A stretch of DNA of 64,000 nt from Candidatus Uhrbacteria bacterium RIFCSPLOWO2_01_FULL_47_17 (GTDB taxonomy: Bacteria; Patescibacteriota; Patescibacteriia; UBA9934; GWF2-40-263), in assembly GCA_001791305.1 (NCBI GenBank), contig MGEI01000005.1, positions 44,488 through 108,487 on the forward strand, given 5' to 3'. Below the pieces are notes generated by a model that saw nothing but the letters and a program-made list of their open reading frames with translations, was not told the DNA's origin and did not search any database. Both the position numbers and the translations under genes were made by a program. This document shows positions 1 to 64,000 of the stretch, in pieces. Each line of letters starts with the position of its first letter. Positions within the stretch are counted from its first letter, which is position 1.

Positions 1-3000
1 GAAGGTGACACTCACGTGTTTGCTTCCGAGTCCTTGGACATCACCAGAATCAAATCCATTCACGTTAAATTTGCCATCCGTTTTTTCTGAACAAGCACTT
101 CCAACACAGTTACCAATGGAAGTAATCACTGGCGGTTTGGAACCGTTTGCGGTTGCGCGCTGATCCCACAACCAGTCTGCAGGAGCTGGAGAAAGTTTTT
201 CATATTTTCCGTATGGTTTAGTAGGGTCTGCAGATACAATAACAACATCCTTAAATCCATCGTCAAAATTATGTATTGATAACGATCTCGCAAAAATCTG
301 TTGCAAGCGTGCTCGGGCATCTGCGGGATTAAATCCGCCGATGGTCGTCTTTCCTTCGATTGCTTCTTTATCCGTACAATAAGATCCAAACGTAAAGAAT
401 CCATCTTTCAAAACCAACGTGCTTCGACACACATTCACAACACAATCTGTATCCCCCATACACGCTTGGTTGTTTTTTGGTCCACCGTTACATGTTCCTG
501 CCTCTGCTTTACAGACTCCTTTTCCTATATCGCAATCCGTTTTTTGTTGTGCAGACATACACGTCTTTGTATCCTCTGTTCCTCCAACACACGTTGCTTT
601 CGTATTTTTACATGTTGGTGCAGAACCCTCACCTTTCGTATTACAGTCTGTTGCGCCCGTACTTACCTCACAAGAACAATCTGCGTTTTTACAATATGAG
701 GTTTGTCCCGTAACAGCGAACTGCGGCGGAAGCAGAGAGAATGATCCATATGCACGTGCTTCATTTGGTGTTGTTGGTGGTTTTCCATCGTCACATGTTC
801 CGTCTGCTTTTGGAAATTTATCCCCTCCAGCTCCACACATAAAAATTCGCATTGGATCTGGATCTTTATTTGCATTCTTTGCTCCAAGATCCAATGTTTG
901 TCCATAAATGACAAGTGGAGATGTGACTGTATATCCAAGATGGGAATCAACGGATCCATTAGCTTCTTGAATGGCGTACTTGTTATTTACATTCTGCCAA
1001 ACACGATCTGTCCAAGCTGCGTTATAAACACCACTTTGCAAACTCGTTGCACCAACTTGAGCGATCGTCTGACATGCCGCGTAAGATTTGGCGTTCAAAT
1101 TAAATCCGCGATAACTTTCTGAACCATCAGCACCGCTCCCTTTACTTGCCACACCGGATGGAGATTCTGTTCCCAAATAATTTGTGAGGCTTGCTGCATC
1201 TGTTACACCCTTTACCACACAGTCTGCATAAAACTTCTTTGCCGTCTCCCATTTTGTTGCATCAGAAAAATACAACTTAACGTTCAATGGAGCAGGTCGT
1301 GTGACTGAAGTTTTTGTAATCGCAGTGTAATTCGGCACAGGATTGAGATCTGATGGATCTTCTCCTGGAAATTTACATGCCTGTCCTTCAAGGTCACCGC
1401 TTGTATGGTAAGAAAGTCTTGGAACACAGAAATATGGATAATCATCATCCCCGCCCTGTGTGCAGTAACCACTAGGAGCGACATCACCACAAGGTCCCAT
1501 GAAGGCAACATAGCCTTTCGGACACCAAATGTTTTTATGTGGCTCGTCATCTTGAAAGGCGTCTAATGTTTCTGCATCATTACAATTTCCATCATTGGTT
1601 TCCGCACAAGCATAATCATTCTGTCCGGTTGAGCGAAGGTCATACGCGATTCCTGGTTGTGCACAATAATACGTGCTCTTTGCGATTTGATATCCCGCGC
1701 TTGTTTCTTTTCCATAAAGATCCGTCGCACCCGCAAGCTGATCAACAGGCAACCAAGTGAGACAGGCTTGGTCTTTTGCGGCTGTACTTCCATTCAATTG
1801 GATGGAAGAATCTTTTTCCAAGCAGTATCCCTGCCAACCAAACATGGTGTTTGCCGCAGTCAACAACTGACAGGTGCCTGGATTCTTATTATCTGCTGTT
1901 GCGCAATCCGCATCAGATTTACACACACTTCCATCACTCACTCCCCCTGTACAAATTCCATCAGGAACTTTTCCCGTATCAACAAGGGAAAGATCTGTTG
2001 GATAGTAGCGTGTCTCTCCACCCTTTGCATAAATAGCTTTTGTATAGCTGCATGTGTTTACACAATGATCGGAGATAACCCATTGCTTTGAATCCTCATC
2101 AACATACGGCGTACAAACTTTTGATGCGTCATACCCGGCAACAAACTGCGAAGGAACCGAACGTTGTGTGGCGAGTGATGCATTTGCACCAAGATCTAAG
2201 TAGTCAGCGGCGGCATTCACTTCTGCTTTTTTTGTCGGATCAAACTTAGGATATACCTTCCAAAGTTTCACCACCTTCTGCGGAAACGGCGAATCAATCT
2301 CTGGGTATCCGCGACAGGATTGTGCGTAATCCGCCAAATCTTTTGTGACCGGCTCTGGGAATCCGTCATTGTTTGCATCACGAATACCCGTCACGCAACG
2401 GTCGTTAAAGCAGTTTCCTGACGTCGTGGTTGCAATGGGAATACAGGCGTGTCCGGCATGTTCTTTACAATCGCTTGTTGCAGAACAGCTTCCAATTTTC
2501 GAGACACAAACTCCGCGGACGGTATTACAAAAAGGCGTGTCCATTCCTCCGTTCGCTTCGGTAAGAGCACAATCTGCATCTACCTGACACGAACAGTTCA
2601 AATCTGCATTTTTCTTACAAGGCTCTGATCCGTCAGGTAATGTTGTGATCGATACTGATCCATCAATCGAACAATATCCCTTCTGACAGGTTCCACTCTT
2701 ACAGTCGTTATCTACGGCACACGAACCACTTCCGTCTGTACACTTACCAACAATACAGGCAGAGCCATCTCCAGCCTTCTTTGAATCACAGGATCCTGCA
2801 TTAAAGACCAATCGGTAATCCGGTGAAGCTTCTACACAATCCCCGCCAAAGGCAACACAGCCTGATGAGTCGCTACAAGTTATCTTATTGTTATTTTCAC
2901 ACCACATCTTTGGATTCACATTGAACTGACTGAATTGCTCCACTGGCAACTGGTGTGGGATTTCGTATCCGGAAAAATCCGTTCCCGCCCAGCTGACATC

Positions 3001-6000
3001 ACGGGACGCATACAATTGTTCTGTCATGACAAGCGCCGGGCGTTCTGTCCAAGACTGACATTGTGCTTGGTCTCCTTGAGAACCAACTTGCGTACACAAA
3101 TTTACGGAATCGCAAATTTGAATGTATTTGTTTGCATTTGGATCCCACGTTGTACGCGCACTGTCACACGCAAGCCAAGCAGCGCACGTACGATCACGAT
3201 TCACTTTCAAAACCGTGTTCGCATCATCTGCAACTCGTTGCGTGACTTGCGCACACGCCGTTGCCTTCAGTTCATTTCCTAACTTTGTTTTCAACGTTGG
3301 ACAATCTGAAACCATAAGACAAGAACGCTCGTAGCCTGTCGTGACTGTGGCGCCTGGGACGGTCGTCAGTCCGGGGGACAACAAACTATCATTCAAGGCA
3401 ATCTTGTACTCACAGCGTCGCGCACACAAATCAACCGATGTTGCACTTCCGAGACCAATTTGTTGGGCAGCGTCTGCGCTGACCGTAAACACGCCTTGGT
3501 TTTGCTTACAACTAATTGGATCTACCAAACTATTTTGCGACTTGCTGAGCAGAAGATCTGCGTGAAGCGACAAAACGTAGCTTGCGCTTGAGCTGTATTT
3601 GAGTTGTGAAACGGTTGTGTTGTTGAATAACGCACATCCACCTTTTTGCCCAACTTTTCCTTCACACTTTTGCGAAGCACTCACCGTATTTTCAGACAAC
3701 TTATCATTATTGATCACAAAATACGACTTTCCTTTTCCGTGATTCTCTGAACTTGTATCCGTTGCATCTTGAAATTCTGTACAACGATTTGCTGCAGTTT
3801 CACACGCACCAATCCAACCGTCATATGCAGCGTCTCCATTTTTCCAAATCTGTGCTTGATCGCCAGCAACAAGGTAGGCGTTGTCAGAAGCTGGATCGAA
3901 CTTGCCGTTTGCGTTTTTGTCTGTCCAATAACATGGCTCAGATTTTCCGGAACGGAACCAGCCCTTAAACGTTTTTCCAGCAATGTTTACGGACGTTTTA
4001 TACTCACATGTTTTGTTGAGTGGATCCTTAAAGTAGAAGTTTCCATCTTTTGTAGAAGAAAACTCGTCACAGAACAATGCCTGGTTCTCACACAAAATAT
4101 TTTTGTAATCATCCGGAGTATCCATGACGTACTTCGAATCAAACTTGGTCACCGTCTTCAAGTCTTGAGCGTACGTTGGCGCACCGACTTCTTTACATCC
4201 TTTAAACTCAACAGAACATTGTGCACTGCCGTTATCTACCAAGTAGATGGATTGATCTTGTGGAGTGACGACCGTTTCTGGACCATAGACAATTCCAAAC
4301 TTCGCATCTGAAGGCAATGGATCTTGGAACACTTGTTTTGTTGAAAAGACACAATAATTTTGCCCAGAACTAATCGTACAGTACGTTGTTCCGTTCACGA
4401 TACACGCCACGTTTCCAACCGCTGCTTTTCCATTCGGAAGTGTGCCTACAGGAGTATTCGCAGGAACACCAGCCGCGCCCAAATTCACACAACGCGCGTT
4501 CGCCACCTGACCAGAGGCAGAATCCGAATTAAACGTATTGTAATACGCCGAACATCCAATCACGTTTTCGGAACAAATATTTGAGAACTGATAATAGCTT
4601 CCCTCAACACCTTTACGATCTGTATACGCTTTACATCCCAAATAATATTGCGGAGCGGCCGCACCGTCTGGAGATTGGTCACAAACCGCTGGAGTGACCC
4701 AAGAATCTTTGATGCGTGTAATGTGTTCTTCTGTTTCTGTGAGTCGGATGTTATCAATGAAGAACGTTTTTTGGGATTTTGTGGTGAAGAACAGCGTTGC
4801 GTCTTTGTTGAATGCCGCAAAACTGTTTGTGTCCATTGGACCCACGTTATACACGTCCCATGTGTTTGAAAGCGGCAAGTCTTGTACGAAATAATGCTTC
4901 GCGCCATTATTTGCATCTTGGAATCCGGCAGAAAGAGTTCCCGAGCCCTTTGCCCAGAACTGCATGATGTACACTTTTCCTTTCGCCAAGCTTGACGAAA
5001 GCGTTGCATTTGCCGTTCTCACACCTGTGTCGTCTCCGGACGCAAATACAGACAACGAGTGTCCTCCGGACGCAATGGAATCATTGCTTAATGATGGCGT
5101 GCTTGTGGTGGTTGCTGTGAAGGCCGCATAGGTTCCACCTTCAAATGTTTCATTCAAAATCGTCGCAGCATTACGCGCCGCTCCACCTGTATATTCACGA
5201 CAACCGTTCTCTGCCGCAGAACAAACTTTGGATTCTTTTTGTAATCCAAAGTATCGGCAGAAGCCTTGAGCCGTCCAGAATCCACCGGATGCCTTACAGT
5301 CGAGTGCCGTCGAAGTGTTTTTGCGATAAGCTGTACAAGCAGAATCAACCGTAACGGTTTTTGAGAAGAGGCGATAATGAACATCTCCCGTGCTATCAAA
5401 GAATTCTCGACAATCTGCGTTCGTAAAAATATCTGCGTGTGACTTACAGGTTGGCTCAACCGGAACCGGGTTCACATCCGCACACTTCACCGAACTTTCA
5501 CTTTCTACATTTGGCGTGATACATGGCGCAAGATTCACATTCGACTGTAACAATTGCCATGTCTTCAACTGAAAACCAGATGTATCCGAACCTTCCCACG
5601 TAAAATACGTAGCCGATGTCTTTTCTGGCGTTGCAATTGCCATCTCTCCCGTCAAACACGCACGCAAATTTGTGTAGTGCTCTTGTGTTTCCCCACCGTT
5701 TGTTCCGAGTTTTGTGAATCCATCACATCCAACCGCGTTCTTCGAACACACACCGGCTTTATCCGCAATAAAATACACGGGGAATTTAGCGGGTTCATAG
5801 CGCGTGCCTTCTTGTCGATACGCATCATATCCAACACAAACATTCGGACACGCGTCGAGCGCAGATGCGATCGCCGGAACCGCTGGACCGGATTCTTTTG
5901 GCGTATACAAATTACATCCAACATCTTGTGCGGAACAAACTTGCGTATACGCAGCACATTCTTTTGGATCTGATGCGAGGCCCTTGCATCCGAGGTACGC

Positions 6001-8703
6001 CGGCGGAAGTTTCAGATAAGCTTTTTGCGGGGTTGTTACGTTATAACCATCCCCAAACGTCGACGCGACTTCGCCGGATTCAAGTTGAACCGCATCGAAA
6101 CGAACATTCGGACTGTTTGTGCTTCCGATTAAACGAACCCTAACCAAATTCACGTTCTGTGGAGCTGTAAATGTGCAGGTGAAACGTTTCCAATTGCCTA
6201 TCGTGGCATTCGCGGAAATGGTATATCCTGAGACGAATTGTTGACCAACTGTATCTTTTATACAGTCTCCACCCGAAGAAAGTCCTGTAATGTTTATCGC
6301 AGCACCTGTTATATCGAAAGGCTGAAGAACAACCTGAAAATCAGATCCTATATTATCAGTCGCTGTTGTATATGTACTAAATGTAAAAAAACTCTTTGGT
6401 GTGATTAAAATAGATTGATTGATTTCTCCATCTAATTTTGCACTTTTTGATCCATCCACAGCTGTAACAGAATCTACATTCGGATTTGAAACTGCTAAAT
6501 GGGACCATAAATCTGGTTTTCCATTTTGATCTTCATCTTTTTCAAAACTTCCGTTTTGTACCAAGTTCAACGCGAGTTTACTGTCTTTCACATTCAACTC
6601 CGTACAACCCGCCTGCTCTTGATCACATTTCTTTGCGCTGTGCGTCAAATACAAACGGTCTTGGTAAGCATAATCCGTTTGTTTTGTTTTTTGAATGTTT
6701 GGGACAAAGGGTGTGGATCCTGCATATTTCATGGAAGAATTTTGTACTCCAACATCAAACGGAATCGTTCCGTTGTACCATTGAAACACGCCTTTTGCGT
6801 CCGCGGATTTTTGTGTTTTGCTCCAAGAACATCCTGCATTTTGCTTTGTGCAATTTGCGTTATCAACTGTATTCAACAAAAATGAATTTGCTTTTCCTGT
6901 TTTTGTATTTTGCAACATGAGACAGGTTGCATATTGCGCAGGACATTCGTCACCCTTTACACGCCAAATATTTTTTTCTTCCACACAGTAACCGAATCCT
7001 TGCGTACATTTTCCTGTGTTGTCTTCTCCAATACACGTTGGCGTATCCGCACAGACGTTTTGTCGTCCCGGCGCCTGCGCACTCACGCGAATTTCTCCAT
7101 TCACCGATGCACGACATTGCGTTTCTGGTGCTTTCAGTACCCAGTTTGGATCAATCAAGTGGTACCACAGTGATTTCGGATCATAAAACCCAGCCACAAT
7201 ATCCGACAAAGACGTTGGATTGCTGAGCGAATTTTTATCCGCCGCAAGCTCCCAACCAATCGAAATAATGCGCGCTTTGCGAAGCTTCACCAAGTTTCCA
7301 TAACAAAAACCGTAGGTATAACAAAGACGATCCTGGTTTGCCGCAATATTTTTTGAAGAAATGAGAGGCCAATCGCCTTTCAGCACTTTTTGGTCAATCG
7401 CTTCTTGCACCGTAAGCGCTGCCGCACTGCCTCCGCGACTAATCGCAGACACAACACTCGCATCGATCACACAGGAATTTAATCCTCTGTTTCCCGTTCC
7501 TTCCGGTAAACATTGGGTAAACTCTCCCAATAAATCGAATTGTAAGTTTGCAACGGGTGTTGCGGTAAAAATTCCACCTAAGTCCGCTTTATTTGCGTCC
7601 GTGTTTCCACCCGATCCAACCGCGAGCTCAGCATTAAACGGATCGAAGTTGTCAGGTTTTGGAGAAAACAACCCTTTATAGACGCGATTGAACAGTTGGG
7701 ATGTGAGGGTGTTCGTAAACGTAGAAACAGACATGTTCAAAAGCCCGTACCAAACATCCGGGTTTGCAATAATATCTGCTGTTTTCACTTTATTTTCATC
7801 ATTGTCTGCCGCTTTCAACTTTTTATCAAAATCTTTTGCAACGATGGCGGCCGGCGTTTTTGTTTCTCCGGTCACAAGATCTTTCACATCTGTAAAACCA
7901 CCAATCGATTTACTTGCATTTTGCTCCACAACTTTTTGATCAGCTATTTTTGCGGACTTCTCATAGGTATGGCTCAGAAACCCAATGGACGCACCGAGTT
8001 GGTTGCTTCCTGGACGCAAGCCTTCCGAAAGTTTGTTGAACAGAAATTTTTCCGCCGCGTCTTTGTCATTCGTAAGAAGTGCTTTTGTATCCGAGACAAT
8101 TTGACCCCACGCCCCATTCACTTGATCAAAATCACAACGTGGTTTTGTTGGAGTGTAGTTTTGTTTAATACTCAACTGAAGATTTAAACGAATCATTGGA
8201 TTTGGCGGAACACACAAATCTAACCCAAAACTGGATTTTGAAATATCGCTCAAATTCGCATACGCCTGTCCTCCAATATCTTTTCCGAAACTTTTCCATG
8301 CTTCTGTTGCGCTCTTTCTATAAAACATGGATCCTTCCCCGGGACCGCCGTTTGCCACGTACACAGCCGCTTCATAGGCAATTCGGTTACTTGCATACGA
8401 CACAAAATCCACAAGCGCTTTTATCGCAACCATTTTGAGTGCTGGGGTGATTAACCCATCCCACATCGCACTAATAGCGCCAGAAATACCACCCCCCGGA
8501 CAAACAGAGGGAGTTGCACCTGTGGTTAAACAAGCTGTTTTCGAGGCTTCAGCGGCAACCTTCGTTGGTGCCGTTACAGGGTTGTCCGCAGCAAATACGG
8601 GTGACGGCGCTGACAAAGCAAGTCCGCTCGAAACAATCCCGATCAAAAAAACAAAGACAAGCCCACGGCCGATCCATTGTCGTTTTTTCTTGAAAGGTTG
8701 CAA
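1..8703 (-). CDS. Giant secreted cysteine-rich surface protein (>2,900 aa); partial, C-terminus lies beyond the window start
   Basis: Continuous minus-strand reading frame from ATG at 8703-8701 down to position 1 with no stop. It is absent from the ORF track only because no stop codon lies in the window. Spot translations at 8703-8500, 4561-4620 and 480-700 give clean protein sequence in a single frame. The N-terminus has a basic stretch followed by a hydrophobic segment, consistent with a signal peptide, and Cys-rich motifs recur throughout. Confidence 0.75.
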   Translation of the reverse strand, partial: MQPFKKKRQWIGRGLVFVFLIGIVSSGLALSAPSPVFAADNPVTAPTKVAAEASKTACLTTGATPSVCPGGGISGAISAMWDGLITPALKMVAIKALVDFVSYASNRIAYEAAVYVANGGPGEGSMFYRKSATEAWKSFGKDIGGQAYANLSDISKSSFGLDLCVPPNPMIRLNLQLSIKQNYTPTKPRCDFDQVNGAWGQIVSDTKALLTNDKDAAEKFLFNKLSEGLRPGSNQLGASIGFLSHTYEKSAKIADQKVVEQNASKSIGGFTDVKDLVTGETKTPAAIVAKDFDKKLKAADNDENKVKTADIIANPDVWYGLLNMSVSTFTNTLTSQLFNRVYKGLFSPKPDNFDPFNAELAVGSGGNTDANKADLGGIFTATPVANLQFDLLGEFTQCLPEGTGNRGLNSCVIDASVVSAISRGGSAAALTVQEAIDQKVLKGDWPLISSKNIAANQDRLCYTYGFCYGNLVKLRKARIISIGWELAADKNSLSNPTSLSDIVAGFYDPKSLWYHLIDPNWVLKAPETQCRASVNGEIRVSAQAPGRQNVCADTPTCIGEDNTGKCTQGFGYCVEEKNIWRVKGDECPAQYATCLMLQNTKTGKANSFLLNTVDNANCTKQNAGCSWSKTQKSADAKGVFQWYNGTIPFDVGVQNSSMKYAGSTPFVPNIQKTKQTDYAYQDRLYLTHSAKKCDQEQAGCTELNVKDSKLALNLVQNGSFEKDEDQNGKPDLWSHLAVSNPNVDSVTAVDGSKSAKLDGEINQSILITPKSFFTFSTYTTATDNIGSDFQVVLQPFDITGAAINITGLSSGGDCIKDTVGQQFVSGYTISANATIGNWKRFTCTFTAPQNVNLVRVRLIGSTNSPNVRFDAVQLESGEVASTFGDGYNVTTPQKAYLKLPPAYLGCKGLASDPKECAAYTQVCSAQDVGCNLYTPKESGPAVPAIASALDACPNVCVGYDAYRQEGTRYEPAKFPVYFIADKAGVCSKNAVGCDGFTKLGTNGGETQEHYTNLRACLTGEMAIATPEKTSATYFTWEGSDTSGFQLKTWQLLQSNVNLAPCITPNVESESSVKCADVNPVPVEPTCKSHADIFTNADCREFFDSTGDVHYRLFSKTVTVDSACTAYRKNTSTALDCKASGGFWTAQGFCRYFGLQKESKVCSAAENGCREYTGGAARNAATILNETFEGGTYAAFTATTTSTPSLSNDSIASGGHSLSVFASGDDTGVRTANATLSSSLAKGKVYIMQFWAKGSGTLSAGFQDANNGAKHYFVQDLPLSNTWDVYNVGPMDTNSFAAFNKDATLFFTTKSQKTFFIDNIRLTETEEHITRIKDSWVTPAVCDQSPDGAAAPQYYLGCKAYTDRKGVEGSYYQFSNICSENVIGCSAYYNTFNSDSASGQVANARCVNLGAAGVPANTPVGTLPNGKAAVGNVACIVNGTTYCTISSGQNYCVFSTKQVFQDPLPSDAKFGIVYGPETVVTPQDQSIYLVDNGSAQCSVEFKGCKEVGAPTYAQDLKTVTKFDSKYVMDTPDDYKNILCENQALFCDEFSSTKDGNFYFKDPLNKTCEYKTSVNIAGKTFKGWFRSGKSEPCYWTDKNANGKFDPASDNAYLVAGDQAQIWKNGDAAYDGWIGACETAANRCTEFQDATDTSSENHGKGKSYFVINNDKLSENTVSASQKCEGKVGQKGGCALFNNTTVSQLKYSSSASYVLSLHADLLLSKSQNSLVDPISCKQNQGVFTVSADAAQQIGLGSATSVDLCARRCEYKIALNDSLLSPGLTTVPGATVTTGYERSCLMVSDCPTLKTKLGNELKATACAQVTQRVADDANTVLKVNRDRTCAAWLACDSARTTWDPNANKYIQICDSVNLCTQVGSQGDQAQCQSWTERPALVMTEQLYASRDVSWAGTDFSGYEIPHQLPVEQFSQFNVNPKMWCENNNKITCSDSSGCVAFGGDCVEASPDYRLVFNAGSCDSKKAGDGSACIVGKCTDGSGSCAVDNDCKSGTCQKGYCSIDGSVSITTLPDGSEPCKKNADLNCSCQVDADCALTEANGGMDTPFCNTVRGVCVSKIGSCSATSDCKEHAGHACIPIATTTSGNCFNDRCVTGIRDANNDGFPEPVTKDLADYAQSCRGYPEIDSPFPQKVVKLWKVYPKFDPTKKAEVNAAADYLDLGANASLATQRSVPSQFVAGYDASKVCTPYVDEDSKQWVISDHCVNTCSYTKAIYAKGGETRYYPTDLSLVDTGKVPDGICTGGVSDGSVCKSDADCATADNKNPGTCQLLTAANTMFGWQGYCLEKDSSIQLNGSTAAKDQACLTWLPVDQLAGATDLYGKETSAGYQIAKSTYYCAQPGIAYDLRSTGQNDYACAETNDGNCNDAETLDAFQDDEPHKNIWCPKGYVAFMGPCGDVAPSGYCTQGGDDDYPYFCVPRLSYHTSGDLEGQACKFPGEDPSDLNPVPNYTAITKTSVTRPAPLNVKLYFSDATKWETAKKFYADCVVKGVTDAASLTNYLGTESPSGVASKGSGADGSESYRGFNLNAKSYAACQTIAQVGATSLQSGVYNAAWTDRVWQNVNNKYAIQEANGSVDSHLGYTVTSPLVIYGQTLDLGAKNANKDPDPMRIFMCGAGGDKFPKADGTCDDGKPPTTPNEARAYGSFSLLPPQFAVTGQTSYCKNADCSCEVSTGATDCNTKGEGSAPTCKNTKATCVGGTEDTKTCMSAQQKTDCDIGKGVCKAEAGTCNGGPKNNQACMGDTDCVVNVCRSTLVLKDGFFTFGSYCTDKEAIEGKTTIGGFNPADARARLQQIFARSLSIHNFDDGFKDVVIVSADPTKPYGKYEKLSPAPADWLWDQRATANGSKPPVITSIGNCVGSACSEKTDGKFNVNGFDSGDVQGLGSKHVSVTF

Positions 8704-8712
8704 CATACGTTT

Positions 8713-9438
8713 CTATGGCTTGGAAGTTTCCGTTGTTGCGCTTGCGGAACCAGACGCACCACCGGTTGTTAACGAATCAAATTTTCCTTCGGCAGAGGCT
8801 TGACCGATCGCTTGTTCAAAGAGTTTCTGCAAGTCTTCATCGGAAATTTTATCCACCTCTTCTTTTTTCACGCCAGATTGAATGAGGGCGGCACGAATTT
8901 CTGTAGCAGTTGCAGCTTTAAAAAACTTTTGGACATCTTCTTTATTTTGAAATTTGAGTTGACCGGATTGTAAAATCGCTTCATTTCCAGGTGTTGAACC
9001 CAAGAAATCTTGGGGAGATGTTGAATCAACGTTTGCCGTCTCTCCCAAAGAGACACAATTCTTTCCAACAGGACAATTTGGATCTGTTCCGGCAAAGACT
9101 TCTGTTTTGTCATCAGTCGCGTCAGAATCTGAGTCTCTCAGATACGGACTTGTTTTATACACGTACAACTCATCATAATCTGAGAGTCCGTCTATGTCTG
9201 TATCTTTCTTTTTTTGTTCTTCAATTTCTTTTGAATCTTTTGCGTTTGGGTTCACTACATCCTCACCCGTGTAATACTTTGCGAATTGTTGTTGAATAGG
9301 GCGGTAAAGATGAGAACCAAATGATCGAAACCCAAAAATAATTCCCCCAAACCCCAAAAAAACTAAAAGAGCAAAAGCAATTTTTTGCTCCGCTTGTAAT
9401 GCCGACGGTGGACGATTTTGAATTCTCCGTGTGGCCAT
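8713..9438 (-). CDS. Hypothetical membrane-anchored acidic protein
   Basis: ORF 8713..9549 trimmed to the first plausible ATG at 9438. The more 5' in-frame residues are a translation of a G-rich palindrome. One N-terminal TM helix (IAFALLVFLGFGGIIFGF) is followed by an acidic low-complexity region. Its TAG stop at 8712-8710 is 6 nt from, and in frame with, the giant ORF's ATG. Confidence 0.55.
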   Translation of the reverse strand: MATRRIQNRPPSALQAEQKIAFALLVFLGFGGIIFGFRSFGSHLYRPIQQQFAKYYTGEDVVNPNAKDSKEIEEQKKKDTDIDGLSDYDELYVYKTSPYLRDSDSDATDDKTEVFAGTDPNCPVGKNCVSLGETANVDSTSPQDFLGSTPGNEAILQSGQLKFQNKEDVQKFFKAATATEIRAALIQSGVKKEEVDKISDEDLQKLFEQAIGQASAEGKFDSLTTGGASGSASATTETSKP

Positions 9439-9510
9439 AAGTTGTGAGGATATTATAGCAGGAGACGCGTGTCGCTGGTAGCGAGTCGTTGGGGACAAAC
9501 ACGCGTTCGT

Positions 9511-9540
9511 AGGGGAGGGTCGCGACCCTCCCCTACGACA
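9511..9540. repeat. G-rich perfect palindrome (REP-like hairpin), copy 1
   Basis: cgtaggggagggtcgcgaccctcccctacg, a perfect 14-bp stem. A second related copy lies at 10363..10393. Confidence 0.6.
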
Positions 9541-9542
9541 CA

Positions 9543-9570
9543 AAAACAAAACAGGAAATTCATTCCTGTT
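9543..9570 (-). terminator. Intrinsic terminator downstream of rsmA
   Basis: Hairpin aacagga/tcctgtt followed by a T-tract on the minus strand, immediately after the rsmA stop. Confidence 0.55.
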
Positions 9571-10359
9571 TTATGTGTTCATCATTTGTTCCAACTTCGT
9601 CCATTGTTCAATGGTGAGATTCTCTGCACGCACTCGGGGATCAAGCTCAAGCGCAATGAAATACGATTTCACATCATCACTCGTAGCTTCAGGCTTTCGT
9701 ACGCGTAAATAAGGCAAAAGATTATGATGTAACTGCTTCCTACGCGACACAAACCCCATTTTTGCAAGCGCAATAATGCGCTCGGCAGATGGATCAGAAT
9801 TCTGTTTCAAGTCGAACTGCACAACAGCAGAATCCACCTTTGGAATAGGCCGAAACGAACCCGCCTTCACATTTACCACCCTTGAACAATCCGCATAAAG
9901 TCGGCAGACAACCGACAACAGACTCATCTGCGGAGGTTTCGCCACGATCCGATCCGCCACCTCACGCTGAACCATAAGAATCATCCGGGTTGGTCTAGGT
10001 GATTGCGTTAGAAATTTCTCAATAATAGGTGAAGTGATGTTGTATGGGATATTCGCGATCAGTTTGAAATTGCGATCCTCGACGGGCAGTTTCTCGAGAC
10101 GAAGAATATCTCCTTCAATAAGCTCAATCTTGTCACCAAAGTGCTTTACGAGCGGTTCGATCAAGTCATGATCAAGCTCGACGGCAACGACGCGTGCTTT
10201 CGAGCCAACAAGTGCCTGCGTGAGAAGTCCTGTTCCGGGACCAATTTCGAGGACACTCTCCCCTTTCTTCAAATCTGCGGCAAACAAAATCTTATCGACC
10301 ACAGATTGGTCGATCAAAAAATTCTGTCCGTAGGATTTTTTTGCGCGTGGCAATCCCAT
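9571..10359 (-). CDS. rsmA: 16S rRNA (adenine1518/1519-N6)-dimethyltransferase RsmA/KsgA
   Basis: SYGQNFL motif and SAM-methyltransferase fold motifs (LEIGPGTGLLT). The start was moved to the ATG at 10359 (MGLPRAKKSYGQNFL) because the track's longer start overlaps the palindrome. Confidence 0.9.
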   Translation of the reverse strand: MGLPRAKKSYGQNFLIDQSVVDKILFAADLKKGESVLEIGPGTGLLTQALVGSKARVVAVELDHDLIEPLVKHFGDKIELIEGDILRLEKLPVEDRNFKLIANIPYNITSPIIEKFLTQSPRPTRMILMVQREVADRIVAKPPQMSLLSVVCRLYADCSRVVNVKAGSFRPIPKVDSAVVQFDLKQNSDPSAERIIALAKMGFVSRRKQLHHNLLPYLRVRKPEATSDDVKSYFIALELDPRVRAENLTIEQWTKLEQMMNT

Positions 10360-10362
10360 ATC

Positions 10363-10393
10363 GCATTCGTAGGGGCGGGGCATGACCCGCCCC
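10363..10393. repeat. G-rich palindrome (REP-like hairpin), copy 2
   Basis: gtaggggcggg-gcatgac-ccgcccctac. It shares the GTAGGGG...CCCCTAC ends with copy 1 and sits in the 39-nt gap between the epimerase and rsmA. Confidence 0.6.
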
Positions 10394-10398
10394 TACAT

Positions 10399-11340
10399 TT
10401 ATATTCGTTTACGAAACCATTCGACGGTCTTCGCGAGTCCGTCATCAAACTTGGTCTTAGGTTCCCAGTCGAGAGCAGTGCGCGCCTTGCGCGCGTCGAG
10501 AACACTTCGCATCACTTCGCCCTTCGCGGGTTTGCCGTGTTGTTCTGGTAATTTGTACCCAATCAATTTCGCGAGTTTCTTGAATACCGTATTAATATCT
10601 GTTTCTCGACCTGTGCCGATATTAAACTCACCAACCACATTCTTTTGCGCCGCGAGCAAGTTCGCGCGAACAATATCACCCACATAAACGAAATCACGTG
10701 TTTGTTTTCCCGTTCCGTTGATCACAACCGATTTGCCTGCAAGCATTGCTGTTGCGAACATCGAGATCACACCCGCTTCGCCTTTTGCGTTTTGTCGTGG
10801 ACCAAAGACATTTGCATAACGAAGGGCGACGTAAGGCACGCCGTGAAGTTGGTGCATGAACGCAAGATACATTTCGGACGCACGCTTAGAGATTCCATAA
10901 GGCGAAATCGGCTGTGCGGGAATCGTTTCAGCATACGGCATTTTTGCTGTTTCTGGATACATCACTCCCCCGCTCGAGGAAAACACAATCTTCTTCACGC
11001 CGATTTCTTTCGCCACACTCAAAATGGCGAGAAGGCCCATGATGTTTGTCTTTGCATCCTCAACCGGATTCTCTACAGACTTGCGGACGTTAATCTGCGC
11101 CGCCAAATGAAAAATCACATCCGGCTTCACTTTTTTGAGATAGTCAACAAACGCGGGCGCGTTCACAGAAAGTTTCGTGAAACTCGCATTCGGATTCACG
11201 TTCGACTTCTGTCCGCTCGACAAATCATCGACAACATAAACTTTGATGCGCCGTGAAACGAGCGCATCCACAATGTGCGAGCCGATAAAGCCGGCGCCAC
11301 CGGTGACGAGAGCGGATTTGAATTTCATATACTGTGTCAT
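10399..11340 (-). CDS. NAD-dependent epimerase/dehydratase (UDP-glucose 4-epimerase GalE-like, SDR family)
   Basis: N-terminal Rossmann motif TGGAGFIGSH and catalytic YxxxK (PYGISK); 313 aa. Confidence 0.85.
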   Translation of the reverse strand: MTQYMKFKSALVTGGAGFIGSHIVDALVSRRIKVYVVDDLSSGQKSNVNPNASFTKLSVNAPAFVDYLKKVKPDVIFHLAAQINVRKSVENPVEDAKTNIMGLLAILSVAKEIGVKKIVFSSSGGVMYPETAKMPYAETIPAQPISPYGISKRASEMYLAFMHQLHGVPYVALRYANVFGPRQNAKGEAGVISMFATAMLAGKSVVINGTGKQTRDFVYVGDIVRANLLAAQKNVVGEFNIGTGRETDINTVFKKLAKLIGYKLPEQHGKPAKGEVMRSVLDARKARTALDWEPKTKFDDGLAKTVEWFRKRI

Positions 11341-11435
11341 TCCGACCGAGGAGTCATCGACGAGTGGAGGAATCTTGCGCTTTTTAAACGTGGGATCCCT
11401 CGGCTGCGCTTCGCTCCGCTCGGGATGACAGAAAA

Positions 11436-12564
11436 TTATTCTTTATTTTCCTTTGCGAATCTGTCTGACTTCCCAAGCTCTCTTCGAAGATACGCTTCCA
11501 TAAACGGCTCAAGTGCGCCTTCGAGGACTCCTTCTGCATCCGTCGTCTCGTAATCGGTTCGGTGATCCTTCACGAGTTTATACGGATGAAGCACGTAACT
11601 GCGAATTTGATTTCCCCATTCGGCGGATTGATAATCGCCACGTAATTCCAGCTTTTGTTTTTTTTGTTCTTCGAGTTTGAGTTGATACAATTTTGCGCGC
11701 AGAATCTTCATGGCGGTTTCTTTGTTTTGCAATTGCGAACGTTCGTTTTGACACGCAACCGCAATTTTGGTCGGAAGATGGACGATGCGCACCGCCGAAT
11801 ACGTTGTGTTCACGCTTTGCCCTCCTTTTCCTCCCGAGAGATACGTGTCGATACGCAAATCTTTTGGATCGATTTCGAGATCTTCGATCTCATCGAGTTC
11901 TGGAATCACCTCGACAAGCGCGAATGTTGTGTGACGCATCTTCTCTGCGTCGAAAGGAGAGATGCGGACGAGACGATGAACACCCGCTTCGGACTTGAGA
12001 TATCCGTACGCATATCGACCCGTCACGCGAACCATCACACTTTTGATACCGACATCCTCGGCTCGAGACTCGTCGAGAATCGTCATCTCGAATCCTTTTT
12101 GTTCCGCAAAACGCGCATACATACGAAGAAGCATTTGCGTCCAATCTTGTGCCTCTGTTCCTCCGCTTCCTGCGTGGATCGCAAGAATCGCGGTTGTGTC
12201 GTCATGCTCGCCCGAGAAGAGGGTAGTGAATTCCATTTTTGAGAAGCGCGCTTCGAGCGCTTCGAGCTTAGAAGCAATCTCATCATGCATCGAAGTGTCA
12301 TTATTCTCATCACCAAACTTTGCGAGTTCGAGAAGCTCATCGACCTCAGCAATGAACAATTCCCAAATTGAAAGTTCACTTCGAAGATCCGCGGCGTGTT
12401 TGCTCACAGTCTTTGCGTTTTGTGTGTCATTCCAAAAATCCGGAGCGGCCATTTGCGCTTCAAGCGCGGCCACCGTTGTTTTTACGGTATCAAGGTCAAA
12501 GTAACCCCCACGTTCGAAGAGCTCGATCGCGGAGGGCTTGGATTAATTTCAGCAACTCTTTCAT
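11436..12564 (-). CDS. prfB: Peptide chain release factor 2 (PrfB) with programmed +1 ribosomal frameshift
   Basis: SPF and GGQ motifs in the main ORF (11436..12473). The upstream frame starts at ATG 12564 and reads MKELLKLIQALRDRALRTWGLL up to the CTT TGA C shift site preceded by the SD-like GGGGG. The +1 frame then continues as DLDTVKTTVAALEAQMAAPDFW. Confidence 0.9.
12493..12501 (-). other. prfB +1 frameshift site (CTT TGA C preceded by the internal Shine-Dalgarno GGGGG)
   Basis: Read directly on the minus strand: tgggggttaCTTTGACc. Confidence 0.85.
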
Positions 12565-12589
12565 AGTGCGGTTATCATAGCAAAATACA

Positions 12590-12626
12590 ATGGAAAAACA
12601 AAAGACAGGGCTTAACCCCTGTCTTT
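12590..12626 (-). terminator. Intrinsic terminator downstream of groEL
   Basis: Hairpin gacaggg-cttaac-ccctgtc followed by a T-tract on the minus strand. Confidence 0.6.
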
Positions 12627-12633
12627 CTGTCTT

Positions 12634-14545
<1,912 letters not shown>

Positions 14546-14573
14546 AGAAAGGATAATTAAGAACCGAGGAATC

Positions 14574-14600
14574 TTAGCACTCTATTCACGTAAGTGCTAG
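14574..14600 (-). promoter_or_regulatory. CIRCE operator (HrcA-binding inverted repeat) upstream of groES
   Basis: TTAGCACTC-N9-AAGTGCTAG against the consensus TTAGCACTC-N9-GAGTGCTAA. It lies between the putative promoter and the groES start. Confidence 0.8.
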
Positions 14601-14607
14601 CGGGGAT

Positions 14608-14635
14608 ATTTTATCGAAGAAAATAAAGGTGTCAA
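14608..14635 (-). promoter_or_regulatory. Putative sigma70-type promoter of the groES-groEL operon
   Basis: On the minus strand: TTGACA, 16-nt spacer, TAAAAT, located just upstream of CIRCE. Confidence 0.5.
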
Positions 14636-14666
14636 GAATCAAAAAACCCACGCAGAATGCGCGGGT

Positions 14667-15488
14667 TTAGGACTGTTTGGTTTCAAGGTGCAATGCGGTT
14701 ACAAGCTGATCGAACTTCTCTTTGTTCATCTTTTTTGGAAGCTTTACGCGTGCTTTGTTGAACCAACATACCATTCGTGAACGCATTCGATTACTTTTCA
14801 CCAAATCCTTAAACCATCCAACTTCGAAGGAAAGATTACCGTTATCCGGATCTCCATCTTCTCCGACCCCGAGGAAGTCAAGAACGCTTACAAGAAAATC
14901 GCTCATGCGATCGTCGTCTGGCCTTTTTGCACGCGGGCGTTTGGCCATGGCAAGAAATGCGGAGACTTCGAAACGGTATTGTTCATGCTTATTCGTGCCA
15001 CTCTCAACAAATTTCATCCATACGGAGACATCACCGAGTTCAAAATGCCAAAGTGCAGACTCTGCAGTTTCGCGTAAACTTTGTGGCTGAGTAATATAGT
15101 AAGGCCACGTTTTGTGTTCGTGAAGTTCCTCGATCAATTCAATGAGTATCTGTTCAAACCAAGAAAGATCTTCGTTTGAGAAATCAAGGATTCGATGTGA
15201 CCCTCGCATATACTCGATCAGAGCAAGCATACTAAACGGATCCGCACCGCCACGATCAGAAGTGATACTCAATTTTCCTTTTGCACGTTCTTCTCTCAAA
15301 AGATCAATGGTTGCCGCCGCAGACAACTGACGAATCGGCTTCTTACGCTCTTTGCGAATCATTTCGGACTTCGCATTAAGAGCCATGGATGATCGATCAT
15401 GATTCCATGTGTACAGATCGCATTTGATCCAAATCTTGAAGGCTTCAAGCGTTTGCTCGGACGGAAGCGCAAGAGAGTCAAGAGACAT
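14667..15488 (-). CDS. Hypothetical protein
   Basis: 273-aa ORF with a clean ATG. No recognisable motif. Confidence 0.55.
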   Translation of the reverse strand: MSLDSLALPSEQTLEAFKIWIKCDLYTWNHDRSSMALNAKSEMIRKERKKPIRQLSAAATIDLLREERAKGKLSITSDRGGADPFSMLALIEYMRGSHRILDFSNEDLSWFEQILIELIEELHEHKTWPYYITQPQSLRETAESALWHFELGDVSVWMKFVESGTNKHEQYRFEVSAFLAMAKRPRAKRPDDDRMSDFLVSVLDFLGVGEDGDPDNGNLSFEVGWFKDLVKSNRMRSRMVCWFNKARVKLPKKMNKEKFDQLVTALHLETKQS

Positions 15489-15645
15489 GAGGAACTCCTT
15501 GTATCACGTGAGAAGCGTGATGAAGTAAACTATCAGATAATTGGAAAAAGTCAACTATTAAATCAAAAAAACGTCCTTTTGGGACGGATTGAGTCATTTA
15601 TTTCTCTTATTCTGGAAACTACCATTGATATTCCGTCTAAAGCGT

Positions 15646-16596
15646 TTATTTCAATGCTTGTTGTTTAGGAACGCGAAGACAGGAATATTGAAGTAGCTTG
15701 TCGCTCATATTGTTCAATCGCCAACGCGAATGCGGAACGAGCAAAACCGGATCGCCTTTTGCGAGACAGATTGGATCGAGCGATGAATCGCTCAAAACTA
15801 GCTCCCCTTCCCCGTCCGTTACGTACAATGAGACGAAATCATTCTCACATTCGATGGAGCGACTTTGTTGCGGCTCGATCGAAACGCGCGAAGCGACGAA
15901 TTCGTTTGACTGATGAAGCACAACCTCGCTATCGATCGAAAGCGTTACGTTCGGAAACATGAGTTGACTCAACGCGTTCTCAACGAACCTTTTTGTAAAC
16001 TCTGCCGGAATCGCTTTGCCTTTGTTTTGATCAAACAATCGTTGCACCATGTCCGTTGACACGTTTGCGTATTCCTCGAGAATGCATCCGATCGCTGTAT
16101 GAACAATGCCGGTTCGATCAATTTTTACAACATCGCCAAGTTGCGGATATTTTTTAAATGCATCGTAATCCTGCGATGCACTCCCCGCAAACCATTCCGC
16201 GAATTTCTGTTCATCAAAGACCTGATTCCATTCATCCGCTGTGCAAATAAAGACGTATCCGCCCGAAAGAACCGAAAGAACATAAAACAATTCAACCTTA
16301 AACTCAAGATGATTTTGAAAACTAAACCCTTCGCCTTCGTTAAGCAAAAAGATTGAATAGCCAAGTGGTGTACAGCATTTCACTCCGTAGGATTTGTACT
16401 TGCGGAGCAACCCCATGTCTTTTTGAATGCGAGCAATCTCGATCGCGATCGCAGGATCGTTTGGAAACGCGTCGATCAACTGACAAACAAGAGACTTGAA
16501 TTGTGCTTCAAGTTCTTCGAGTTGTGCAATCGGCATATCATCTCGCATGAGAACTGATACACGTTTCAATTCTGCGATGAGCAAAGCTGAGTCCAT
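15646..16596 (-). CDS. Hypothetical protein, possible double cupin-like fold
   Basis: Two segments resemble cupin motifs (GEGFSFQNHLEFKVELFYVLSGG and LYVTDGEGELVLSD...GDPVLLVPHSRW). This is a weak, by-eye assignment. Confidence 0.5.
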   Translation of the reverse strand: MDSALLIAELKRVSVLMRDDMPIAQLEELEAQFKSLVCQLIDAFPNDPAIAIEIARIQKDMGLLRKYKSYGVKCCTPLGYSIFLLNEGEGFSFQNHLEFKVELFYVLSVLSGGYVFICTADEWNQVFDEQKFAEWFAGSASQDYDAFKKYPQLGDVVKIDRTGIVHTAIGCILEEYANVSTDMVQRLFDQNKGKAIPAEFTKRFVENALSQLMFPNVTLSIDSEVVLHQSNEFVASRVSIEPQQSRSIECENDFVSLYVTDGEGELVLSDSSLDPICLAKGDPVLLVPHSRWRLNNMSDKLLQYSCLRVPKQQALK

Positions 16597-16636
16597 AATC
16601 ACCTAATTTTATCGAATGTATTTCGACCCGAAAATA

Positions 16637-17935
16637 CTACTGTTTTAAATGAAATGGGTCAACCGTTGCGAATCGTAACGAGAGAGCAAACACCATCACC
16701 ACAAGCGCAATCCCTGGCCACATCGAGAATGCGTAATGATCAAATGCAGCGAGAATAAGGAGTTCAAGCGCGAGGGTGATTGCAAAAATTCCGCCCGTTG
16801 TTTTTCGCTTCTCCCAAACCGATCGTCCTAACTCATACAAAAAATATCCAAACGCGATGATGCCGATGATGCCGAGTTCGGCGAGCAGCAAAAGAAATGC
16901 ATTATGAATCGGCTGATAGCTCCAAGATGGTTGGCCTTGCGAAATGTGCTCGAGGGCGAAAACGTAAGCGCCAGGACCGACACCGACGATGGGACTAATC
17001 TTAAAAACATCGCCGAACGTTTGATATTGCGATGCGCGTTCTTCGATGGAAACTGCTTCGACGTGAAGCGCGGGATTAAATCTCGCGAGTATGTGCGAGT
17101 GCAGCATGCTGATTGCAAGCAGAATCGTGATAAGCCCGATCGACAAAAGCGGGATTGCACGGTGAGGTGTGAGACGTTTGTGCCAGAACGCTTGTCCAAG
17201 ACAAACCACGAGTCCGATCGTAAGCGCAAGCCAGGCGCCGCGCGAGAACGTCAGGATCAGCGTCGAGGTAAACAACGCGATCATCAAAACCTGTACCCAC
17301 CCCTGCCAACTCTTCAAACTTTTCAGACCTATTCGACCTTTCCAACCTTTCAGAACGATTGCGAGCGCGAGGTACCCGCCGAAAATGTTTGGATGCGGAA
17401 ATGAGCCATACGCTCGAAGAGATCGAAATGTATCTGTCGCAACCACGGCAACTCCCCCCGTTTCGACATGTTTCTGAGCGAGGCCGAGAATGGTGAGCGC
17501 GGGACTGAAACCGGTGAGGTATTGAATCCAACCGAGAATACAGGGCAAAACAAGTCCAGCGAGAAATGTGTGGATGACGTGCGGAATGTTTGTGCGGTCG
17601 TCGAGAATCAAGAGGAAAAGCATTCCCCCGGCAACGAGGTGACTGAGCCAACCAAGGCTGATCGAGAAAACTCGAGAATATGTAAGGGAAAGAAAACAAG
17701 CCGCAAAGAAAATAAAGAGGGCTCGTACAACATTTTTAAACGCGAGATTCGCAAGAGGTCTGCCTCGAAGAAAAAAAGCAGTGGCAATAAAAATCTCGAC
17801 GACATAGACGCCAAGGTTGCCGTAAACCGTCGGTCCCTCGGGCAAAGAAAACATTCGATACAATAAAATCGCTTGCCACGGAAGCAAGAAGAGGGCGGCC
17901 GTTAAAAATCCGTTCGCGATTTTTTGTCGGTTCAT
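16637..17935 (-). CDS. O-antigen ligase/polymerase-family (Wzy/WaaL-like) polytopic membrane protein
   Basis: About 10-12 predicted TM helices with a large loop, typical O-antigen-ligase family architecture. The first ATG is at 17935. Confidence 0.65.
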   Translation of the reverse strand: MNRQKIANGFLTAALFLLPWQAILLYRMFSLPEGPTVYGNLGVYVVEIFIATAFFLRGRPLANLAFKNVVRALFIFFAACFLSLTYSRVFSISLGWLSHLVAGGMLFLLILDDRTNIPHVIHTFLAGLVLPCILGWIQYLTGFSPALTILGLAQKHVETGGVAVVATDTFRSLRAYGSFPHPNIFGGYLALAIVLKGWKGRIGLKSLKSWQGWVQVLMIALFTSTLILTFSRGAWLALTIGLVVCLGQAFWHKRLTPHRAIPLLSIGLITILLAISMLHSHILARFNPALHVEAVSIEERASQYQTFGDVFKISPIVGVGPGAYVFALEHISQGQPSWSYQPIHNAFLLLLAELGIIGIIAFGYFLYELGRSVWEKRKTTGGIFAITLALELLILAAFDHYAFSMWPGIALVVMVFALSLRFATVDPFHLKQ

Positions 17936-17936
17936 A

Positions 17937-18878
17937 TCAGGCAATCATTTTTTGAATCAATTCTTGATACGTCTTTTCAAACTCCGCACGACGATCCGTC
18001 ACATGAAATTTTAACAACTGATCATTTATCACAACACGCGAGTCTTTATTTTCCAACTGGCGAATGGCAAGCGGAAACCGTTTGCGTTGGATGGAGCGGT
18101 AGAGGGGCTCGAGGGGAGGCAATGTCGGAACGGGCGCCTTGCCTGCCGGCAGGCAGGAAGAGGATTGGTGAAGTGGGTGTACGTATCTTGAAGAAACATT
18201 TGGAAGCGCGTGGTTAGCCCAAGGATTCGCATGTGTGAGCACACGAAATTCCTCGCCACGGTCATACAATGGAACAAGTGATTTCAGCCAGAACGTAAAT
18301 TCGTGATCCCCTTCTGGAAAGCGAAGATGCTCGAGGGCAAGCGCATCATGCGACACAAAAAAACTAAAACAGAATGGATCTTGTTTTGATGCACCTGGTC
18401 TAACGCCAAACAAAATAAACGGCAGGACCATCCAAAAACGCGTGGACCAAATGCTTCCGGGTTTTGTAATGACAAATAAATCAATATCACTTTGTTCATT
18501 TGTGTTCCACCACGCAATCGAATTTACCGCTCCGACCGCATAGACACTCGAAAACAATCGAAAATACTTCATGGCACGGCGCAATTTGTAAAATTTCTTT
18601 ACCGCATTCATGTAATTTTTCGATCTGGTTTCTCTGAGGCCCTCAAAACTCATCAGAGGCTTTGCAGCTCCACCAATCACATAAAATCCACCCTGTTCAA
18701 TCATCCTCGACCTCACCCACTCACTCGAGTTGATGACCCGATACACTTCGGACAAATCATACGCACGCGCGGGATCAATCAACCACTTCCAAATCTCAAA
18801 CCCTGTTACGGGACGCGCAGAAATAGAAAACCAACAAAGAGTACGGATAATGGATTGTTCGAGATCGGTGGAGGGCAT
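17937..18878 (-). CDS. Hypothetical protein with pol-beta-type nucleotidyltransferase-like motif
   Basis: Motif GAVNSIAWWNTNEQSDIDLFVI resembles the hG[GS]...[DE]h[DE]h minimal NTase signature. The start is set at ATG 18878, which follows a GGAG-like sequence. The ORF is adjacent to the O-antigen-ligase gene with a 1-nt gap. Confidence 0.5.
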   Translation of the reverse strand: MPSTDLEQSIIRTLCWFSISARPVTGFEIWKWLIDPARAYDLSEVYRVINSSEWVRSRMIEQGGFYVIGGAAKPLMSFEGLRETRSKNYMNAVKKFYKLRRAMKYFRLFSSVYAVGAVNSIAWWNTNEQSDIDLFVITKPGSIWSTRFWMVLPFILFGVRPGASKQDPFCFSFFVSHDALALEHLRFPEGDHEFTFWLKSLVPLYDRGEEFRVLTHANPWANHALPNVSSRYVHPLHQSSSCLPAGKAPVPTLPPLEPLYRSIQRKRFPLAIRQLENKDSRVVINDQLLKFHVTDRRAEFEKTYQELIQKMIA

Positions 18879-19007
18879 AGGGGAAGGGCGGAAAAGGCGG
18901 AGAGAGCGATAAAGACAGGGCACAATGGAACTATGGTAACACAAAAGCAGGATTTAAATCCTGCTTTGTTTGTTTATTTCTTTCGCCTTTGCCGCCCTTT
19001 CCGCCTT

Positions 19008-19745
19008 TTATTTCCCCTTTCCACTCTTCCCATCCAACCCCTTAAACACCCACCATTGCTGTGCAATCGAGAACACGGTCACGACGACCCAGTACAGAGT
19101 GAGTCCACCCGGAAGCTTCATTCCAATGACAATGGTCATGATTGGCATCATGTACATCATGGACTTGTTCATGCTTGCGAGCATGGATTCGTCTTTTGCT
19201 CCTTCAGTTTTTGCCACCTGTTTTGGCGGTTGGCGCTGCATAAGCATGCGCGTTTGGAAAAACTGGAGGACACCGGCAAGGACCGCGAGCCACAGATTGT
19301 TTTTTTCAAGATCAATGAGTCCAAGAAAAATCGTGTTGATGTGTCCTGGATTTTGAATCCATGTATAAAGTTGATTGAGAGCCGTTGCGTCAAATCCATG
19401 AAACAAGACTTGATACAATGCAATCAAGACAGGAAGTTGAACGATGATTGGGAGACAAGATGCAAGTGGATTCACTTTTTCATCTTGATACAACTGCATC
19501 ATGGCTTTTGAGAGTGCTTCTTTGTTGTCACCATGTTCTTTTTTGAGCACGTCGAGCTTTGGCTGCAACTCTTGCATGGCCTTTTGCGATTTCAAACTGG
19601 AACTCATGAGCGGCCAAAGCGCGAACTTAATGAGAATGGTAAGCGCAATGATAGCAAACCCAACATCAGCTCCTGGAATCACGTTGTACAAAAATACAAG
19701 AAGATTGAAGATTGGCTGCAAAAGGAACGTGTAGAAGATGTTCAT
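19008..19745 (-). CDS. yidC: Membrane protein insertase YidC (short Gram-positive-like form)
   Basis: 245 aa, five hydrophobic segments, conserved YidC/Oxa1 core, positively charged C-terminus. Confidence 0.85.
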   Translation of the reverse strand: MNIFYTFLLQPIFNLLVFLYNVIPGADVGFAIIALTILIKFALWPLMSSSLKSQKAMQELQPKLDVLKKEHGDNKEALSKAMMQLYQDEKVNPLASCLPIIVQLPVLIALYQVLFHGFDATALNQLYTWIQNPGHINTIFLGLIDLEKNNLWLAVLAGVLQFFQTRMLMQRQPPKQVAKTEGAKDESMLASMNKSMMYMMPIMTIVIGMKLPGGLTLYWVVVTVFSIAQQWWVFKGLDGKSGKGK

Positions 19746-19748
19746 ACA

Positions 19749-21068
19749 TTATTCTTGTGTTACCTCTGGGGCTTTTTCAACTTCTGGTGTTTCTGATTTC
19801 TCTTCAGCTTTTTCCTCTGCTTGGACAGGTACAAGATCAGCCCCTACCGCTGCGTCTACGACCGGTTCTGCGGATTCCACGACTTCATCTTTATCTTTTT
19901 CCACGATGTTAATTTTCCATCCGGTTAATTTTGCGGCAAGACGCACGTTCTGTCCGCCTTTTCCGATTGCAAGTGAGAGTTGATCGGTCGCAACGCTTAC
20001 GGATGCAACTTTGGCTTCTTCATTTACATCCACGTGGAAAATTTTTGCGGGTGACAACGCGTTTGTAATAAACGCAACAGGATCTTTGTTCCATTCAATA
20101 ATATCCACTTTTTCTCCACCGAGTTCTGCAATGATGGTCTGAATACGGCTTCCGCGTTGACCAATACATGCTCCGATTGGATCAATCGAATTGTCATCGG
20201 TTCCAACGGCAACCTTCGAGCGTGAACCTGCTTCACGTGCAATGGATTTAATTTCAACCGTCTTTTCCTCGATCTCCGGAATTTCCACTTCAAACAATTT
20301 CTTGACCATTTCATCTGCGGTGCGAGACAACAAAATTTCTGGGCCTTTGGTCGTAAGTCCAACTTGGCGAACATAAACCTTGATTCTGTCACCTGTGTTG
20401 TAACGCTCGTTTGGATTTTGATCTTCTGGGCGCATGATTCCGGTTGTACGACCAAGATCAACAAGGACAACACGACCTTCACGACGCTGAACGGTTCCTT
20501 GCATCATTTCGCCTTCATGTTCTTTGAACTCACTAAACACAACTTCACGCTCTGCCTCTCGAAGTTTCTGCGTAATAACTTGTTTGGCGGTCATTGCGGC
20601 CATGCGTCCAAATTCTCCCGCTTCTGGAAGCGGTGTGCGGAGAACATCTCCCACTTTTGCGCCGAACTTCAAAACACGCGCATCAGAAATCATGATGTCT
20701 GTTTTTGGATTAAAGTTTGGACCGTCGTCATCTTCCAAAACAAATGCCGCAGGTTCATCACGACGATCATCTCGACGCTTGCGACCATCTGCGAATTGCG
20801 CAGCCATCGCTTCCGCTTTCACGCGACGTTCTTCTTCAATCTTTGCAAGAACTTCTGGGTCCACATCTTCTACAACGGTTTTCACATCAAAAACACGCGT
20901 TCCACCGGTTTCTGTATCAAACTCAACATCAATGTTTTGGTTTTTATCTCCAAAATCTTTTCGGTACGCAGCACCGAGCGCTGCTTGAATGGCGTCAATC
21001 ACGGATTCATACGCAAGACCTTTTTCTTCACAAATCTGTCGAATGGCTTGTTCAATAGGAGAGGACAT
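19749..21068 (-). CDS. nusA: Transcription termination/antitermination factor NusA
   Basis: N-terminal domain, S1 and tandem KH regions, and an acidic C-terminal tail; 439 aa. Confidence 0.9.
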   Translation of the reverse strand: MSSPIEQAIRQICEEKGLAYESVIDAIQAALGAAYRKDFGDKNQNIDVEFDTETGGTRVFDVKTVVEDVDPEVLAKIEEERRVKAEAMAAQFADGRKRRDDRRDEPAAFVLEDDDGPNFNPKTDIMISDARVLKFGAKVGDVLRTPLPEAGEFGRMAAMTAKQVITQKLREAEREVVFSEFKEHEGEMMQGTVQRREGRVVLVDLGRTTGIMRPEDQNPNERYNTGDRIKVYVRQVGLTTKGPEILLSRTADEMVKKLFEVEIPEIEEKTVEIKSIAREAGSRSKVAVGTDDNSIDPIGACIGQRGSRIQTIIAELGGEKVDIIEWNKDPVAFITNALSPAKIFHVDVNEEAKVASVSVATDQLSLAIGKGGQNVRLAAKLTGWKINIVEKDKDEVVESAEPVVDAAVGADLVPVQAEEKAEEKSETPEVEKAPEVTQE

Positions 21069-21077
21069 AGAAATATG

Positions 21078-21189
21078 TGTAGATACAGATTACAGATCAA
21101 TACAGATGAAGATGATGCAAAACAGATAGTGCAAAAAAGATCTGTCGTCCACTATCCCTATCTGTATTGATCTGTAATCTGTATCTACA
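21078..21189. repeat. 30-bp perfect inverted repeat with a 52-nt spacer in the nusA leader; arms built from TACAGAT heptamer repeats
   Basis: Left arm 21078-21107 is tgtagatacagattacagatcaatacagat. Right arm 21160-21189 is its exact reverse complement. Confidence 0.7.
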
Positions 21190-21260
21190 GCGTTACTACT
21201 TAACAAAGAAACCCGTCATTCAGACAGGTTTCAGATATAAAAATGATACTGGACTTCGCC

Positions 21261-21620
21261 TTACATGTCAATAGCTTCGATGTGGACAATGTTTGGAGGT
21301 GACACATCAAACTCAATCGCGATAACATCCACACGCCACGGAACATTGTTTTGATGATGATCCAAAAGATACTGATCCGCACATGCCGCAAGATGTCGAC
21401 GTTTGGTTGCGGTTACGGCGTCTTCGGGAAATCCGTACTGATCGTCGTTTCTTGATTTCACCTCAACAAAAACCCATTCATCATTTTGTTTACAGACAAG
21501 ATCAATCTCGCCGTAAACACATCGCCATTGGCGATCAATCACGACATACCCCTTCCCTTCCAAATAGTTCGCCGCAAGATCCTCACCCGCATTCCCGAAT
21601 TGTCTGCGAGGATCCATCAT
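21261..21620 (-). CDS. yraN: YraN-family (UPF0102) endonuclease
   Basis: 119 aa with the conserved GE...D...E.K core (GEIDLVCKQNDEWVFVEVKSR). Confidence 0.8.
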   Translation of the reverse strand: MMDPRRQFGNAGEDLAANYLEGKGYVVIDRQWRCVYGEIDLVCKQNDEWVFVEVKSRNDDQYGFPEDAVTATKRRHLAACADQYLLDHHQNNVPWRVDVIAIEFDVSPPNIVHIEAIDM

Positions 21621-21621
21621 A

Positions 21622-22026
21622 TTATTTCTTACGTCCTGGAATATATTTGGATTTTGCGTGCTCTCTTATATTTTTTTCGCGCAAAGCAGGAACTTCTTTC
21701 ATGGCGAATTTCACAAGGAACGCTCCCCATGCCACAAATCCAATCACCCAAAGCGGATACAAAAATCGAGCACCAAATAATTGAATTCCCTCATAGCTAA
21801 AGAAGAAAAGCACGACGCCAATAAAACCCATGGTGAGACTGCATGTAATCACGCGTTTACCAATCAACTTCAGATAACGGTCTGCAGAAGTGTGCATAAG
21901 CACAATCCGACACACAATTCCCACCAAAATAAGGAGGAGAAAAAAACCTAATAACACTTTTCCAGACACGCCGCCCACATTTGCCGCTTGCATCGAAAAC
22001 CAAAAGAGAGGATTGAACATGTTCAT
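21622..22026 (-). CDS. Hypothetical membrane protein
   Basis: 134 aa with 3-4 hydrophobic helices. Confidence 0.5.
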   Translation of the reverse strand: MNMFNPLFWFSMQAANVGGVSGKVLLGFFLLLILVGIVCRIVLMHTSADRYLKLIGKRVITCSLTMGFIGVVLFFFSYEGIQLFGARFLYPLWVIGFVAWGAFLVKFAMKEVPALREKNIREHAKSKYIPGRKK

Positions 22027-22098
22027 AGTACGCTCAAGAATAGTCGATTGTGATGGGATGCGTCAAGGCACGTCGTTCGCGAACGACGTGCCAAGCGA

Positions 22099-22350
22099 TT
22101 ATGTATTTGTCAGAACCTTTGCGGTGCCCCCCAAAATATCAGACATGACATTTGTGGCAATGAAAATGCCGACGAAGACGACCAAAATTCCGATGATTTT
22201 ATAAAACGTGCGAGAACCACCCGAACCAATATACTTTTCCGCAAACTCATTTTGACCAAACCACTCAAACATTTTTTCAGATTTGGAAACGATAAAGTAA
22301 CCAATAACCATAACAATAAAACCAAGAAAAATACGCAAAAATGGATTCAT
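22099..22350 (-). CDS. Small hypothetical membrane protein
   Basis: Two TM helices. The start is ambiguous, with ATGs at 22374 and 22350. Confidence 0.4.
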   Translation of the reverse strand: MNPFLRIFLGFIVMVIGYFIVSKSEKMFEWFGQNEFAEKYIGSGGSRTFYKIIGILVVFVGIFIATNVMSDILGGTAKVLTNT

Positions 22351-22373
22351 ATAACGAAAGTGTAACACATCCA

Positions 22374-22402
22374 TTGCAAAAAAAAGAGGATCTGACTATA
22401 CT
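22374..22402 (+). promoter_or_regulatory. Putative promoter for tRNA-Val
   Basis: TTGCAA, 17-nt spacer, TATACT, ending 16 nt before the tRNA 5' end. Confidence 0.45.
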
Positions 22403-22418
22403 GACGCACACATGATCT

Positions 22419-22495
22419 GGATGCTTAGCTCAGCTGGTTAGAGCATCTCGTTTACACCGAGAGGGTCGAGGGTTCGAATCCCCCAGCATCCACCA
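22419..22495 (+). tRNA. tRNA-Val (anticodon TAC), CCA encoded
   Basis: Manual cloverleaf: acceptor GGATGCT/AGCATCC, D-arm GCTCAGCTGGTTAGAGC, anticodon loop TTTACAC, T-loop TTCGAAT. Confidence 0.9.
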
Positions 22496-22496
22496 A

Positions 22497-22535
22497 CAAA
22501 AATACTGCAGTTCGACTGCAGTATTTTTGTTGGTG
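22497..22535 (+). terminator. Intrinsic terminator after tRNA-Val
   Basis: aaaaatactgcagt-tcga-ctgcagtatttttg, a 13-bp stem followed by a T-tract. Confidence 0.75.
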
Positions 22536-22865
22536 ACAAAAGAAAAACCGCCCGAGAGTCTCGAAGGCGGCAGAGTCGTAGGTGAGCGGAAGTCATTGGG
22601 TGAGAGCGAAGGGTTCGCATGAGTTGATCGTGACGAATCACGGTCATCTGTTCATCCACTCCCTAACGATGAGTGAACAGCAATCTCATATGATGCCCGA
22701 TTCGCTTGGTTGGCGGGTCATGCAGACGCACGTGTCGCGAGCATGATGTTGCTTTGTGAGGAAATGTGTGAGGAATTGATGGAACTCATAGGGATGCTGT
22801 CCGCTCGTCATTGATTAGAACATAAAACCAACCCCTTGTCCAGAGGGAGGCACAATCAGGCGGTC

Positions 22866-23798
22866 TTACTCAACTCGGCAGAGTGTTTTTAGGGCTTGTA
22901 CATCATCCGCTGTCAAAACCGCATTCACACCGTTGTTTAAGCGATACATAATCGCTTTTGGATTTTCAAGATGGTCAAGCCGAAGCGCGTGACCCATTTC
23001 ATGCATAAGCACACGGATAAGTTTCGCTTGGTCATCAAACTGATAGATATTGATGCGCGTACCCTCAATGGAACGCACATACTCCCCTTCCTCAAACTCC
23101 CCACCACGCGAAGCTCCGATGGTGTTATATTGATCCGCAACCAAATTCAAGGAACGCGCAAGGCGATTGATCACTTCTACAAGCGCATTTAATTCGTCGA
23201 CGCGCGCATTAATTTTTCCTTGCAACGCATTCAGTTCATCTCGCATTTGATCCAACGCAGCCTTTTCTCTTGCGAGTCGATCGACGGTTTCTTGTGAAGC
23301 TCCACCGCGATTGTTCCAGTAAGTCACCTCTTTGTTGTAAGTCGAGAGCTTTGCATCATAGGCATCTGATTGTGTTTGATAACTCGCTTTGAGCGCATTG
23401 ATCGTCTTTTTAAGCGCTTCATATTTTACCTTCAGCGCATCATACGAGGCTTGATCATCACGGATCGAAAATCCCAACTTCTGCAATTTCTGCGTTGCTG
23501 CTTGCCGGTCATCATAAATCAAATTGATCTTGAGTGCGCCGTCAGGATCATAAACAAACAACTCTTTGTCGATTGGCTTCTCCCAAACAGATTCCGCTTT
23601 TTGAAGATCTTTCAGAAATGTTTCTTTCGAAATCCCAAATCGCGTATCAAACTCGCCGATCGAATACGCGATCGGTTGTGCACATGGGTTCAAACGCGCG
23701 GACAGAAGCGACCAGGTGCGCAAAAGCGGATCGCGAAAATAAAAGGCGATGCCGGCAAGAAAAAGAAGAAAAAAAATGTTCGCAATGAATCTGCGCAT
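22866..23798 (-). CDS. Membrane-anchored metzincin-type zinc metalloprotease
   Basis: HEMGHALRLDH (HExxHxxxxxH) plus a Met-turn (AIMY). N-terminal TM helix and a central coiled-coil/Q-rich region. The first ATG is at 23798. Confidence 0.65.
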   Translation of the reverse strand: MRRFIANIFFLLFLAGIAFYFRDPLLRTWSLLSARLNPCAQPIAYSIGEFDTRFGISKETFLKDLQKAESVWEKPIDKELFVYDPDGALKINLIYDDRQAATQKLQKLGFSIRDDQASYDALKVKYEALKKTINALKASYQTQSDAYDAKLSTYNKEVTYWNNRGGASQETVDRLAREKAALDQMRDELNALQGKINARVDELNALVEVINRLARSLNLVADQYNTIGASRGGEFEEGEYVRSIEGTRINIYQFDDQAKLIRVLMHEMGHALRLDHLENPKAIMYRLNNGVNAVLTADDVQALKTLCRVE

Positions 23799-23863
23799 AC
23801 ACAGATCATAACATTTGAGAGACAAATAAAAAAACCTCACGGAAAAAACCAGTGAGGTAAGAC

Positions 23864-24148
23864 TTATCGATGAATTGTCCGAAAGACAACGAAGTACCCT
23901 GTACTTCGTCCACGACCAGCCGTATCATCGGGAGCCATTGCTGCGAGTTCGAGATCTGAGTGCTGCGCAAGGAATTGCGAAAGTGCGTTGGCAAAATGTG
24001 CTTCGGTGCAACTGAAGTATTGGACACCATTCTGGTAATCCAGAATTGCACATCCCGTTGCCTTCCCAACATTTTCGGGATCACTCGCCTCATTGCACGC
24101 CATGAGAACAAGCGGGATTGCAACCAAGAACCATCGAAAAAACTTCAT
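23864..24148 (-). CDS. Small putative lipoprotein
   Basis: Signal peptide with a lipobox-like LMAC. A strong SD (GGAGGTGG) precedes the ATG at 24148. Confidence 0.5.
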   Translation of the reverse strand: MKFFRWFLVAIPLVLMACNEASDPENVGKATGCAILDYQNGVQYFSCTEAHFANALSQFLAQHSDLELAAMAPDDTAGRGRSTGYFVVFRTIHR

Positions 24149-24248
24149 CTCCACCTCCTGCCACGTTGGCCAAGAAACCTATCAAGATCTGGGCAGATTG
24201 TCAATGGATCACGCAAAACAAAAACTCCGACGTGAGTCAGAGTTTTTG

Positions 24249-24334
24249 TGGTGCGGACGAGAGGACTTGAACCTCCAATCCCTTGCGAGAACCAGCACCT
24301 CAAGCTGGCGCGTATACCATTCCGCCACGTCCGC
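24249..24334 (-). tRNA. tRNA-Leu (anticodon GAG), long variable arm, CCA encoded
   Basis: Reverse complement folds as acceptor GCGGACG, anticodon loop TTGAGGT, long variable arm, T-loop TTCAAGT. Confidence 0.85.
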
Positions 24335-24382
24335 GCGTGGTCTTCCTACGCGTCGAGATAATAATCGATCTAGAAAAAAAGA

Positions 24383-25117
24383 TCAAGTCTCAAACGTGCG
24401 TTCCTTTCCTGTGATAATCTTCATTCCCATCGATTCGACAGAAATATCAAATCGGGTGCCTTCCATGAGTTCGCCGTCCGCAAAAACTTGGATCGGTTTT
24501 TCGGCGCGGATCGTCATGGATTGTAGGGGCAAAATACTTTCTTCTTTTGTGGATCTGCGAAGAAGTCCGCGCTTCACATCGGCGCGAATCACAGCTTGCA
24601 ACATGCCGTCACACGGATTCGACTCGCCGGACAAATTTCTCACTTCGAGTTCTGCTGTGGATGTTGGAAATACGCGAAACTTTTCTTCGAACGTAATTTC
24701 CGCTCGGAACTCTGGAACAGAAACTTCGCTGATGAATTTTCGACCATTCACACTTCCGATATCGATCGTCTCAACGCGACGTGCCGAGAGAACATCGCAC
24801 GCAGCAACACCCTCAGGAATTCCAAGAAGTTGGGCGAGTTTATTTTTCGGTCCAATCGGGATCATCCCAAATACAACCCCACTTTCAACCACTACATTCA
24901 AGACTTTTCGAATCGTGTCATCATTTCCAAGCACGACGACTGTTGTCACTCCCTTATCGATTTCGTCACGAATCATTTCTTCCGCATTGCGAAACAAAGC
25001 AAGACGAGAAATCTTGCCGGCAATCCCAAGGTCGGTCAAACGATTTTCAATAAGCGCTAATTCTTTTTCGAATCGTTTGTTGCCCTGTATAAAATCATCG
25101 TACAGGTAGCAATACAC
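24383..25117 (-). CDS. Diacylglycerol/lipid kinase catalytic-domain protein (YegS/BmrU family), motifs partly degenerate
   Basis: VVVLGNDDT in place of GGDGT, then IPIGPKNKLAQLLGIP and IDIGSVNGRKF, matching the DAGK_cat pattern. Confidence 0.55.
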   Translation of the reverse strand: MYCYLYDDFIQGNKRFEKELALIENRLTDLGIAGKISRLALFRNAEEMIRDEIDKGVTTVVVLGNDDTIRKVLNVVVESGVVFGMIPIGPKNKLAQLLGIPEGVAACDVLSARRVETIDIGSVNGRKFISEVSVPEFRAEITFEEKFRVFPTSTAELEVRNLSGESNPCDGMLQAVIRADVKRGLLRRSTKEESILPLQSMTIRAEKPIQVFADGELMEGTRFDISVESMGMKIITGKERTFET

Positions 25118-25122
25118 AAAAA

Positions 25123-25485
25123 TTACTCTTTGCCGTTCATGGAAATACGTCCATTCACAACCGCGCCTTCCGCGATCGACAAACGACTTGTCACAATATC
25201 TCCGGTCACGTTCGAGCTTGCGTGTAGTTGAAGACCGTCTTCGACATGAATGTTTCCAACGATCACCCCTGCGATCACTGCATTCTTTGCAGAAACTTCC
25301 GCATGAATCACCGCAGACTCCCCAATATGAAGAGACGCAACAGTCGCAAGCGAACCATTCAGTTCCCCATCAATCGCAATATCACCGTTTGATTTAAAAT
25401 CTCCTTCCACCTTTACCCCCTGAGCGATGATTGTTTCGCTTCCTGCTTGTGCATGTGCCATATGATGTTCTGATTTTTTAAACAT
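25123..25485 (-). CDS. Bactofilin-family cytoskeletal protein
   Basis: 120 aa of repetitive beta-helical G-x-I/V motifs (GDIAIDGELNGSL...VIAGVIVGNIHVEDGL). Confidence 0.75.
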   Translation of the reverse strand: MFKKSEHHMAHAQAGSETIIAQGVKVEGDFKSNGDIAIDGELNGSLATVASLHIGESAVIHAEVSAKNAVIAGVIVGNIHVEDGLQLHASSNVTGDIVTSRLSIAEGAVVNGRISMNGKE

Positions 25486-25491
25486 ATTCGT

Positions 25492-27198
25492 TTACATCTC
25501 CTCCACAGGTTCAATACCCATGAGTCTTAATCCATTTTTTAACACGCGGGCAACGGATTCCGCAAGGGCAAGACGCGCATGCATGACGTGAGGATCTGCT
25601 TTGAGAATGGGTGCATCCGCATAAAAAGACGCGAATGTTTGGGAAAGATCGAAGAGATACTGGGCGATGCGACTAAGTTCGAGGGTTTGTACACAATCGA
25701 AGACGACATCTGGATACTCTGCAATCAAGACCAAAAGATCATGTTCAAGCGAGGTCTTCAAGTGTTCATGAACGCGACCTGCTTCACGCTTTGGAGCTTT
25801 CTTCAGCAAACTTTCAATGCGAGCAAGGGTGTAGAGAATGTATGGCCCTGTGTAGCCCTCGAAAACCAATGATTCTTCAAGGTCAAACACAATCGGCTTT
25901 TCCATATCTTGTTTCAACATGGAAAATCGCATGGCGGCGTTTGTGATTGCCCGCGCGGTTTCATCCACCTGTTTTGGTTTCCAATCTTCATGTCGTTTCT
26001 TTGTTTCAATGGTCGCGCGCTCGATCATTTGATCGCGGAACTCTTCGAACCGGATGTCGTTTCCTTTTCGGGAAGACATGGCGCCGTCTTTCAGTGTAAC
26101 GAAATCGTAAGACAAGTGCGTGAGTTCTTTTTCAAAGCCCATGAGCTTCAATGTTGCAAACAACTGTTGCATAGCGTGTGACTGACGTGCGTCGACCACG
26201 TAAATCGATCGAAGGGCGTGATAGTCTTCTTCTTTTTTGAGGGCGAGTCCAATATCCTTCGCATTATAAAGAAGTGTTCCATCAGATTTCACGAATAAGT
26301 TCACACCAAGGTTCTGATCGCGAAGGTCAACAATCCATGCGCCTTCTGATTGCGTCACAATTCCCTTCTTGATGAGTTTCTCGATTTCTTTTTTTGTTTT
26401 CTTGATGAGTTCACTTTCGAAATACCATTCTTCGATCCCAATGTTGAGTTCTTTGTAAACTTTTTTCAAATAATCAATGGACCATGTGCGTGTCTTTTTC
26501 CAAACCGCAACCTCCTCCCCTTTTTGATCTTCAAGATGCCTGAATACTTCCGCAATCTGTTCCTTCGCATTCGGATGATTCTCAACATGTCGCGTTGCTT
26601 CAGTGTAGACGTCGCGCAAAAAGGTGATGCGCTTTTCTTTTGGAACTTCCTCATCCGCGTGAAGCGTCATGATCGCCCAGACCGACTTTGCGACATGCGC
26701 TCCAAGATCATTGATGTATGCCGTTGGAATCACGTCATATCCATTTGCGCGAAAGATATTCACCGTCATTTGTCCGACGAACAAGTTTCGCAAATGTCCG
26801 ATATGCACATCTTTATGTGTATTCAGGTTTGCGTATTCGATCATGACGCGCTTTCCGTTTCCTGTATCGGATGTTCCGTACGTATCGCCGAGCGTCACAA
26901 CTTCTTTCAACACATCTTTTCCAAGCGCCTCATTTCCAAACGTAAAATTGACGTACGGCCCCGCAGCACGGATTGCCGTCACATATCCACGCGGACCGGT
27001 CTTTGCGGCAATTTCTTGCGCAAGCTCAGCGGGGTTTTTTTTCAATTTCTTTGCAAGCGAAAAACACGCAAACGCAACATCTCCCATTTTTGCATCCGGT
27101 GGCGCAGAAAGATCGGAAAGATGCGGAACAAACCCGCCCCCAATAGCGCGTTTCAAATCCTGCAAAATTTGTTGCTTGGCTTTCTGCAATGTGTGCAT
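25492..27198 (-). CDS. argS: Arginine--tRNA ligase
   Basis: Class I HIGH motif (HIGHLRN) and ArgRS-type anticodon-binding C-terminus. The start is at ATG 27198; the track's longer start would overlap valS. Confidence 0.9.
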   Translation of the reverse strand: MHTLQKAKQQILQDLKRAIGGGFVPHLSDLSAPPDAKMGDVAFACFSLAKKLKKNPAELAQEIAAKTGPRGYVTAIRAAGPYVNFTFGNEALGKDVLKEVVTLGDTYGTSDTGNGKRVMIEYANLNTHKDVHIGHLRNLFVGQMTVNIFRANGYDVIPTAYINDLGAHVAKSVWAIMTLHADEEVPKEKRITFLRDVYTEATRHVENHPNAKEQIAEVFRHLEDQKGEEVAVWKKTRTWSIDYLKKVYKELNIGIEEWYFESELIKKTKKEIEKLIKKGIVTQSEGAWIVDLRDQNLGVNLFVKSDGTLLYNAKDIGLALKKEEDYHALRSIYVVDARQSHAMQQLFATLKLMGFEKELTHLSYDFVTLKDGAMSSRKGNDIRFEEFRDQMIERATIETKKRHEDWKPKQVDETARAITNAAMRFSMLKQDMEKPIVFDLEESLVFEGYTGPYILYTLARIESLLKKAPKREAGRVHEHLKTSLEHDLLVLIAEYPDVVFDCVQTLELSRIAQYLFDLSQTFASFYADAPILKADPHVMHARLALAESVARVLKNGLRLMGIEPVEEM

Positions 27199-27199
27199 A

Positions 27200-29854
27200 C
27201 TAAGTAGAAAGTTTTTTGAGTTTCTCTTGTGCTTCGCGTTGTTTCTCTTCCATTTGCGCAATAATTTTTTCTGGAGCCTTCGAGCGAAATTCCTCGTTTG
27301 AAAGTTTTTGTGCGACGGATTCGAGATAGCTCGTGAGCTCAGCAATTTCTTTCTCAACACGCACCTTTTCTTTTTCCGCATCCACAACTGTTTCCATTTT
27401 TACAAACACGGTTACATCTTTCAGGACAACCGACATATCGGATGCAGCCGCCTCGTATTTCTCGACAAGAACAAAGTCCGCATTCACACGAGCAAGCGCG
27501 GCAATCACCTCACGATTCAATTCGATAAATTCACGAGATGCTTCGTTTACGACAAATACAACATCCATGAGTTTCTTTGGCTCGATCTTGTATTGAGAAC
27601 GAACATTACGAATGGCGATGATGAGTTCTTGCAACGCAACGAGCTGCTTTTCGGACGCTTCGTCGAAGAATCCATTTACCTTTGGCCATTTTTCAACCAT
27701 GACAAACGAACCGGTACCAAATTCTTTCCAGATCGCCTCTGAAACAAACGGCATGAATGGGTGACACAAAATCAAACTTTGTTTCAACACATACAACAAA
27801 ATTTCATTCGTCGAGGTTTTCAGCGCTTCATCTTTCTGTTGAATCTTTGCGATTTCAAGATACCAGTCGGCAAAGTCATTCCAAATAAATTCTCGAAGTG
27901 TCTCGATCGCAAGCGAGAAGTCGAATTGTTCGATGAGCTTCCCTGTTTGGTTTGTGACAGTTTCGAGACGGCCGAGGATCCAGTGATCTGCAACGGTTGT
28001 TGGCGCAACCGAGTTCGAGGAAGTTGTATCACCAACGGACATCAAAATAAAACGCGAGATGTTCCACATTTTGTTTACAAAATTGCGTGAGCTCTCGATC
28101 TTCTCGACAGAAAAACGCGAATCATTTCCAGGCGTGTTGCCTGAGAGAACACAAAGTCGGAGCGCGTCGCAACCATACTTCTCAATAATATCGAGCGGAT
28201 CAATTCCGTTTGCATCTGACTTCGAAAACTTTTTTCCAGATTCGTTGCGGAGCATCCCGTGAATATATGCATCCTTAAACGGAATCTCGCCGAGCGCGTA
28301 TGTACTCATGAGCACCATGCGCATGAGCCATAGATAGAGGATCTCATATCCCATTTGCATCCAGCTTGTTGGATGAAAGGCTTGAAGATCGACGGTCTTT
28401 TCTGGCCAGCCAAGCGTCGAAAACGTCCATGAACCTGAGGAAAACCAGGTATCGAGCGTGTCTGGATCCTGTTCCCATCCGTCGCCTTCTGGCGATCCGT
28501 TTCCAACGAATGTCTCTTCGCCACGATACCAAACCGGAATGCGATGTCCCCACCAGGTTTGGCGAGACAAACACCAGTCGCGCAGGTTTGCAACGCGAGC
28601 CAAATAAAGTTTGGTGAATCGTTCTGGAGTGATTGTGACCTTCTTCGAAGCATCACCATCGAGACCTGTCGTGAGTGCTTCGGCCATGAGGTCGTGCAAA
28701 CTCTTTCCCTTCGATGGAATCACTTTTTGCACATCAAGCCACCACTGCGTCATGGGCAGTACTTCAATCACATCTTTATAGCGACTGTGAGTTCCAACAT
28801 TCTGGACGATCTCTTCCGGCTCCTTCTCGAGCAGACCCTGCGTCGAGAGCCAACCGACGAACTTCGCGCGTGCTTCCTCGACCGTAAGCCCTGCATATGA
28901 TCCTGCTTCTTTCGTCATCTTTCCGTCGATACCCACAACCTGAATCATGCCGATCGGATTACCGCTCACTTTTTGTTTTTCATACATTAAAAAATCCACT
29001 TGGCTGTGTGCGGGTGTAACACCAAGTGCGCCTGTTCCAAATGTTGGGTCTACTCCTTCATCTGCAATCACTTTAATCTCGAGTGGTTTTTCTGCGCCAA
29101 CATCTACCACGAACGTTTGGCCGATGTATTTCTGATAACGCTCGTCGCCTGGATGAACCGCGACCGCCGTGTCACCAAGCTTTGTTTCTGGTCGAGTCGT
29201 CGCAATCGTGATTGGAAAATCTTTGCTGTACTTGAAGGTATACAAAACACTCGCGCGTTCGATGTATTCAATCTCATCATCTGAGCACGTCGACTGTCCT
29301 TTTGTGGACCAGTTCACCACGCGATATCCGCGATAGATGAGTCCGTCGTTATACAGGCGTCGAAAAAGTTCGTTCACGGCAATGTTACGTGAATCGTCGA
29401 ATGTATACGCAAGGCGAGACCAGTCACAACTCGTTCCCATTTTTTTGATTTGTCCGAGAATCGTAGATCGAGAAGCCTCGGCAAACTCACGAATCTTTTC
29501 AACGAGTTTGTCGCGTCCTAATTCTTGGCGCGGATTTTTCATTCCACCTTCCATGAGCATCTTTTCGACTTTGGCTTGTGTTGGAAGCGCGGCGTGGTCC
29601 GTTCCCGGAACAAGCAAAACTTTTTTTCCATTTAAGCGCTGATAGCGCGCCATCGCATCCATAAGGGCGTTCTCGAGCGCATGTCCCAAATGCAAAACAC
29701 CCGTCACGTTTGGTGGCGGCATCATGATGGAGTATGGCTCTCCGGCGAGATTATCGGGGTTAAAAAATCCGCTTTTCTCCCAGGCGGCGTAAATTTCATC
29801 TTCGTACAATTTCGATTCGTACGCTTTCGGCATTTCATTATTCGGCATAATCAC
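27200..29854 (-). CDS. valS: Valine--tRNA ligase
   Basis: 884 aa with HIGH-type motif (PPPNVTGVLHLGHA), KMSKS-type motif (KFSKS), editing domain and C-terminal coiled coil. Confidence 0.95.
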   Translation of the reverse strand: MIMPNNEMPKAYESKLYEDEIYAAWEKSGFFNPDNLAGEPYSIMMPPPNVTGVLHLGHALENALMDAMARYQRLNGKKVLLVPGTDHAALPTQAKVEKMLMEGGMKNPRQELGRDKLVEKIREFAEASRSTILGQIKKMGTSCDWSRLAYTFDDSRNIAVNELFRRLYNDGLIYRGYRVVNWSTKGQSTCSDDEIEYIERASVLYTFKYSKDFPITIATTRPETKLGDTAVAVHPGDERYQKYIGQTFVVDVGAEKPLEIKVIADEGVDPTFGTGALGVTPAHSQVDFLMYEKQKVSGNPIGMIQVVGIDGKMTKEAGSYAGLTVEEARAKFVGWLSTQGLLEKEPEEIVQNVGTHSRYKDVIEVLPMTQWWLDVQKVIPSKGKSLHDLMAEALTTGLDGDASKKVTITPERFTKLYLARVANLRDWCLSRQTWWGHRIPVWYRGEETFVGNGSPEGDGWEQDPDTLDTWFSSGSWTFSTLGWPEKTVDLQAFHPTSWMQMGYEILYLWLMRMVLMSTYALGEIPFKDAYIHGMLRNESGKKFSKSDANGIDPLDIIEKYGCDALRLCVLSGNTPGNDSRFSVEKIESSRNFVNKMWNISRFILMSVGDTTSSNSVAPTTVADHWILGRLETVTNQTGKLIEQFDFSLAIETLREFIWNDFADWYLEIAKIQQKDEALKTSTNEILLYVLKQSLILCHPFMPFVSEAIWKEFGTGSFVMVEKWPKVNGFFDEASEKQLVALQELIIAIRNVRSQYKIEPKKLMDVVFVVNEASREFIELNREVIAALARVNADFVLVEKYEAAASDMSVVLKDVTVFVKMETVVDAEKEKVRVEKEIAELTSYLESVAQKLSNEEFRSKAPEKIIAQMEEKQREAQEKLKKLST

Positions 29855-29968
29855 GTTATAGGCGGGGCGCTCTCACCTCGCAACAAACGAAGTGTACGAA
29901 AAAATGCCTCAATTTGCAACCCGTGCGGGGTCTGGGGACCCCACCTATAACATTGACAAAATCGATTT

Positions 29969-32833
29969 TTGTGCGAAGATACGCATACGTTCCTTACAAC
30001 CCACGGAGGTCCCGTGAACACTCGTTTTTTTGTGCTTCTTCTTTCTTTCCTCGCCATTGGATGCGAAGAAATCTCTCCCTTCATTTCGGATGCTCTTCGT
30101 GGCAAACGTCTTGATGTTGATGGTGATGGAATTCCCCGTCCAGACGATTGCGATGATCGCAATCTGAAGGTTGGAATCCGAATCTGGTATCAAGATGTGG
30201 ATCAAGATGGATTTGGCGCAGGCGCAAAAATCATCGTCTGCGACATGCCAATTGGTGCAACCACAACACATACGGATTGCGACGACACACGTGCGAATGT
30301 GTATCCGAGCGCATCAGAACTTTGTGATCACCTCGACAACGACTGCAATACACAAACAGACGAGACGTTCACGGATCTTGACGCAAGCTGTGGTGTTGGT
30401 GCTTGTACAGGCGGAAAGAAAATCTGTGCGTCTGATCAGGTGAGCACAACCTGCTCTTCAACCACGAACGCGAGTTCGGAAAGCTGCAACTTGATCGACG
30501 ACGACTGTAATGGGCAGACGGACGAAGGAACGCAAACTGCGTACTATCAAGATGCAGACAAAGACGGATTCGGAAATATCGCACTGAAACATCTGCGGTG
30601 TCTCCCCCTTCCGGGAGAAACCACAAACGCAACAGATTGCGATGACGCGCACGAATCGAGTTATCCAAACGCTCCCGAGTTCTGTGATGGACTCGACAAC
30701 GATTGCAATGGGCAGACAGATGAATCGACAGCGGTTGATGCAAAAACGTTGTTTGCCGATGTTGATCAAGATACATATGGCAACGTCTTGGTGACAAAAA
30801 AATCGTGTGTCACAGAAAGCGGTTGGTCGCTCACGAGCGATGATTGCAAGGATCTTGAGAAAGCGATTCATCCGAACGCGCTTGAGATTTGTAACATGAT
30901 CGATGACGACTGCGATGGACAAACGGACGAAGGGGTCATCAAGATCTATTTTGCAGATGCAGATAAAGATTCCTACGGAGATTTATCGAAAGACGTAACG
31001 GGTTGCACGATTCCGGAAGGGTTTGTGACAAACAGTGCGGACTGTAACGACAAGCAAAAATCGGTTCACCCAAACGCAATCGAACTTTGCGACAACAACA
31101 TCGACGAAAACTGCGACGGTGTCACAGACAACGCAAAAGAAGCATCTCTGTGGTATCTCGATTCCGACAAAGACAGCTACGGCAAAAGTACTGTCTCAAT
31201 GTACGCATGTGCAACTCCAACCGGATACGTTTCGGACAAAACGGATTGCAACGATGCAGACAAAACGATTTATCCGAACGCAATTGAGATCTGCAAAGAC
31301 TCGATTGACAACGACTGCAATGGAATCACGGACACAGACACGAAAATCGTGACGTGGTACCTGGATTCCGACAAAGACACCTTTGGTGATGCAACAAAAT
31401 CCAAAGAGGATTGCTTGCAGCCAGTTGGCTACGTCAAAAACTCTGCAGACTGTTCTGACGCGAATGCGTCCATTCATCCAGAAGCACTCGAAGTTTGCAA
31501 CAATGGAACGGACGATAATTGCGATGGAAGTGTGAATCAATGTTTCCTAAACGGAGTCATCAAGATCGGAAGTGTAAATGTGATTCAGATCACAGGACCA
31601 GAAAGTCAAAACTTTGCGGCGGCTGTTTCTACATGCGATCTAAACGATGATGGTTCTCCAGATATCGTAATCGGCTCGCCTGCATGGAATGCCAATCAAG
31701 GAAAAGTATCCCTCTACCTCGCTCCATTTAAAAGTGGCATGAATCCGACCCAAGAAATTCTTGGTCCAACGAACGGTCTATTTGGAACGAGTCTTGCGTG
31801 TACAGGGTCAAAAAATGGCCCAATGCTCGCGGTAGGTTCCCCTGGACTTGCAGCAAATGGAAACAGCGCCGGAGCCCTTTACGTCTTTATGACATCCGTC
31901 CTGAAAAGCACATCCGTAAACGATGCGAATGCGGTATGGATCGGTACGGCACAAAACATGGAGGTTGGTGTTTCGTGTCTTGCTATTCCCGACCAAGACA
32001 AAGATTCACTCGACGATTTCTTTGTCGGAGCGGATGGATACAATGGAGGCGCGGGAGCGTTTGCCGGAGCAGGATTTATGGTGAGTTCCGCGACACTCGG
32101 AACAGTTCTCATACAAAACGCCCTTGCAAGTTTTATCAACAAAACAAAAGACGAACTCGCAGGAACATCTTTGGCTGTCGGATTTGTAAACCAGGACACA
32201 AAACTCGATTTTCTCCTCGGAGCCATTTCGAGCGATGTCGCGGCAACGGATGCGGGAGCAGTCTATACACACCTCGGACCCATGTCCGGATCGAACTTCA
32301 CAACAGAAAACAAAGCGATCTATGGCATCTCACCGTTTGATACACTCGGGCAAAGTCTTGCGAGTTCATTCGATCTCACAGGTGATTTGCTCGATGACGT
32401 GCTCATTGGTTCTCCCGGAAACGGTAATGCGCAAAATCCAGGATCTGTGCAAATAGCACGATTTGCAAACGCAACATTTCTTGTAACAACTCTTGAATCC
32501 ACATTCGGAGGAGATCGCTTGGGATATTCTGTCTCGAGTGGAAACGTGAATGCAGATCCGGTCGGCGATATTCTGGTTTCATCCCCAGGCGCCGATGATG
32601 CGGGATTCAATTTCGGAAGTGTCTTCCTTCAGTACGGCCCCATTCTCAAAGATGGGGATATTCGCAAAACAGCACATGCGCGTATTGACGGCGAGGTGGC
32701 AAGTGGCCAACTTGGTTGGCTCACAAAAATCGCTCCCGATCTGAATGGCGACAATATTCCCGATCTCATTCTTGTGACAAAATCCACCAAACCCTTGCGG
32801 AAACTCTACATCCTGCCAGGTCTCGGTCTCTAA
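29969..32833 (+). CDS. Secreted/lipoprotein-like surface protein with about 9 MopE-type Cys-rich putative metal-binding repeats and a C-terminal FG-GAP beta-propeller
   Basis: Repeats match the pattern YxDxDxDGFG...CDD...P.A.E.CDG.DNDCNG.TDE. The C-terminal region has about 7 FG-GAP-like blades (for example DIVIGSPAWNANQGKVSLY). N-terminal signal peptide ending in LAIGC. Confidence 0.75.
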   Translation: MCEDTHTFLTTHGGPVNTRFFVLLLSFLAIGCEEISPFISDALRGKRLDVDGDGIPRPDDCDDRNLKVGIRIWYQDVDQDGFGAGAKIIVCDMPIGATTTHTDCDDTRANVYPSASELCDHLDNDCNTQTDETFTDLDASCGVGACTGGKKICASDQVSTTCSSTTNASSESCNLIDDDCNGQTDEGTQTAYYQDADKDGFGNIALKHLRCLPLPGETTNATDCDDAHESSYPNAPEFCDGLDNDCNGQTDESTAVDAKTLFADVDQDTYGNVLVTKKSCVTESGWSLTSDDCKDLEKAIHPNALEICNMIDDDCDGQTDEGVIKIYFADADKDSYGDLSKDVTGCTIPEGFVTNSADCNDKQKSVHPNAIELCDNNIDENCDGVTDNAKEASLWYLDSDKDSYGKSTVSMYACATPTGYVSDKTDCNDADKTIYPNAIEICKDSIDNDCNGITDTDTKIVTWYLDSDKDTFGDATKSKEDCLQPVGYVKNSADCSDANASIHPEALEVCNNGTDDNCDGSVNQCFLNGVIKIGSVNVIQITGPESQNFAAAVSTCDLNDDGSPDIVIGSPAWNANQGKVSLYLAPFKSGMNPTQEILGPTNGLFGTSLACTGSKNGPMLAVGSPGLAANGNSAGALYVFMTSVLKSTSVNDANAVWIGTAQNMEVGVSCLAIPDQDKDSLDDFFVGADGYNGGAGAFAGAGFMVSSATLGTVLIQNALASFINKTKDELAGTSLAVGFVNQDTKLDFLLGAISSDVAATDAGAVYTHLGPMSGSNFTTENKAIYGISPFDTLGQSLASSFDLTGDLLDDVLIGSPGNGNAQNPGSVQIARFANATFLVTTLESTFGGDRLGYSVSSGNVNADPVGDILVSSPGADDAGFNFGSVFLQYGPILKDGDIRKTAHARIDGEVASGQLGWLTKIAPDLNGDNIPDLILVTKSTKPLRKLYILPGLGL

Positions 32834-32989
32834 CTTCTGCCCCACAAAATGGGGCTTTTTTATTTTCTTCATCGAATGTTGCTATTGCTTGACGCATTTC
32901 AGATATCGGGTTAAAGTTCGTGATTCCCATGCTTGTCGGGAAAGGATCGTGGCAACCCTTTCCCATTTTTGAAACCTCGTACAAACAAC

Positions 32990-34132
32990 ATGGCCCTCGC
33001 ACAACACACGCAAATTTTAGAAGCCTTTAAACGGAGCACGCGCCCGCTTATTTGCGTTCCGTCTGGAGCGAACGCGGATCATTATGCGTCCGCAATTGGA
33101 CTTGCGCGTGTTCTCGAAAAACTCGAGAAGAAACCAACGATCGTAGCCGCAGATGGTGCCGCCCCAAAAAATATCCACTTCCTTTCTGGCCACGAAAAAA
33201 TTCAGCCCCGTATGGAAAACTTGCGTCAGTTCGTCATTGAACTTGATGCGACCAAAACAAAAGTGGACGAGCTCACTTATGAACTCAAGGACGAAAAACT
33301 GTTTGTCTATCTCTCTCCCAAAAAAGGATTCTGGGATGCCTCGGACGTAAAAACATCTTCTTCCGGATACAAACACGACCTTATTATTTGCATTGGCTCC
33401 CCAGATTACGAATCCTGTGCGCACCTCTATCAAGAAAACACCGACTTCTTTTTCCGCACCCCGATCATCAACGTTGATCACACGCCAGAAAACGAACATT
33501 ACGGCCAAATTAACATTGTCGATTTGACCGCGTCTGCTTGTGGGGAGGTGTGTCATGATCTGATTGAGGCCATTGAACCCGGTCTCATGGATGACGAAAT
33601 TGCAACGGCATTTTTAACAGGCATGATTGCGAAAACAAAAAGTTTCAAAACAAAAAATGTCACTCCGAAAACATTACAAACCGCAAGCAAGCTCATTGCG
33701 CGCGGCGCAAAACGCGAACACATTATTCAACATCTGTACCGTACACGTTCTGTTTCAACGCTTCGTCTCTGGGGACGCGCCCTTGCACGCCTCAAAACCG
33801 ATGAACATACCCACATGGTCTGGACGATGCTCTCCGCTCAAGACTTTATGCACGCAGGCGCAGAAGAACAGGATCTTCCTGATGTCATCGACGAGCTTCT
33901 CTCTTCTTCCCCAAACGCACGCGTCACCGTTCTCGTCTTTGAAACCGCACAACATGACATCAAAGCCATTGTTCGCACAGAACGTCCGTTAGATGCGATT
34001 ACGCTTTGCGCCCCGTTCCACGCATCGGGTACGCACGAAGAAGTACGACTCATCTTTCCAAACAAAACACTTGTCCAAACAGAACGTGAACTCATTGAAC
34101 ACGTAAAAAAGAGCATGGCCCTGTATGCATAA
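32990..34132 (+). CDS. DHH-family phosphoesterase (NrnA-like), motifs partly degenerate
   Basis: DHH-family layout (N-terminal D-H region, INVDHT in place of DHH, C-terminal DHHA1-like GGGH-poor region). Start at ATG 32990. Confidence 0.55.
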   Translation: MALAQHTQILEAFKRSTRPLICVPSGANADHYASAIGLARVLEKLEKKPTIVAADGAAPKNIHFLSGHEKIQPRMENLRQFVIELDATKTKVDELTYELKDEKLFVYLSPKKGFWDASDVKTSSSGYKHDLIICIGSPDYESCAHLYQENTDFFFRTPIINVDHTPENEHYGQINIVDLTASACGEVCHDLIEAIEPGLMDDEIATAFLTGMIAKTKSFKTKNVTPKTLQTASKLIARGAKREHIIQHLYRTRSVSTLRLWGRALARLKTDEHTHMVWTMLSAQDFMHAGAEEQDLPDVIDELLSSSPNARVTVLVFETAQHDIKAIVRTERPLDAITLCAPFHASGTHEEVRLIFPNKTLVQTERELIEHVKKSMALYA

Positions 34133-34160
34133 AATCACCCCACTCCGGGGTGATTTTATT
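34133..34160. terminator. Bidirectional terminator hairpin between the DHH gene and the TPR membrane gene
   Basis: aaatcacccc-actcc-ggggtgattt flanked by A/T runs. Confidence 0.6.
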
Positions 34161-36584
34161 TTACTTTTTGGATTGTGCTTTTAAAACCGTTGTTTGGGAC
34201 GCATCTGCTCCAACCGCATTTGGCTGCGGCTGAATAGGTTCCGGAATCGTTGTTGTCACTTCTCCTGCTTGTAATTTTCGCAGTCGTTCTTGTGCGACCT
34301 TATTTTCCGGATTGAGTTCTACAACCTTCTGGACAAGTTCGATGGATTTCTGCGGATTTTTTTGAATTTCGTAAATGCTTGCAAGATACCAAAGCCCATT
34401 CGAATAGTCTGGATTAATTTTAATAAGTCGCTCTAATTCTTGTTTGGCGGCATCATATTTTTTTGCGCGAAGATACATTTGTGCAAGTTCAAATCCAAGT
34501 CCAATGTCTGAAGGAGTATTTTTGGTGAGCGCAACAAGACGCGCTGTCGCTTGTGCGATTTTTCCTTCTCGCTCATAGGTTGCCGCCAGATAATAATGCG
34601 CAGGCAAATAATCTCCCTTCAGCTTAATAGCTTGATTCAACGCCTGTTCTGCGGATGCAAGTAATTTTTGCTCCTGTTCTGCCGCTGCTTTTGCTTGTTC
34701 CGGATCTTTTGATGCTTTCAATGTATGCGCACGATCCGCAACTGCAAGATACACACGTGCAAGATCTACAGAGTGCGCAGGATTAATAGGCTCTAAACGC
34801 ATCGTATTTGCAAATGCGTTTGCCGCCAGATCTTCACCGTTTTGGACAAAGGACATTGTTTCCCGATACATCGCACCAAGGAGTTGCCAATTTCCAACCT
34901 TGTTTGGCTCGAGGCTTGCGGCGCGTACTCCTTCTTGCATGGATGCAGAAACAATTTGAGAAATTTCTTTTGTTTGTTCGGCGGTGAGTTTTTCTGTACC
35001 GACGGCTCGCATTTTTTGTGAAGCGTGTGACAACAAAGCAAAACTTAAATTACGCGCATACACATCGCTTAATCGATTAAACTTCGTGGCTGTCGCCAAA
35101 TGTTGAATCACGTTTTGCGTCTGTCCTTGTTTTGCATCAAGCGCCACAGCGTTTGTGAACGCTTTTTCTGCAAGAAATTTTTCTCCCATCAAAAAAATCG
35201 CTGCAAACATTCCAATAAAGACAAAAACAAATAAAAACGATGCGAGCAAACCTAATTTTGGAGAACGGGCAAAATTCACATGCCAAACTCCAGACAACAA
35301 ATGCGCGACCAACATTCCACTCATGGCCCACAACAGAAACTCGAGGGTCAGGTTTGAAGAAGAAAGAAATTGCGCAACCAAAAGGAGACTCCAACCCACA
35401 AACAAAACATAGGTCATTTTCCAAGTTTGATGATCACGCGCGCTCACTAAACGCTTGATAGCAAGACACCCAATCCACCCCATACACACAAGCCAAGCAA
35501 GCATTCCAAGAAGCCCAATATCCGAAAAACGCGTCAAAAATGCAGATGTTCCACGATCAAACACATGTGACCAAAGAGATGATGAGTTGATGCTCATTGG
35601 TTTAAACAATTGGTACTGATACGAAAATGTTCCGGGGCCTGCACCAAAAAAGAGCGATGGGACATTTTCGACAAGGGTTGATTTTGCGACCTGAGAACTT
35701 GTTCCAAAACTTGGCGCAACCAAAACAGGAAGATGAAACGAAACCGGAGACGGAAGAAAGAGGAAAAACAAGGAAACAAAGAGGAGTAAAAGAGGAAGAA
35801 CGAATTTCCGCGGACTTGGAAACTCTTTTGTTTGTAAAAATCCAAACGACGTCAATAAAAGCACACCTACAATGGTCAGAACCCAGAAAGCCCAATAATC
35901 AAGCGCGACAAGGGACACAAGTGTGCTTACAAACACCACAAAAATGAGGGCGCGCGTGAGCATTCCAGCGACCCCAGATGAAATCACACGATCCGAACCT
36001 TCATGAGAAACAAGCCAGAGAGCGAGTCCGATAAAGAGCGTCACAAGAAGAAATACAGTGAGACCACCCATGGTTCCAACCGTGTTAAACGAAGCAGATT
36101 TTGCAAACGCAAACGGGAGAGAAAAAACGCGAAAAAACTGTAAAACGGAAAAAATTCCGGCAATGGATGCAGAAAGCAAAAGGGCGACCAACGAACGTCT
36201 TTGGGCAACAACATCCTTGTGAACGTTCACGAAAAGATAAAAAATACAGACAAAAATGGCTGTTGAAAGAAAGCTTGCGTATTCTTGTGAAGACTGACCG
36301 ACCCACGACTGATAATTTGCTTTTGAGAAAAAGGATGAGATGAGAACAAAGAACAAAAAAATAAGTGGAAGACTGTTCACAAGTCCGGATCGGAACTCAC
36401 ACCGTTTTTGACTCACCATGGATCCAAACCATGCCACAAGCCCAACAACCGTCAAAACAACAAGAACGATTTGTTTATTCGGCTCCAAGACATCTTGCGA
36501 CCAAGGAAGAAAAACAATTGGAAGAAGAAACAAGAGCACATACGTGACCGAGCGCGTGATCTGTTCAAAAAATTTGGTCGACAT
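34161..36584 (-). CDS. Large polytopic membrane protein with O-antigen-ligase-like N-terminal domain and C-terminal TPR repeats
   Basis: 807 aa: about 12 TM helices followed by TPR repeats (AYYNL..., LWYLASIYEIQKNPQKSIELVQKVVELNP). Confidence 0.65.
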   Translation of the reverse strand: MSTKFFEQITRSVTYVLLFLLPIVFLPWSQDVLEPNKQIVLVVLTVVGLVAWFGSMVSQKRCEFRSGLVNSLPLIFLFFVLISSFFSKANYQSWVGQSSQEYASFLSTAIFVCIFYLFVNVHKDVVAQRRSLVALLLSASIAGIFSVLQFFRVFSLPFAFAKSASFNTVGTMGGLTVFLLVTLFIGLALWLVSHEGSDRVISSGVAGMLTRALIFVVFVSTLVSLVALDYWAFWVLTIVGVLLLTSFGFLQTKEFPSPRKFVLPLLLLFVSLFFLFLPSPVSFHLPVLVAPSFGTSSQVAKSTLVENVPSLFFGAGPGTFSYQYQLFKPMSINSSSLWSHVFDRGTSAFLTRFSDIGLLGMLAWLVCMGWIGCLAIKRLVSARDHQTWKMTYVLFVGWSLLLVAQFLSSSNLTLEFLLWAMSGMLVAHLLSGVWHVNFARSPKLGLLASFLFVFVFIGMFAAIFLMGEKFLAEKAFTNAVALDAKQGQTQNVIQHLATATKFNRLSDVYARNLSFALLSHASQKMRAVGTEKLTAEQTKEISQIVSASMQEGVRAASLEPNKVGNWQLLGAMYRETMSFVQNGEDLAANAFANTMRLEPINPAHSVDLARVYLAVADRAHTLKASKDPEQAKAAAEQEQKLLASAEQALNQAIKLKGDYLPAHYYLAATYEREGKIAQATARLVALTKNTPSDIGLGFELAQMYLRAKKYDAAKQELERLIKINPDYSNGLWYLASIYEIQKNPQKSIELVQKVVELNPENKVAQERLRKLQAGEVTTTIPEPIQPQPNAVGADASQTTVLKAQSKK

Positions 36585-36670
36585 AAAGACAAAGTGAAAA
36601 TAAAAGATCTGAAGATTGCATCAAGTATAGCATTTTCTCCAACACGAAACAAAATGATTTGCTATAATGA

Positions 36671-38023
36671 TTGCGTATGCGAACTATGGAGGATCTCATC
36701 TCTTGGATTCAAGCAATTCCCTCGCTTGTTTTCCTCAAAGAACTCACGCGTGATCTTCGTGACGCGGAGCTCTTTTTTGTTGGAGGTGGTGTGCGTGATT
36801 GGATGTGTGATCGATCCATGGATCAGGTTGATTTTGATTTTGTGGTAAGAGGCGTTCCGCTCGAAACACTCATTGCTTGGCTCGAAAAACGCGGAAATAT
36901 TGATGTTGTCGGCAAAACATTCGGGGTGATTAAGTTTCGATCAAGAGAATTTCCAAAGACATGTGTCGATATCGCTCTTCCTCGCACAGAACAATCCATT
37001 CCAGACTCTCTTGGAGGATATCGCGATGTCTCCGTACAGTTCGACGAAACCCTTCCCATGAAAGACGACTTATCGCGTCGTGATTTTACGGTGAATGCCA
37101 TGGCTCTTAATCTCGACATGGGCGAACTCGTTGATCCGTTTGACGGACAACGCGATCTCGAGACCAAAACACTCCGCGCGGTCGGCGATGCACAAACTCG
37201 TTTTCAAGAAGACCTCACCCGCATCTTGCGCGGACTACGTTTTGCGTGCGAATTAAATTTTGCGATCGAACCACAAACGTTCGACGCGATAAAATCCCTC
37301 GTTCCGGAACTGAATCATCTTCGAAAAACAACGGACGCGAGCACGTATATTGTGTCTCGAGAAACCATTGGAGATGAGCTCTCAAAGGCATTCGCTGCGA
37401 ATCCATCGCAAGCCATTTGTCTTCTTCAAGAACTCGGTGCGCTCGAAGAACTCTTTCCGAGCGTGTGGCGACATCTTCAAGTTGATGCGCATTATCTCGA
37501 GCCTGTTAGCCGATCGAAACCGGAGCATCTTGAACATACAATCATCTTGCTTCTTCGAGGACTCACGGCCGAGGAAGCTCGCACAACTCTTTCTTTCACA
37601 GGACTCGACACCATTGACAAACAATCGCCTCGCAGACTGGATGTTGAACACATTCTTTGGATGATCCAGCGATTACAGCAACACCTCACCCCGCAAAATA
37701 TTTCTGTCATGCGCGCCTCGCACTTTGAAAAACAATTTTTGGGTGCGCGCGGAACACAACACATGACACTTCTCGATCATCTCGGCCACAGCACGGTTGT
37801 CGATGCCGCAAAAAAACGCCGCACGGAAATTTGTGCCAACTGGCAATGCGAAGAACACGAACCCATTCCCCCACTCATAACCGGCGACGACGTGCTACGC
37901 CAAGGCATTCCTGCAGGCGCACGCGTACGCGAGATCCTCGAGATGGCACGCGACCAGCAGCTCGATGGACACATTCTGACACGCGAAGCGGCGATCCGAT
38001 TTGTGAAGCAACAGATGGAGTAA
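36671..38023 (+). CDS. tRNA nucleotidyltransferase (CCA-adding)/poly(A) polymerase-family protein with HD-like C-terminal region
   Basis: Head-domain motifs GGGVRD and RRDFTVNAMA. Confidence 0.8.
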   Translation: MRMRTMEDLISWIQAIPSLVFLKELTRDLRDAELFFVGGGVRDWMCDRSMDQVDFDFVVRGVPLETLIAWLEKRGNIDVVGKTFGVIKFRSREFPKTCVDIALPRTEQSIPDSLGGYRDVSVQFDETLPMKDDLSRRDFTVNAMALNLDMGELVDPFDGQRDLETKTLRAVGDAQTRFQEDLTRILRGLRFACELNFAIEPQTFDAIKSLVPELNHLRKTTDASTYIVSRETIGDELSKAFAANPSQAICLLQELGALEELFPSVWRHLQVDAHYLEPVSRSKPEHLEHTIILLLRGLTAEEARTTLSFTGLDTIDKQSPRRLDVEHILWMIQRLQQHLTPQNISVMRASHFEKQFLGARGTQHMTLLDHLGHSTVVDAAKKRRTEICANWQCEEHEPIPPLITGDDVLRQGIPAGARVREILEMARDQQLDGHILTREAAIRFVKQQME

Positions 38024-38025
38024 AC

Positions 38026-38057
38026 AAAAAAGATGATTCGTGAGAATCATCTTTTTT
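38026..38057. terminator. Bidirectional terminator between the cca-like gene and tRNA-Val(GAC)
   Basis: aaaaagatgattc-gtga-gaatcatctttttt. Confidence 0.7.
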
Positions 38058-38058
38058 G

Positions 38059-38135
38059 TGGTGGGCGGCAGAGGATTTGAACCTCTGACCCCTTGCATGT
38101 CATGCAAGTGCTCTAACCAGCTGAGCTAGCCGCCC
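38059..38135 (-). tRNA. tRNA-Val (anticodon GAC), CCA encoded
   Basis: Reverse complement folds as acceptor GGGCGGC, D-arm GCTCAGCTGGTTAGAGC, anticodon loop ATGACAT, T-loop TTCAAAT. Confidence 0.85.
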
Positions 38136-38213
38136 GTTAAATTCGTGTCGAAATCATAAGGGAAACGAGCCTGATCGTCAAGCCATATCATTCGTGAACG
38201 ATGTGATGAGACA

Positions 38214-38756
38214 TTAAAAAAACTTGCTTTTGTTTCCCGGAACTCCAGACGCGTCTGAAACGCTCACTTGTTCCTCGAGCACGCTTGCCTCATGTGCTTC
38301 TCGTTCATCTTGATCCAAAATAATCCACGGCTTTGCTTTTGATTTTGAAATGGCCATGATGATAAATCCGATGAGGGTGAGGGCAAGCGCCCCGACGAAA
38401 AATGCTCCCATAATTCCACCGAACCCACACCCAATCACAGCTACTTTTTGCTGAACATTACTTGTTGCCTCAACAACACACGATCGAATTGCGGACTCCG
38501 CAGATTGGACACCAAAATAAGCTGCGCCAAACGCACATGCCGCCGCAAAAATCGTGAAAAGACAGCTGAAACGCACTTTACGCACTCGACCGAGGCGCAA
38601 GATGGCCATAACCGCAAAAAACACCCCACCCAAAATCCAATAGACAAAAAACCAAAGAATCGAGAGAAACGTGATAAACGATTGGAGTCCAACATCCATA
38701 GATAATCCATTGTAACTGCTCGACGAGAAGCTCGCAATGTTATATTGTAATCTCAC
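38214..38756 (-). CDS. Hypothetical polytopic membrane protein
   Basis: About 4 TM helices. The start is ambiguous, with an internal ATG at 38699. Confidence 0.5.
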   Translation of the reverse strand: MRLQYNIASFSSSSYNGLSMDVGLQSFITFLSILWFFVYWILGGVFFAVMAILRLGRVRKVRFSCLFTIFAAACAFGAAYFGVQSAESAIRSCVVEATSNVQQKVAVIGCGFGGIMGAFFVGALALTLIGFIIMAISKSKAKPWIILDQDEREAHEASVLEEQVSVSDASGVPGNKSKFF

Positions 38757-38761
38757 TTTCC

Positions 38762-38838
38762 GGGGATGTAGCTCAGCTGGTTAGAGCTCAAAGCTTATAC
38801 CTTTGCGGTCGATGGTTCGAGTCCATCCATCCCCACCA
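38762..38838 (+). tRNA. tRNA-Ile (anticodon TAT/UAU), CCA encoded
   Basis: Acceptor GGGGATG/CATCCCC, D-arm AGCTCAGCTGGTTAGAGCT, anticodon stem CAAAG/CTTTG with loop CTTATAC, T-loop TTCGAGT. The TAT anticodon would read AUA. Confidence 0.75.
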
Positions 38839-38847
38839 CAAAAACCT

Positions 38848-39018
38848 ATGATCCTTATTACAATCGGCCTGATTCTTTTTGTCCTTAGTTTTTGGATGCG
38901 AAGTAGATATAAACAGAAAGAGCATGAGGCCGGAATAGATGGCATGAACGCCATCTTGATCGCCGCAGCCATTTTAATTCTTTTTTACGGAATCATTAGC
39001 CAGATGATGATTCAATAG
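38848..39018 (+). CDS. Possible small 2-TM membrane protein
   Basis: 56-aa ORF (MILITIGLILFVLSFW...). The track's longer ORF overlaps tRNA-Ile and is not credible upstream of this ATG. Confidence 0.3.
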   Translation: MILITIGLILFVLSFWMRSRYKQKEHEAGIDGMNAILIAAAILILFYGIISQMMIQ

Positions 39019-39022
39019 ACGT

Positions 39023-39946
39023 ATGCCCACATTCATCATCGACGAAACACAAAGCAAAAGACGTATCGACCAAGTTTTGGTTGACGTTTTGAAAATCTCG
39101 CGTGAAAAAGTTCAGACACTTATCAAATCCGGTGAAGTCACCATCAACGAGAAGCCACCAAAACCACACACACCCGTTCAGTTGAATGACGTTGTTGTGT
39201 ATCCAAAAATTTCCACAAAACCACCTAAACAAGAAGTGACAAACGTCGAGATTCCCATTCTCTATGAAGATAATGATCTGATCGTCATCAATAAGCCCGC
39301 TGGCTTGATCGTTCACCGTACGAATGAAATTGACACACGCCCAAGTGTGGCCGATCTTCTCGTAAAAAAATATCGTGGCATCAAAAAAGTTGGAGACAAC
39401 CCTCTTCGTCCAGGAATCGTTCACCGTCTCGACCGTGAAGTATCCGGTGTGATGGTTGTTGCAAAGACACAAGCCATGTACGAGAATCTCAAAAAACAAT
39501 TTCAAGATCGCGAGGTAGAAAAAAAATATACAGCGCTTGTTTACGGAAAACTTCCAAAAGAACATGATGAAATCACGTTCGCGATTGCGCGATCAAAATC
39601 CCAAGGCCGCATGGTTGCACGAACAGGAGAACAAGATGGAAAAGAAGCGCTCACCCAATGGAATGTTGTCGACCGATTTAAAAACGTTACGCTCGTGGAC
39701 GTCAAAATTCTTACCGGTCGCACGCACCAAATTCGCGTACACTTCCTTGCCGTTGACCATCCCGTTGTCGGTGACCGCTTGTACCGTAAAAAATCCATGC
39801 GACATGTAAAGGAAAAAAATCTTGGGCGACTGTTCCTCCACGCAAACTCGTTGACCATCCATCTTGCCGACGGAAAGAAGAAAACGTTCAAAACATCTCT
39901 TCCAAAAGAATTAAAAATGATTCTTGATGCATTGCCACGAAAATAA
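39023..39946 (+). CDS. rluD: RluA-family 23S rRNA pseudouridine synthase (RluD-like) with N-terminal S4 domain
   Basis: Catalytic motif HRLDREVSGVMVVAKT preceded by an S4-like N-terminus. Confidence 0.85.
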   Translation: MPTFIIDETQSKRRIDQVLVDVLKISREKVQTLIKSGEVTINEKPPKPHTPVQLNDVVVYPKISTKPPKQEVTNVEIPILYEDNDLIVINKPAGLIVHRTNEIDTRPSVADLLVKKYRGIKKVGDNPLRPGIVHRLDREVSGVMVVAKTQAMYENLKKQFQDREVEKKYTALVYGKLPKEHDEITFAIARSKSQGRMVARTGEQDGKEALTQWNVVDRFKNVTLVDVKILTGRTHQIRVHFLAVDHPVVGDRLYRKKSMRHVKEKNLGRLFLHANSLTIHLADGKKKTFKTSLPKELKMILDALPRK

Positions 39947-39950
39947 TCCT

Positions 39951-40499
39951 ATGATCATCACCATCACAGGACTTCCGGGTTCTGGAAAAACAACCGTCAT
40001 CAAACAACTTTCCGAAACGCTCGGCGTTCCGTGGTATTCGGTTGGAAATCTGCGCGGCAAAATGGCGGAAGAGCGCGGGATGACGATTGATGAATTGAAT
40101 GCGCTTGGCGAGACGGAAGCGTTTACCGATAAAGACGTAGACGAATATCAAAAGAAGCTTGGCGAGTCTGGTGAATCATTCGTGATTGACGGAAGACTTT
40201 CTTGGTACTTTATTCCGAAGTCGTTCAAGATCTTTCTCGATGTTGATCCGAATGTTGGAGCACGTCGCATTTATGATGCTTCAAAGAAGGGCGAGCGCGA
40301 TGATGAGAAAGCGTACGGCTCCGTCGAAGAAGTGAAGCAATTTATTGCCGATCGTGTCGCGTCCGACGTCCGCAGATACCAAAAATACTACGGAGTCGAT
40401 TTTCTCGACAGGTCGAACTATGACCTGGTCCTTGATACCACCAACCTGACGATCGACGAGAAAGCTCGAATAATTCTCGAGAAAATGCCCAAATCTTGA
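39951..40499 (+). CDS. Cytidylate kinase-like P-loop NMP kinase
   Basis: Walker A motif ITGLPGSGKTT; size and layout resemble archaeal-type CMP kinase. Confidence 0.65.
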   Translation: MIITITGLPGSGKTTVIKQLSETLGVPWYSVGNLRGKMAEERGMTIDELNALGETEAFTDKDVDEYQKKLGESGESFVIDGRLSWYFIPKSFKIFLDVDPNVGARRIYDASKKGERDDEKAYGSVEEVKQFIADRVASDVRRYQKYYGVDFLDRSNYDLVLDTTNLTIDEKARIILEKMPKS

Positions 40500-40609
40500 C
40501 GCGAAACCTTGAATCCGCTATTATTTCGCCACATTCAATCGATGCGACTCATGAACACTGATCGGCCTTTTAGCCGATGTGGTCCTCTCAGCGCGCGATA
40601 CACAATCCT

Positions 40610-41071
40610 ATGACAACAGAAGAAACAACTCCTGTTGAAGCAACAGCGGACGAAGTCGTCGAGGCTGCTGTGGAAACACCTGTAGAAGAAGTGGCCGTTG
40701 ATGTCATTCCTACAAAAACAACAGAAGTCCGTTCCGGACAAACCGTTCGTCTTCACGAGCGCATTAAAGATGTCACGCCAAAAGGAGAAATTCGCGAACG
40801 CATTCAGATCTTTGAAGGAATCGTCCTTGGGATCAAAGGCGCAGGACTCAGCCGCACCCTCACGATTCGAAAAATCAGCTCTGGTGGATTCGGTGTAGAA
40901 AAGATCTACCCAGTAAACTCCCCAGTTGTTGCAAAGATCGAACTTGTGAAAACGGCAAAGGTTCGCCGCGCAAAGCTTTCCTTCTTGCAAAATGCAAAGA
41001 GCGGATTCAAGCGCAAGTTGAAAGAGACCTACGTAAATACAACAACAAAAAAGGCCAAGAAAAAGAAATAA
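40610..41071 (+). CDS. rplS: 50S ribosomal protein bL19 with acidic N-terminal extension and Lys-rich C-terminal tail
   Basis: Core GQTVRLHERIKD...RERIQIFEGIVLGIKGAGLSRTLTIRKIS.GVEKIYPVNSP...VRRAKLSFL matches L19. About 35 extra N-terminal residues. Confidence 0.9.
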   Translation: MTTEETTPVEATADEVVEAAVETPVEEVAVDVIPTKTTEVRSGQTVRLHERIKDVTPKGEIRERIQIFEGIVLGIKGAGLSRTLTIRKISSGGFGVEKIYPVNSPVVAKIELVKTAKVRRAKLSFLQNAKSGFKRKLKETYVNTTTKKAKKKK

Positions 41072-41074
41072 AAA

Positions 41075-41107
41075 AACATCTCCGCCGCGGCGGAGATGTT
41101 TTTTTAT
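41075..41107. terminator. Bidirectional terminator
   Basis: aaaaacatctccgccgcggcggagatgttttttt, a perfect hairpin with flanking A/T runs. Confidence 0.75.
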
Positions 41108-42652
41108 TTACAACGATTTTATCGCTTGATCCGATTCTACATTCACCCCATTTGCATAGCGCCACAAGAACGTTGGCGGAACTTCCACAATACCTTTGTT
41201 CCATTGTGTTCCAAAAATAGTGCTTGCCACGGTTTCTGAAACGATCCAGTGCAACTGCCCATCATTTCCGAACATATAAACACGCGAATCTCCAATTGCT
41301 TTTACACGTGTTCCAGGGGTAAACCCACCTTCAAACACGTTGTTTGATTTTTGCATGGAAAGAATTGTGGCAAGCGTAGCTTGGTAAAGCGCGCCATCTG
41401 TTCCTTTCCAAATCACGTGTGATACATCGGAAAGAACAGGGTTTGTGCCGTATCCAAGTTTTACAAGATTTTGATTGGTTGTGTTTTCAAACCAAACGTT
41501 TCCTTTCGTATCAAGACCCGTGCGGAGCGTTTCGCGCACATCGGTCACGAGAAAAGGTGTTGATTCATATTTTTTGGAAGCAAACGTGTATTTCCAAGTT
41601 CCCTTCTCATCCGCAAAATACACGGCATCTTTTTCCAAGTGAACAGATCCCTCCTTCACCATTTGAAGATTAATCACACCAGAGGATGTGTGAACGTATA
41701 AATGACGATTCACATCAACCCACGACATGGCGTCTCCCGCGATCTGCACCGTTGCATTTGGATTCGTGTTCCAACTCAACTTTGCTGCACCATGAGAAAC
41801 CGGCTCTTTATCGATTCCAGGACGATACGTGAACAAGGTGTAATTTTGAAAAAACACTACGCTGCCATCCGTCAAAAAGTGTGCGAACAAAATATCCGCT
41901 TGTGGTTCTGTCCAGGTGTTTGGAATTGCCGCCATTTTTTGAGATGCCGGTTCGATCATCCAAAGCTGTTTATTTCCACCTGAAAATTGGAACTTCACAA
42001 GCAATCGATCATTATAGGCATCCATGACTTGCTGCCATGGAGCATTTAACATGAACGAAATTTCACGTTCTTCATAGGAGCCGTCCATGGATTTTCCGGT
42101 AAGAGAACTTTGTACCTTTTTTGTTGTGTTGTTTGTCTGTAAAAGTGATGTGTACAAACGATCTCCGGACGTAGAAAAAGAAACGAAACTTAATTCATTG
42201 TGTTTACGCGCAAGGGAGGTGAATGGATGGATGTTTCCTGTATTTGGATCAACAAGAAAAGCATCGAACCAAACATCCTTACTCAGGGATTTTGTAAAAA
42301 AAATGAACTTTCCTTTTTGCGCCATGGCAAAGGATGGATTCAAAAATTGTTGATCAACCGCGGGAATCAATTGTGACTTTCCATCTTTTATGATCGAAAG
42401 ATCAATTTTGTCACACGTTCCAAGATTGGTACATTGTGCAGATAGATTTGAAACAAAGACGATTCCATTACGTTTCATGGGGGCGCTTACGTTTGCATTG
42501 AACGTAAGACGTTCATTACGAAACGATGTTTGGTTCCAAACACGTTCCGCAAGAAGCGGCTTCCAAGAAGCGTTATCCGCAAAAACACGAGGAAGAAACG
42601 GCGAAACACCCGCCATGACCACCAAAGAAAGAATCAGGATTTTTTTCAACAT
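41108..42652 (-). CDS. Secreted hypothetical protein (signal peptide; beta-rich)
   Basis: 514 aa; N-terminus MLKKILILSLVVMAGVSPFLPRVFA. Confidence 0.6.
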   Translation of the reverse strand: MLKKILILSLVVMAGVSPFLPRVFADNASWKPLLAERVWNQTSFRNERLTFNANVSAPMKRNGIVFVSNLSAQCTNLGTCDKIDLSIIKDGKSQLIPAVDQQFLNPSFAMAQKGKFIFFTKSLSKDVWFDAFLVDPNTGNIHPFTSLARKHNELSFVSFSTSGDRLYTSLLQTNNTTKKVQSSLTGKSMDGSYEEREISFMLNAPWQQVMDAYNDRLLVKFQFSGGNKQLWMIEPASQKMAAIPNTWTEPQADILFAHFLTDGSVVFFQNYTLFTYRPGIDKEPVSHGAAKLSWNTNPNATVQIAGDAMSWVDVNRHLYVHTSSGVINLQMVKEGSVHLEKDAVYFADEKGTWKYTFASKKYESTPFLVTDVRETLRTGLDTKGNVWFENTTNQNLVKLGYGTNPVLSDVSHVIWKGTDGALYQATLATILSMQKSNNVFEGGFTPGTRVKAIGDSRVYMFGNDGQLHWIVSETVASTIFGTQWNKGIVEVPPTFLWRYANGVNVESDQAIKSL

Positions 42653-42746
42653 AATGTTGTTAATAAATAACGCCAGATTTTAGCAGAAAAATGCGTTTTT
42701 GTCAATGATTTAAAAAAAAGCGAGGTAATTCCTCGCTTTTTCATCT

Positions 42747-45626
42747 TTAGAGAACAGATTTGAGATATTTGCCGGTAATACTCTCTTTTACTTTTACAAT
42801 ATCCTTTGGAGTTCCTTCGGCCACAAGCTTCCCTCCTTTAATACCACCATCAGGCCCCATGTCAACCACCCAGTCGGCTCCTTTGATGACATCGAGGTTG
42901 TGTTCAATGATCACAACCGTGTTTCCCTTGTCGACGAGCATGTGGAGAACACCGAGAAGGCGCTTAATGTCCTCGAAGTGGAGTCCAGTCGTCGGCTCGT
43001 CGAGAATGTAGAGGGTTCGACCCGTTGCACGACGAGAGAGCTCTGTAGAGAGCTTCACGCGCTGTGCTTCTCCTCCCGAGAGGGTCGTTGCACTTTGTCC
43101 GAGACGGATGTATCCGAGTCCGACTTCATGAAGTACGTCGAGCTTTTCGAAAATGGATGTCTGATCCGCAAAAAAGCGTCGCGCTTCTTCCACGGTCATG
43201 TTTAAGATATCCGAAATATTTTTCTGTTTGTAGTGAACCTCGAGCACTTCTTGGTTGTAACGTGTTCCGCGACATTCGGTACACTCGACATACACATCCG
43301 GAAGAAACTGCATTTCAATGCGGCGCACTCCGTCACCTGAACATGTTTCACAACGTCCACCACCCTTTACGTTAAAACTGAATTTTCCCGCATCAAAATT
43401 TCGCATCTTTGCTTCCGGAACTTCTGTATACAAATCACGAATGGCGGTGAAGACTCCTGTGTAGGTTGCAGGGTTTGAACGCGGTGTGCGCCCGATTGGC
43501 GATTGATCGACCGCGACAACTTTGTCGATGTGTTCAATGCCTTTGATCGCTTTGTGTGCTCCTGGATATTCTTTCGCGCGATAGAAATGTTTCGACAACG
43601 ACTTGCCGAGAATGTCGAGAATGAGTGTTGATTTTCCAGAACCAGAAACGCCGGTGATACAAACGAGCTTTCCGAGCGGAATCGATACGCTCACGTTTTG
43701 CAAATTGAATGCGGTCGCCCCAACAATGTCGATACTCTTTCCATTGCCTTTTCGATATTTTTTTGGAAGTGGAATGGATCGATCGCCGGACAAATAAAGT
43801 CCCGTGAGCGAATGTTTGTTCTTTTTAATTTGCGCAGCGGTTCCTTCTGCCACAATCTCTCCACCATATTCTCCCGCACCTGGACCGACGTCAAAGACGT
43901 AATCGGCAGCTTGAATCATCGCTTCATCATGTTCAACCACAATCACCGAGTTTCCAAATTCTTGCAGACGACGAATGGTTTGGATCAAACGATCGTTATC
44001 GCGCGGGTGAAGTCCAATGGAAGGCTCGTCGAGAATATAAATCACGCCCGAGAGTCCGCTTCCAAGCTGAGAGGCAAGGCGCACGCGCTGTGCTTCTCCA
44101 CCAGAAAGTGTCATCGCGGAACGATCGAGAGTCAAATATCCAAGACCAACTTCGGTGAGCTGTGCCAAACGCGCACAAACTTCTTTTCCAACTCGTTCCG
44201 TGACCAATTGCTCATCACCCGAAAGTCCGCTGATCAAATTTTGTTTCTCTTCTTTCTTCCCTTTTCCGCCCTCTCCGCCTTTTCCGCCCTTCCCCAACAC
44301 CCCTTCGAAAAATCCCTTCACATCCTCAACCGGCATGTTCACGATATCCGCGATCGACTTATCTGCGATCGTAATCGCGAGCACAGCGGGTTGCAAACGC
44401 TTTCCGGAACATCCGGGACAGAGCATGCGGCGCATGTAACCCTCGAGTTCGGAACGAACATAATCAGAATCGGTTTCGCGATATTTTTGTTCAAGTTGTG
44501 CGAGGACTCCTGGAAACACAACTTCTTGCGAATCAAAAGAGTAAAGCTCTGCGCCCGTTCCATACAAAATAACATCCATTTTTGCCTTCGGGATTTTTTC
44601 AACCGGAACATCTAATGGGATTTTGTGTTTCTTTCCAACAAGGTCGAGCATGCGCAGATAGCTAGTTTGGTTTCCCGCAATCTTTGACCATGGGCGAATT
44701 GCGCCTTCTTCGAGCGTGAGGCGACCATTTGGAATCACAAGCTCAGGCTCAAGCACGAGTTTCTCGCCAAGCCCTGTACACTCGGTACATGCTCCGTATG
44801 GAGAGTTGAATGAGAACAAGCGTGGTTCTGGTTTTGGTAAATTCAAGCCACAGTTCACACACATGAAACTCTGGGAGAACGAACGTTCATCTCCGTTTTC
44901 ATCATTTACGAGCGTCACAAATCCATTTCCGTAATCGAGCGCCTTTTTCATCATTTGTGTGATGTGATCCTTCGAGTATGTCTGTCCACCTTGGAACGCA
45001 AAAATAAGAACATCCAAATCATGATCTTTCTTTTTATCTTTGCGCATGTTCACCGCCTCGTCTGTGTCGATAATCAATCCATCATAACGAACGCGCGTAA
45101 ACCCAGCGTTCAATGCGGCTTGCAAAACATGTTTATGTTCTCCTTTTTGTTTTGAAACAACCGGTGCAAACAAAAGAAGTGTGTCCTTCCCGAGAGATCC
45201 TTCGACGATCTTTGTCATCTGCTCAAGTGTCTGCTCTTGAACAACCGCTCCACACTTCGGACAATGTGGACGTCCGGCACGTGCAAATAAAACACGCAAA
45301 AAATCATAAATTTCTGTGACGGTTCCAACCGTAGAGCGTGGATTGTGGGATGAAGACTTTTGGTCAATCGCAATGGTTGGCGAAAGGCCGAGCATTTCAT
45401 CCACATCTGGTTTGTCTTGGAGTTCAAGAAACTGACGAGCATAGCTCGAAAGCGATTCCATGTAGCGGCGTTGTCCTTCTGCGTAAATCGTGTCAAAAGC
45501 GAGTGAAGATTTTCCGGATCCGGAAAGCCCTGTGATCACCACGAGTTTATTTTTAGGAATGTTCACATCAATATTCTTGAGGTTGTGAACGCGCGCACCG
45601 CGAATGGAAATGTATTCTTGAGGCAT
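42747..45626 (-). CDS. uvrA: Excinuclease ABC subunit A (UvrA)
   Basis: Two ABC ATPase modules ([20 protein letters not shown]), Zn-finger Cys pairs and LSGGE signatures. The start is set at ATG 45626. Contains a Gly/Lys low-complexity insert ([15 protein letters not shown]). Confidence 0.95.
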
Positions 45627-45737
45627 AGAAAAAGAGGTCGACAAACGAAACCAACGAAAGATTAAATCGTCTGCGACTCTATCATGGAAAATAAAAACGG
45701 GCAAGCCTTGAGGCTCACCCGAAATAAAATCGTGCAT

Positions 45738-47201
45738 TTAATATTTTCCAGGCTCGTAAAGCGTTCCATCAATCTCTATCGTTTTGCTTGGAACACAGTC
45801 ATCTTTTTGATTATAAAAACCAGTTGAATATTTACACATTCCAGTTAAAGAAGATACGATTGGGGAACCAGCCGGGAAACCAAGTCCGCACGGATTTTCA
45901 TGACAAATAGATTCCAATCCAAAATTTCCTTTGTTAATTCCCGCTTGTGTATTCTGAATATCCTCGAGCGGCTGTCCACCCGGCTTCTCATCATTTGTCG
46001 CAAGTTGCGTATCATAATCAGAACAGGATTTTACGGCCGCACAATTGAGCGTAATCACCGCACAGGTTCCTCCTGTCACAACCGTCCCTGCCCCAGCCGC
46101 GACACCTGTAATCATATCTGAATCTTCCGTGTATCCACAGCGAATAATCGCTGCATCTTTTATTCCGGATGCTGCGGGTGATAATTGTGAACAAGCGGAT
46201 GAAGATGGCTTGATTCCCAGTGTATTCCCTTTCGTCAGTGCTTTACATTCCACACACTTTGCTGTTGCTCCACTTCCAAGACATCCTTTTCCTGCAGGAC
46301 AGCTTTTAAAATCACAAGAGATTCCAGCAGCGACGGCCGGGGCTTTGTCATCATAAGCGATCACATTCGATGATTTTCCACAGTCTTCTCCTGTCGTAAA
46401 ATCTGTCTCCATTTTAAAGAGAAGTTTTCCGTCTTTATCTTTTTTTAATTTATATTCTTCACAAGAAGCAGCTCCCTCCGGGAGGCCAATAGGTTTGACC
46501 ATGGGAAACTTTGGAACTTGTAGTTTGATCAGGTATGGATTAACCGTTTGTGCAATAAGCGTCACACACAACAGCAAGACAAAACCAGTGATACCATTTT
46601 TGATGCGATCTTTTCCTTTTGAGACGCCGTCCTTTGTACTTGCTCCAATGGTGTACTGAAGCCCACCGATCATCACCATGATGATGGAAATAATGATTCC
46701 CGTGTTAATGATGAACGAAAAGATTGCATTAATATATTCTCCAATATCTCCGGTAAGCGTAAGTGGCTTTGAAGGATCTGTTGGATTTGGAATGGAAACG
46801 TTTAATGCCACTTTCACCGCATTCTTTGGATCTGGAAAACAGTATCCCTGACCCTTCACACAGTCCCAAGCCTGTTTACTATCAAGAACACCACTTTGTT
46901 TTTCACATTGTTCTTTTGTATAACAATACGGACTTCTATCTGGTGCTTGCGCTGCGGTAAAGGCACACGCGGCCATGGCAAACCCCTTTGATTTACACAT
47001 GGATACACAGGCGTCACGCGTTGTTTTTGTGTCTTTATCCGGGTATCGGGTTGCTCCCGCACTTGTTGCACAATAACAGTCGCACGTGGTTGGCGTTGGC
47101 ACCGCAGCAAAACTTACAGGGACAAAAAGAAAAAAAACAATCGCAACGCATGCGAGGGTGCATGCTGTGTGATGAACAAAAATTCGCAATGCTTGCATCA
47201 T
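45738..47201 (-). CDS. Cys-rich secreted/membrane protein with an internal double hydrophobic hairpin
   Basis: Signal peptide, more than 30 Cys, and two central hydrophobic segments (INAIFSFIINTGIIISIIMVMIGG and GITGFVLLLCVTLIAQTV). Confidence 0.55.
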   Translation of the reverse strand: MMQALRIFVHHTACTLACVAIVFFLFVPVSFAAVPTPTTCDCYCATSAGATRYPDKDTKTTRDACVSMCKSKGFAMAACAFTAAQAPDRSPYCYTKEQCEKQSGVLDSKQAWDCVKGQGYCFPDPKNAVKVALNVSIPNPTDPSKPLTLTGDIGEYINAIFSFIINTGIIISIIMVMIGGLQYTIGASTKDGVSKGKDRIKNGITGFVLLLCVTLIAQTVNPYLIKLQVPKFPMVKPIGLPEGAASCEEYKLKKDKDGKLLFKMETDFTTGEDCGKSSNVIAYDDKAPAVAAGISCDFKSCPAGKGCLGSGATAKCVECKALTKGNTLGIKPSSSACSQLSPAASGIKDAAIIRCGYTEDSDMITGVAAGAGTVVTGGTCAVITLNCAAVKSCSDYDTQLATNDEKPGGQPLEDIQNTQAGINKGNFGLESICHENPCGLGFPAGSPIVSSLTGMCKYSTGFYNQKDDCVPSKTIEIDGTLYEPGKY

Positions 47202-47207
47202 ACACGG

Positions 47208-47951
47208 TTAATTCTTTTGGTCATTCATGGACCAAATGACATTTTCAAGAATATTTTGAGGGATAGATCCTGGAATCCGATTTCCATTAATAAAAAACGT
47301 TGGAGTTCCACGCACACCAGCTGCAAGACCATCCGCATAATCTTGTTCAACCTGTTTTGTGTACGTCCCAGCAATAAGACAAGCATGAAAATGCGTTGTG
47401 TCTAAATTCAGCTGATTGGCGAACTGTTCAAACGATGCCTCTTCAAGCGTATCTTGATTTTGATACAGTTTGTCATGATATTCCCAAAATTTTCCTTGTG
47501 CGTTTGCGCAGGCAGATGCTTCTGAAGCTTTTTGTGCGAGTGGATGCAATTCAAGGAGTGGAAAATCTCTGTAGATGTAGGCAAATTGGTTTGGATATTT
47601 TATGGCAAGCGCACGCATGACAAAACTGGACGTACGAGAAAACGGACAACCAAAATCTGCAAACTCGACGATGGTGACAGGAGCATTGCGAGATCCAAGC
47701 ATGGGGCGATCATTCACAACAACGTCCACGGTTCCGTCTTTCACAGGTTCAGAGACGATTTTTGAAAGAGACGAAACCGTTTGGGAAAAATTTAAATCGG
47801 AAAGATTTAACGTTCCGTTTCGAATTTGAGTGGTGTAAAAAACAACGCGCCAAACAAATGCACCGAGCAACAAAAGAATCACGAGAGTCACAATCGTGCC
47901 GACCCAACCGCGCTTGCGATGAATTTGAGCCTCCTCATTCATGTAAGACAT
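47208..47951 (-). CDS. DsbA-like thioredoxin-fold thiol:disulfide oxidoreductase, membrane anchored, CPFS active site
   Basis: N-terminal TM helix and a thioredoxin-fold motif FGCPFS (a CxxS variant of CxxC). DsbA-family layout. Confidence 0.7.
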   Translation of the reverse strand: MSYMNEEAQIHRKRGWVGTIVTLVILLLLGAFVWRVVFYTTQIRNGTLNLSDLNFSQTVSSLSKIVSEPVKDGTVDVVVNDRPMLGSRNAPVTIVEFADFGCPFSRTSSFVMRALAIKYPNQFAYIYRDFPLLELHPLAQKASEASACANAQGKFWEYHDKLYQNQDTLEEASFEQFANQLNLDTTHFHACLIAGTYTKQVEQDYADGLAAGVRGTPTFFINGNRIPGSIPQNILENVIWSMNDQKN

Positions 47952-48172
47952 TTTATGTTAAAAAGTATATCATAGAATCACCTCTATGCGAGATAAAACA
48001 ACAGAGTCTGCAGACGCGGAATCCAAAGAACAGGAACGCGCAAAACGTCGGCATACAAAACAAAACCCAAAGATGAAAATGACGGGAAAAGGCATGAAAC
48101 GCTTTGCAAACCCAAAAAAACCATCCACAAACGGTTGACGATTGGGGTCGTTTTTGATACCATTATTTCACT

Positions 48173-48394
48173 ATGAACATTGATCTCATTCTCAAAATTT
48201 CGACAGTTGTTCTTGCGGTGTTGCTTACGGTCTCTATTTTATTGCAATCACGTGGAACTGGAATTGGTGCAGCGTTTGGCGGAGGCGGAAACGTTTATCG
48301 CACAAAACGCGGTGCAGAAAAAAAATTATTTCAAGTCACGATTATCATCGCCATTCTCTTTTTTGGTGTCTCTCTTGCAGCCATTCTTTTGTAA
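48173..48394 (+). CDS. secG: Preprotein translocase subunit SecG
   Basis: 73 aa, two TM helices, and the Gly-rich loop LLQSRGTGIGAAFGGGG typical of SecG. Confidence 0.75.
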   Translation: MNIDLILKISTVVLAVLLTVSILLQSRGTGIGAAFGGGGNVYRTKRGAEKKLFQVTIIIAILFFGVSLAAILL

Positions 48395-48475
48395 CGCGGA
48401 TTCATTCTTAACTCCGCAACATCTTTACGTTTAATCGTTTTTTTAAATCTTCAAAGAATCCGGAAGCTCGTCAAA

Positions 48476-48515
48476 CAAAAAACCTGGCCCTTCGCCAGGT
48501 TCTTTCTGTCACAAA
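48476..48515 (+). terminator. Intrinsic terminator after secG
   Basis: aacctggc-ccttc-gccaggtt followed by a T-rich run. Confidence 0.6.
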
Positions 48516-48564
48516 ACCACGCTCATTTCCAACATGGAAACAATGGGAACAGCTCCCAACCGTC

Positions 48565-50259
48565 ATGAGTGCTCCTGAAAAAAAACTGTTTGCGGGTTCA
48601 CTCAGTCTCATCTGTCTTTCCCTTCTCGTTCTTGCAGGAGCGTATATTTTTGCGCACCGCGTTGAACTCCCGGCGGTTGGCGGTGACAACACAGAAGCAC
48701 TCATCGGAACCCCAAGACTCATTAACCCGCTTTATGCCTCCACAAATGACGCAGATGCTGATCTTGCATCCCTCATTTATTCAGGCCTCATGACATGGGA
48801 TCCTGCACAAGGATACATAAATGACCTTGCAGACTCTGTCACGGTGAGTGATGACCGATTAAGCTACACGGTTCGCGTCAAACAAAACGCCAAATTTTCT
48901 GATGGCGAACCTGTTCAAGCACGCGATGTCGTTTTTACCTACTCAGCTCTGCAAGATCCAGATTATCGCAGTCCCCTTGCCTCAGATTTTAGCGACATAA
49001 AAATAGAACAGGTTGATGACCAAACCGTCTTGTTTACACTCAAAAATCCCGACCCGTCATTCACACACAAACTCACAACAGGTATCCTCCCGGAAAATCT
49101 GTGGTCTGATATTTTGGCACAAAATGTTCCGCTCGCCTCGTTGAATTTGCAGCCCATTGGAAGCGGTCCGTATGCCTTTCAGGAATTTACGAAAGATAAA
49201 AAAGGCTCCATTCGGACCTACACCTTAAAACGAAACACGCATTACTACGGCACAGAACCAAAAATTGAAAAATTCATTTTCAAATTTTATCCAGACGAAT
49301 CGTCTGCCACACAAGCGCTTATCAACAAAAATGTAGAGGCGGTCGGATATGTCGCCTTTGAACATCGCGGAGCTGTTGAAAACAACCACGGTGTAAACTT
49401 GGTCTATTCTGCCATCCCTCGCGGGACCGCTCTCTTTTTCAACAAAGAAAACGCTCTCCTGAAAAATGCAGCAATTCGCCTTGCCATTGCCCAAGCAATT
49501 GATAAAAACAAAATCGTCTCTGAAGTTCTCTCCTCCCATGCAACCGTCATGAACGGACCACTCTTCCCAGGCACAACCGCGTTTGATTCAGCCTTTACCG
49601 GCACCACATTTGATCCATCCGCGGCAGCATCCGGATTAGACACGGCTGGTTTTCAAAAACCCGTCGGCGCTACATTACGTCAAATTCCTCTCACAGCCGT
49701 ACAAAAAGCAGCAAAAAAAACAGAAACAACGGAACAAACAATCCCAGAACTCATGTTCACGCTTACAACCATCTCAAGTGAGGAATTTGTCCGTGTGGCA
49801 GAAGAAATTAAAGATGAGTTAAGTCTTCTTGGAATCGGTATCACGATAAAAACCATTGACGCAGAACACCTCATGAGTGATGTTGTTGTTACACAAGATT
49901 TCGAACTCCTCCTTGCGTCAAACTACGGAGCAACAAATCCGGACCCATTCTTCTTCTGGCATTCATCTCAAACGGGCAAAGGCGGATTCAATGTCGCACA
50001 GTATCAAAATGCGGAAGTCGATAAGTTGCTTGAAAAAGCACGCGCGGCAAAAACCGAAGAAGAACAAGACGTCTTCTCTCGACAAATGCAAGCTCTTCTG
50101 GTAAAAGATGTCCCAGCTGTATTCCTGTATCAATCCATGTACACATTCGCGGAACCAAAAAAGATTCATCTGAATCCCCCACCGCAATTACGCATCCCAT
50201 CAGATCGCTTTGCAAATGTCGAAGATTGGTACATCAAGACAAAACAAACGTTGAAATAA
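48565..50259 (+). CDS. ABC transporter substrate-binding protein, family 5 (OppA/DppA-like), membrane anchored
   Basis: 564 aa, N-terminal TM anchor, SBP_bac_5-like length and motifs. Confidence 0.75.
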   Translation: MSAPEKKLFAGSLSLICLSLLVLAGAYIFAHRVELPAVGGDNTEALIGTPRLINPLYASTNDADADLASLIYSGLMTWDPAQGYINDLADSVTVSDDRLSYTVRVKQNAKFSDGEPVQARDVVFTYSALQDPDYRSPLASDFSDIKIEQVDDQTVLFTLKNPDPSFTHKLTTGILPENLWSDILAQNVPLASLNLQPIGSGPYAFQEFTKDKKGSIRTYTLKRNTHYYGTEPKIEKFIFKFYPDESSATQALINKNVEAVGYVAFEHRGAVENNHGVNLVYSAIPRGTALFFNKENALLKNAAIRLAIAQAIDKNKIVSEVLSSHATVMNGPLFPGTTAFDSAFTGTTFDPSAAASGLDTAGFQKPVGATLRQIPLTAVQKAAKKTETTEQTIPELMFTLTTISSEEFVRVAEEIKDELSLLGIGITIKTIDAEHLMSDVVVTQDFELLLASNYGATNPDPFFFWHSSQTGKGGFNVAQYQNAEVDKLLEKARAAKTEEEQDVFSRQMQALLVKDVPAVFLYQSMYTFAEPKKIHLNPPPQLRIPSDRFANVEDWYIKTKQTLK

Positions 50260-50279
50260 AATCGGCTCGTAGAACTGCT

Positions 50280-50366
50280 GGACGAATGGCGGAATTGGTA
50301 TACGCGCAGGTCTCAGAAGCCTGTGCCTTCACGGGCTTGAGAGTTCGAGTCTCTCTTCGTCCACCA
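50280..50366 (+). tRNA. tRNA-Leu (anticodon CAG), long variable arm, CCA encoded
   Basis: Acceptor GGACGAA/TTCGTCC, anticodon loop CTCAGAA, long variable arm, T-arm GAGAG-TTCGAGT-CTCTC. Confidence 0.85.
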
Positions 50367-50725
50367 CTTCTACGAGCTGTGGCGAAATTGCAACGATCGA
50401 ATTGGTCGATCTTTCGTAAACGCGATACAATAGTCACAGAGACCGCATGCGACATTTTCCGGATGATTTCAGCCTATGGGATCATCTCAAAAAGTTCGCA
50501 TGTGCGTCATGCATCAAATACGGAGAGGAACCGTTCTTTTACAACTGAACATACGTACGATCAAAAAGTGTTATTTTTTGTTTTTGTCTTTTTTGATCGC
50601 TTACACCAAAAACAAGAGTCATTGAGTCGATAAGTCGTTCAGTCAAGGTGTTTTATTTGTTTAAAAACAAAAAAACTTCCTAGACTTATAGACTTAACGA
50701 CTCAACGACTTCTAAACTCAGTTTT

Positions 50726-52540
50726 ATGGCACAACCAAACCCAAAACCAGGAACTCCGAAACCTGGTCATCAAAAATCCGGAGACAACAAATTTCGTGGA
50801 CGCGTTTTTCGCGCACAACCAAAACGCTTTGTGGAAACTCCACAACAAGTCAGCTCAGTCAAAACCTATTCCACCTCAAGTGGAGACAAGCTCCGCATTA
50901 TGGTGCTTGGAGGATGTGAAGAAGTTGGACGCAACTGTACGCTTCTTGAATACAAAGATGACATCATCCTCATTGACATGGGACTTCAGTTCCCAGAAGA
51001 AAACATGCCGGGAGTGGATTATATCATTCCAAACATGACGTATCTGAAAGGCAAAGAAAAAAACGTGCGCGGAGTCATTATTACCCATGGTCACTATGAC
51101 CACATCGGTGCGATTCCTCACACCATTCCAAACATCGGCAATCCGCCTATTTATGCATTGCCAATGTCCGCTGGAATCATCAAACGCCGTCAGGAAGATT
51201 TCCACACACGTCCGCTTAACCTAAAAGTCACAAAAAATACAGATGTTTTGAAGCTCGGTGCCTTCACCGTTTCGTTCTTCCACATCAACCACAACATCCC
51301 AGACTCCGTCGGAATTGTGGTAGACACACCAGTTGGAACCGTTTGTCACACCGGAGACTGGAAGTTTGACTTTCATCCGGCCGGAACAGAACATGCGGAC
51401 TTTCAAACCATCGCCGCGATCGGAAAAAAGGGCGTGCTCGTGCTCATGGGAGATTCCACAAACGCAAACGTGCCCGGACATCAGGTCTCGGAAAAAGTCA
51501 TTGAAGACGAATTACGTACCGTGATTGAAAAAGCACAGGGCCGCGTGATTATTGGAACCTTCGCTTCCCTGCTCGCTCGCGTCAAACAGATTATTGAAAT
51601 CTCCGAGTCTCTCGGAAAAAAAGTCGCGATCGACGGATACTCGATGCGCACAAACATTGAAATCGCAAAAGAACTCGGTTTCATTAAGTGCCAAGCATCC
51701 ACGCTCATCAAGCCAGAACAAATGGATGGCTACTCAGACAACAAGCTCGTGCTTATTTGTACGGGTGCACAGGGCGAAAAGAAAGCGGCTCTGAACCGCA
51801 TTGCAAATAATGAACACCGTGTTATCCGCATTCGCAAAACAGACACAGTCATTTTCTCAAGCTCGGTTATTCCGGGAAATGAAAACTCCGTACAGCGCCT
51901 CATGGACACGCTTTATCGCAAAGGATGCAAAGTCATCAACTATAAAATGATGGACGTGCACGCCGGAGGTCACGCGAAAAAAGAAGACATCAAGCTCATG
52001 CTTGCCCTCTTTAAACCAACCTACTACGTGCCGATTGAAGGAAACCACTTCTTGCTCCGCGAAAACGGACTCGTGGCGCAATCCATGGGTTGGAAAGAGG
52101 AGAACATCTTCATTGTCGACAATGGACAAATCATGGAGTTCTCGAAGGGGCACGGAAAACTCACTAATGAAAAAGTTCCAACAGATTACGTCTTCGTAGA
52201 CGGACTCGGAGTTGGAGATGTTTCCCAAGTTGTTCTTCGTGATCGCCAAGTTTTGGCAGAAGACGGAATGGTCGTCGTGATTGTCCAAGTCGAGAAAAAC
52301 AGCGGAAAACTCGTCGGTAACCCGGATATTGTCTCTCGTGGATTTATTTTCATGAAAGACCATATTGAGTTGATTGAAGGAACCCGCAAGGAAGTCAAAA
52401 AACTTGTGGTCGAGAAAGCTCCCGGATCTGAATTGGATCCAAAATACCTCCGCGATCAAATTCGCGATGAAGTTGGAAAGTTCTTGTTTAAAAAGACAGA
52501 ACGCCGACCAATGATTTTGCCAGTGATTATTGAAGTGTAG
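50726..52540 (+). CDS. rnj: Ribonuclease J (metallo-beta-lactamase/beta-CASP) with low-complexity N-terminal extension
   Basis: HxHxDH motif (ITHGHYDHIGAIPH), beta-CASP and C-terminal domains; 604 aa. Confidence 0.9.
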   Translation: MAQPNPKPGTPKPGHQKSGDNKFRGRVFRAQPKRFVETPQQVSSVKTYSTSSGDKLRIMVLGGCEEVGRNCTLLEYKDDIILIDMGLQFPEENMPGVDYIIPNMTYLKGKEKNVRGVIITHGHYDHIGAIPHTIPNIGNPPIYALPMSAGIIKRRQEDFHTRPLNLKVTKNTDVLKLGAFTVSFFHINHNIPDSVGIVVDTPVGTVCHTGDWKFDFHPAGTEHADFQTIAAIGKKGVLVLMGDSTNANVPGHQVSEKVIEDELRTVIEKAQGRVIIGTFASLLARVKQIIEISESLGKKVAIDGYSMRTNIEIAKELGFIKCQASTLIKPEQMDGYSDNKLVLICTGAQGEKKAALNRIANNEHRVIRIRKTDTVIFSSSVIPGNENSVQRLMDTLYRKGCKVINYKMMDVHAGGHAKKEDIKLMLALFKPTYYVPIEGNHFLLRENGLVAQSMGWKEENIFIVDNGQIMEFSKGHGKLTNEKVPTDYVFVDGLGVGDVSQVVLRDRQVLAEDGMVVVIVQVEKNSGKLVGNPDIVSRGFIFMKDHIELIEGTRKEVKKLVVEKAPGSELDPKYLRDQIRDEVGKFLFKKTERRPMILPVIIEV

Positions 52541-52542
52541 AT

Positions 52543-52580
52543 CAAAACCCACTCAAAAAAAACGAGTGGGTTTTTGATTT
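52543..52580 (+). terminator. Intrinsic terminator after rnj
   Basis: aaaacccactc-aaaaaaaac-gagtgggtttt followed by a T-tract. Confidence 0.7.
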
Positions 52581-52616
52581 GCATTTAGTGGATTGGATCG
52601 CTATACTAACTTTAAT

Positions 52617-52835
52617 ATGAATTACGCATTTACAACCGTTATTACAAAAGAAGACAAATGGTACGTTGCCGAATGTATTGAACTTGGAGTTGCTTCGCAA
52701 GGAAAATCCATTGAAAAAGCCCAAGATAATCTGCGAGAAGCGGTAGAGTTGTATCTTGAAGATCAGCCAAAAAATCGACGACCACGTTTTCGTCGAGAAC
52801 CACTTATCTCCACAATGTACATCTCGCATGTCTGA
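52617..52835 (+). CDS. hicB: HicB-family antitoxin (type II TA)
   Basis: 72 aa; YAFTTVITKEDKWYVAECIELGVASQGKSIEKAQDNLREAVELYLED matches the HicB/UPF0150 pattern. Overlaps the hicA start (cATGtcTGA). Confidence 0.7.
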   Translation: MNYAFTTVITKEDKWYVAECIELGVASQGKSIEKAQDNLREAVELYLEDQPKNRRPRFRREPLISTMYISHV

Positions 52836-53052
52836 TACACTCTCCGGCAGACAATGCATAACGATTTTATGCCGTGAGTTCGGTTTTTTTATTACAAGCC
52901 AAAAAGGAAGCCACGTAAAGCTCAGAAAAACTGTCGGAAGAATTGTTATTACAACGATTGTTCCACTGCATAAAGAACTTTCTCTTGGAACACTTCGTAA
53001 AACTCTTAAACTCGCCGAAGTGGATTTCGACCAATTTTCAAATTATTACTAA
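52828..53052 (+). CDS. hicA: HicA-family mRNA interferase toxin (type II TA)
   Basis: 74 aa; GSHVKLRK...IVPLHKELSLGTLRKTLKLAEV matches the HicA/YcfA-like pattern. Confidence 0.7.
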   Translation: MSDTLSGRQCITILCREFGFFITSQKGSHVKLRKTVGRIVITTIVPLHKELSLGTLRKTLKLAEVDFDQFSNYY

Positions 53053-53054
53053 TT

Positions 53055-54038
53055 ATGTCCCGCGTCCTCACGGCCCTCCAACCTACCGGCGTTTTGCACA
53101 TCGGAAATTATTTCGGTGCGATTGAGCCGTTTTTGAAATTGCAAGATCAAGGAAATGAAAACTTTTTGTTTGCGGTTGATTATCACGCGATTACGGTTCC
53201 GCAAGATCCGGAAACGCTTCGCAAAAATTTGTTGTTCGCAACCGCTGTGTACCTCGCGGCCGGCGTTGATCCATCAAAGACAACATTATTTCAACAATCT
53301 CATGTTCAGGAACACACCGAACTCGCGTGGATTTTGAATTGTATTGCGGGCATGGGCGAGCTTGAGCGCATGACGCAATATAAAGACAAAGCGAAAGGCA
53401 AAGGAGAGTCTGTTTCCGTTGGATTATTCGCCTACCCCGTTCTCATGGCCGCCGATATCCTCCTTTACGATACGCACATCGTCCCTGTCGGCGAAGACCA
53501 AAAGCAACATGTGGAACTCGCACGCGATCTCGCAGAACGATTCAACAACCGATTCGGTTTCACCTTTGTGATTCCAAAACCGCAGATCCGAGAATCCGGC
53601 GCGCGCATCATGGGACTCGACGACCCAGAAAAGAAAATGTCGAAGTCTGCGCCGAGTGAGAAAAATTACATCAGTCTCATGGATGACGAGGCAACGGTTC
53701 TCAAAAAAATCAAAAGCGCTGTGACAGACTCGGAGGGCACCATCGTGTATCGCGAGCATCGCAAAGGCATGGCGAATTTGATGACGATTTACTCGCTCAT
53801 GAGTGGATCGAGCATGAGTGAGATTGAAAAAATCTTTGAAGGCAAAGGCTACGGCGATTTCAAAGTCGCACTTGCGGCCGAGATCACCGCGTTTCTTTCT
53901 CCTCTCCAAACAAAAATCAAATCATATTTAGAAGACGAAGATGCGCTTCGACAAGTTCTCGCATCTGGAGCCGAGAAGGCACGCGAGATTGCCGCAAAGA
54001 AAATGACGGAGGTCAGAAAAAAAATCGGGGTCGCTTAG
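53055..54038 (+). CDS. trpS: Tryptophan--tRNA ligase
   Basis: TGVLHIGNYFG (HIGH-type) and KMSKS motifs; 327 aa. Confidence 0.95.
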   Translation: MSRVLTALQPTGVLHIGNYFGAIEPFLKLQDQGNENFLFAVDYHAITVPQDPETLRKNLLFATAVYLAAGVDPSKTTLFQQSHVQEHTELAWILNCIAGMGELERMTQYKDKAKGKGESVSVGLFAYPVLMAADILLYDTHIVPVGEDQKQHVELARDLAERFNNRFGFTFVIPKPQIRESGARIMGLDDPEKKMSKSAPSEKNYISLMDDEATVLKKIKSAVTDSEGTIVYREHRKGMANLMTIYSLMSGSSMSEIEKIFEGKGYGDFKVALAAEITAFLSPLQTKIKSYLEDEDALRQVLASGAEKAREIAAKKMTEVRKKIGVA

Positions 54039-54066
54039 ACCCTGATTTTTTTGTTCTATTATTCTA

Positions 54067-55086
54067 TTAAATTAATTGTTCTTTGTTTTGGACGAATGTC
54101 ACGGCCTGACGAATATCTCCAACACCGATAATCCACTGTAAGATGCGGGCCATACCGAATCCGCAACCGGCGTGTGGGACTGCGCCGTTGTCGCGCACCT
54201 TATCAATGTACCAAGAAAAATCATCAATGCCTCCCCCGCGTTTTTCAAGTCGCGCAAACATTTTGGAGTTCGAGAGTCTATCAACGAGCATGCCAACTTC
54301 ATGCACGCGCGCTGCGGATCCAACAGACTCGCCAGAAATTGGCAGAATCAAATCTGAACTCTGAACGCGACCTGGGCGCTTTGGATCCGGCAACATGTTA
54401 AAAAACTTTTCCACTTCAATTTCTTTTCCAAAATTAATCATTGGATCTGGATAATGTGTAATGAACAACGGAACGTTCCCGTGTTGTTGTACCAACTTCT
54501 GTTCGCGATGACGATCAATATCGTCTCCCCACTCGATTGTCTCCCCCATCGATTTTAATTCCTCGATCGCGTCATCGTAGGTGATGCGTGGAAAAATCGA
54601 CGGACAAGATTTGAGTCGTGTGGAATGATCCGCATCAATCCCAAGACTCGTTGCGCGGTCTCCGATTGCGTGCGCAACATGCGAAACCATCCCCTCGATA
54701 TGATTCAACAATTTCTCGAACCCGCCTGCAAATTCAATTTCCAGCATCGTAAACTCCGTTAAATGGCGTGCGTCCACACCCGCCTCCGCGCGAAAACTTG
54801 GACCAACGCAGTACACGTTTTGGTACTTCGGAACAAACGCCTCGAGGTACAACTGACCTGTTTGTGCCAAATACGAATGCGACTTTGCCCCATTTGGTTC
54901 AAACCATTTGTGATCGCCCTCCACGCGCACTTCGAACAACGTATCCACGTTTTCACACGCTCCACTCGCGCGCACAATGCGTGGCGGAAATAACTCCACG
55001 AATCCCAAGTCCGAAAAATAATTTCGTGCCGCTCGAAAAACCTCTGATTCAACGCGAGATGTATCAATCTGACTTTGTGTGGTCAT
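54067..55086 (-). CDS. Class II aaRS catalytic-core paralogue, asparagine synthetase A (AsnA)-like
   Basis: 339 aa with no anticodon-binding domain. Class IIb motif-3-like HAGCGFGMARILQWI, and length and layout like AsnA. Confidence 0.55.
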   Translation of the reverse strand: MTTQSQIDTSRVESEVFRAARNYFSDLGFVELFPPRIVRASGACENVDTLFEVRVEGDHKWFEPNGAKSHSYLAQTGQLYLEAFVPKYQNVYCVGPSFRAEAGVDARHLTEFTMLEIEFAGGFEKLLNHIEGMVSHVAHAIGDRATSLGIDADHSTRLKSCPSIFPRITYDDAIEELKSMGETIEWGDDIDRHREQKLVQQHGNVPLFITHYPDPMINFGKEIEVEKFFNMLPDPKRPGRVQSSDLILPISGESVGSAARVHEVGMLVDRLSNSKMFARLEKRGGGIDDFSWYIDKVRDNGAVPHAGCGFGMARILQWIIGVGDIRQAVTFVQNKEQLI

Positions 55087-55089
55087 AGG

Positions 55090-55145
55090 AAGAAGGGGTT
55101 AGGGGGTAAAAAAATCATCCGCTTTTAACGGATGATTGAACTTAT
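55090..55145 (-). promoter_or_regulatory. Terminator-type hairpin plus U-tract in the 5' leader of the asnA-like gene (candidate attenuator)
   Basis: Minus strand: aatcatccg-ttaaaag-cggatgatt, then TTTTT, then 24 nt to the ATG. A putative -10 (TATAAT) lies about 110 nt upstream. Confidence 0.4.
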
Positions 55146-55349
55146 AAATTGATAACCTTTCGGCGAGCGGCCGCAGTTCTGTTTCCAATTGTGTGATTGG
55201 ATCAACATATCAAAAGAATTATAGACAATGGGAAAGCGCCGAGCAAGGTTAGGGTGTGGATAGATTGACAAGATAGCCGATTTTTGGTACGGTCAGCGCC
55301 TTCAGACACAGGGTCTGGGGGTTTTCAACACAACAGGAGTTCATTCCCC

Positions 55350-56426
55350 ATGGAACATTCACGCCGTCGTCGTGCAACCAGTCTCGAAGAGCGCGCGCAA
55401 CACCGCGCTGCGGTCGAGGCGCAAATCATTCGTGGACTTCATGCGGCGAACAAGACGCATGGGTTTGATGAAACGCATGATCCGAAAAAGCCGATCACGC
55501 ATTTCTTCCAAGAAACGCATGAGGGCCTCGTCCTCTTCGTCATCTTTTTCACGCAAGCGTGTCGCTGGATGCGCTGTGTGGGCTGCACCCTTCCCTCCAC
55601 GTCCGCGCTGCGTCACATCGACTTTGGCGACATCATGGATCAGACGCACAGCATCTTCACCGAGCCGGACGTTCTTGCGCGCGCGGATGAAATCCAAAAG
55701 GTGATCGTGAGCAATCAAGGATCTGTTCTTGATGAAGAGACGTTCCCCACAAGCGCGCTCATTCATTTCGTCGCAAAGTGCAACAAGCATCTGCCGAACA
55801 TGAGAGTGCTCACTCTCGAATCGCGTCCCGAATATGTGGACGACATCGAACTCGACATCTTGGCGCGCGCGCTCGAAGAAGGCAAAACGCTCACCACGCT
55901 CGAGATTGCCGTCGGCGTCGAAGTGTTCGACAACGACATTCGCAACCTCGTGTTTGGAAAAGGCTTGCGCCTGAAAACGCTCGATGAACTCGTCGAGCGA
56001 CTCGCGAAACACGGCTTTCGCCTGAAGTGCTACTTCATGTTCAAGCCTGTGGCGGATGCGCACATGTCACGCGAGCAAGCGATCCAAGACATCCACGAAG
56101 CCATTCGCTATCTGAGCGATCTCACCGACAGAATTCCGGGTTCGATCATCTCAATCCACCTGAACCCAACCTACGCCGCACGCGGAACTCCACTCGAAAC
56201 GGCGTTCCTGGAAAGGAAGTACACTCCCCCTCATCTCATCGATGTCGTGCGAGCCGTACGTTTCGGCGAAGATCGAGGTGTCCCGATTTTCATCGGAATG
56301 AACGACGAAGATCTCGCGGTCGAAGGCGGTTCGTTCATTCGCCCAGGCGACGAAGCCCTGCTTCCGATCCTGAACAAATTCAACAAGACACAGGACTATA
56401 CCCTGTTCAAGCATCTACCGGGCTAA
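55350..56426 (+). CDS. Hypothetical protein (GC-rich gene) with Cys triad C-x4-C-x2-C
   Basis: The ATG at 55350 is preceded by AGGAG. Contains ACRWMRCVGC. About 55% GC against roughly 45% in the surrounding genes. Confidence 0.55.
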   Translation: MEHSRRRRATSLEERAQHRAAVEAQIIRGLHAANKTHGFDETHDPKKPITHFFQETHEGLVLFVIFFTQACRWMRCVGCTLPSTSALRHIDFGDIMDQTHSIFTEPDVLARADEIQKVIVSNQGSVLDEETFPTSALIHFVAKCNKHLPNMRVLTLESRPEYVDDIELDILARALEEGKTLTTLEIAVGVEVFDNDIRNLVFGKGLRLKTLDELVERLAKHGFRLKCYFMFKPVADAHMSREQAIQDIHEAIRYLSDLTDRIPGSIISIHLNPTYAARGTPLETAFLERKYTPPHLIDVVRAVRFGEDRGVPIFIGMNDEDLAVEGGSFIRPGDEALLPILNKFNKTQDYTLFKHLPG

Positions 56427-56494
56427 TCCATGCCTGGTTTTTTTATTGTCGTGAAACAAAAAATCCCGCGCGAGGCGAGATTCTTTGTGTTCCA

Positions 56495-56906
56495 AAGGAG
56501 TGATCTGTAAGCCGAATTTTGTCTAACCGATCTTACGATCGATGAGGCGATCATCTATCTTGATGTTACATTGCTGTAACACTCGTGCGAGCTACCAAAT
56601 TTGCTCTTTCACCGAAAAGGGTTTGCCACACATGCATGTCACCATGCAGCGAGATGCGTAGTCTTGCGACATCACATCACTTTTCACCTTTCACCCAGGC
56701 TTGCGCCGGAGCTAGTATAGTCTCTGTGGTACTTTCCCTAAGGTTTGTATTCGGGATCAAAGAGTGAATTGCTCCAACTCCTCGCGCTCGAATGCGTATC
56801 CTTGGTTGTCGTTAACAACTTTTCTTGTCCGCATGCATTGCTGCATACGAGGTGTTCGGACTTTCCTCCCGAGCCTTTGCCCAGGTAATCACCCGATCAT
56901 CCTTGA
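56495..56906 (-). ncRNA. rnpB: RNase P RNA (bacterial type A-like)
   Basis: Minus strand carries GGGAGGAAAGUCCG (CR-I), GGGUGAAAGGUG (P10/11-12 region) and AAUUCGGCUUACAG (CR-V, GGCUUA). P1 pairing is AAGGATGATC/GATCACTCCTT. A promoter lies upstream and a T-rich terminator downstream. Confidence 0.8.
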
Positions 56907-56916
56907 GAACTTGGGA

Positions 56917-56945
56917 ATAATAGCAATATAAATACGAAATGTCAA
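56917..56945 (-). promoter_or_regulatory. Putative rnpB promoter
   Basis: Minus strand: TTGACA, 17 nt, TATTAT; the TSS would fall about 5 nt before the P1 5' strand. Confidence 0.5.
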
Positions 56946-57011
56946 TGTATTTGATTTCCTGAATATTCCTCCCTAACCGCTCATCGCTTTTTTTGCTACA
57001 ATATCTTCATT

Positions 57012-58424
57012 ATGAAACGCTCCGAACTCGCTTTCACACTTGCCCTTGTTCCTCTTGATTATCTCGCACTCGTTGCCGCTGGCATTACGGCGTATTATTC
57101 CCGATTTCATCCCTACTTCGTGAACATTCGTCCGATTATTTTTACGCTCACGCTCCAACAATACGTCACGATTCTTTTGCCGAGTCTTTTGATTTGGATC
57201 GGCGTTTTCGCGGCAGCGGGACTGTATTCAACGCATCGCAGATCGATCGCCAAAGAGCTTTCTCGAGTTCTTCTCGCCACATCCACCTCCATGGCACTCG
57301 TGTTCTCGATCTTGTTTTTCTCCCGCACATTTTTCGATTCACGATTCATCGCGCTCGTCGCATGGTTCTTCTCGATTGTCTTCGTTTGTCTTGGTCGTCT
57401 TGTAATTCGAGGATTACAACGCTCACTGATGTCCATGGGTGTTGGCGTGATTCGTGTTGCAATCATTGGATCGAATGATACAGCAGAGACTCTCAAAAGT
57501 GTCTTCGAGAAAAAGCCGCGTTTTGGATTGCAGATCGTCGCCACATTCAAAACATTTGATGACACGGTTGCAAAAAAACTGCGCGTACTCAAAGAACAAA
57601 ATAAAATCGATGAGGTTCTCCTCGCAGATCCAGAAGCAAGCAAAGAAACAACGCTCGCTCTTATTGCTTTCACCGATGTCGAACATCTCGGATTCCGATA
57701 TTCTGCCGATCTCTTCGCCACAGCCGTCGGCCGATCGGTCATTCACATGTTCTCGGGAATCCCGGTGATCGAGGTACAAAAGACGCCACTCGATGGTTGG
57801 GGAGCGATTTACAAACGCTTGTTCGATATCATTGGTGCCCTCGTACTCATCATCCTAACGTCGCCGATCATGCTCATCACCGCGCTCGCGATCAAGCTCG
57901 ATTCGCGTGGTCCCATCTTTTTTTCTCGCCTCGACGACAACAAACGCATGATGCGCATTGGTCAAGGCGGCAAACCCTTTCCCTATTTCAAATTCAGATC
58001 CATGGTTCCCGGAACGCACAACATGCGCTATCGCGAACTGTCCGAAAAAGACACGCGCAAAGGCGCGCCGGTTGTGAAAATCGCAAATGATCCACGCATT
58101 ACGCGCGTCGGCAATTTCATTCGCAAGTTTTCGATCGATGAACTTCCAGAATTCTTTCTCGTCCTCACAGGAAAAATGAGTCTGGTTGGCCCACGCCCGC
58201 ACATGCCAGAAGAAGTCGCAAAATATAAACCGGAACATAAAAAAGTTCTCACCATCAAACCCGGCATCACCGGCCTCGCCCAAATTTCCGGCCGTGCAGA
58301 CCTCGACTTCGACGAGGAAGTTCGACTCGATACCTACTACATCGAACACTGGAGTCCGTGGTTGGATTTGTATATTTTGTTGAAGACTCCGATTGTAGTG
58401 ATTTTTCGAAAAGGGGCGTACTAA
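57012..58424 (+). CDS. Polyprenyl-phosphate glycosylphosphotransferase (initiating sugar transferase, WbaP/EpsL-like)
   Basis: N-terminal TM helices followed by a bacterial sugar-transferase C-terminal domain ([29 protein letters not shown]...GPRP). Confidence 0.9.
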
Positions 58425-58516
58425 TCCACAGGCAGACTCTTGACAAAACAAAAATTTTCTGGTGAAATGTATTCACAGCTGAAGTTCGCCTTCAAGTCGG
58501 GTGTCGAAACAGATAT

Positions 58517-58568
58517 CAGACCTCACAGCCATCAAGAGTAATCTTGATCCTGTGGGGTCTTTCTGTTT
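58517..58568 (+). terminator. Intrinsic terminator after the sugar transferase gene
   Basis: cacagcc-atcaaga-gtaa-tcttgat-cctgtgg followed by a T-tract. Confidence 0.55.
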
Positions 58569-58861
58569 TTTTAGCCTGGGTATCATGGGCGCGTGGAGGT
58601 AAAGGCAACCTCAGCTGGCTCGACACCCGCAGTTACGAGTTTTGCCTTTCAGGCAACACAACCGCACTCGCTCGGAAAACCAAAATCGAATTTTGTTTTT
58701 CCCTCGCTTCGTTTGTTGTGCGAATCTCGTCGCGTCCACCATGGCGAGAGTCATGGGCCCGGGATCAAAAAACCAACGCAAGAATTGCGTTGGTTTTTGG
58801 TTCTTCATTTAAAAATGAATGAATTGTCAATCTTTCCTGCTTCGGGTAAAGTGCGGCTGAT

Positions 58862-59950
58862 ATGAAAATCGCGTTGGTTCATGATTACTTGGTTCAGGAT
58901 GGTGGGGCCGAAAAGGTTCTCGAGGTTCTGCAAAAAACATGGCCGGAGGCTCCGACCTTTGTTTTGTTTTTTAATGAAAAAAAGATGCCGGCGTTTAAGG
59001 GAAAAGATATTCGCACGTCATTTTTACAACGCTTCCCTCTCGCGACGAAGAAGTATCAGTGGTACATCAGCCTCATGCCAACCGCGACCGAACATTACGA
59101 TCTACGTGAATTCGATGTTGTGATTTCGTCGACGAGCGCATTTGCAAAAGGAATCATTACACGCCCAGGCGCGATTCATATTTGTTATTGCCACACACCG
59201 ACACGCTATTTGTGGACCGACACGCAAAGTTACATTCGCGAATTGCGCGTGCCGAACTTTGTGAAAGCAATGCTGCCGCCCGTCCTCTCGAAACTCCGCA
59301 TGTGGGATGAACTCGCCGCGCACCGTGTGGATCATTTTGTAGCGAACTCACAAACCGTTTCCGATCGGATCAAAAAATATTATCGCCGCGATTCCGAGGT
59401 GATTTATCCGCCGGTTGCAACGAACAACTTTCACATTTCGCCAAAACCAAAAACGTATTTTCTCACCGGCGGTCGATTAGTCGCATACAAACGTTTCGAC
59501 ATGGTCGTGGACGCGTGTAACAAAACAGGTATCACACTCAAAATTTTTGGATCGGGCCCGGTCGAGAAAGAACTTCGTAAGCGTGCGAAGTCGAATATCG
59601 AATTTCTCGGTCGTGTTTCCGAAAAAGAACAACGCGAACTCTACGCAAACGCAAAAGCGTTTATTCATCCGCAAGAAGAAGACTTTGGAATCACACCTGT
59701 CGAGGCGATGGCGAGCGGAACTCCCGTGATTGCGTATCGCAAGGGCGGCGCGGTCGAGACGGTTGTCGAGGGACTGAGCGGAGAGTTTTTCGATGAACAA
59801 TCGTGGGAGGAACTCGCGGATCATTTGATCCGATTCGATGCATCGAAGTACGATGCACACAAAATCAAAGCGCATGCGGAGAAGTTTAATGAGGAAAAGT
59901 TTGTGGAGAAGATGAGGGAAATTACAAAACGTTATGCGGATTCTCGTTGA
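58862..59950 (+). CDS. Glycosyltransferase family 4
   Basis: C-terminal GT4 motif EDFGITPVEAMASGTPVIA; 362 aa. Confidence 0.85.
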   Translation: MKIALVHDYLVQDGGAEKVLEVLQKTWPEAPTFVLFFNEKKMPAFKGKDIRTSFLQRFPLATKKYQWYISLMPTATEHYDLREFDVVISSTSAFAKGIITRPGAIHICYCHTPTRYLWTDTQSYIRELRVPNFVKAMLPPVLSKLRMWDELAAHRVDHFVANSQTVSDRIKKYYRRDSEVIYPPVATNNFHISPKPKTYFLTGGRLVAYKRFDMVVDACNKTGITLKIFGSGPVEKELRKRAKSNIEFLGRVSEKEQRELYANAKAFIHPQEEDFGITPVEAMASGTPVIAYRKGGAVETVVEGLSGEFFDEQSWEELADHLIRFDASKYDAHKIKAHAEKFNEEKFVEKMREITKRYADSR

Positions 59951-61133
59951 TTGCAGACATTTGAATACAACAGAACAAAGCGGCGTCGGAGAGTACACCA
60001 TTCAACTCCTCGGCGCGCTTTTTGAATTACAATCTTCGGCGGCGTCTGGGGACACCACCCATAACAGAGAACATGAATATGTCTTGCTCACGACGGGACG
60101 AGAGACACCGGAACTGCTTGCGATCTTTCGCGCGCGCACTTCCCCGTCGTTTGTGTTTCCATCGTTTGTAAAACATACGCACGTTCCCATCGCAAACAAA
60201 TTTTTGAATGTGAAATTGCTTTTGATGAAACAACCCACACTCAACTGGCTCGTTAAAGATGAAATTGATCTCGTGTTTCTTCCGAACATAAACATCACGG
60301 TCCTTCCAACAACCATTCCAACCGTGCTTACGGTTCATGATGTCTCGTGGAAATTTTTTCCGGAATTTTTCTCACACAAAATGCGTGCGTGGCATCATCT
60401 TCTCGACGCACACAAACTCATCGGCCGCGCGCATGCGATCATCACACCATCGACAACGACAAAGAACGATGTCGCGCGTGTCTTTCACAAATCCCCAGAC
60501 GAGATCACAACCATTCCGCACGGTGTCGCTTCGAACTTTCATCCAAAAATGGAAGCACACGACCACGGCGTTCGTTCGAAACTCAAACTTCCAAGACGCT
60601 ACGCTCTATTCGTAGGAACGATCGAACCGCGAAAAAATGTTTTGTCGATCATTGAAGGAATGAAACGTTATCGCGAAATGACACACGACGATCTTCACCT
60701 CGTCCTCGTCGGTAAGTGGGGTTGGAAATCGCACAGCATTCGCCGCAGACTTTGGAAGCGAGACACGCAAGGTTGGGTGCATAATCTCGAGTACATCAAT
60801 CCGCGCGATCTGCCGGCCGTTTACCGATCGGCCAGCGTTTTCCTCTGGCCATCATTCTATGAAGGCTTCGGATTACCGATCCTTGAAGCAATGGCGTGTG
60901 GAGTTCCTGTAATCACGAGTAACATCTCGAGTATGCCGGAAGTGACGGGCACAAGCGCACTCCACGTCGATCCATTTAACATCCAAGACATCGCCGACGC
61001 CTTAAAAGGCGTCATTCCGCTCCAACCCCTCCATGAACAGCTCAAAAAAGGCGGCCTCGAGCGCGCAGCGGAGTTCACTTGGGAAAAGGCGGCGGAACAG
61101 ACGCTTGAAGTATTTAAGAAATCCACCAATTAA
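59934..61133 (+). CDS. Glycosyltransferase family 4
   Basis: EGFGLPILEAMACGVPVITS motif. Its start overlaps the previous GT4 gene by 17 nt. Confidence 0.85.
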   Translation: MRILVDCRHLNTTEQSGVGEYTIQLLGALFELQSSAASGDTTHNREHEYVLLTTGRETPELLAIFRARTSPSFVFPSFVKHTHVPIANKFLNVKLLLMKQPTLNWLVKDEIDLVFLPNINITVLPTTIPTVLTVHDVSWKFFPEFFSHKMRAWHHLLDAHKLIGRAHAIITPSTTTKNDVARVFHKSPDEITTIPHGVASNFHPKMEAHDHGVRSKLKLPRRYALFVGTIEPRKNVLSIIEGMKRYREMTHDDLHLVLVGKWGWKSHSIRRRLWKRDTQGWVHNLEYINPRDLPAVYRSASVFLWPSFYEGFGLPILEAMACGVPVITSNISSMPEVTGTSALHVDPFNIQDIADALKGVIPLQPLHEQLKKGGLERAAEFTWEKAAEQTLEVFKKSTN

Positions 61134-61290
61134 TTGGTGGATTTCTTAACATTCTCGATCAATTCATGCTCATACATCTTCTTCAAAGCATGTAACACAA
61201 CAGCGACTCTATTTTCAAAACGACCAGATTCCACCATAGAGTCGATAAAGGCTTCAAGTTGTGGAGTGAGTGAAATGGAAAGTGTGGACA
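61130..61290 (-). pseudogene. ParD/RHH-type antitoxin-like gene, frame-disrupted (apparent 1-nt deletion), orphan
   Basis: The ATG frame reads MSTLSISLTPN, then stops. The +2 frame continues LEAFIDSMVESGRFENRVAVVLHALKKMYEHELIENVKKSTN to the stop. Together they match the ParD pattern (SL.P.L.AFID..V.SGR). The break is at the CCAAAC run near 61258. Confidence 0.45.
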
Positions 61291-61431
61291 TATAAGTTAG
61301 TTTAACATGAAATTATCGTATTTTTCTAGAGTGTTCGTTAGCTATCCATCTTCCTTCCTTTTCAACCCTTTCCGCCCTCTCCGCCATTTCCACATTTTCG
61401 CTAAAATGAGTAAATTTACTGCGCTCCACTC

Positions 61432-61460
61432 TTGACAAAATCCCAAAAAAGTGGTATAGT
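61432..61460 (+). promoter_or_regulatory. Strong extended -10 sigma70-type promoter
   Basis: TTGACA, 17 nt, TGgTATAGT. Confidence 0.6.
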
Positions 61461-61466
61461 GAGGAG

Positions 61467-61690
61467 GTTAAAAGTCAAAAAGTCGCTGTGTCCTTCACAA
61501 CCTAATGGGGAGAGAGCTGTGCTATCCAGTCCCACTCGAAGATAGCAAGGAAAGTAGTTAGAAGTTCGTAGTTAGGTCGGAAAAGGTTCCGAAAACCCTA
61601 ACTTCAAACTACCAACTACCAACTTCTACTTTTCCAAAACCGATGTTTGAGTATTTCTCGTGAAGTATTTGAACATCGGTTTTTCTGTTA
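61467..61690 (+). ncRNA. Candidate structured leader/small RNA with intrinsic terminator (function unknown)
   Basis: A long imperfect hairpin, ggaaagtagttagaagttcgtagttagg...ccctaacttcaaactaccaactaccaacttctacttttcc, is followed by a terminator hairpin (ccgatgtt...aacatcgg) and TTTTT, ending 45 nt before the next ATG. Confidence 0.3.
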
Positions 61691-61738
61691 ACAGGTCGAA
61701 TAACAAAGCTGCACAAAGTGCGGTGAGGAAAAAATCAA

Positions 61739-62032
61739 ATGGGTTGGATCATTTTCATTGTGGTTGCATTCATGGTTTCCACTGTGATTGCGAATCTTGT
61801 CTCAGAGAATATCAAAAGCCAAGCGGCGGATCTGACGTGGAAGGGTATCCCGCGGAGGACGACGGAACATCAGGCGGTCATCGCATTCGTCTGGACGTCG
61901 ATCGTCGCCTTTTCGATCTTGATGGGCGTGGGCTACATGTTCACGCATATCGAGTCCGTTGGAGAGTCAACGACCTACCTTAGCTACGACGAGCAGGTCA
62001 ATGACGGACACGTCATCTACACCGGCAATTAA
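61739..62032 (+). CDS. Small hypothetical 2-TM membrane protein
   Basis: RBS GGTGAGGA 8 nt upstream; 97 aa. Confidence 0.55.
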   Translation: MGWIIFIVVAFMVSTVIANLVSENIKSQAADLTWKGIPRRTTEHQAVIAFVWTSIVAFSILMGVGYMFTHIESVGESTTYLSYDEQVNDGHVIYTGN

Positions 62033-62037
62033 TTTTT

Positions 62038-62150
62038 CCCTCTCACTTAGCTTGCGCAGCGAATGAGAGACTCGCTCTTTGACACATTCTCGACCTGCCC
62101 GCAGCTGCTTCACAGCTGCGGGACTCGACACCGCCCGTCATTTGCGAATG
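62038..62150 (+). repeat. Inter-ORF structured repeat, copy A (hairpin cccgcagctg-CTTCA-cagctgcggg at 62097-62121)
   Basis: Shares ccctctcacttagc, gaatgagagactcgctctttga.aca, the hairpin and gactcgac with copy C, and the core with copy B. Confidence 0.7.
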
Positions 62151-62218
62151 TCGCACATGGTGGTCGGTCTGAGGAAGCACACACGCTCGGCGAATTCGCG
62201 GAGCAAGAGGAAATTGAA

Positions 62219-62512
62219 ATGGTCACCAAGGAATGTGTCTTCAAGGCAATTGAAGCGATTGCCGATTTCGTGCATGAACATCATGGACATTTGATGGTCC
62301 AAGACGTTGCGCGGCTGACGCTTGCGTTGCGGGAACAGTCGCACTTCGAGTGCGTCATCGGCGTTCCGGGTCTCTACTCGATCGACGCCGGGACGACCAA
62401 GCAGATCGTGCGCGTGCGTATTTATCAGGGTGTGCACTCGAACGAACTGACCGACTCCCTGATCGCTCGCATCCTCGACGGCAACGCCTGGACGCACGAT
62501 GTGTCGCAGTAG
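62219..62512 (+). CDS. Hypothetical protein (GC-rich island)
   Basis: ATG preceded by GAGGAAAT. The track's longer 5' extension is a translation of repeat A. Confidence 0.45.
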   Translation: MVTKECVFKAIEAIADFVHEHHGHLMVQDVARLTLALREQSHFECVIGVPGLYSIDAGTTKQIVRVRIYQGVHSNELTDSLIARILDGNAWTHDVSQ

Positions 62513-62640
62513 TTCTCGACTTCGCGTCGGAACTTCGCTCTTTGAAACAATTTCGACTTGCCGCCAACAGCTTCACTGTTGGCGGACTCGACTTCGTTCA
62601 TCACCTCCGATCGCCGGATGTGTGGTGCGCGGAGCAGAGT
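62513..62640 (+). repeat. Inter-ORF structured repeat, copy B (hairpin ccgccaacag-CTTCA-ctgttggcgg at 62560-62584)
   Basis: Conserved tcgctctttgaaaca, hairpin geometry, and gactcgacttcgttcatcacctccgatcgccggatgtgtggtgcgcg. The stem sequence differs from A and C by compensatory changes. Confidence 0.7.
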
Positions 62641-62730
62641 CTGGTTCTGTGTTATAGGCGGGGTCCCCTGACCCCGCGAGGTTTGCACAACAACCGCCCG
62701 CCCAAGTTTGGGTCGGCAACAAGGAAAAGC

Positions 62731-63513
62731 ATGTTCCATTTCGGAAAGTCAAAGTCGAATCCCATTCACGACTCGAGGAAGCCTGTCCGCGAGGACGCCT
62801 TCGAAGTCCCCTGGACAGATCGTGAGGACGACATGGAAATCGACGACAACGTGAACTACGGCGTGCGGCAATCGCTGCGCAAGAACCGCAAGTTGAACGC
62901 CCAGATGAACATGAACACGAAAATCACGGAGCTGCAGTGGATGTTCCGGATGAGCTATGCGGAGGCCGTGAAGATGATCGCCGACGTACAGCGCGACAAG
63001 CCGAAGCGGACGCGCGAACAGCGCAGCGACCTGTACCTCGAGTCGAACCCCGACGGCGAGGACAAGATCGCAGCGCTCAAGAAGCGCTACGCCAGTCGGT
63101 GCCTCATCCGGTACTTCATCAACAAGGCGCACAACAGCTTCACCTGGAAGAACTCGAACCGCACGGCGAACAGGCAGTGGAACCGCCACGAGCCGACCGT
63201 TCACGTCCCGTGGACGATCGGCGAAGAGACGTGCGCGACGTACCTCGTGCAACAGCGCGAAGACGAGCAGGAACGGCACGAACACGCCATGTACATCGCT
63301 CGCGAAATGGAGCGTGAGAATGAGCTCGAACTCGCCGCTGCCCGTTGGGACGCGGCGCTCGAAGCGGAAATGGACGCATTCAAAGAACTCGAGCGTCGCT
63401 ACGACAAGGGCAAGTGGTGCCTCAAGCTCGACACCAAGCCCGATCTCGATCGGATCGACGTGTTGGAGCAGCACTTCGACAGCGGCGCCAAGGTCTACCG
63501 GCACGCGGCCTAG
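62731..63513 (+). CDS. Hypothetical protein (GC-rich island), charged/coiled-coil rich
   Basis: ATG preceded by AAGGAAAAG; 260 aa. The upstream part of the track ORF overlaps repeat B and the previous gene. Confidence 0.5.
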   Translation: MFHFGKSKSNPIHDSRKPVREDAFEVPWTDREDDMEIDDNVNYGVRQSLRKNRKLNAQMNMNTKITELQWMFRMSYAEAVKMIADVQRDKPKRTREQRSDLYLESNPDGEDKIAALKKRYASRCLIRYFINKAHNSFTWKNSNRTANRQWNRHEPTVHVPWTIGEETCATYLVQQREDEQERHEHAMYIAREMERENELELAAARWDAALEAEMDAFKELERRYDKGKWCLKLDTKPDLDRIDVLEQHFDSGAKVYRHAA

Positions 63514-63527
63514 TTCCTTCAACAACA

Positions 63528-63650
63528 TCCCTCTCACTTAGCCTCGCGCGAATGAGAGACTCGCTCTTTGAAACAAAGGTCTGCCCGCAGCTGCTTCACA
63601 GCTGCGGGACTCGACTTCGAACATCACTTCCGATAGACGGATGTGGTGCG
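63528..63650 (+). repeat. Inter-ORF structured repeat, copy C (hairpin cccgcagctg-CTTCA-cagctgcggg at 63584-63608)
   Basis: Near-identical to copy A in the 5' half and to copy B in the 3' half (gactcgacttcgaacatcacttccgatagacggatgtggtgcgcg). Confidence 0.7.
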
Positions 63651-63681
63651 CGATGAGGGTCAACAACGGAGGAAGAAAAAG

Positions 63682-63990
63682 ATGAATGCCAGGCAAGCTC
63701 TCGAAAAGATTCGGGCGATCGATCGAGATCACAACCGAGCTTACTGGAACGATGTGGATCGACTCCTCAAGGAGTTCGAACCGGTGTTCGAGGACGATCC
63801 TGAAGGGTTCGAAATCAACATCGGTCGGGCCGCTTCGTTTCGCGTCTCACTGCGCAAAGGCGGATACCGCGTGCTTCGCTGGTCGCATTGGGCACACGTG
63901 TACGATCCGACGCCGATGGCCAACGAGGCAAATGCGACCGAAGTTTTCGACCGCATTCTCGAAGCCGTCACCGCGCCGGCTGCTGCGTAG
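63682..63990 (+). CDS. Hypothetical protein (GC-rich island)
   Basis: ATG preceded by GGAGGAAGAAAAAG; 102 aa. Confidence 0.45.
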   Translation: MNARQALEKIRAIDRDHNRAYWNDVDRLLKEFEPVFEDDPEGFEINIGRAASFRVSLRKGGYRVLRWSHWAHVYDPTPMANEANATEVFDRILEAVTAPAAA

Positions 63991-64000
63991 TTCAATCAAC

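Follow-up and report, generated by a model that had tools for sequence, protein, structure and literature searches.

The locus is situated at the left end of the analysed stretch of Candidatus Uhrbacteria DNA (64,000 nucleotides, hereafter the window), where rsmA, a small gene and a giant gene follow one another on the minus strand. The giant gene (1..8706, minus strand) encodes residues 1–2902 of a protein of 3,108 residues and runs off the left edge of the window. The small partner gene (8713..9438, minus strand, including its TAG stop at 8713–8715) encodes a predicted single-pass (N-in) acidic membrane protein of 241 residues, and the spacer AAACGT (6 nt; 8707..8712, minus strand) separates its stop from the giant ATG. 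A terminator-like hairpin followed by a T-run, detected by a consensus scan and by reading of the sequence, is positioned directly past the rsmA stop codon (9546..9574, minus strand), suggesting that a transcription unit may start downstream of it. The extended −10-like box TGcTATAAT, read from the sequence 13 nt 5′ of the ATG of the small gene (9452..9460, minus strand), is a candidate promoter of this two-gene unit and would leave a very short leader; a simple −35/−10 scan did not call it. The rsmA–small–giant order is conserved in Uhrbacteria-like genomes (457 species-level genomes; 1,172 sequence clusters), being found in five of five contexts looked up, in approximately 70 of 77 loci and also at the edge of the family, with the partner directly upstream of the giant gene at an intergenic distance that is usually 1–30 nt. 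The giant gene is syntenic with groEL, prfB and rsmA, and genes related to envelope glycans (Wzy_C, NAD-epimerase, GT2 and PMT_2) are interleaved nearby. The small upstream gene is the sole conserved neighbour-partner of the giant gene.

The initial annotation described an ORF of more than 2,900 residues with a signal peptide, and both parts of this description hold. No stop codon interrupts frame 0 of the minus strand between 8712 and base 1, and the first ATG, at 8706, gives 2,902 codons within the window. The in-window part is identical to OGL69978.1 (P0448; 3,108 residues), annotated as "hypothetical protein" A3C09_01005 of Ca. Uhrbacteria bacterium RIFCSPHIGHO2_02_FULL_47_44, and the full-length ORF is present in six independent assemblies with just 1–3 substitutions. 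In addition, 59 homologues of 2,900–3,400 residues align end to end, and the window copy shares with them the N-terminal domain, the Cys positions and the upstream partner following rsmA; architecture and length are fixed across the family. The frame interruptions that a pseudogene or several separate genes would display were not found in the six assemblies or along the homologues, and these possibilities are thus rejected. A readthrough fusion of the small and giant ORFs could draw on the TAG that precedes the giant ATG by 6 nt and in frame, exactly as first noted and also in the three closest relatives. However, although short spacers are typical across the family, a shared frame is not: the partner ORF occupies frames 0, 1 and 2 relative to the giant ORF in 30, 25 and 22 of the 77 loci, an essentially random distribution, so the in-frame TAG is devoid of significance. 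The giant protein also has its own conserved signal peptide, and prfB (release factor 2) is encoded, as expected if stop codons are used in the ordinary way, leaving an artefact of any of these kinds essentially refuted.

The Sec signal peptide comprises residues 1–39 (8590..8706, minus strand) and reads MLQPFKKKRQWIGRGLVFVFLIGIVSSGLALSAPSPVFA followed by AD, with cleavage predicted between VFA and AD; each of the 23 homologues inspected has an AxA-type site. The giant protein has neither an LPXTG-like motif nor any further hydrophobic segment, at the C-terminus or elsewhere, a sortase-anchored (LPXTG) adhesin being thereby ruled out, and its C-terminus is formed by a conserved NPWxxxDGxIxxxP strand. 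It is thus predicted to be exported through Sec, and its predicted mature form (pI 5.2 for the protein) lacks an intrinsic anchor to either membrane or cell wall. The partner, in agreement with its first description as a small acidic membrane-anchored protein, displays a single hydrophobic segment at residues ~20–42 (9313..9381, minus strand; Kyte-Doolittle windows >1.6, conserved in the alignment), preceded by a basic cytoplasmic tail (MATRRIQNRPP...) and followed by an ectodomain of pI 4.4. Its 457 homologues are all of ~220–300 residues and all from Uhrbacteria. The ectodomain carries two putative TSP3/EF-hand-like Ca2+-binding motifs, DTDIDGLSDYDE...YKTSPY...DSDSDATDDKTE (9100..9204, minus strand), after which a conserved CPxGKxC pair is found. 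All acidic positions of the DxDxDGxxDxxE motif are invariant in 30 homologues, the invariant residues comprising D79, D81, D83, D87, E90, D102, D104, D106, D110, E113, C122 and C128. The partner scores 20.9 bits against Pfam TSP3_bac (PF18884), for which the cut-off is 25, and several homologues have a precomputed PF18884 match. The best PDB sequence match is the Ca-binding motif of Staphylococcus Bap (7c7r), where the context DTDGDGxxDxDE..YKTSP resembles that of the partner at a marginal E of 0.03. In a mirror-tree comparison, suggestive only and made without a significance test, partner distances best track giant residues 41–390 (r 0.86; partial on RsmA 0.67) and track the giant C-terminus least (0.27).

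The giant protein is rich in cysteine, as initially annotated: its in-window part contains 128 Cys (4.41%, compared with 0.63% in the 24 other genes of the window), and the full-length protein (P0001) contains 138, corresponding to ~69 pairs. Exported proteins of the window are 6–9 times richer in Cys than cytoplasmic ones. Approximately half of the 138 Cys are invariant and most of the others are at least 90% conserved among the 59 homologues (25–60% identity), and 53 of the 59 have an even number of Cys (~1e-10 by our own binomial estimate, not a tool output). The Cys 59–69 pair is lost concordantly in 24 of 24 cases, and the pairs 1761–1765, 1936–1944, 1950–1957, 1973–1984, 2867–2872 and 3051–3064 are likewise lost together, with no discordance. 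There is not a single CxxC motif in the protein, which contains instead 20 C-x6-C and 11 C-x5-C loops. Because the cysteines are conserved, even in number in 53 of 59 homologues and lost in pairs, the giant protein is almost certainly stabilised by disulfides, judging from these sequence patterns.

The N-terminal domain (residues ~85–640; 6787..8454, minus strand) is largely helical over residues 85–390 and then enters the most conserved stretch of the protein (~400–600). It is always located at the N-terminus, in proteins of ~3,000 residues. AlphaFold2 (AF2) models of it reach a pLDDT of 80–94 only for residues 390–530, and the domain has no Foldseek match in PDB or BFVD and no Pfam, PDB or PHROG sequence match. 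Residues K474, R476, R479, E486 and D519 are invariant, as are the acidic D554 and E577 downstream, and a conserved Trp is present in the 390–530 core. This stretch (400–600) could be catalytic, which would count against an adhesin. The N-terminal or another domain could then be a novel glycan or cell-wall hydrolase, targeted by the carbohydrate-binding modules described below and serving nutrient scavenging or host-wall breach. The invariant E486 and D519 and the conserved Trp of the best-conserved and best-modelled core fit such a role, as do the CBM_4_9/CBM22-like modules themselves, since modules of the CBM4/9/22 type normally occur attached to glycoside hydrolases. In contrast, no catalytic family was recognised by Pfam, NCBIfam, PHROGs, PDB profile search or Foldseek, the N-domain alignment has no invariant His/Ser/Cys-type triad, and an enzymatic role leaves ~3,000 residues and 69 disulfides unexplained. 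An extracellular enzyme is therefore considered improbable.

Two β-jelly rolls follow, each within a Cys-rich context. Jelly roll 1 (residues ~705–895; 6022..6594, minus strand) is CBM-like, with weak scores of 14–16 bits against Pfam CBM_4_9 and CBM_4_9_1 and a PDB profile match to the CBM16 2zew (E 0.02), and is paralogous to jelly roll 2 (hhalign, probability 79%). It is followed by a conserved β-rich, Cys-rich module (residues 896–1170; 5197..6021, minus strand) with C-x6-C hairpins at 924–931, 987–994 and 1162–1169. Jelly roll 2 (residues ~1181–1325; 4732..5166, minus strand) is CBM_4_9/CBM22-like, and its residues 1181–1283 score 26.9 bits against Pfam CBM_4_9 (PF02018) when the whole sequence is searched and 30.5 bits when the segment is searched alone, above the cut-off of 25.9. 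Foldseek searches with the AF2 model retrieve 4xuo (CBM22; TM 0.72, E 2.7e-7), 2zex (CBM16; TM 0.72) and 3p6b (CBM4), and support the jelly-roll fold for both modules, where pLDDT is ~80–90. Thus, the lectin or jelly-roll-like stretches proposed from the sequence are borne out, above the family threshold for the second module and by fold for both. A second conserved Cys-rich region (residues 1331–1900; 3007..4716, minus strand; mostly β in the AF2 model, mean pLDDT 71) is paralogous in its first part to residues 866–1000. The hhalign matches 693–801/1161–1266, 866–937/1313–1391 and 959–998/1469–1508 are collinear, pointing to a duplicated super-unit of hairpin, jelly roll and Cys module.

The jelly rolls share their fold with CBMs of families 4, 9, 22 and 16 (PF02018; the Xyn10C CBM22 4xuo and the CBM16 2zew) at a TM of ~0.7, although identity is 13–19% and no recognisable glycoside hydrolase is attached. 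Unlike CBMs, each follows a C-x6-C hairpin and is embedded in the duplicated Cys-rich super-unit. Foldseek also aligns the giant protein with Vip3 and Cry toxins (E 3e-7 to 1e-5). Vip3 likewise has a helical region at its N-terminus and two CBM-like domains. However, the likeness is limited to the jelly-roll domains (TM ~0.1 overall, rmsd >25 Å), and the N-domain model matches no solved structure in Foldseek, Vip3 included.

The remainder of the protein begins with small Cys-knot modules (residues 1936–2104; 2395..2901, minus strand), identified by low alignment occupancy and co-lost Cys pairs, with motifs such as CxxDxDC and a number that varies between homologues. These are followed by a conserved region (residues 2131–2450; 1357..2316, minus strand) that contains a GWxGYCLExD...ACLTWLPVDQ motif and has no known-family match. 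The hypervariable C-terminal third (residues 2451–2840; 187..1356, minus strand) displays 30–40% identity to close relatives and an occupancy of 0.4–0.8, with an optional Cys-knot insert at 2672–2777. The conserved C-terminal domain, delimited by alignment (residues 2841–3108), starts at 1..186 (minus strand) and continues past the window edge; its full sequence, taken from P0001/L001, has no PDB sequence match. In all, ~90% of the length of the giant protein has no match to a known family or fold, and the AF2 models of its segments are moderate (pLDDT 71) or poor (52).

The giant protein evolves faster than housekeeping genes. Percent identity to the closest genome, by which variability was measured, is 96% for GroEL, 87% for RsmA, 80% for the partner and 58% for the giant protein. 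Divergence is concentrated in both jelly rolls, the knot region and residues 2400–2840, jelly roll 1 retaining 45–52% identity to relatives with a 96%-identical GroEL, while the N-domain and residues 900–1000 and 1500–1600 stay 80–90% identical. By sequence comparison, the jelly rolls and the C-terminal third thus appear as hypervariable elements on a conserved scaffold. Host-specific adhesins are usually variable in copy and repeat number, so the fixed architecture, the housekeeping synteny and the occurrence of the 80 retrieved loci on 80 different contigs are at least as compatible with a core component of the envelope as with an adhesin. The protein could accordingly be an abundant core envelope scaffold or S-layer-like coat, attached through its jelly rolls to surface polysaccharide of the cell itself and fixed to the membrane by the Ca-motif partner. 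The lineage-wide distribution, the interleaved envelope-glycan genes, the fixed length and the acidic pI all point in this direction. S-layer proteins are typically poor in Cys and far smaller, which the giant protein, with 4.4% Cys and 3,108 residues, is not; Pfam searches found neither SLH nor any other domain known to anchor S-layers. The jelly rolls are moreover the fastest-evolving parts, which a changing external ligand explains more easily, although a variable self-glycan is possible. On balance an envelope scaffold seems rather unlikely.

Three further genes of the window had been grouped with the giant gene into one surface apparatus. The MopE-repeat protein (29969..32833) has six MopE motifs plus FG-GAP, and the Cys-rich membrane protein (45738..47201; 6% Cys) has a T4SS_pilin match, both thus being as originally described. 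The third (47208..47951) is a membrane-anchored DSBA/Thioredoxin_4 protein of 247 residues, for which the proposed fold (PF13462, 86 bits; PF01323, 68 bits) and anchor stand; the active-site CxxC is absent: its motif is FADFGCPFS, with CPFS in place of CxxC. Among its 120 closest homologues, 115 have CxxS, 111 CP[YF]S and one CPFC. It resembles the MdbA/DsbA-type oxidoreductases of CPR and Actinobacteria (10.1101/335083) in fold and N-terminal anchor, and differs from them in lacking the resolving cysteine of CxxC. Because of this motif and of its own conserved pairing with the pilin-like gene, the protein does not qualify as a canonical oxidase of the giant protein's disulfides. A disulfide-dependent apparatus built from all four proteins would be in line with the export signals or membrane segments present in all four, the Cys content of three of them (3.9–6.0%), the recurrence of the ~40-kb giant-to-DsbA-like spacing in a related genome and the enrichment of CPR genomes in MdbA-like oxidoreductases (10.1101/335083). 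However, the three genes lie 21–47 kb from the giant gene with unrelated housekeeping genes between (among them aminoacyl-tRNA synthetase genes, NusA, YidC and UvrA), only the small upstream gene consistently adjoins the giant gene, and neither VKOR nor DsbB was found among the larger ORFs of the window. The grouping is one of theme only, and a common apparatus is regarded as very improbable.

We favour, with a probability of about one half, a disulfide-stapled, putative glycan-binding surface protein tethered by a co-transcribed Ca-motif partner. The two-gene unit would give rise to an Uhrbacteria-specific cell-surface complex in which structural disulfides staple a long, mostly β, multi-module ectoprotein, and the small partner would tie the helical N-terminal part of this protein to the membrane. 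The conserved scaffold would present the fast-evolving jelly rolls and the hypervariable C-terminal third outward, where these variable parts may bind glycans of another cell, presumably a host. The giant protein would thus be a lineage-wide receptor-binding adhesin or fibre, not an enzyme or toxin. An adhesive or episymbiotic role is suggested on these grounds for a family that is itself uncharacterised, in a CPR lineage (Ca. Uhrbacteria) where an attached lifestyle is plausible.

Several known systems share parts of this organisation. RTX adhesins (MpIBP, FrhA and an Aeromonas adhesin; PMC12077191), which belong to the giant fibrillar adhesins that bear lectin-type modules for ligand binding, are likewise very large and extracellular, combining a scaffold with carbohydrate-binding modules and calcium motifs. 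In contrast with these T1SS substrates, the giant protein has a Sec signal (in a presumed monoderm) and not a C-terminal T1SS signal, and searches of Pfam and NCBIfam found no RTX or BIg repeats in it. The adhesins are rigidified by Ca-binding Ig repeats, compared with ~69 putative disulfides here, and they differ also from the fixed architecture, the housekeeping synteny and the placement of the Ca motifs on a separate membrane partner. Thrombospondin-type extracellular proteins unite disulfide-rich modules and type-3 Ca motifs (PF18884 for the bacterial TSP3 repeats) in one system, an arrangement that this locus would share, although the partner has just two such putative motifs and is a single-pass protein apart from the Cys-rich giant. 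Among the highly expressed secreted proteins of cultivated Patescibacteria, those with galactose-binding-like, PKD, thioredoxin-like and T4SS-pilin domains have been proposed to mediate adhesion to hosts (Kuroda et al. 2024, PMC10936435). These candidates come from the same superphylum and also include secreted jelly-roll, thioredoxin-like and T4SS pilin proteins, but they are much smaller, belong to other classes and have likewise inferred roles, with no homology shown to the giant-protein family.

A wider proposal, which we put forward as doubtful, is that the pair forms the principal unrecognised host-contact or envelope structure of a whole CPR lineage. The giant protein would then define a new class of disulfide-crosslinked ectoproteins, whose N-domain, C-x6-C hairpin modules and C-terminal domain are without known fold relatives, held by a Ca2+-dependent membrane receptor tether and carrying variable lectin modules that set host range. 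With ~69 conserved pairs it represents an extreme bacterial case of a putative disulfide-dependent extracellular architecture, and as the sole nearby DsbA-like gene encodes no CxxC, it raises the question of how these disulfides form. Uhrbacteria, like most CPR, are uncultivated, and the giant gene, intact across hundreds of species, with lectin-like modules as its fastest-evolving parts, a dedicated membrane partner and a share of ~1% of a roughly 1-Mb genome, is a concrete candidate for the cell–cell contact or envelope machinery of the lineage. It may serve as an antigen or marker for imaging, as a source of modules for glycan-binding screens and as a sequence feature to be correlated with putative hosts.

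The minus-strand frame of the giant gene is open from window base 8712 to base 1, with its first ATG at 8706 giving 2,902 codons, and the ORF runs on past the window edge. The in-window part is identical to OGL69978.1 (A3C09_01005) of Candidatus Uhrbacteria bacterium RIFCSPHIGHO2_02_FULL_47_44, a protein of 3,108 aa whose numbering is used here. The gene is already deposited, under the record name 'hypothetical protein' and the UniRef name 'CBM-cenC domain-containing protein'. Full-length copies differing by just 1–3 amino acids are present in six assemblies, and no frame interruption indicative of a pseudogene or of several separate genes was found. Thus, the ORF of more than 2,900 aa proposed in the initial annotation is one intact gene. 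The same annotation correctly placed the stop of the upstream gene (9438..8713, minus strand), which encodes a 241-aa small membrane protein termed here the partner: its TAG lies 6 nt before the giant ATG and in the same frame, the intervening bases being AAACGT. This arrangement could be taken for a readthrough or small-giant fusion. However, the relative frames 0, 1 and 2 occur in 30, 25 and 22 loci, respectively, i.e. at random, and the idea was dropped; the in-frame TAG of this genome appears incidental and carries no readthrough signal. An artefact or fused product is given a negligible probability.

Among 5.8 billion proteins searched, 67 relatives of the giant protein emerged, 59 of them measuring 2,900–3,400 aa and the remainder looking partial. 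All carry the source name 'hypothetical protein'; where a source organism is named, it is mostly Uhrbacteria or Patescibacteria, and the family is not described in the literature searched. Used alone, the N-terminal 672 residues matched 1,172 proteins among 1.84 billion cluster representatives (719 below 1e-30), the N-domain being N-terminal in proteins about 3,000 aa long and the shorter matches fragment-like. With each species represented by one genome, a scan confirmed 457 loci. The order rsmA, a gene for 215–330 aa, giant gene is the same in every context looked at, including that of a 29%-identity homologue in a bin labelled Magasanikbacteria, and the small ORF ends ~1–30 nt from the giant start in about 70 of the 77 loci with enough upstream sequence. 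A phage origin was rejected, with no relatives on IMG/VR viral contigs and a chromosomal synteny. The three-gene module also turns up in many records (loci L006, L011, L012, L017 and others) under the title 'uncultured Gammaproteobacteria bacterium' (MAG TPA_asm), and the labels Eisenbacteria and Methylomirabilis each occur on one relative. Since the gene content there is Uhrbacteria-like, this naming has the look of placeholder taxonomy or mis-binning.

The giant protein opens with a Sec signal peptide, also foreseen in the initial annotation, at residues 1–39, with cleavage predicted between VFA and AD; AxA-type sites occur in 23 of 23 homologues inspected. The protein lacks a second hydrophobic segment, an LPXTG motif and a C-terminal anchor. 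The N-domain (residues ~85–640) comprises a predicted helical part followed by the best-conserved stretch of the protein, which contains NLVKLRKARIIPIGWELAA and LIDPNWVLK; K474, R476, R479, E486 and D519 are invariant. An AF2 model of this domain built from 36 sequences has a mean pLDDT of 52, with residues 390–530 alone confident, and Foldseek gave no match below E 0.4 in PDB and BFVD; because the model is poor, this null result is not evidence for a new fold.

Two β-jelly rolls follow, at residues ~705–895 and ~1181–1325, bearing out the lectin-like stretches noticed at the outset. The second passes the Pfam CBM_4_9 threshold, and a model of residues 690–1889, which includes both, places CBM22, CBM16 and CBM4 on top in Foldseek (TM about 0.7, E down to 2e-7), making them members of the CBM4/9/22 fold class. 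Matches to Vip3, Cry and Elapor1 (TM about 0.1) were set aside as jelly-roll or Cys-module likeness only. Profile-profile self-comparison yields three collinear matches, 693–801/1161–1266, 866–937/1313–1391 and 959–998/1469–1508, which indicate that a super-unit made up of a C-x6-C hairpin, a jelly roll and a Cys-rich module has been duplicated. AF2 renders further Cys-rich regions mostly as β (mean pLDDT 71); small Cys-knot runs at residues 1936–2104 and 2672–2777 differ in number among homologues, and the conserved C-terminal domain (residues 2841–3108) has no detectable relatives. Nothing but CBM-type matches came from Pfam (entire protein and ten segments, E up to 1), NCBIfam and PHROGs, or from PDB sequences searched with HMM profiles of the entire family and of the C-terminal domain, which leaves ~90% of the protein, all of it beyond the jelly rolls, without a match. 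CBM4/9/22 modules are usually associated with glycosidases and the conserved N-core holds invariant acidic residues, as a novel extracellular hydrolase bearing CBMs would; no catalytic family was detected in the giant protein, however, and this reading is considered unlikely.

Cysteine richness, another feature flagged initially, reaches 4.41% in the window part of the giant ORF against 0.63% in 24 other window genes. The full protein has 138 Cys, of which about half are invariant and most others at least 90% conserved among 59 homologues of 25–60% identity. Homologues carry 102–170 Cys, with an even number in 53 of 59 (about 1e-10 by our binomial estimate), and lost Cys disappear as neighbouring pairs without discordance: 59–69 in 24 of 24 cases, and likewise 1761–1765, 1936–1944, 1950–1957, 1973–1984, 2867–2872 and 3051–3064. 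The spacing comprises 20 C-x6-C and 11 C-x5-C loops and no CxxC. In an alignment of 11 C-x6-C hairpins the two Cys are the sole invariant positions, and the hairpin is too short as a query. The conservation, even counts, paired loss, absence of CxxC and export together favour structural disulfides, about 69 of them, over metal sites, and metal-cluster binding is judged unlikely.

The partner displays a basic N-terminal tail, one transmembrane helix (~20–42), an acidic ectodomain and a conserved C-terminal helical region, in agreement with the small membrane-anchored acidic protein first described. Its ectodomain (pI 4.4) bears the motifs DTDxDGLxDYDE and DSDSDGxDDKTE, invariant at every acidic position, with an invariant CPxGKxC pair after both. 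These motifs are similar to the Ca sites of bacterial TSP3 and of Bap: the Pfam bacterial TSP3 repeat matches just under threshold, and among PDB sequences the closest match is the Ca-binding motif of Staphylococcus Bap (E 0.03). The 457 partner homologues are all similar in size and of the same lineage. An AT-rich terminator-like hairpin with a T-run follows rsmA (9546–9574, minus strand), and a second, G+C-rich hairpin, GTAGGGGAGGGTCGCGACCCTCCCCTAC, lies between rsmA and the partner gene (9509–9536, minus strand). The hairpin after rsmA and a TGcTATAAT box 13 nt before the partner ATG suggest a separate two-gene transcript of partner and giant. Across 43 loci, partner pairwise distances track those of giant residues 41–390 most closely (r 0.86; RsmA-controlled partial correlation 0.67) and those of the C-terminal domain least (0.27). 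A distance correlation of this kind does not measure significance, and it hints only weakly at contact between the partner and the N-terminal region.

Against the nearest compared genome (L002), identity is 96% for GroEL, 94% for PrfB, 87% for RsmA, 80% for the partner and only 58% for the giant protein. The N-domain and residues 900–1000 and 1500–1600 remain at 80–90%, whereas both jelly rolls fall to ~45–50%, residues 2000–2100 to ~30% and 2400–2840 to ~30–40%. These uneven identities argue for fast-evolving modules displayed on a conserved, disulfide-stapled scaffold, a pattern that, judged from identities and not from dN/dS, would be expected where exposed parts bind ligands or receptors. 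A core envelope or S-layer-like scaffold binding the cell's own glycan would fit the housekeeping synteny, the fixed architecture and the neighbouring Wzy_C, epimerase and glycosyltransferase genes; no known S-layer anchoring domain was found in the giant protein, and this alternative is possible but rather doubtful.

The initial annotation had joined the giant protein to three further genes in one surface apparatus. The genes are as described: a secreted 954-aa MopE-repeat protein (29969–32833, plus strand) with six Cu-binding_MopE motifs, an FG-GAP repeat and 3.9% Cys; a Cys-rich T4SS_pilin-like membrane protein of ~475 aa (45738–47201, minus strand); and a membrane-anchored DSBA-family protein (47208–47951, minus strand). 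However, they lie 21–47 kb from the giant gene amid housekeeping genes, the MopE-repeat protein is unlinked to it, and the DsbA-like protein has the motif FADFGCPFS, hence CxxS where CxxC is expected. CxxS recurs in 115 of its 120 closest homologues (Uhrbacteria), and the order secG, DsbA-like gene, pilin-like gene is constant in other Uhrbacteria, the last two being directly adjacent. From the motif and this constant neighbour, the two form a conserved pair of their own and the DsbA-like protein is not a canonical oxidase for the giant protein; a four-gene apparatus is quite improbable. It looks like a monothiol thioredoxin-fold/pilin-like pair, which might conceivably act as an isomerase or in mixed-disulfide retention. 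CPR genomes are enriched in MdbA-like oxidoreductases, 92% with CxxC and often beside VKOR (10.1101/335083); neither VKOR nor DsbB was seen in the larger ORFs of the 64-kb window.

Outside the giant pair the window is ordinary CPR chromosome, with rsmA, NAD-epimerase, prfB, groEL, yidC, nusA, aminoacyl-tRNA synthetase, uvrA and RNase J genes, five tRNAs and a bacterial class A RNase P RNA (56491–56904, minus strand; 154 bits, full-length model). A tRNA-Ile with anticodon UAU (38762–38838, plus strand) would decode AUA directly, not via a lysidine-modified CAU tRNA. A 324-aa ORF (22866–23840, minus strand) with a C-terminal matrixin-type (Peptidase_M10) zinc-protease match is a possible secreted protease. 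The stretch ~61800–64000, at 53–63% G+C against ~45% elsewhere in the window, holds overlapping ORFs on both strands without a Pfam match and a near-repeat coding MRDSLF(D/E)T..CPQLLHSCGTR at ~62063 and ~63560, and may be a foreign or mobile segment.

The preferred mechanism, held at a probability of about 0.5, is one of surface display for contact with another cell. The giant protein would leave the cell by Sec and fold oxidatively outside it. As it has no anchor of its own, the putatively co-transcribed single-pass Ca-motif partner would hold it at the surface via the N-terminal region. The long, mostly β, disulfide-rich body would then present two CBM-type lectin modules and a distal third, all of them variable, which may bind glycans on another cell in a presumed host-contact role. 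Giant fibrillar adhesins displaying lectin modules are functionally the closest known kind. Tests for the defining features of RTX/T1SS and LPXTG adhesins found none of them in the giant protein. For cultivated Patescibacteria, a role in host adhesion has been suggested for secreted proteins of the jelly-roll, PKD, thioredoxin-like and pilin kinds (PMC10936435); those candidates are smaller and unrelated to the giant protein. As a candidate for CPR surface biology the giant pair, whose role is putative, is well defined, spans the lineage and is unusually disulfide-rich.

Follow-up and report, generated by a model that had tools for sequence, protein, structure and literature searches.

A GC-rich, ORFan-rich island at a fixed site in one Candidatus Uhrbacteria clade carries a family of predicted structured RNA repeats with a boxA-like core

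Antitermination signals of the nut and rrn type consist of a boxA and a boxB hairpin and act via NusB-S10, and the RNase III sites found between the early genes of phages T7 and T3 are related irregular hairpins between the cistrons of one polycistronic RNA. Flexible (hypervariable) genomic islands occur in the cell-envelope polysaccharide loci of free-living bacteria. The bacteria of the Candidate Phyla Radiation have tiny genomes, and little is known of how they regulate and acquire genes. In T4-type phages, the PeSLs combine a sigma70 early promoter with a terminator stem-loop (PMC2839356, PMC4122927). The gamma-proteobacterial boxA consensus is GYTCTTTAANA (PMC5725501), a conserved sequence, GTTCTTTGAAAAC, is present in the rRNA spacer of Mollicutes (PMC4312986), and boxA protects untranslated arrays from Rho (PMC7665894).

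We analysed a 64-kb stretch (the window) of a contig from Candidatus Uhrbacteria, which are tiny uncultured bacteria. Its end holds the first 2.2 kb of an island of about 5.7 kb, with the following genes, repeat copies and predicted hairpins (HP1 to HP3 within each copy):

61739-62032, + strand: ORF1, 97 aa, predicted membrane protein
62036-62174, + strand: repeat copy A (model match 62036-62163; covariance model 121.4 bits)
62040-62069, 62073-62086, 62098-62122 and 62122-62174, + strand: parts of copy A, in order HP1, boxA-like CGCTCTTTGACACA, HP2 and HP3
62185-62204, + strand: 5'-UTR hairpin after copy A
62219-62512, + strand: ORF2, 97 aa, without a family match
62513-62641, + strand: repeat copy B (model match 62499-62626; covariance model 97.2 bits)
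62513-62533, 62536-62549, 62561-62585 and 62585-62641, + strand: parts of copy B, in order variant HP1, boxA-like CGCTCTTTGAAACA, HP2 and HP3
62657-62677 and 62694-62717, + strand: two extra hairpins after copy B
62731-63513, + strand: ORF3, 260 aa, whose very narrow family is present in five islands
63527-63661, + strand: repeat copy C (model match 63527-63649; covariance model 138.2 bits)
63531-63558, 63562-63575, 63584-63608 and 63608-63661, + strand: parts of copy C, in order HP1, boxA-like CGCTCTTTGAAACA, HP2 and HP3
63682-63990, + strand: ORF4, 102 aa, without a family match
from 63991 (63991-64000 in the window), + strand: short spacer after ORF4, 57 nt, complete in L001 10310-10366

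The GC-rich end block reported in the preliminary description of this DNA proved to be real. Measured over 1 kb, the GC content was 56.0% at 62001-63000 and 59.1% at 63001-64000, against 40-52% in the remaining window; over 2 kb, 62001-64000 stood at 57.6%, compared with a host mean of 46.2% (sd 1.9; z 5.9), and its tetranucleotide distance gave a z of 7.5. The compositional shift starts near 61800. Since the first 25 or so codons of ORF1 are host-like and AT-rich and the remainder is GC-rich, the left composition boundary lies within this gene. About 3.5 kb of the island lie past the window end (L001 10310-13920); they add four repeat copies and eight ORFs and run up to a terminator before the next GT4 gene. 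The whole island sits between two GT4 glycosyltransferase genes, within a cell-envelope polysaccharide cluster. At this chromosomal site, at least six diverged lineages carry homologous islands that are 6-10 kb long, with the same GT4-GT4 placement in L012, L026, L086, L088 and L090; in the more distant relative L091, the island is absent. In every lineage its GC content is 6-12 points over that of the host, an excess that persists, unexplained, over long divergence. The junctions were found in 15 contigs from independent assemblies which, together with the synteny in diverged genomes, excludes the assembly chimera that had been considered. The island is a GC-rich, ORFan-rich accessory block at a fixed site in one Uhrbacteria clade.

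The idea that this block is a mobile element was not supported. No flanking direct or inverted repeats of at least 10 nt and no shared 10-mers were found at the island borders (three lineages), all lineages carry the island at the one chromosomal site, and the repeat (65-80% at the nucleotide level) has diverged about as much as the flanking host gene (78-81%). No domains marking a prophage or integrative element were present among the island proteins, where integrase, replication and structural genes were looked for along with att duplications; the whole island had no blastn match in phage and plasmid collections, and none of the L001 island proteins had a tblastn match in phages. Recent horizontal acquisition is unlikely. 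It is possible that the island genes ultimately come from a foreign or viral gene pool, and one of them has 55%-identical homologues on viral contigs of 58% GC. Pattern scans added few loci: among genome contigs, 38 of the 40 matches were single and due to chance, the real one being only L026; metagenome contigs gave real matches only in L054/L062 and L065; and the viral-contig match L011 was discarded as a chance match within a gene.

The layout proposed earlier, in which ORFs alternate with structured repeats, was confirmed, with four co-oriented ORFs and three repeat copies between them. Its dimensions had to be corrected: the conserved core measures about 125 nt instead of 110, the distance from the stop codon to the first hairpin is 0, 7 or 17 nt and not 1-8, and the repeat does not run to the ribosome-binding site of the next gene but stops 20-89 nt before the start codon, with other hairpin modules between. 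Copies A to C scored 97-138 bits (E 4e-24 to 5e-35), and no further convincing copy was found on either strand of the 64 kb. With the covariance model we found three copies in the window, seven in L001, four in L086 and four in L088, in islands only and always on the ORF strand. Most island genes are followed by a copy, and the untranslated spacers that contain one are 170-260 nt long; the 57-nt spacer after ORF4 has no repeat. A scan of the window at Rfam gathering thresholds gave no match to the repeat or to the leader described below, and at E<=5 the segment 61100-64000 gave only two chance miRNA-like matches, on a terminator palindrome. The suggestion of an undescribed system stands. A selfish miniature repeat of the MITE/REP kind, spread within foreign DNA, or an assembly artefact, would also appear as something repeated, structured and intergenic, and we find this scarcely credible. 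The repeat lacks terminal inverted repeats and any consistent target duplication, keeps one orientation, does not recur in the 61 kb that make up the rest of the window (64 kb of host DNA examined), and retains its architecture between hosts with no more than 65-86% identity in the flanking gene; the 15 contigs and the synteny dispose of the artefact.

Each copy is predicted to fold, in order, into HP1 (loop YUCGC), the single-stranded motif CGCUCUUUGAAACA, HP2 (10 bp, loop CUUCA) and HP3, a long irregular hairpin closed by GACUC/GAGUC. The stems are variable and compensating and the loops conserved; the single-stranded CGCUCUUUGAAACA is almost invariant, as are the single-stranded GCUCUUUGA and the loops. 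Among 25 distinct copies, 94.7% of the HP2 cells were paired, with changes on both sides in 10 of the 10 pairs and 53 compensatory cells, a number equalled in none of 500 shuffles (slid controls, 28-41%), on an alignment that was fitted to the model. The HP2 stem of copy B is fully compensated, and the CUUCA loop is retained in about 20 of the 25. HP3 keeps one architecture in 23 copies, with 12-21 pairs and internal loops, while its stem sequences are swapped (CUUCG/CGAAG, CUCUG/CAGAG, ACCG/CGGU, UUCC/GGAA); it folds better on the + strand in all 14 copies compared (14/14), HP1 has a slight preference for the opposite strand, and HP2 folds equally well on the two. The distance between the motif and HP2 is variable, with inserts of up to about 70 nt, and drift has turned the motif into CCUUUGAGACC in L090, which is more distant. 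The sequences CGAUGAG and CUCGAC of HP3 suggested a hammerhead-like or a box C/D-like element; both readings were dropped, since what would be core positions differ from copy to copy and the Rfam scans gave no ribozyme. Judged from its sequence, the repeat is a structured RNA family not previously described, with strong predicted covariation and a boxA-like core. The best reading is that of a sense-strand RNA module, for nut-like antitermination or for RNase processing and stabilisation. We infer that it acts in cis, at the RNA level, on the island transcript, where it probably controls the read-through or the cutting of one long RNA.

We then considered the genes. The preliminary description spoke of four small ORFs without recognisable domains; no family match was indeed found in any of them (no significant Pfam, PHROG or PADLOC match for ORF1-4), and the word small does not suit ORF3, with its 260 aa. 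Searching about 30 island proteins against the same three collections gave only sub-threshold matches to STIV_B116-like (E 0.0023) and DUF7448, plus an HTH_3 domain in the last gene of the L012 island, and a PDB sequence search with two island proteins returned nothing useful. The ORF3 family, one of the few partly conserved in the islands, has 13 representatives among 1.84 billion proteins, and an AlphaFold model from a 4-sequence alignment was poor (pLDDT 57, pTM 0.23). Gene content is variable, as had been supposed: 42 of the 74 island ORFs are singletons across the relatives, and content and order change by lineage. The apparent differences in gene content within L001-L008 are not real and merely reflect differing start-codon calls, since the DNA is 99.5-100% identical; the only true variant in this group is L008/L080.

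The most conserved island gene encodes a basic protein of 66 aa (pI 11.4), present at six loci and 89% identical in nucleotides between L001 and L012. Such a protein, in the role of lambda N, is the candidate if the repeats were sites for an island-encoded RNA-binding protein, forming a private regulon that would set the translation or stability of each cistron. Conserved loop sequences on free stems and the conservation of this gene are what such a regulon would lead one to expect; yet the case is purely inferential, the protein has no recognisable RNA-binding domain, and in the L088 fragment, a contig that is cut, repeats are present and the gene is not seen. We regard this as unlikely.

Upstream of the island genes, the following elements were found:

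61432-61460, + strand: sigma70-type promoter, TTGACA-17 nt-TATAGT with an extended -10 TG, 11/12 matches
61461-61695, + strand: structured leader or non-coding RNA, MFE -75.7 kcal/mol, z -5.55
61507-61533 and 61541-61548, + strand: conserved leader core, GGGGAGAGAGCUGUGCUAUCCAGUCCC and GAUAGCAA, candidate pseudoknot
61559-61628, + strand: variable long hairpin of the leader
61637-61684 plus U run, + strand: strong intrinsic terminator of the leader

The promoter (L001 7751-7779) is conserved in L012, L086, L088 and L090 and is the only strong + strand match from the upstream GT4 gene to the island end (L001 7400-14200); in these 6.8 kb, no internal sigma70-type promoter was found in the island. 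An alignment of the leader from five lineages contains compensatory changes in both small stems. As a covarying candidate pseudoknot is followed by a terminator, control at the leader might, more speculatively, be riboswitch-like; this leader would be a second new structured RNA, ahead of the repeat array. A pairing of the leader GGGGAGAGAG with the repeat CCCUCUCAC was rejected for its wrong polarity. This anatomy suggests that the island is transcribed as a single sense-strand unit: a promoter and a leader with its terminator come first, small genes in one orientation follow, and another terminator closes the row. The processed polycistron that had been offered as an option fits this anatomy, with its co-oriented genes, one upstream promoter, no internal sigma70-type promoter and sense-strand hairpins.

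If the repeats were instead promoters or terminator-promoter modules of the PeSL kind, read by an alternative sigma factor or another polymerase, each cassette would be its own transcription unit. Like PeSLs, the repeats flank ORFans in a hyperplastic region and recombine (PMC2839356, PMC4122927), and TTGACA occurs within the motif in 4 of the 7 L001 copies. However, there is no -10 element at 16-18 nt, the island has no sigma70-type match, the two island borders have host promoters of canonical form, HP2 is without a U tract, and domain searches of the island proteins revealed no polymerase or sigma gene. An ECF-type promoter reading of GGAACTT was abandoned, as only copies B and G, with their variant HP1, contain this sequence. 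Altogether, we consider separate promoters quite improbable.

Our preferred reading, to which we give a probability of roughly 0.35 by analogy with known systems, is that the repeat is a nut-like antitermination module in a single island transcript, which would also delimit messages and whose copies recombine. The boxA-like sequence and the hairpin with its conserved loop and free stem would load an elongation or antitermination complex; RNA polymerase could then cross the untranslated spacers of 170-260 nt, so that the whole array is expressed, and the hairpins on either side would mark off the single messages and stabilise them. Recombination between the copies, by gene conversion and by duplication of an ORF with its repeat, is a by-product that keeps the copies alike and the gene array plastic. 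Two cases were observed. Copy A of L003 contains a conversion tract of about 30 nt in DNA that is otherwise 99.5% identical, and ORF2 has a paralogue with flanking repeats beyond the window (L001 11354-11626), L001 8356-8923 and 11163-11736 being 77.7% identical over 582 nt, a duplication of ORF2 plus repeat. The motif resembles both GYTCTTTAANA and the Mollicutes GTTCTTTGAAAAC, which we take to be a boxA, these consensuses coming from other groups and perhaps differing from that of the host; it fits the E. coli boxA consensus only with a one-base insertion. We know of no precedent for as many as seven nut-like sites within 4 kb. Read-through at the leader terminator cannot be explained by the repeat, since even the first copy lies beyond that terminator. 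The window contains no rRNA operon; the nut-like reading predicts that the rRNA boxA of the host would be GCUCUUUGAAAC in GCA_001790825.1 and GCA_026395055.1, and would co-vary to CCUUUGAGAC in the L090 genome (ERZ19029624 scaffold_232).

It is also possible, and here we are slightly more tentative, that the repeats are RNA punctuation for processing or differential stability only. HP3 would then be an RNase III substrate, as at the early inter-cistronic sites of T7, or the A/U-rich single-stranded CUCUUUGAAACA, set between GC-rich hairpins, would be cut by an endonuclease of the RNase E/Y/J type. HP1 would then shield the upstream message at its 3' end, and HP2 with HP3 would do so for the downstream message at its 5' end. 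The irregular HP3 of 15-21 bp with internal loops in every copy, the motif as the sole A/U-rich unpaired stretch of the repeat, the extra 5'-UTR hairpins just upstream of each ribosome-binding site, the position of the elements between cistrons on the sense strand only and an RNase J gene nearby in the host all point this way. Processing leaves unexplained, however, why the pentaloops of HP1 and HP2 and the 9-nt single-stranded sequence are near-invariant from lineage to lineage while the stems drift. The two readings are compatible and not exclusive.

More speculatively, and we hold this to be doubtful, the locus could be an 'expression-ready gene nursery', a fixed platform with one controlled promoter, a long transcript and private nut-like modules with two jobs: these would guarantee the read-through and processing of whatever ORF sits between two of them, and would supply homology for shuffling, duplicating and exchanging ORFs. 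If true, this would be an integron-like solution without an integrase, of an undescribed kind, in bacteria with very small genomes. The locus offers a new RNA family, a new leader RNA and a clade-wide hotspot of ORFan turnover inside a cell-envelope cluster. Should the repeats be multi-copy signals for antitermination or processing, they would illustrate how a single promoter can serve to express a long array of new, poorly adapted genes, and would give a testable case of Nus-type control outside the rRNA, phage and CRISPR contexts.

Compared with known systems, the island resembles integrons and CALINs in its promoterless co-oriented ORFs, each followed by a structured repeat that starts near the stop codon. 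One could imagine a DNA-level cassette system, integron-like or site-specific, with the repeats as recombination sites for ORF gain and loss: lineages differ in gene content and order, the ORF4 spacer looks like an 'empty' junction, and copy C has a direct TCAACAAC on either side. The integron-like array suggested by the preliminary description is nevertheless not supported, and we judge such a system very unlikely. No integrase or recombinase was present in the Pfam lists for genes within 10 kb on both sides (L001, L002, L086, L088) or among the island ORFs, bearing in mind that CALINs do not require the integrase. For the R''/R' core sites of attC, no RYYYAAC...GTTRRRY pair was found on either strand of the 5.9-kb island (shuffles, 1.0 +/- 1.5); every repeat copy folds into three separate local hairpins and not into one long imperfect hairpin of the attC type; the observed breakpoints are ordinary homologous events; and the locus is bound to one chromosomal site and has co-diverged with the host.

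With the lambdoid nut and rrn signals, the repeat shares a short, conserved, unpaired sequence resembling GCUCUUU beside a hairpin with a conserved loop and a free stem, as HP2 is, and a place on what would be the sense strand of a long transcription unit. It differs in having seven copies in 4 kb and not one or two, three hairpins, a boxB-like stem of 10 bp with a CUUCA loop, a variable spacing between motif and hairpin, and no identified N-like factor. The T7 and T3 RNase III sites are matched by HP3, an irregular sense-strand hairpin that spans about two helical turns between cistrons, is related from copy to copy and is expected to leave stable hairpin-ended messages; the repeat, in contrast, lies on a bacterial chromosome, carries an extra conserved single-stranded sequence and two more hairpins, and is a candidate for cleavage only. 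As with PeSLs, conserved repeats flank the ORFans of a hyperplastic region and offer sites for homologous exchange that shuffles genes, as is seen in the L003 conversion tract, the ORF2-plus-repeat duplication and the mosaic gene content; unlike PeSLs, the repeat is larger and more structured and the island is without a promoter match. Finally, as in flexible islands, a lineage-variable, ORFan-rich block holds a constant position in a glycosyltransferase cluster, whereas here the genes are not for glycosylation, the GC content exceeds that of the host by 6-12 points in every lineage, and a private family of structured RNA modules lies between the genes, which are preceded by a leader of their own.

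The GC-rich island that the preliminary description placed from about 61.8 kb onwards was borne out by compositional statistics. The last two kb of the window reached 56.0% and 59.1% GC against 40–52% elsewhere (1-kb windows). With 2-kb windows, the host part averaged 46.2% (sd 1.9) and 62001–64000 stood at 57.6% (z 5.9), with a tetranucleotide distance z of 7.5. The shift sets in at about 61800, within ORF1. ORF calling gave four frames, and these indeed lack recognisable domains, with no significant match in Pfam, PHROG or PADLOC:

61739–62032, + strand, ORF1
62219–62512, + strand, ORF2
62731–63513, + strand, ORF3
63682–63990, + strand, ORF4

ORF1 is mixed in composition: the ~25 codons at its start are AT-rich and host-like and the remainder GC-rich and island-like; the left border of the island thus falls inside a reading frame. 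In the related contigs L012 and L088, unlike the window, the island begins immediately past the leader terminator. The whole island, at about 8130–13850 of the related contig L001, measures 5.7 kb (55.3% GC) and comprises 12 co-oriented ORFs plus seven repeat copies. It is located between two GT4 glycosyltransferase genes, in a cluster that also has a Bac_transf sugar transferase and a DUF4012 protein. Island genes of the window lineage include several small membrane proteins and two small basic proteins; those of other lineages encode a presenilin-type peptidase, a MopE-like copper-binding protein and an HTH protein.

An assembly chimera, raised initially as a concern, is excluded, since several of the 15 contigs that encode the 102-aa ORF4, in assemblies from NCBI, ENA and JGI, extend past the GC-rich block on both sides. 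Over its final 8 kb the window has exactly the sequence of MGDW01000011.1 (GCA_001790825.1, named in one source Candidatus Uhrbacteria bacterium RIFCSPHIGHO2_02_FULL_47_44). Elsewhere in the window, a tRNA-Ile gene with anticodon UAU lies at 38762–38838 (+); in most bacteria AUA is read instead by a lysidine-modified CAU tRNA.

We built a covariance model of the repeat from 15 copies. The three window copies scored 97–138 bits, and no convincing copy was found on either strand in the other 61 kb of the window. The layout first described holds for the three copies between the four ORFs; the spacer downstream of ORF4 has none. The repeat is real, but its core is ~125 nt rather than ~110 and begins 0–17 nt past the stop codon rather than 1–8. 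Nor does it end at the next RBS: it stops 20–89 nt ahead of the next start codon, and additional hairpins occupy the gap. All 25 distinct copies follow a single plan, from 5' to 3':

HP1: usually CUCUCA...UGAGAG enclosing a small stem whose loop is YUCGC; some copies use other stems
Motif: single-stranded ACUCGCUCUUUGA(A/C)ACA, 3' of HP1
Spacer from motif to HP2: short, with an inserted hairpin in some copies
HP2: 10-bp stem with loop CUUCA
HP3, outer part: directly 3' of HP2, closing pairs (G)ACUC/GAGU(C)
HP3, inner stem: CUUCG/CGAAG, CUCUG/CAGAG, ACCG/CGGU or UUCC/GGAA
HP3, distal part: 2x2 internal loop, then a CAUCAC/GUGGUG stem and a variable tip

The HP2 stem occurs in at least 12 different sequences, every one of which pairs. 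In an alignment fitted to the model, 94.7% of the HP2 cells were paired, with changes on both sides at 10 of 10 pairs and 53 compensatory cells; this pairing was reached in none of 500 shuffles, and slid controls gave 28–41%. RNAalifold, run independently on a MAFFT alignment, found compensatory change in 8 of the 10 pairs. HP3 folded better on the + strand in all 14 of 14 copies (−21.6 versus −16.0 kcal/mol), HP2 was symmetric between strands and HP1 slightly better on the opposite one; the case for the sense strand comes from the HP3 preference and from the unvarying orientation relative to the genes. The modules are mosaic, as HP1 and the motif may precede different hairpins (related contigs L012 at 4435, L085 at 860 and L062 at 7–91). 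The element is a sense-strand, structure-conserving and sequence-specific one located in spacers.

We then considered the transcript. Over the 6.8 kb from the upstream to the downstream GT4 gene, the sole strong + strand sigma70 match is TTGACA-17-TATAGT (window 61432–61460), and the sole strong + strand terminator in the scan is at 61637–61684. A second terminator, read by eye from the sequence, lies at the island end ahead of the next GT4 gene and is kept in L012. The island looks like one long transcription unit. Between the promoter and the first terminator lies a structured RNA of ~230 nt (z −5.6), and this leader is kept with its conserved promoter in five lineages:

window 61432–61695, + strand, promoter, leader and terminator
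L012 1229–1492, the same in a relative
L086 11190–11458, the same in a relative
L088 5782–6012, the same in a relative
L090 11226–11560, the same in a relative

The leader core is GGGGAGAGAGCUGUGCUAUCCAGUCCC...GAUAGCAA. As read by eye, its small 4-bp stem GCUG/CAGU is replaced by CCAU/AUGG, and its loop GCUAUC is complementary to a GAUAGC further downstream; compensating variants of this pairing are ACUAUC/GAUAGU, GCUGUC/GACAGC and GCUAUC/GGUAGC. These changes make the leader a candidate pseudoknot and suggest, at the sequence level, a riboswitch-like layout of pseudoknot then terminator. It has no Rfam match and may represent either a small RNA or a riboswitch-like leader of a new kind.

Very long imperfect hairpins of low-complexity 6–8-nt motifs, with arms of up to 50 nt and a sequence that varies by site and lineage, occur at both island borders and at least one other host site:

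window 61559–61628 and 21078–21189
L001 13930–14050
L012 1340–1420 and 11760–11860

Directly past the GT4 stop codon, a perfect 18+18-nt palindrome (61114–61149), shared with a convergent ORF, looks like a bidirectional terminator; the only Rfam E-value hits were chance mir-3012 matches arising from it. The convergent ORF (61130–61291, − strand, 53 aa) is ribbon-helix-helix/ParD-antitoxin-like (PF03693, E 0.0012, just under the cutoff), with the GT4 gene on one side and the leader promoter on the other. Since L088 has a ParD gene and an 87-aa partner at this position, it may be the remnant of a toxin-antitoxin pair.

BoxA sequences differ among phyla. In Firmicutes-type bacteria the spacer boxA is GTTCTTTGAAAAC, and the boxA of lambda nut is CGCUCUUA; a nut site is by definition a boxA-like sequence and, after it, a hairpin whose loop is conserved while its stem is free to vary. 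The motif of the repeat is close to boxA as known from other groups, which may not be the host's own. The gamma-proteobacterial consensus is GYTCTTTAANA (PMC5725501), GTTCTTTGAAAAC is kept in the rRNA spacer of Mollicutes (PMC4312986), and boxA protects untranslated CRISPR arrays from Rho (PMC7665894). The untranslated island spacers, of 170–260 nt, would be the sort of RNA that Rho targets. Because the boxA-like motif, the conserved-loop, free-stem hairpin and these Rho-prone spacers occur together, we place first, at a probability of roughly one in three, the reading that the element would work as a nut-like antitermination signal in the island transcript. Against it count the drift of the motif in L090, the position of the first repeat copy downstream of the leader terminator, and the seven copies in 4 kb, for which we know of no precedent. 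Processing and stabilisation is a similarly tentative proposal, almost as likely and compatible with antitermination: HP3 is a plausible predicted RNase III substrate, the A/U-rich motif flanked by GC-rich hairpins is a plausible predicted endonuclease site, and HP1, HP2 and the extra 5'-UTR hairpins would shield message ends.

The most conserved island gene encodes a very basic 66-aa protein (pI 11.4), for which a search of 5.8 billion proteins gave only six 90% clusters. This candidate RNA-binding partner of the repeats is encoded in L086 and L026 and at the following positions:

L001 13142–13342
L012 5056–5256
L080 945–1145
L085 1473–1673

ORF3 had only three remote homologues among 5.8 billion proteins, and 13 cluster representatives among 1.84 billion. 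L012, which holds one homologue, has a 10-kb block of 55–62% GC with 19 co-oriented ORFs and the same GT4 pair on either side, its flanks being at 44–46% GC. Further relatives were traced through orthologues of the flanking GT4. L086 (a 339-kb Uhrbacteria contig, GT4 81% identical) carries four repeat copies in an island of 7.7 kb, L088 (86%) four in its own island, and L090 (65%) a 6.4-kb block with GC only slightly raised and a diverged element; L091 (57%) has no island at the site, only one opposite-strand gene. Pattern scans across the genome and metagenome collections yielded just L026 and L054/L062 in addition, and the repeat family is therefore rare and restricted to this locus in one clade. 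The search proposed at the outset for copies in related genomes and metagenomes was successful in L012, L086, L088, L026, L054/L062 and, in diverged form, L090. L026 (CAYHWG010000058.1), a 5.8-kb contig in an uncultured Gammaproteobacteria MAG, carries an island of the Uhrbacteria type with the same GT4 gene behind it, and is for this reason probably misbinned. In L090 (11872–11995 and 12382–12495) the element consists of CCUUUGAGACC, a hairpin, CACUCAAC and an HP3-like hairpin; it is barely detected by the covariance model (13 bits), and the plan kept in this form indicates that the architecture of the element predates its sequence.

Among the 74 island ORFs of nine loci, 42 are singletons, and the order of the ten shared gene families differs between loci. 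Nucleotide identities between lineages were:

Repeat element: 65–80%
Flanking GT4 gene: 78–81%
ORF3: 53–56%
66-aa basic-protein gene: 89%

From these values the island seems to be of long standing and to have diverged along with its host while its genes turned over fast; it does not resemble a recent insertion. Island GC is 6–12 points above the flanks in every lineage (L001, L012, L086, L088, L090), and this offset persists though divergence of the repeats is about that of the host gene alongside; it might stem from biased gene conversion, from selection on RNA structure or from ongoing exchange with an external gene pool.

The proposed integron-like cassette array, or a CALIN, did not hold: no integrase was found near the island in the neighbourhoods examined, including past the window end where a search for a recombinase had been proposed, attC core-site pairs numbered 0, and each repeat folds as three hairpins, not as a single one. 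A MITE or REP element was rejected on the single orientation, the restriction to the island and the lack of terminal repeats, and a recognisable prophage or plasmid remnant on the lack of att repeats and of matches in phage or plasmid collections. The island borders of three lineages share no 10-mers. One apparent link to viruses remains, through homologues of a 122-aa island protein (L001 10781–11149, ~0.8 kb past the window end). This protein gives a sub-threshold STIV_B116-like match (PF08960, E 0.0023), and two IMG/VR viral contigs of 58% GC, both without the repeat, encode homologues of it at 55% identity (L078 6365–6700, L079 8001–8336). The STIV_B116 family includes viral ring nucleases acting as anti-CRISPRs.

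Outside ~30 nt in the middle of copy A, the related contig L003 is 99.5% identical to L001; within that stretch it agrees with copies C and E, marking a gene-conversion tract. A repeat-ORF2-repeat unit is duplicated (L001 8356–8923 and 11163–11736, 77.7% identical), and L008/L080 match L001 at 96–99.5% identity across the left portion of the island and have the right portion replaced, the flanking GT4 being only 92% identical. Taken with the mosaic modules, these cases show the repeats to be substrates of homologous exchange as well.

As the preliminary description had thought possible, the system appears undescribed: neither an Rfam match nor a published description was found for the island or its RNAs. 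PeSLs are homologous-exchange substrates in T4-type phages (PMC2839356, PMC4122927); the island repeats resemble them in this respect, but differ in the absence of a promoter. The repeat belongs among the cis-acting inter-cistronic RNA signals, as a new RNA family accompanied by a new leader.

What the first reader, a model, noticed from the sequence alone, without database searches (positions are those of the whole stretch)
62097..63608. Conserved hairpin with CTTCA loop and compensatory stem changes across repeat copies (candidate novel RNA motif or operator)
Copies A and C have the stem cccgcagctg/cagctgcggg, while copy B has ccgccaacag/ctgttggcgg. The primary sequence is entirely different, yet all three keep a 10-bp stem, a 5-nt CTTCA loop and the flanking tcgctctttga.aca and gactcgac. 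Covariation that preserves pairing argues for a functional RNA structure, for example an RNase processing or stability element or a translation control element in each cistron's 5' UTR. The alternative is a family of dimeric-regulator operators with altered specificity.
Basis: seen in the sequence. Interest (0 to 1): 0.7.

Follow-up and report, generated by a model that had tools for sequence, protein, structure and literature searches.

The report
Repeated structured RNA between Uhrbacteria genes
The hairpin repeated between small genes of an uncultured groundwater bacterium is a real, evolutionarily maintained RNA structure; it belongs to a larger, unnamed 140-base element whose core resembles the signals that phage lambda and ribosomal RNA operons use to stop RNA polymerase terminating early.

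Summary
Three 10-bp hairpins with a CTTCA loop lie at 62098-62122, 62561-62585 and 63584-63608. Copy B differs from A and C at 4 of 10 stem positions, all compensated, so the sequence is not "entirely different".

The window ends inside a 5.8-kb, GC-rich island of small ORFan genes in a Candidatus Uhrbacteria (CPR) genome. The island holds seven such elements, and related islands in at least five other Uhrbacteria assemblies hold more.

Across 19 distinct copies the hairpin (H2) keeps pairing with at least 12 different stems, and 9 of its 10 pairs show double changes. H2 is the middle of a ~140-nt module: H1 hairpin, single-stranded YGCUCUUUGAMA, H2, then a long irregular H3.

G·U outnumbers A·C by 51 to 7, and every copy is co-oriented with the genes, so the structure works as plus-strand RNA. 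There is no Rfam match.

The single-stranded core matches boxA of rrn operons and lambda nut in 10 of 11 positions, with a hairpin 9-13 nt downstream. Each island has a single sigma-70-like promoter, and terminator-like hairpins lie downstream of these modules. My best reading (about 0.4) is a nut/rrn-like antitermination module, with H2 as the boxB-like part. RNA processing or stability punctuation is the main rival. The operator model is contradicted.

The parts
61432..61460 (+). Context: the only sigma-70-like promoter on the gene strand upstream of the island (TTGACA-17-TATAGT, 11 of 12)
   Evidence: L001 8702-8730; window = L001 + 52730. The same arrangement occurs in L020.
61461..61690 (+). 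Context: conserved leader RNA ending in a strong intrinsic terminator (stem 61638-61682 plus T-run), directly before the first island gene
   Evidence: The core GGGGAGAGAGCTGTGCTATCCAG and the terminator 5' arm are conserved in three species. No Rfam hit.
61739..62032 (+). Island gene 1 (97 aa, predicted membrane ORFan)
62033..62175 (+). Element copy A (whole module H1-boxA-like-H2-H3)
   Evidence: covariance-model hit, 125 bits
62040..62069 (+). Copy A, hairpin H1 (CTCTCAcTT...AAtGAGAG), starting 8 nt after the stop codon
62074..62084 (+). Copy A, boxA-like single-stranded core GCTCTTTGACA
   Evidence: consensus from PMC5725501 and PMC2724277
62098..62122 (+). Copy A, hairpin H2 (the reported hairpin): 10 bp, loop CTTCA
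62124..62173 (+). Copy A, long irregular hairpin H3 (CUC...GAG base; variant ACCGCC...GGUGGU)
62219..62512 (+). Island gene 2 (97 aa ORFan; a paralogue lies further along the island)
62502..62641 (+). Element copy B (whole module)
   Evidence: covariance-model hit, 112 bits
62512..62533 (+). Copy B, hairpin H1 with a different sequence (GTTCtCGAC...GTCGGAAC), overlapping the stop codon
62537..62547 (+). Copy B, boxA-like core GCTCTTTGAAA. With its spacer it reads GCUCUUU[GA]AACAAUUU, close to E. coli rrn ugcucuuuaacaauuua.
62561..62585 (+). Copy B, hairpin H2: 10 bp, loop CTTCA, with 4 compensated differences from A and C
62587..62639 (+). Copy B, hairpin H3 (CUC..UCG..CAUCAC-inner stem-GUGGUG..CGG..GAG)
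62731..63513 (+). Island gene 3 (260 aa ORFan, one of two protein families shared by most islands)
63524..63661 (+). Element copy C (whole module)
   Evidence: covariance-model hit, 145.5 bits
63531..63558 (+). Copy C, hairpin H1
63563..63573 (+). Copy C, boxA-like core GCTCTTTGAAA
63584..63608 (+). Copy C, hairpin H2: 10 bp, loop CTTCA
63610..63657 (+). Copy C, hairpin H3
63682..63990 (+). Island gene 4 (102 aa ORFan). The island continues beyond the window end.

Best explanation
**What is shown.**
- The hairpin (H2) is the middle helix of a ~140-nt cis-acting RNA module.
- The module occupies the spacers between cistrons in the promoter-proximal part of an array of small ORFan genes. All genes face one way and have no promoters of their own.
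- The array sits between glycosyltransferase genes in Candidatus Uhrbacteria.
- Module order: stop codon, hairpin H1, single-stranded YGCUCUUUGAMA, 9-13 nt spacer, hairpin H2 (usually 10 bp with loop CUUCA), one nucleotide, then a long irregular hairpin H3. The base of H3 pairs the CUC of the invariant GACUCGAC with the GAG of GAUGAG.

**What is inferred (mechanism).**
- The array is transcribed as one long RNA from the single upstream sigma-70 promoter.
- The single-stranded core is a boxA, the loading site for NusB-S10.
- Together with the flanking hairpins it forms a nut/rrn-type antitermination site.
- H2 plays the boxB-like part. It is a structure whose loop and closing pairs are read by a protein, while its stem is free to drift as long as it pairs.
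- Polymerase modified at these sites can cross the 150-220-nt untranslated spacers and the terminator-like hairpins further down the island.

**Confidence, in two parts.** That H2 is a selected plus-strand RNA structure: about 0.9. That the module works by boxA-type antitermination: about 0.4. The figure given below is for the mechanism.
For: **Structure.**
- 19 distinct copies from the window's island (L001), L020, L023, L024, L026, L029 and L034 were aligned.
- RNAalifold predicts H2 and H3 without guidance.
- Pair counts: 96.7% of cells paired. 15 of 24 pairs have double changes, across 42 cells. 0 of 500 shuffles reach these values. Slid controls give 30-51%.
- In H2, 9 of 10 pairs have double changes, and at least 12 different stems occur.
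- At one orthologous spacer the H2 hairpin has been replaced by a different one. There the spacer before H2 is 88.6% identical and the 20 nt after it are 100% identical, against 72% for the adjacent coding sequence.

**Strand.**
- G·U cells outnumber A·C cells 51 to 7 over all helices.
- A U·G pair in H3 is kept in 17 of 19 copies.
- Every copy is co-oriented with the ORFs, and none lies on the other strand.

**boxA.**
- GCTCTTTGA(A/C)A matches the gammaproteobacterial consensus GYTCTTTAANA in 10 of 11 positions (PMC5725501).
- It contains the rrn/lambda core (U/C)GCUCUU(U)A (PMC2724277).
- The G at position 8 also occurs in the conserved mycoplasma 16S-23S spacer sequence GTTCTTTGAAAAC (PMC4312986). 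That this spacer sequence is a boxA is my own knowledge.
- Copies A and B also resemble the nutR and rrn boxA spacers.
- The core is unpaired in the consensus fold.
- In the window it occurs only in the three elements.

**Context.**
- One sigma-70-like promoter precedes each island and none lies inside it: 5.8 kb in L001 and 10.5 kb in L020.
- Terminator-like hairpins followed by UCUUUCUU lie downstream of the boxA-type modules in 4 of 5 islands where both types were found.

**Not a known family.** No Rfam match.
Against: - The CUUCA loop is not the GNRA-like pentaloop of lambdoid boxB.
- Several copies carry other loops or much longer stems at the H2 position. A specific loop reader therefore cannot be essential at every copy.
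- One site per spacer (7 in 5 kb) has no precedent among nut or rrn systems.
- The strong intrinsic terminator in the leader lies upstream of the first module, so the modules cannot explain how transcription enters the island.
- GCUCUUU also follows the class II hairpins. There it looks like part of a stem plus a U-rich tail, so the boxA resemblance could be partly coincidental.
- I could not read the host's own rrn boxA.
- I could not check that Uhrbacteria encode NusB or Rho. Pfam scans of ten window proteins found no Nus factor.
- There are no expression data.
- Some apparent covariation may reflect gene conversion between copies: stems are identical within L023 and within L001.
Confidence: 0.4

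Rival explanations
1. RNA processing and stability punctuation. The long transcript is cut in the only A/U-rich single-stranded stretch (CUCUUUGAAACA). H1 then protects the 3' end of the upstream message, and H2/H3 protect the 5' end of the downstream one. This would give each cistron its own half-life, as phage T7 early mRNAs are cut at RNase III sites between genes.
For: - The module sits exactly between cistrons, and H1 starts 0-8 nt after the stop codon.
- The single-stranded linker is flanked by very stable hairpins, with z-scores of -3.4 to -4.3.
- At the H2 position almost any stable hairpin is tolerated: stems of 9 to about 17 bp with different loops. This fits a steric protector.
- An RNase J-type protein (Lactamase_B/RNase_J_C domains) is encoded a few kb upstream in the same genome.
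Against: - A steric protector does not need loops and flanks that stay invariant between species (100% over the 20 nt after H2).
- H2 (10 bp) is too short for RNase III. H3 is only a borderline substrate.
- The model does not predict the order seen, with boxA-type modules upstream and terminator-like hairpins downstream.
- It does not account for the 10 of 11 boxA match.
Confidence: 0.25
2. A selfish or neutral modular repeat. The modules would spread and homogenise by recombination between spacers, like pneumococcal BOX elements or T4 promoter-stem-loop cassettes. Arm complementarity would be kept by intrastrand template switching in DNA, not by selection on RNA.
For: - Stems are identical within a genome (three in L023, three in L001), which suggests gene conversion.
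- Spacers are mosaics of a limited set of modules.
- A 424-nt segment including one module is duplicated within the island.
- One assembly shows the hairpin collapsed (L009).
Against: - All copies have one orientation, and they occur only inside the islands: none in the other 62 kb of the window.
- The strong G·U over A·C bias and a conserved U·G pair are not expected from a DNA-level mechanism.
- The spacer sequence is more conserved between species than the neighbouring coding sequence.
Confidence: 0.1
3. A translation-control or insulator element of each 5' UTR. It would fold independently so that each cistron's ribosome-binding site is presented in the same way, or it would bind a repressor of translation.
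For: - The modules lie in 5' UTRs.
- Further recurrent hairpins lie next to the Shine-Dalgarno sequences (for example GCTCGGCG..CGCGGAGC and CCGCCCGCCC..GGGTCGG).
Against: - H2 ends 60-150 nt upstream of the start codons.
- The same module precedes unrelated genes.
- In L045 a complete module is followed by a terminator and no gene.
Confidence: 0.08
4. A DNA-level site: an operator of a dimeric regulator, a promoter for an unknown sigma factor or polymerase, or a recombination site of attC type that moves gene cassettes.
For: - The stems are inverted repeats.
- TTGACA or TTGAAA inside the boxA-like core resembles a -35 hexamer.
- The array of small co-oriented ORFs separated by repeats looks superficially like an integron cassette array.
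Against: - Operator: the symmetric arms vary while the asymmetric centre and flanks are fixed.
- Promoter: there is no -10-like hexamer 16-18 nt after TTGAMA, and the distance from that hexamer to the loop and to GACTCGAC varies with spacer and stem length.
- attC: no RYYYAAC/GTTRRRY cores; three local hairpins rather than one long imperfect one; no integrase in the island or its flanks; island content is identical in all Rifle samples.
- The G·U bias argues against any double-strand reading.
Confidence: 0.07

Closest known systems
Phage lambda nut sites (boxA - spacer - boxB hairpin - boxC) with N protein and Nus factors
   Same: - Same order: a single-stranded CGCUCUU(U)-type core, a short spacer, then a small hairpin with a five-base loop. 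Lambda nutR is cgcucuuacacauucca + agcccugaaaaagggc (PMC2724277).
- Copy A reads CGCUCUU[UG]ACACAUUC.
- The hairpin's stem drifts while its loop is kept.
- A GU-rich stretch (UGUGUGGUG) follows in H3, loosely like boxC (my own recollection of boxC).
- The sites are on the transcribed strand, upstream of terminator-like hairpins.
   Different: - The loop is CUUCA, not GNRA-like, and the stem is 10 bp, not 5.
- The site is repeated in nearly every spacer (7 per 5 kb), against two per phage genome.
- No recognisable N homologue. The only candidate is a conserved 66-aa Arg/Trp-rich island protein of unknown fold.
- The elements sit in a chromosomal island of a CPR bacterium, not a phage.
rrn antitermination leader and spacer (boxB-boxA-boxC) and other cellular boxA sites (suhB 5' UTR, CRISPR-array leaders)
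   Same: - The core matches GYTCTTTAANA in 10 of 11 positions (PMC5725501).
- A hairpin precedes it (H1), as boxB precedes boxA in rrn.
- boxA is repeated within one operon (leader and 16S-23S spacer).
- It would protect long untranslated RNA, as proposed for CRISPR arrays (PMC7665894).
   Different: - Here the transcript is protein-coding with untranslated gaps.
- H2 and H3 have no rrn counterpart.
- The host's own rrn boxA has not been seen.
Phage T7 early-region RNase III processing sites
   Same: Conserved irregular hairpins sit between the cistrons of one long transcript, with covarying stems and conserved internal loops. H3 is of comparable size.
   Different: H2 is too short for RNase III. 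A boxA-like single strand is not part of T7 sites. There is no evidence of cleavage.
T4-type promoter-early stem-loop cassettes (PeSLs) and pneumococcal BOX elements (both from my own knowledge)
   Same: Modular, recombining intergenic cassettes flank small ORFan genes in a hyperplastic region, and copies are homogenised within a genome.
   Different: There is no promoter in the module. The elements are confined to one locus type. The strand-specific G·U pattern indicates RNA-level selection.
Integron attC sites
   Same: Structure is conserved while sequence varies, in hairpins between co-oriented, promoter-less small ORFs.
   Different: No R''/R' core sites, no integrase, three separate local hairpins, and no cassette variation among samples.

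Membership tests
boxA / Nus-factor antitermination sites (rrn, lambda nut) | Sequence match to the boxA consensus (GYTCTTTAANA; rrn UGCUCUUUA; lambda CGCUCUUA) | tested here: met
   GCTCTTTGA(A/C)A matches 10 of 11 positions in 16 of 19 aligned copies. Consensus sequences are from PMC5725501 and PMC2724277. The single mismatch (G at position 8) also occurs in the mycoplasma spacer sequence GTTCTTTGAAAAC (PMC4312986).
boxA / Nus-factor antitermination sites (rrn, lambda nut) | Lies unpaired on the transcribed strand of an untranslated stretch | tested here: met
   Unpaired in the RNAalifold consensus. All copies are on the gene strand and between stop and start codons. Transcription itself is inferred.
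boxA / Nus-factor antitermination sites (rrn, lambda nut) | The same motif is present in the host's own rrn leader or spacer | not tested
   No rRNA operon is in the window or in any fetched locus.
boxA / Nus-factor antitermination sites (rrn, lambda nut) | Binds NusB-NusE and makes polymerase resistant to termination | not testable with these tools
   Needs binding assays and reporter or Term-seq experiments.
Lambdoid boxB | Short hairpin 8-9 nt after boxA with a GNRA-like pentaloop bound by an arginine-rich N protein | tested here: not met
   A hairpin is present 9-13 nt after the core, but its loop is CUUCA and its stem is 10 bp. No N homologue was found. The candidate 66-aa basic protein has no detectable relatives of known function.
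Any Rfam family | Covariance-model match | tested here: not met
   No hit in the island at gathering thresholds. At E<=10 there are only chance microRNA-model hits on an unrelated AT-rich hairpin.
Intrinsic terminator | G+C-rich stem immediately followed by a U-tract | tested here: not met
   H2 is followed by ACUCGAC in all copies. The terminator scan does not flag it.
Integron attC | R''/L''-L'/R' imperfect palindrome with RYYYAAC/GTTRRRY cores, and an integron integrase nearby | tested here: not met
   No such cores in the sequence. The fold is three local hairpins. No integrase is called in 10-kb flanks.
Operator of a dimeric DNA-binding regulator | Conserved symmetric half-sites with a tolerant centre | tested here: not met
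   The reverse pattern holds: the arms vary at 9 of 10 positions, and the asymmetric centre CTTCA is invariant in the 10-bp class.
RNase III processing site | About 20 bp or more of near-continuous double-stranded RNA | tested here: inconclusive
   H2 has 10 bp, which is too short. H3 has about 16-20 pairs interrupted by internal loops. Cleavage cannot be tested here.

The most novel reading that the evidence does not exclude
The modules and the conserved 66-aa Arg/Trp-rich island protein together form a chromosomal, lambda-N-like processive antitermination system in a CPR bacterium. A leader attenuator gates entry. Nut-like sites (boxA plus a protein-read CUUCA hairpin) in successive spacers then keep polymerase termination-resistant across a hypervariable array of small ORFan genes. 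This would be a new class of cis-regulatory RNA and the first such system described in the candidate phyla radiation.
Probability: 0.15. Interest if true: 0.75.

Novelty: new variant of a known kind. Interest (0 to 1): 0.55.

Why it matters
Almost nothing is known about gene regulation in the candidate phyla radiation, because none of these Uhrbacteria is cultured. This is a compact RNA element that can be tested directly. It has unusually clear covariation, is absent from Rfam, and is tied to a recurrent GC-rich island of small unknown proteins embedded in a cell-envelope glycosyltransferase locus.

If the boxA reading holds, Nus-factor antitermination would be used in CPR bacteria to express a protein-coding array. 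The use of one site per intercistronic spacer would also extend the known designs of nut and rrn sites. If the processing reading holds, the module is a natural mRNA 'punctuation' device. Either way, the module, the leader attenuator and the conserved 66-aa basic protein define a small system that could be rebuilt in a model host.

Tried and rejected
- **Public scans for more copies.** A viral-contig scan for boxA...GGACTCGAC gave two chance hits in coding sequence. The genome and metagenome scans with GACTCGACTTCGNACATCAC returned the family only from Uhrbacteria-type contigs. The remaining hits were chance matches in high-GC or low-GC DNA (L025, L027, L031-L033, L035, L037, L038, L040-L044).
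- **Strain variation.** Apparent differences in gene content among the Rifle contigs are gene-calling artefacts. The DNA is 99.6-100% identical. A cassette-shuffling reading based on them was dropped.
- **Protein function.** Pfam, PHROGs, NCBIfam and PDB sequence searches of the island proteins found nothing above threshold.
- **Structure prediction.** AlphaFold models of the two core proteins were too poor to search with (pLDDT 57 and 62, pTM 0.23-0.24). No fold search was run.
- **Hammerhead ribozyme.** CGAUGAG and GAAAC recall the hammerhead core, but the order and spacing do not fit, and Rfam ribozyme models do not match.
- **uORF starting at the ATG of GATGAG.** Rejected because several copies have GAAGCAGAG or CTGAG there instead.
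- **K-turn or C/D-box reading of GAUGAG.** The bulge geometry does not fit.
- **tRNA-like punctuation.** ARAGORN finds nothing.
- **Folding energy as a strand test.** Both strands fold equally well, so it does not discriminate.
- **Nus factors in the window.** None was found among the ten window proteins scanned.
- **Literature.** Arnvig et al. 2008 on boxA across phyla is not held. Searches for Uhrbacteria or Parcubacteria RNA motifs found nothing relevant.
Full report
**1. The observation.**

- Copy A: 62098-62122, CCCGCAGCTG-CTTCA-CAGCTGCGGG.
- Copy B: 62561-62585, CCGCCAACAG-CTTCA-CTGTTGGCGG.
- Copy C: 63584-63608, identical to A.

The flanks TCGCTCTTTGA(A/C)ACA and GACTCGAC are present in all three. 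A/C and B differ at 4 of 10 stem positions, and all four differences are compensated. "Entirely different" therefore overstates the difference. The pattern GCTTCAC-N7-GGACTCGAC occurs three times, against 0.49 expected.

**2. Where the window sits.**

G+C rises from about 0.46 to 0.58 at about 61.8 kb. Exact-protein look-ups place the region in Candidatus Uhrbacteria bacterium RIFCSPHIGHO2_02_FULL_47_44 and many Rifle groundwater assemblies.

The window stops inside a 5.8-kb island (L001 9009-14860). The island holds about 13 small ORFs, all on one strand, between GT4 glycosyltransferase genes. All Rifle copies are 99.6-100% identical, so the differing gene calls are artefacts. None of the island proteins matches a family above threshold.

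**3. More copies.**

The full island has seven elements, one in front of most genes. Relatives came from three sources:
- Homologues of the 260-aa island protein (L020-L022).
- One DNA-pattern scan each of the genome and metagenome collections (L023, L024, L026, L028, L029, L034, L045).
- Homologues of a 66-aa island protein (L047).

All real hits are Uhrbacteria-type contigs. Several show the same position between glycosyltransferase genes. A viral-contig scan gave only chance hits. Rfam has no match at gathering thresholds or at E<=10.

**4. Anatomy.**

Nineteen distinct copies were aligned. On this alignment RNAalifold predicts H2 and a second, longer hairpin, H3. In H3:
- The CUC of the invariant GACUCGAC pairs with the GAG of the conserved GAUGAG.
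- UCG pairs with CGA.
- CAUCAC pairs with GUGGUG, with a conserved U·G.
- A variable inner stem closes the hairpin.

Upstream, a third hairpin (H1) starts 0-8 nt after the stop codon. It exists in at least five sequence versions. One pair of versions shows compensated change: CGAC/GTCG versus CAAC/GTTG.

Between H1 and H2 lies the unpaired YGCUCUUUGAMA.

**5. Covariation.**

Counting the H2 and H3 pairs on the MAFFT alignment:

| Measure | Value |
|---|---|
| Cells forming standard pairs | 96.7% |
| Same, with 3' partners slid by 1-3 columns | 30-51% |
| Pairs with double changes | 15 of 24 |
| Cells with double changes | 42 |
| Shuffles reaching the observed values | 0 of 500 |
| H2 pairs with double changes | 9 of 10 |

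At least 12 different stems occur in the 10-bp class. At the same position other copies have longer hairpins with other loops: TCCG, GTACTC, or 14-17-bp stems.

At one orthologous spacer, L001 versus L020:

| Segment | Identity |
|---|---|
| Adjacent coding sequence (last 390 nt) | 72% |
| Spacer from stop codon to H2 | 88.6% |
| 20 nt after H2 | 100% |
| H2 itself | 60%: replaced by a different hairpin |

A caveat: stems are often identical within a genome. Gene conversion therefore inflates cell counts, and the number of independent events is smaller than the number of cells.

**6. RNA or DNA, and which strand.**

Both strands fold equally well, so folding energy does not decide. In the model-based alignment, G·U cells outnumber A·C cells 51 to 7. 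The U·G pair in H3 is kept in 17 of 19 copies. On the other strand these pairs would be mismatches. Every copy is co-oriented with the ORFs.

A covariance model built from the alignment finds only the three copies in the 64-kb window, even with filters off.

The operator reading fails because the symmetric arms vary while the asymmetric centre and flanks are fixed.

**7. Transcription context.**

Upstream of the island there is one sigma-70-like promoter (window 61432-61460, 11 of 12). It is followed by a conserved leader and a strong intrinsic terminator (61638-61682). There is no further promoter-like site on the gene strand in the 5.8-kb island. The 10.5-kb island of L020 shows the same arrangement.

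I infer one long transcript with untranslated gaps of 150-220 nt.

A second kind of intergenic element occupies the distal part of the islands. It is a hairpin GCUCGAC..GUCGAGC followed by UCUUUCUUCCCUUC, which looks like a terminator. It lies downstream of the boxA-type modules in L001, L020, L024 and L026. L023 is an exception.

**8. Mechanism.**

The unpaired core matches the boxA consensus GYTCTTTAANA in 10 of 11 positions (PMC5725501). It contains the rrn and lambda cores UGCUCUUUA and CGCUCUUA (PMC2724277). The one mismatch, G at position 8, is also found in the conserved mycoplasma 16S-23S spacer sequence GTTCTTTGAAAAC (PMC4312986). That this spacer sequence is a boxA is my own knowledge.

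Copy B reads GCUCUUU[GA]AACAAUUU, against rrn gcucuuuaacaauuu. Copy A reads CGCUCUU[UG]ACACAUUC, against nutR cgcucuuacacauuc. A hairpin with a five-base loop follows 9-13 nt later, as boxB follows boxA in nut.

Three context features fit this reading: the single promoter, the long untranslated gaps and the downstream terminator-like hairpins. My best reading is therefore a nut/rrn-like antitermination module with H2 as the boxB-like part.

I hold this at about 0.4, for these reasons:
- The loop is not GNRA-like.
- Some copies have other hairpins at the H2 position.
- One site per spacer is unprecedented.
- The leader terminator precedes the first site.
- GCUCUUU also follows the class II hairpins.
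- I could not see the host's own rrn boxA or its Nus factors.

**9. Rivals.**

- RNA processing or stability punctuation, as at T7 RNase III sites, is the main rival (0.25). It explains why different hairpins are tolerated at the H2 position. It does not explain the invariant loops and flanks or the boxA match.
- A selfish or neutral repeat (0.1), translation control (0.08) and DNA-level sites (0.07) each conflict with several observations. Details are in the Rival explanations section.

**10. Other features of the island.**

- Only two protein families recur across islands: the 260-348-aa ORFan and a 66-aa Arg/Trp-rich protein.
- The gene for the 66-aa protein is preceded by a strong Shine-Dalgarno sequence and a one-codon mini-ORF.
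- The 66-aa protein is a candidate trans-acting partner, but its predicted structure is unreliable. One distant homologue lies in a mobile-element-like contig that lacks the RNA element.
- The leader RNA looks like an attenuator of its own.

**11. Verdict.**

This is a real, covarying, plus-strand RNA element family that is absent from Rfam and so far restricted to Uhrbacteria islands. The reported hairpin is one helix of the element. It is most likely a new variant of boxA/nut-type antitermination signals. The function is not proven.

Noticed in passing
window 61432-61690 (also L020 1229-1500 and L028, minus strand, about 1040-1380): A strong sigma-70 promoter drives a conserved 130-230-nt leader (core GGGGAGAGAGCUGUGCUAUCCAG.CCC-[variable hairpin]-GAUAGCAA). 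The leader ends in an intrinsic terminator whose 5' arm is conserved in sequence in three species. Without the 3' arm, the GAGAGAGCU core pairs with the terminator's 5' arm. No Rfam hit. This is a candidate riboswitch or attenuator gating the whole island.
   Followed up: partly
window 61700-64000; L001 9009-14860: The island has 55-60% G+C in a 46% genome. It recurs at the same place between GT4 glycosyltransferase genes in several Uhrbacteria species with largely different small ORFs. No integrase or other mobility gene is present.
   Followed up: partly
L001 14343; L020 6394, 7358, 8278, 8763, 9453, 10377; L024 and L026 (several): A second family of intergenic modules occupies the distal part of the islands: hairpin GCTCGAC..GTCGAGC, then TCTTTCTTCCCTTC, then another hairpin. 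It looks like a terminator and usually lies downstream of the boxA-type modules.
   Followed up: partly
L001 14093-14293 (beyond the window end); alignments A5 and A8: A 66-aa Arg/Trp-rich protein (..TTQEIRA..RRxxIPxAYDDIxR..RSWKNFRRTKWRA) is conserved in nearly all islands (16 sequence clusters). It has no known relatives. Its gene is preceded by a strong Shine-Dalgarno sequence, a mini-ORF ATG-NNN-stop and a hairpin.
   Followed up: partly
window 63514-63529; also L001 12101-12120 and L020 3300-3315: A C-rich, G-poor motif, TTCCTTCAACAAC, follows directly after TAG stop codons of unrelated genes. It contains CUUCA, the same pentamer as the H2 loop.
   Followed up: no
window 62219-62512 versus L001 12306-12577: Gene 2 has a paralogue within the island. 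The two are 83% identical over 424 nt, including the downstream H1 and boxA-like core. The paralogue is truncated by an earlier stop codon.
   Followed up: partly
L009 about 11830-11860: One assembly has hairpin C collapsed to CCCGCAGCTGGGACTCGAC, with the loop and one arm lost. This is either a palindrome deletion or an assembly artefact.
   Followed up: no
window 61114-61149: A perfect 36-nt palindrome (TTAAGAAATCCACCAATT / AATTGGTGGATTTCTTAA) lies between the convergent glycosyltransferase gene and a 53-aa minus-strand ORF.
   Followed up: no
L001 14872-15014; window about 61556-61630: Long AT-rich hairpins made of AGTTATGGAGTTATGAAGTT-like repeats lie at the right flank of the island and inside the leader. 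They give only weak, chance-level microRNA-model hits.
   Followed up: no
L046 (GCA_009712145.1, VFSW01001163): The most distant homologue of the 66-aa protein sits in a mobile-element or phage-like contig (ParB-methyltransferase, large serine recombinase, Csx3, HEPN). That contig lacks the RNA element.
   Followed up: partly
window 56491-56904 (-) and 22419, 24252, 38062, 38762, 50280: RNase P RNA (class A, 154 bits) and five tRNA genes. These are ordinary chromosomal features and confirm a bacterial host chromosome.
   Followed up: no
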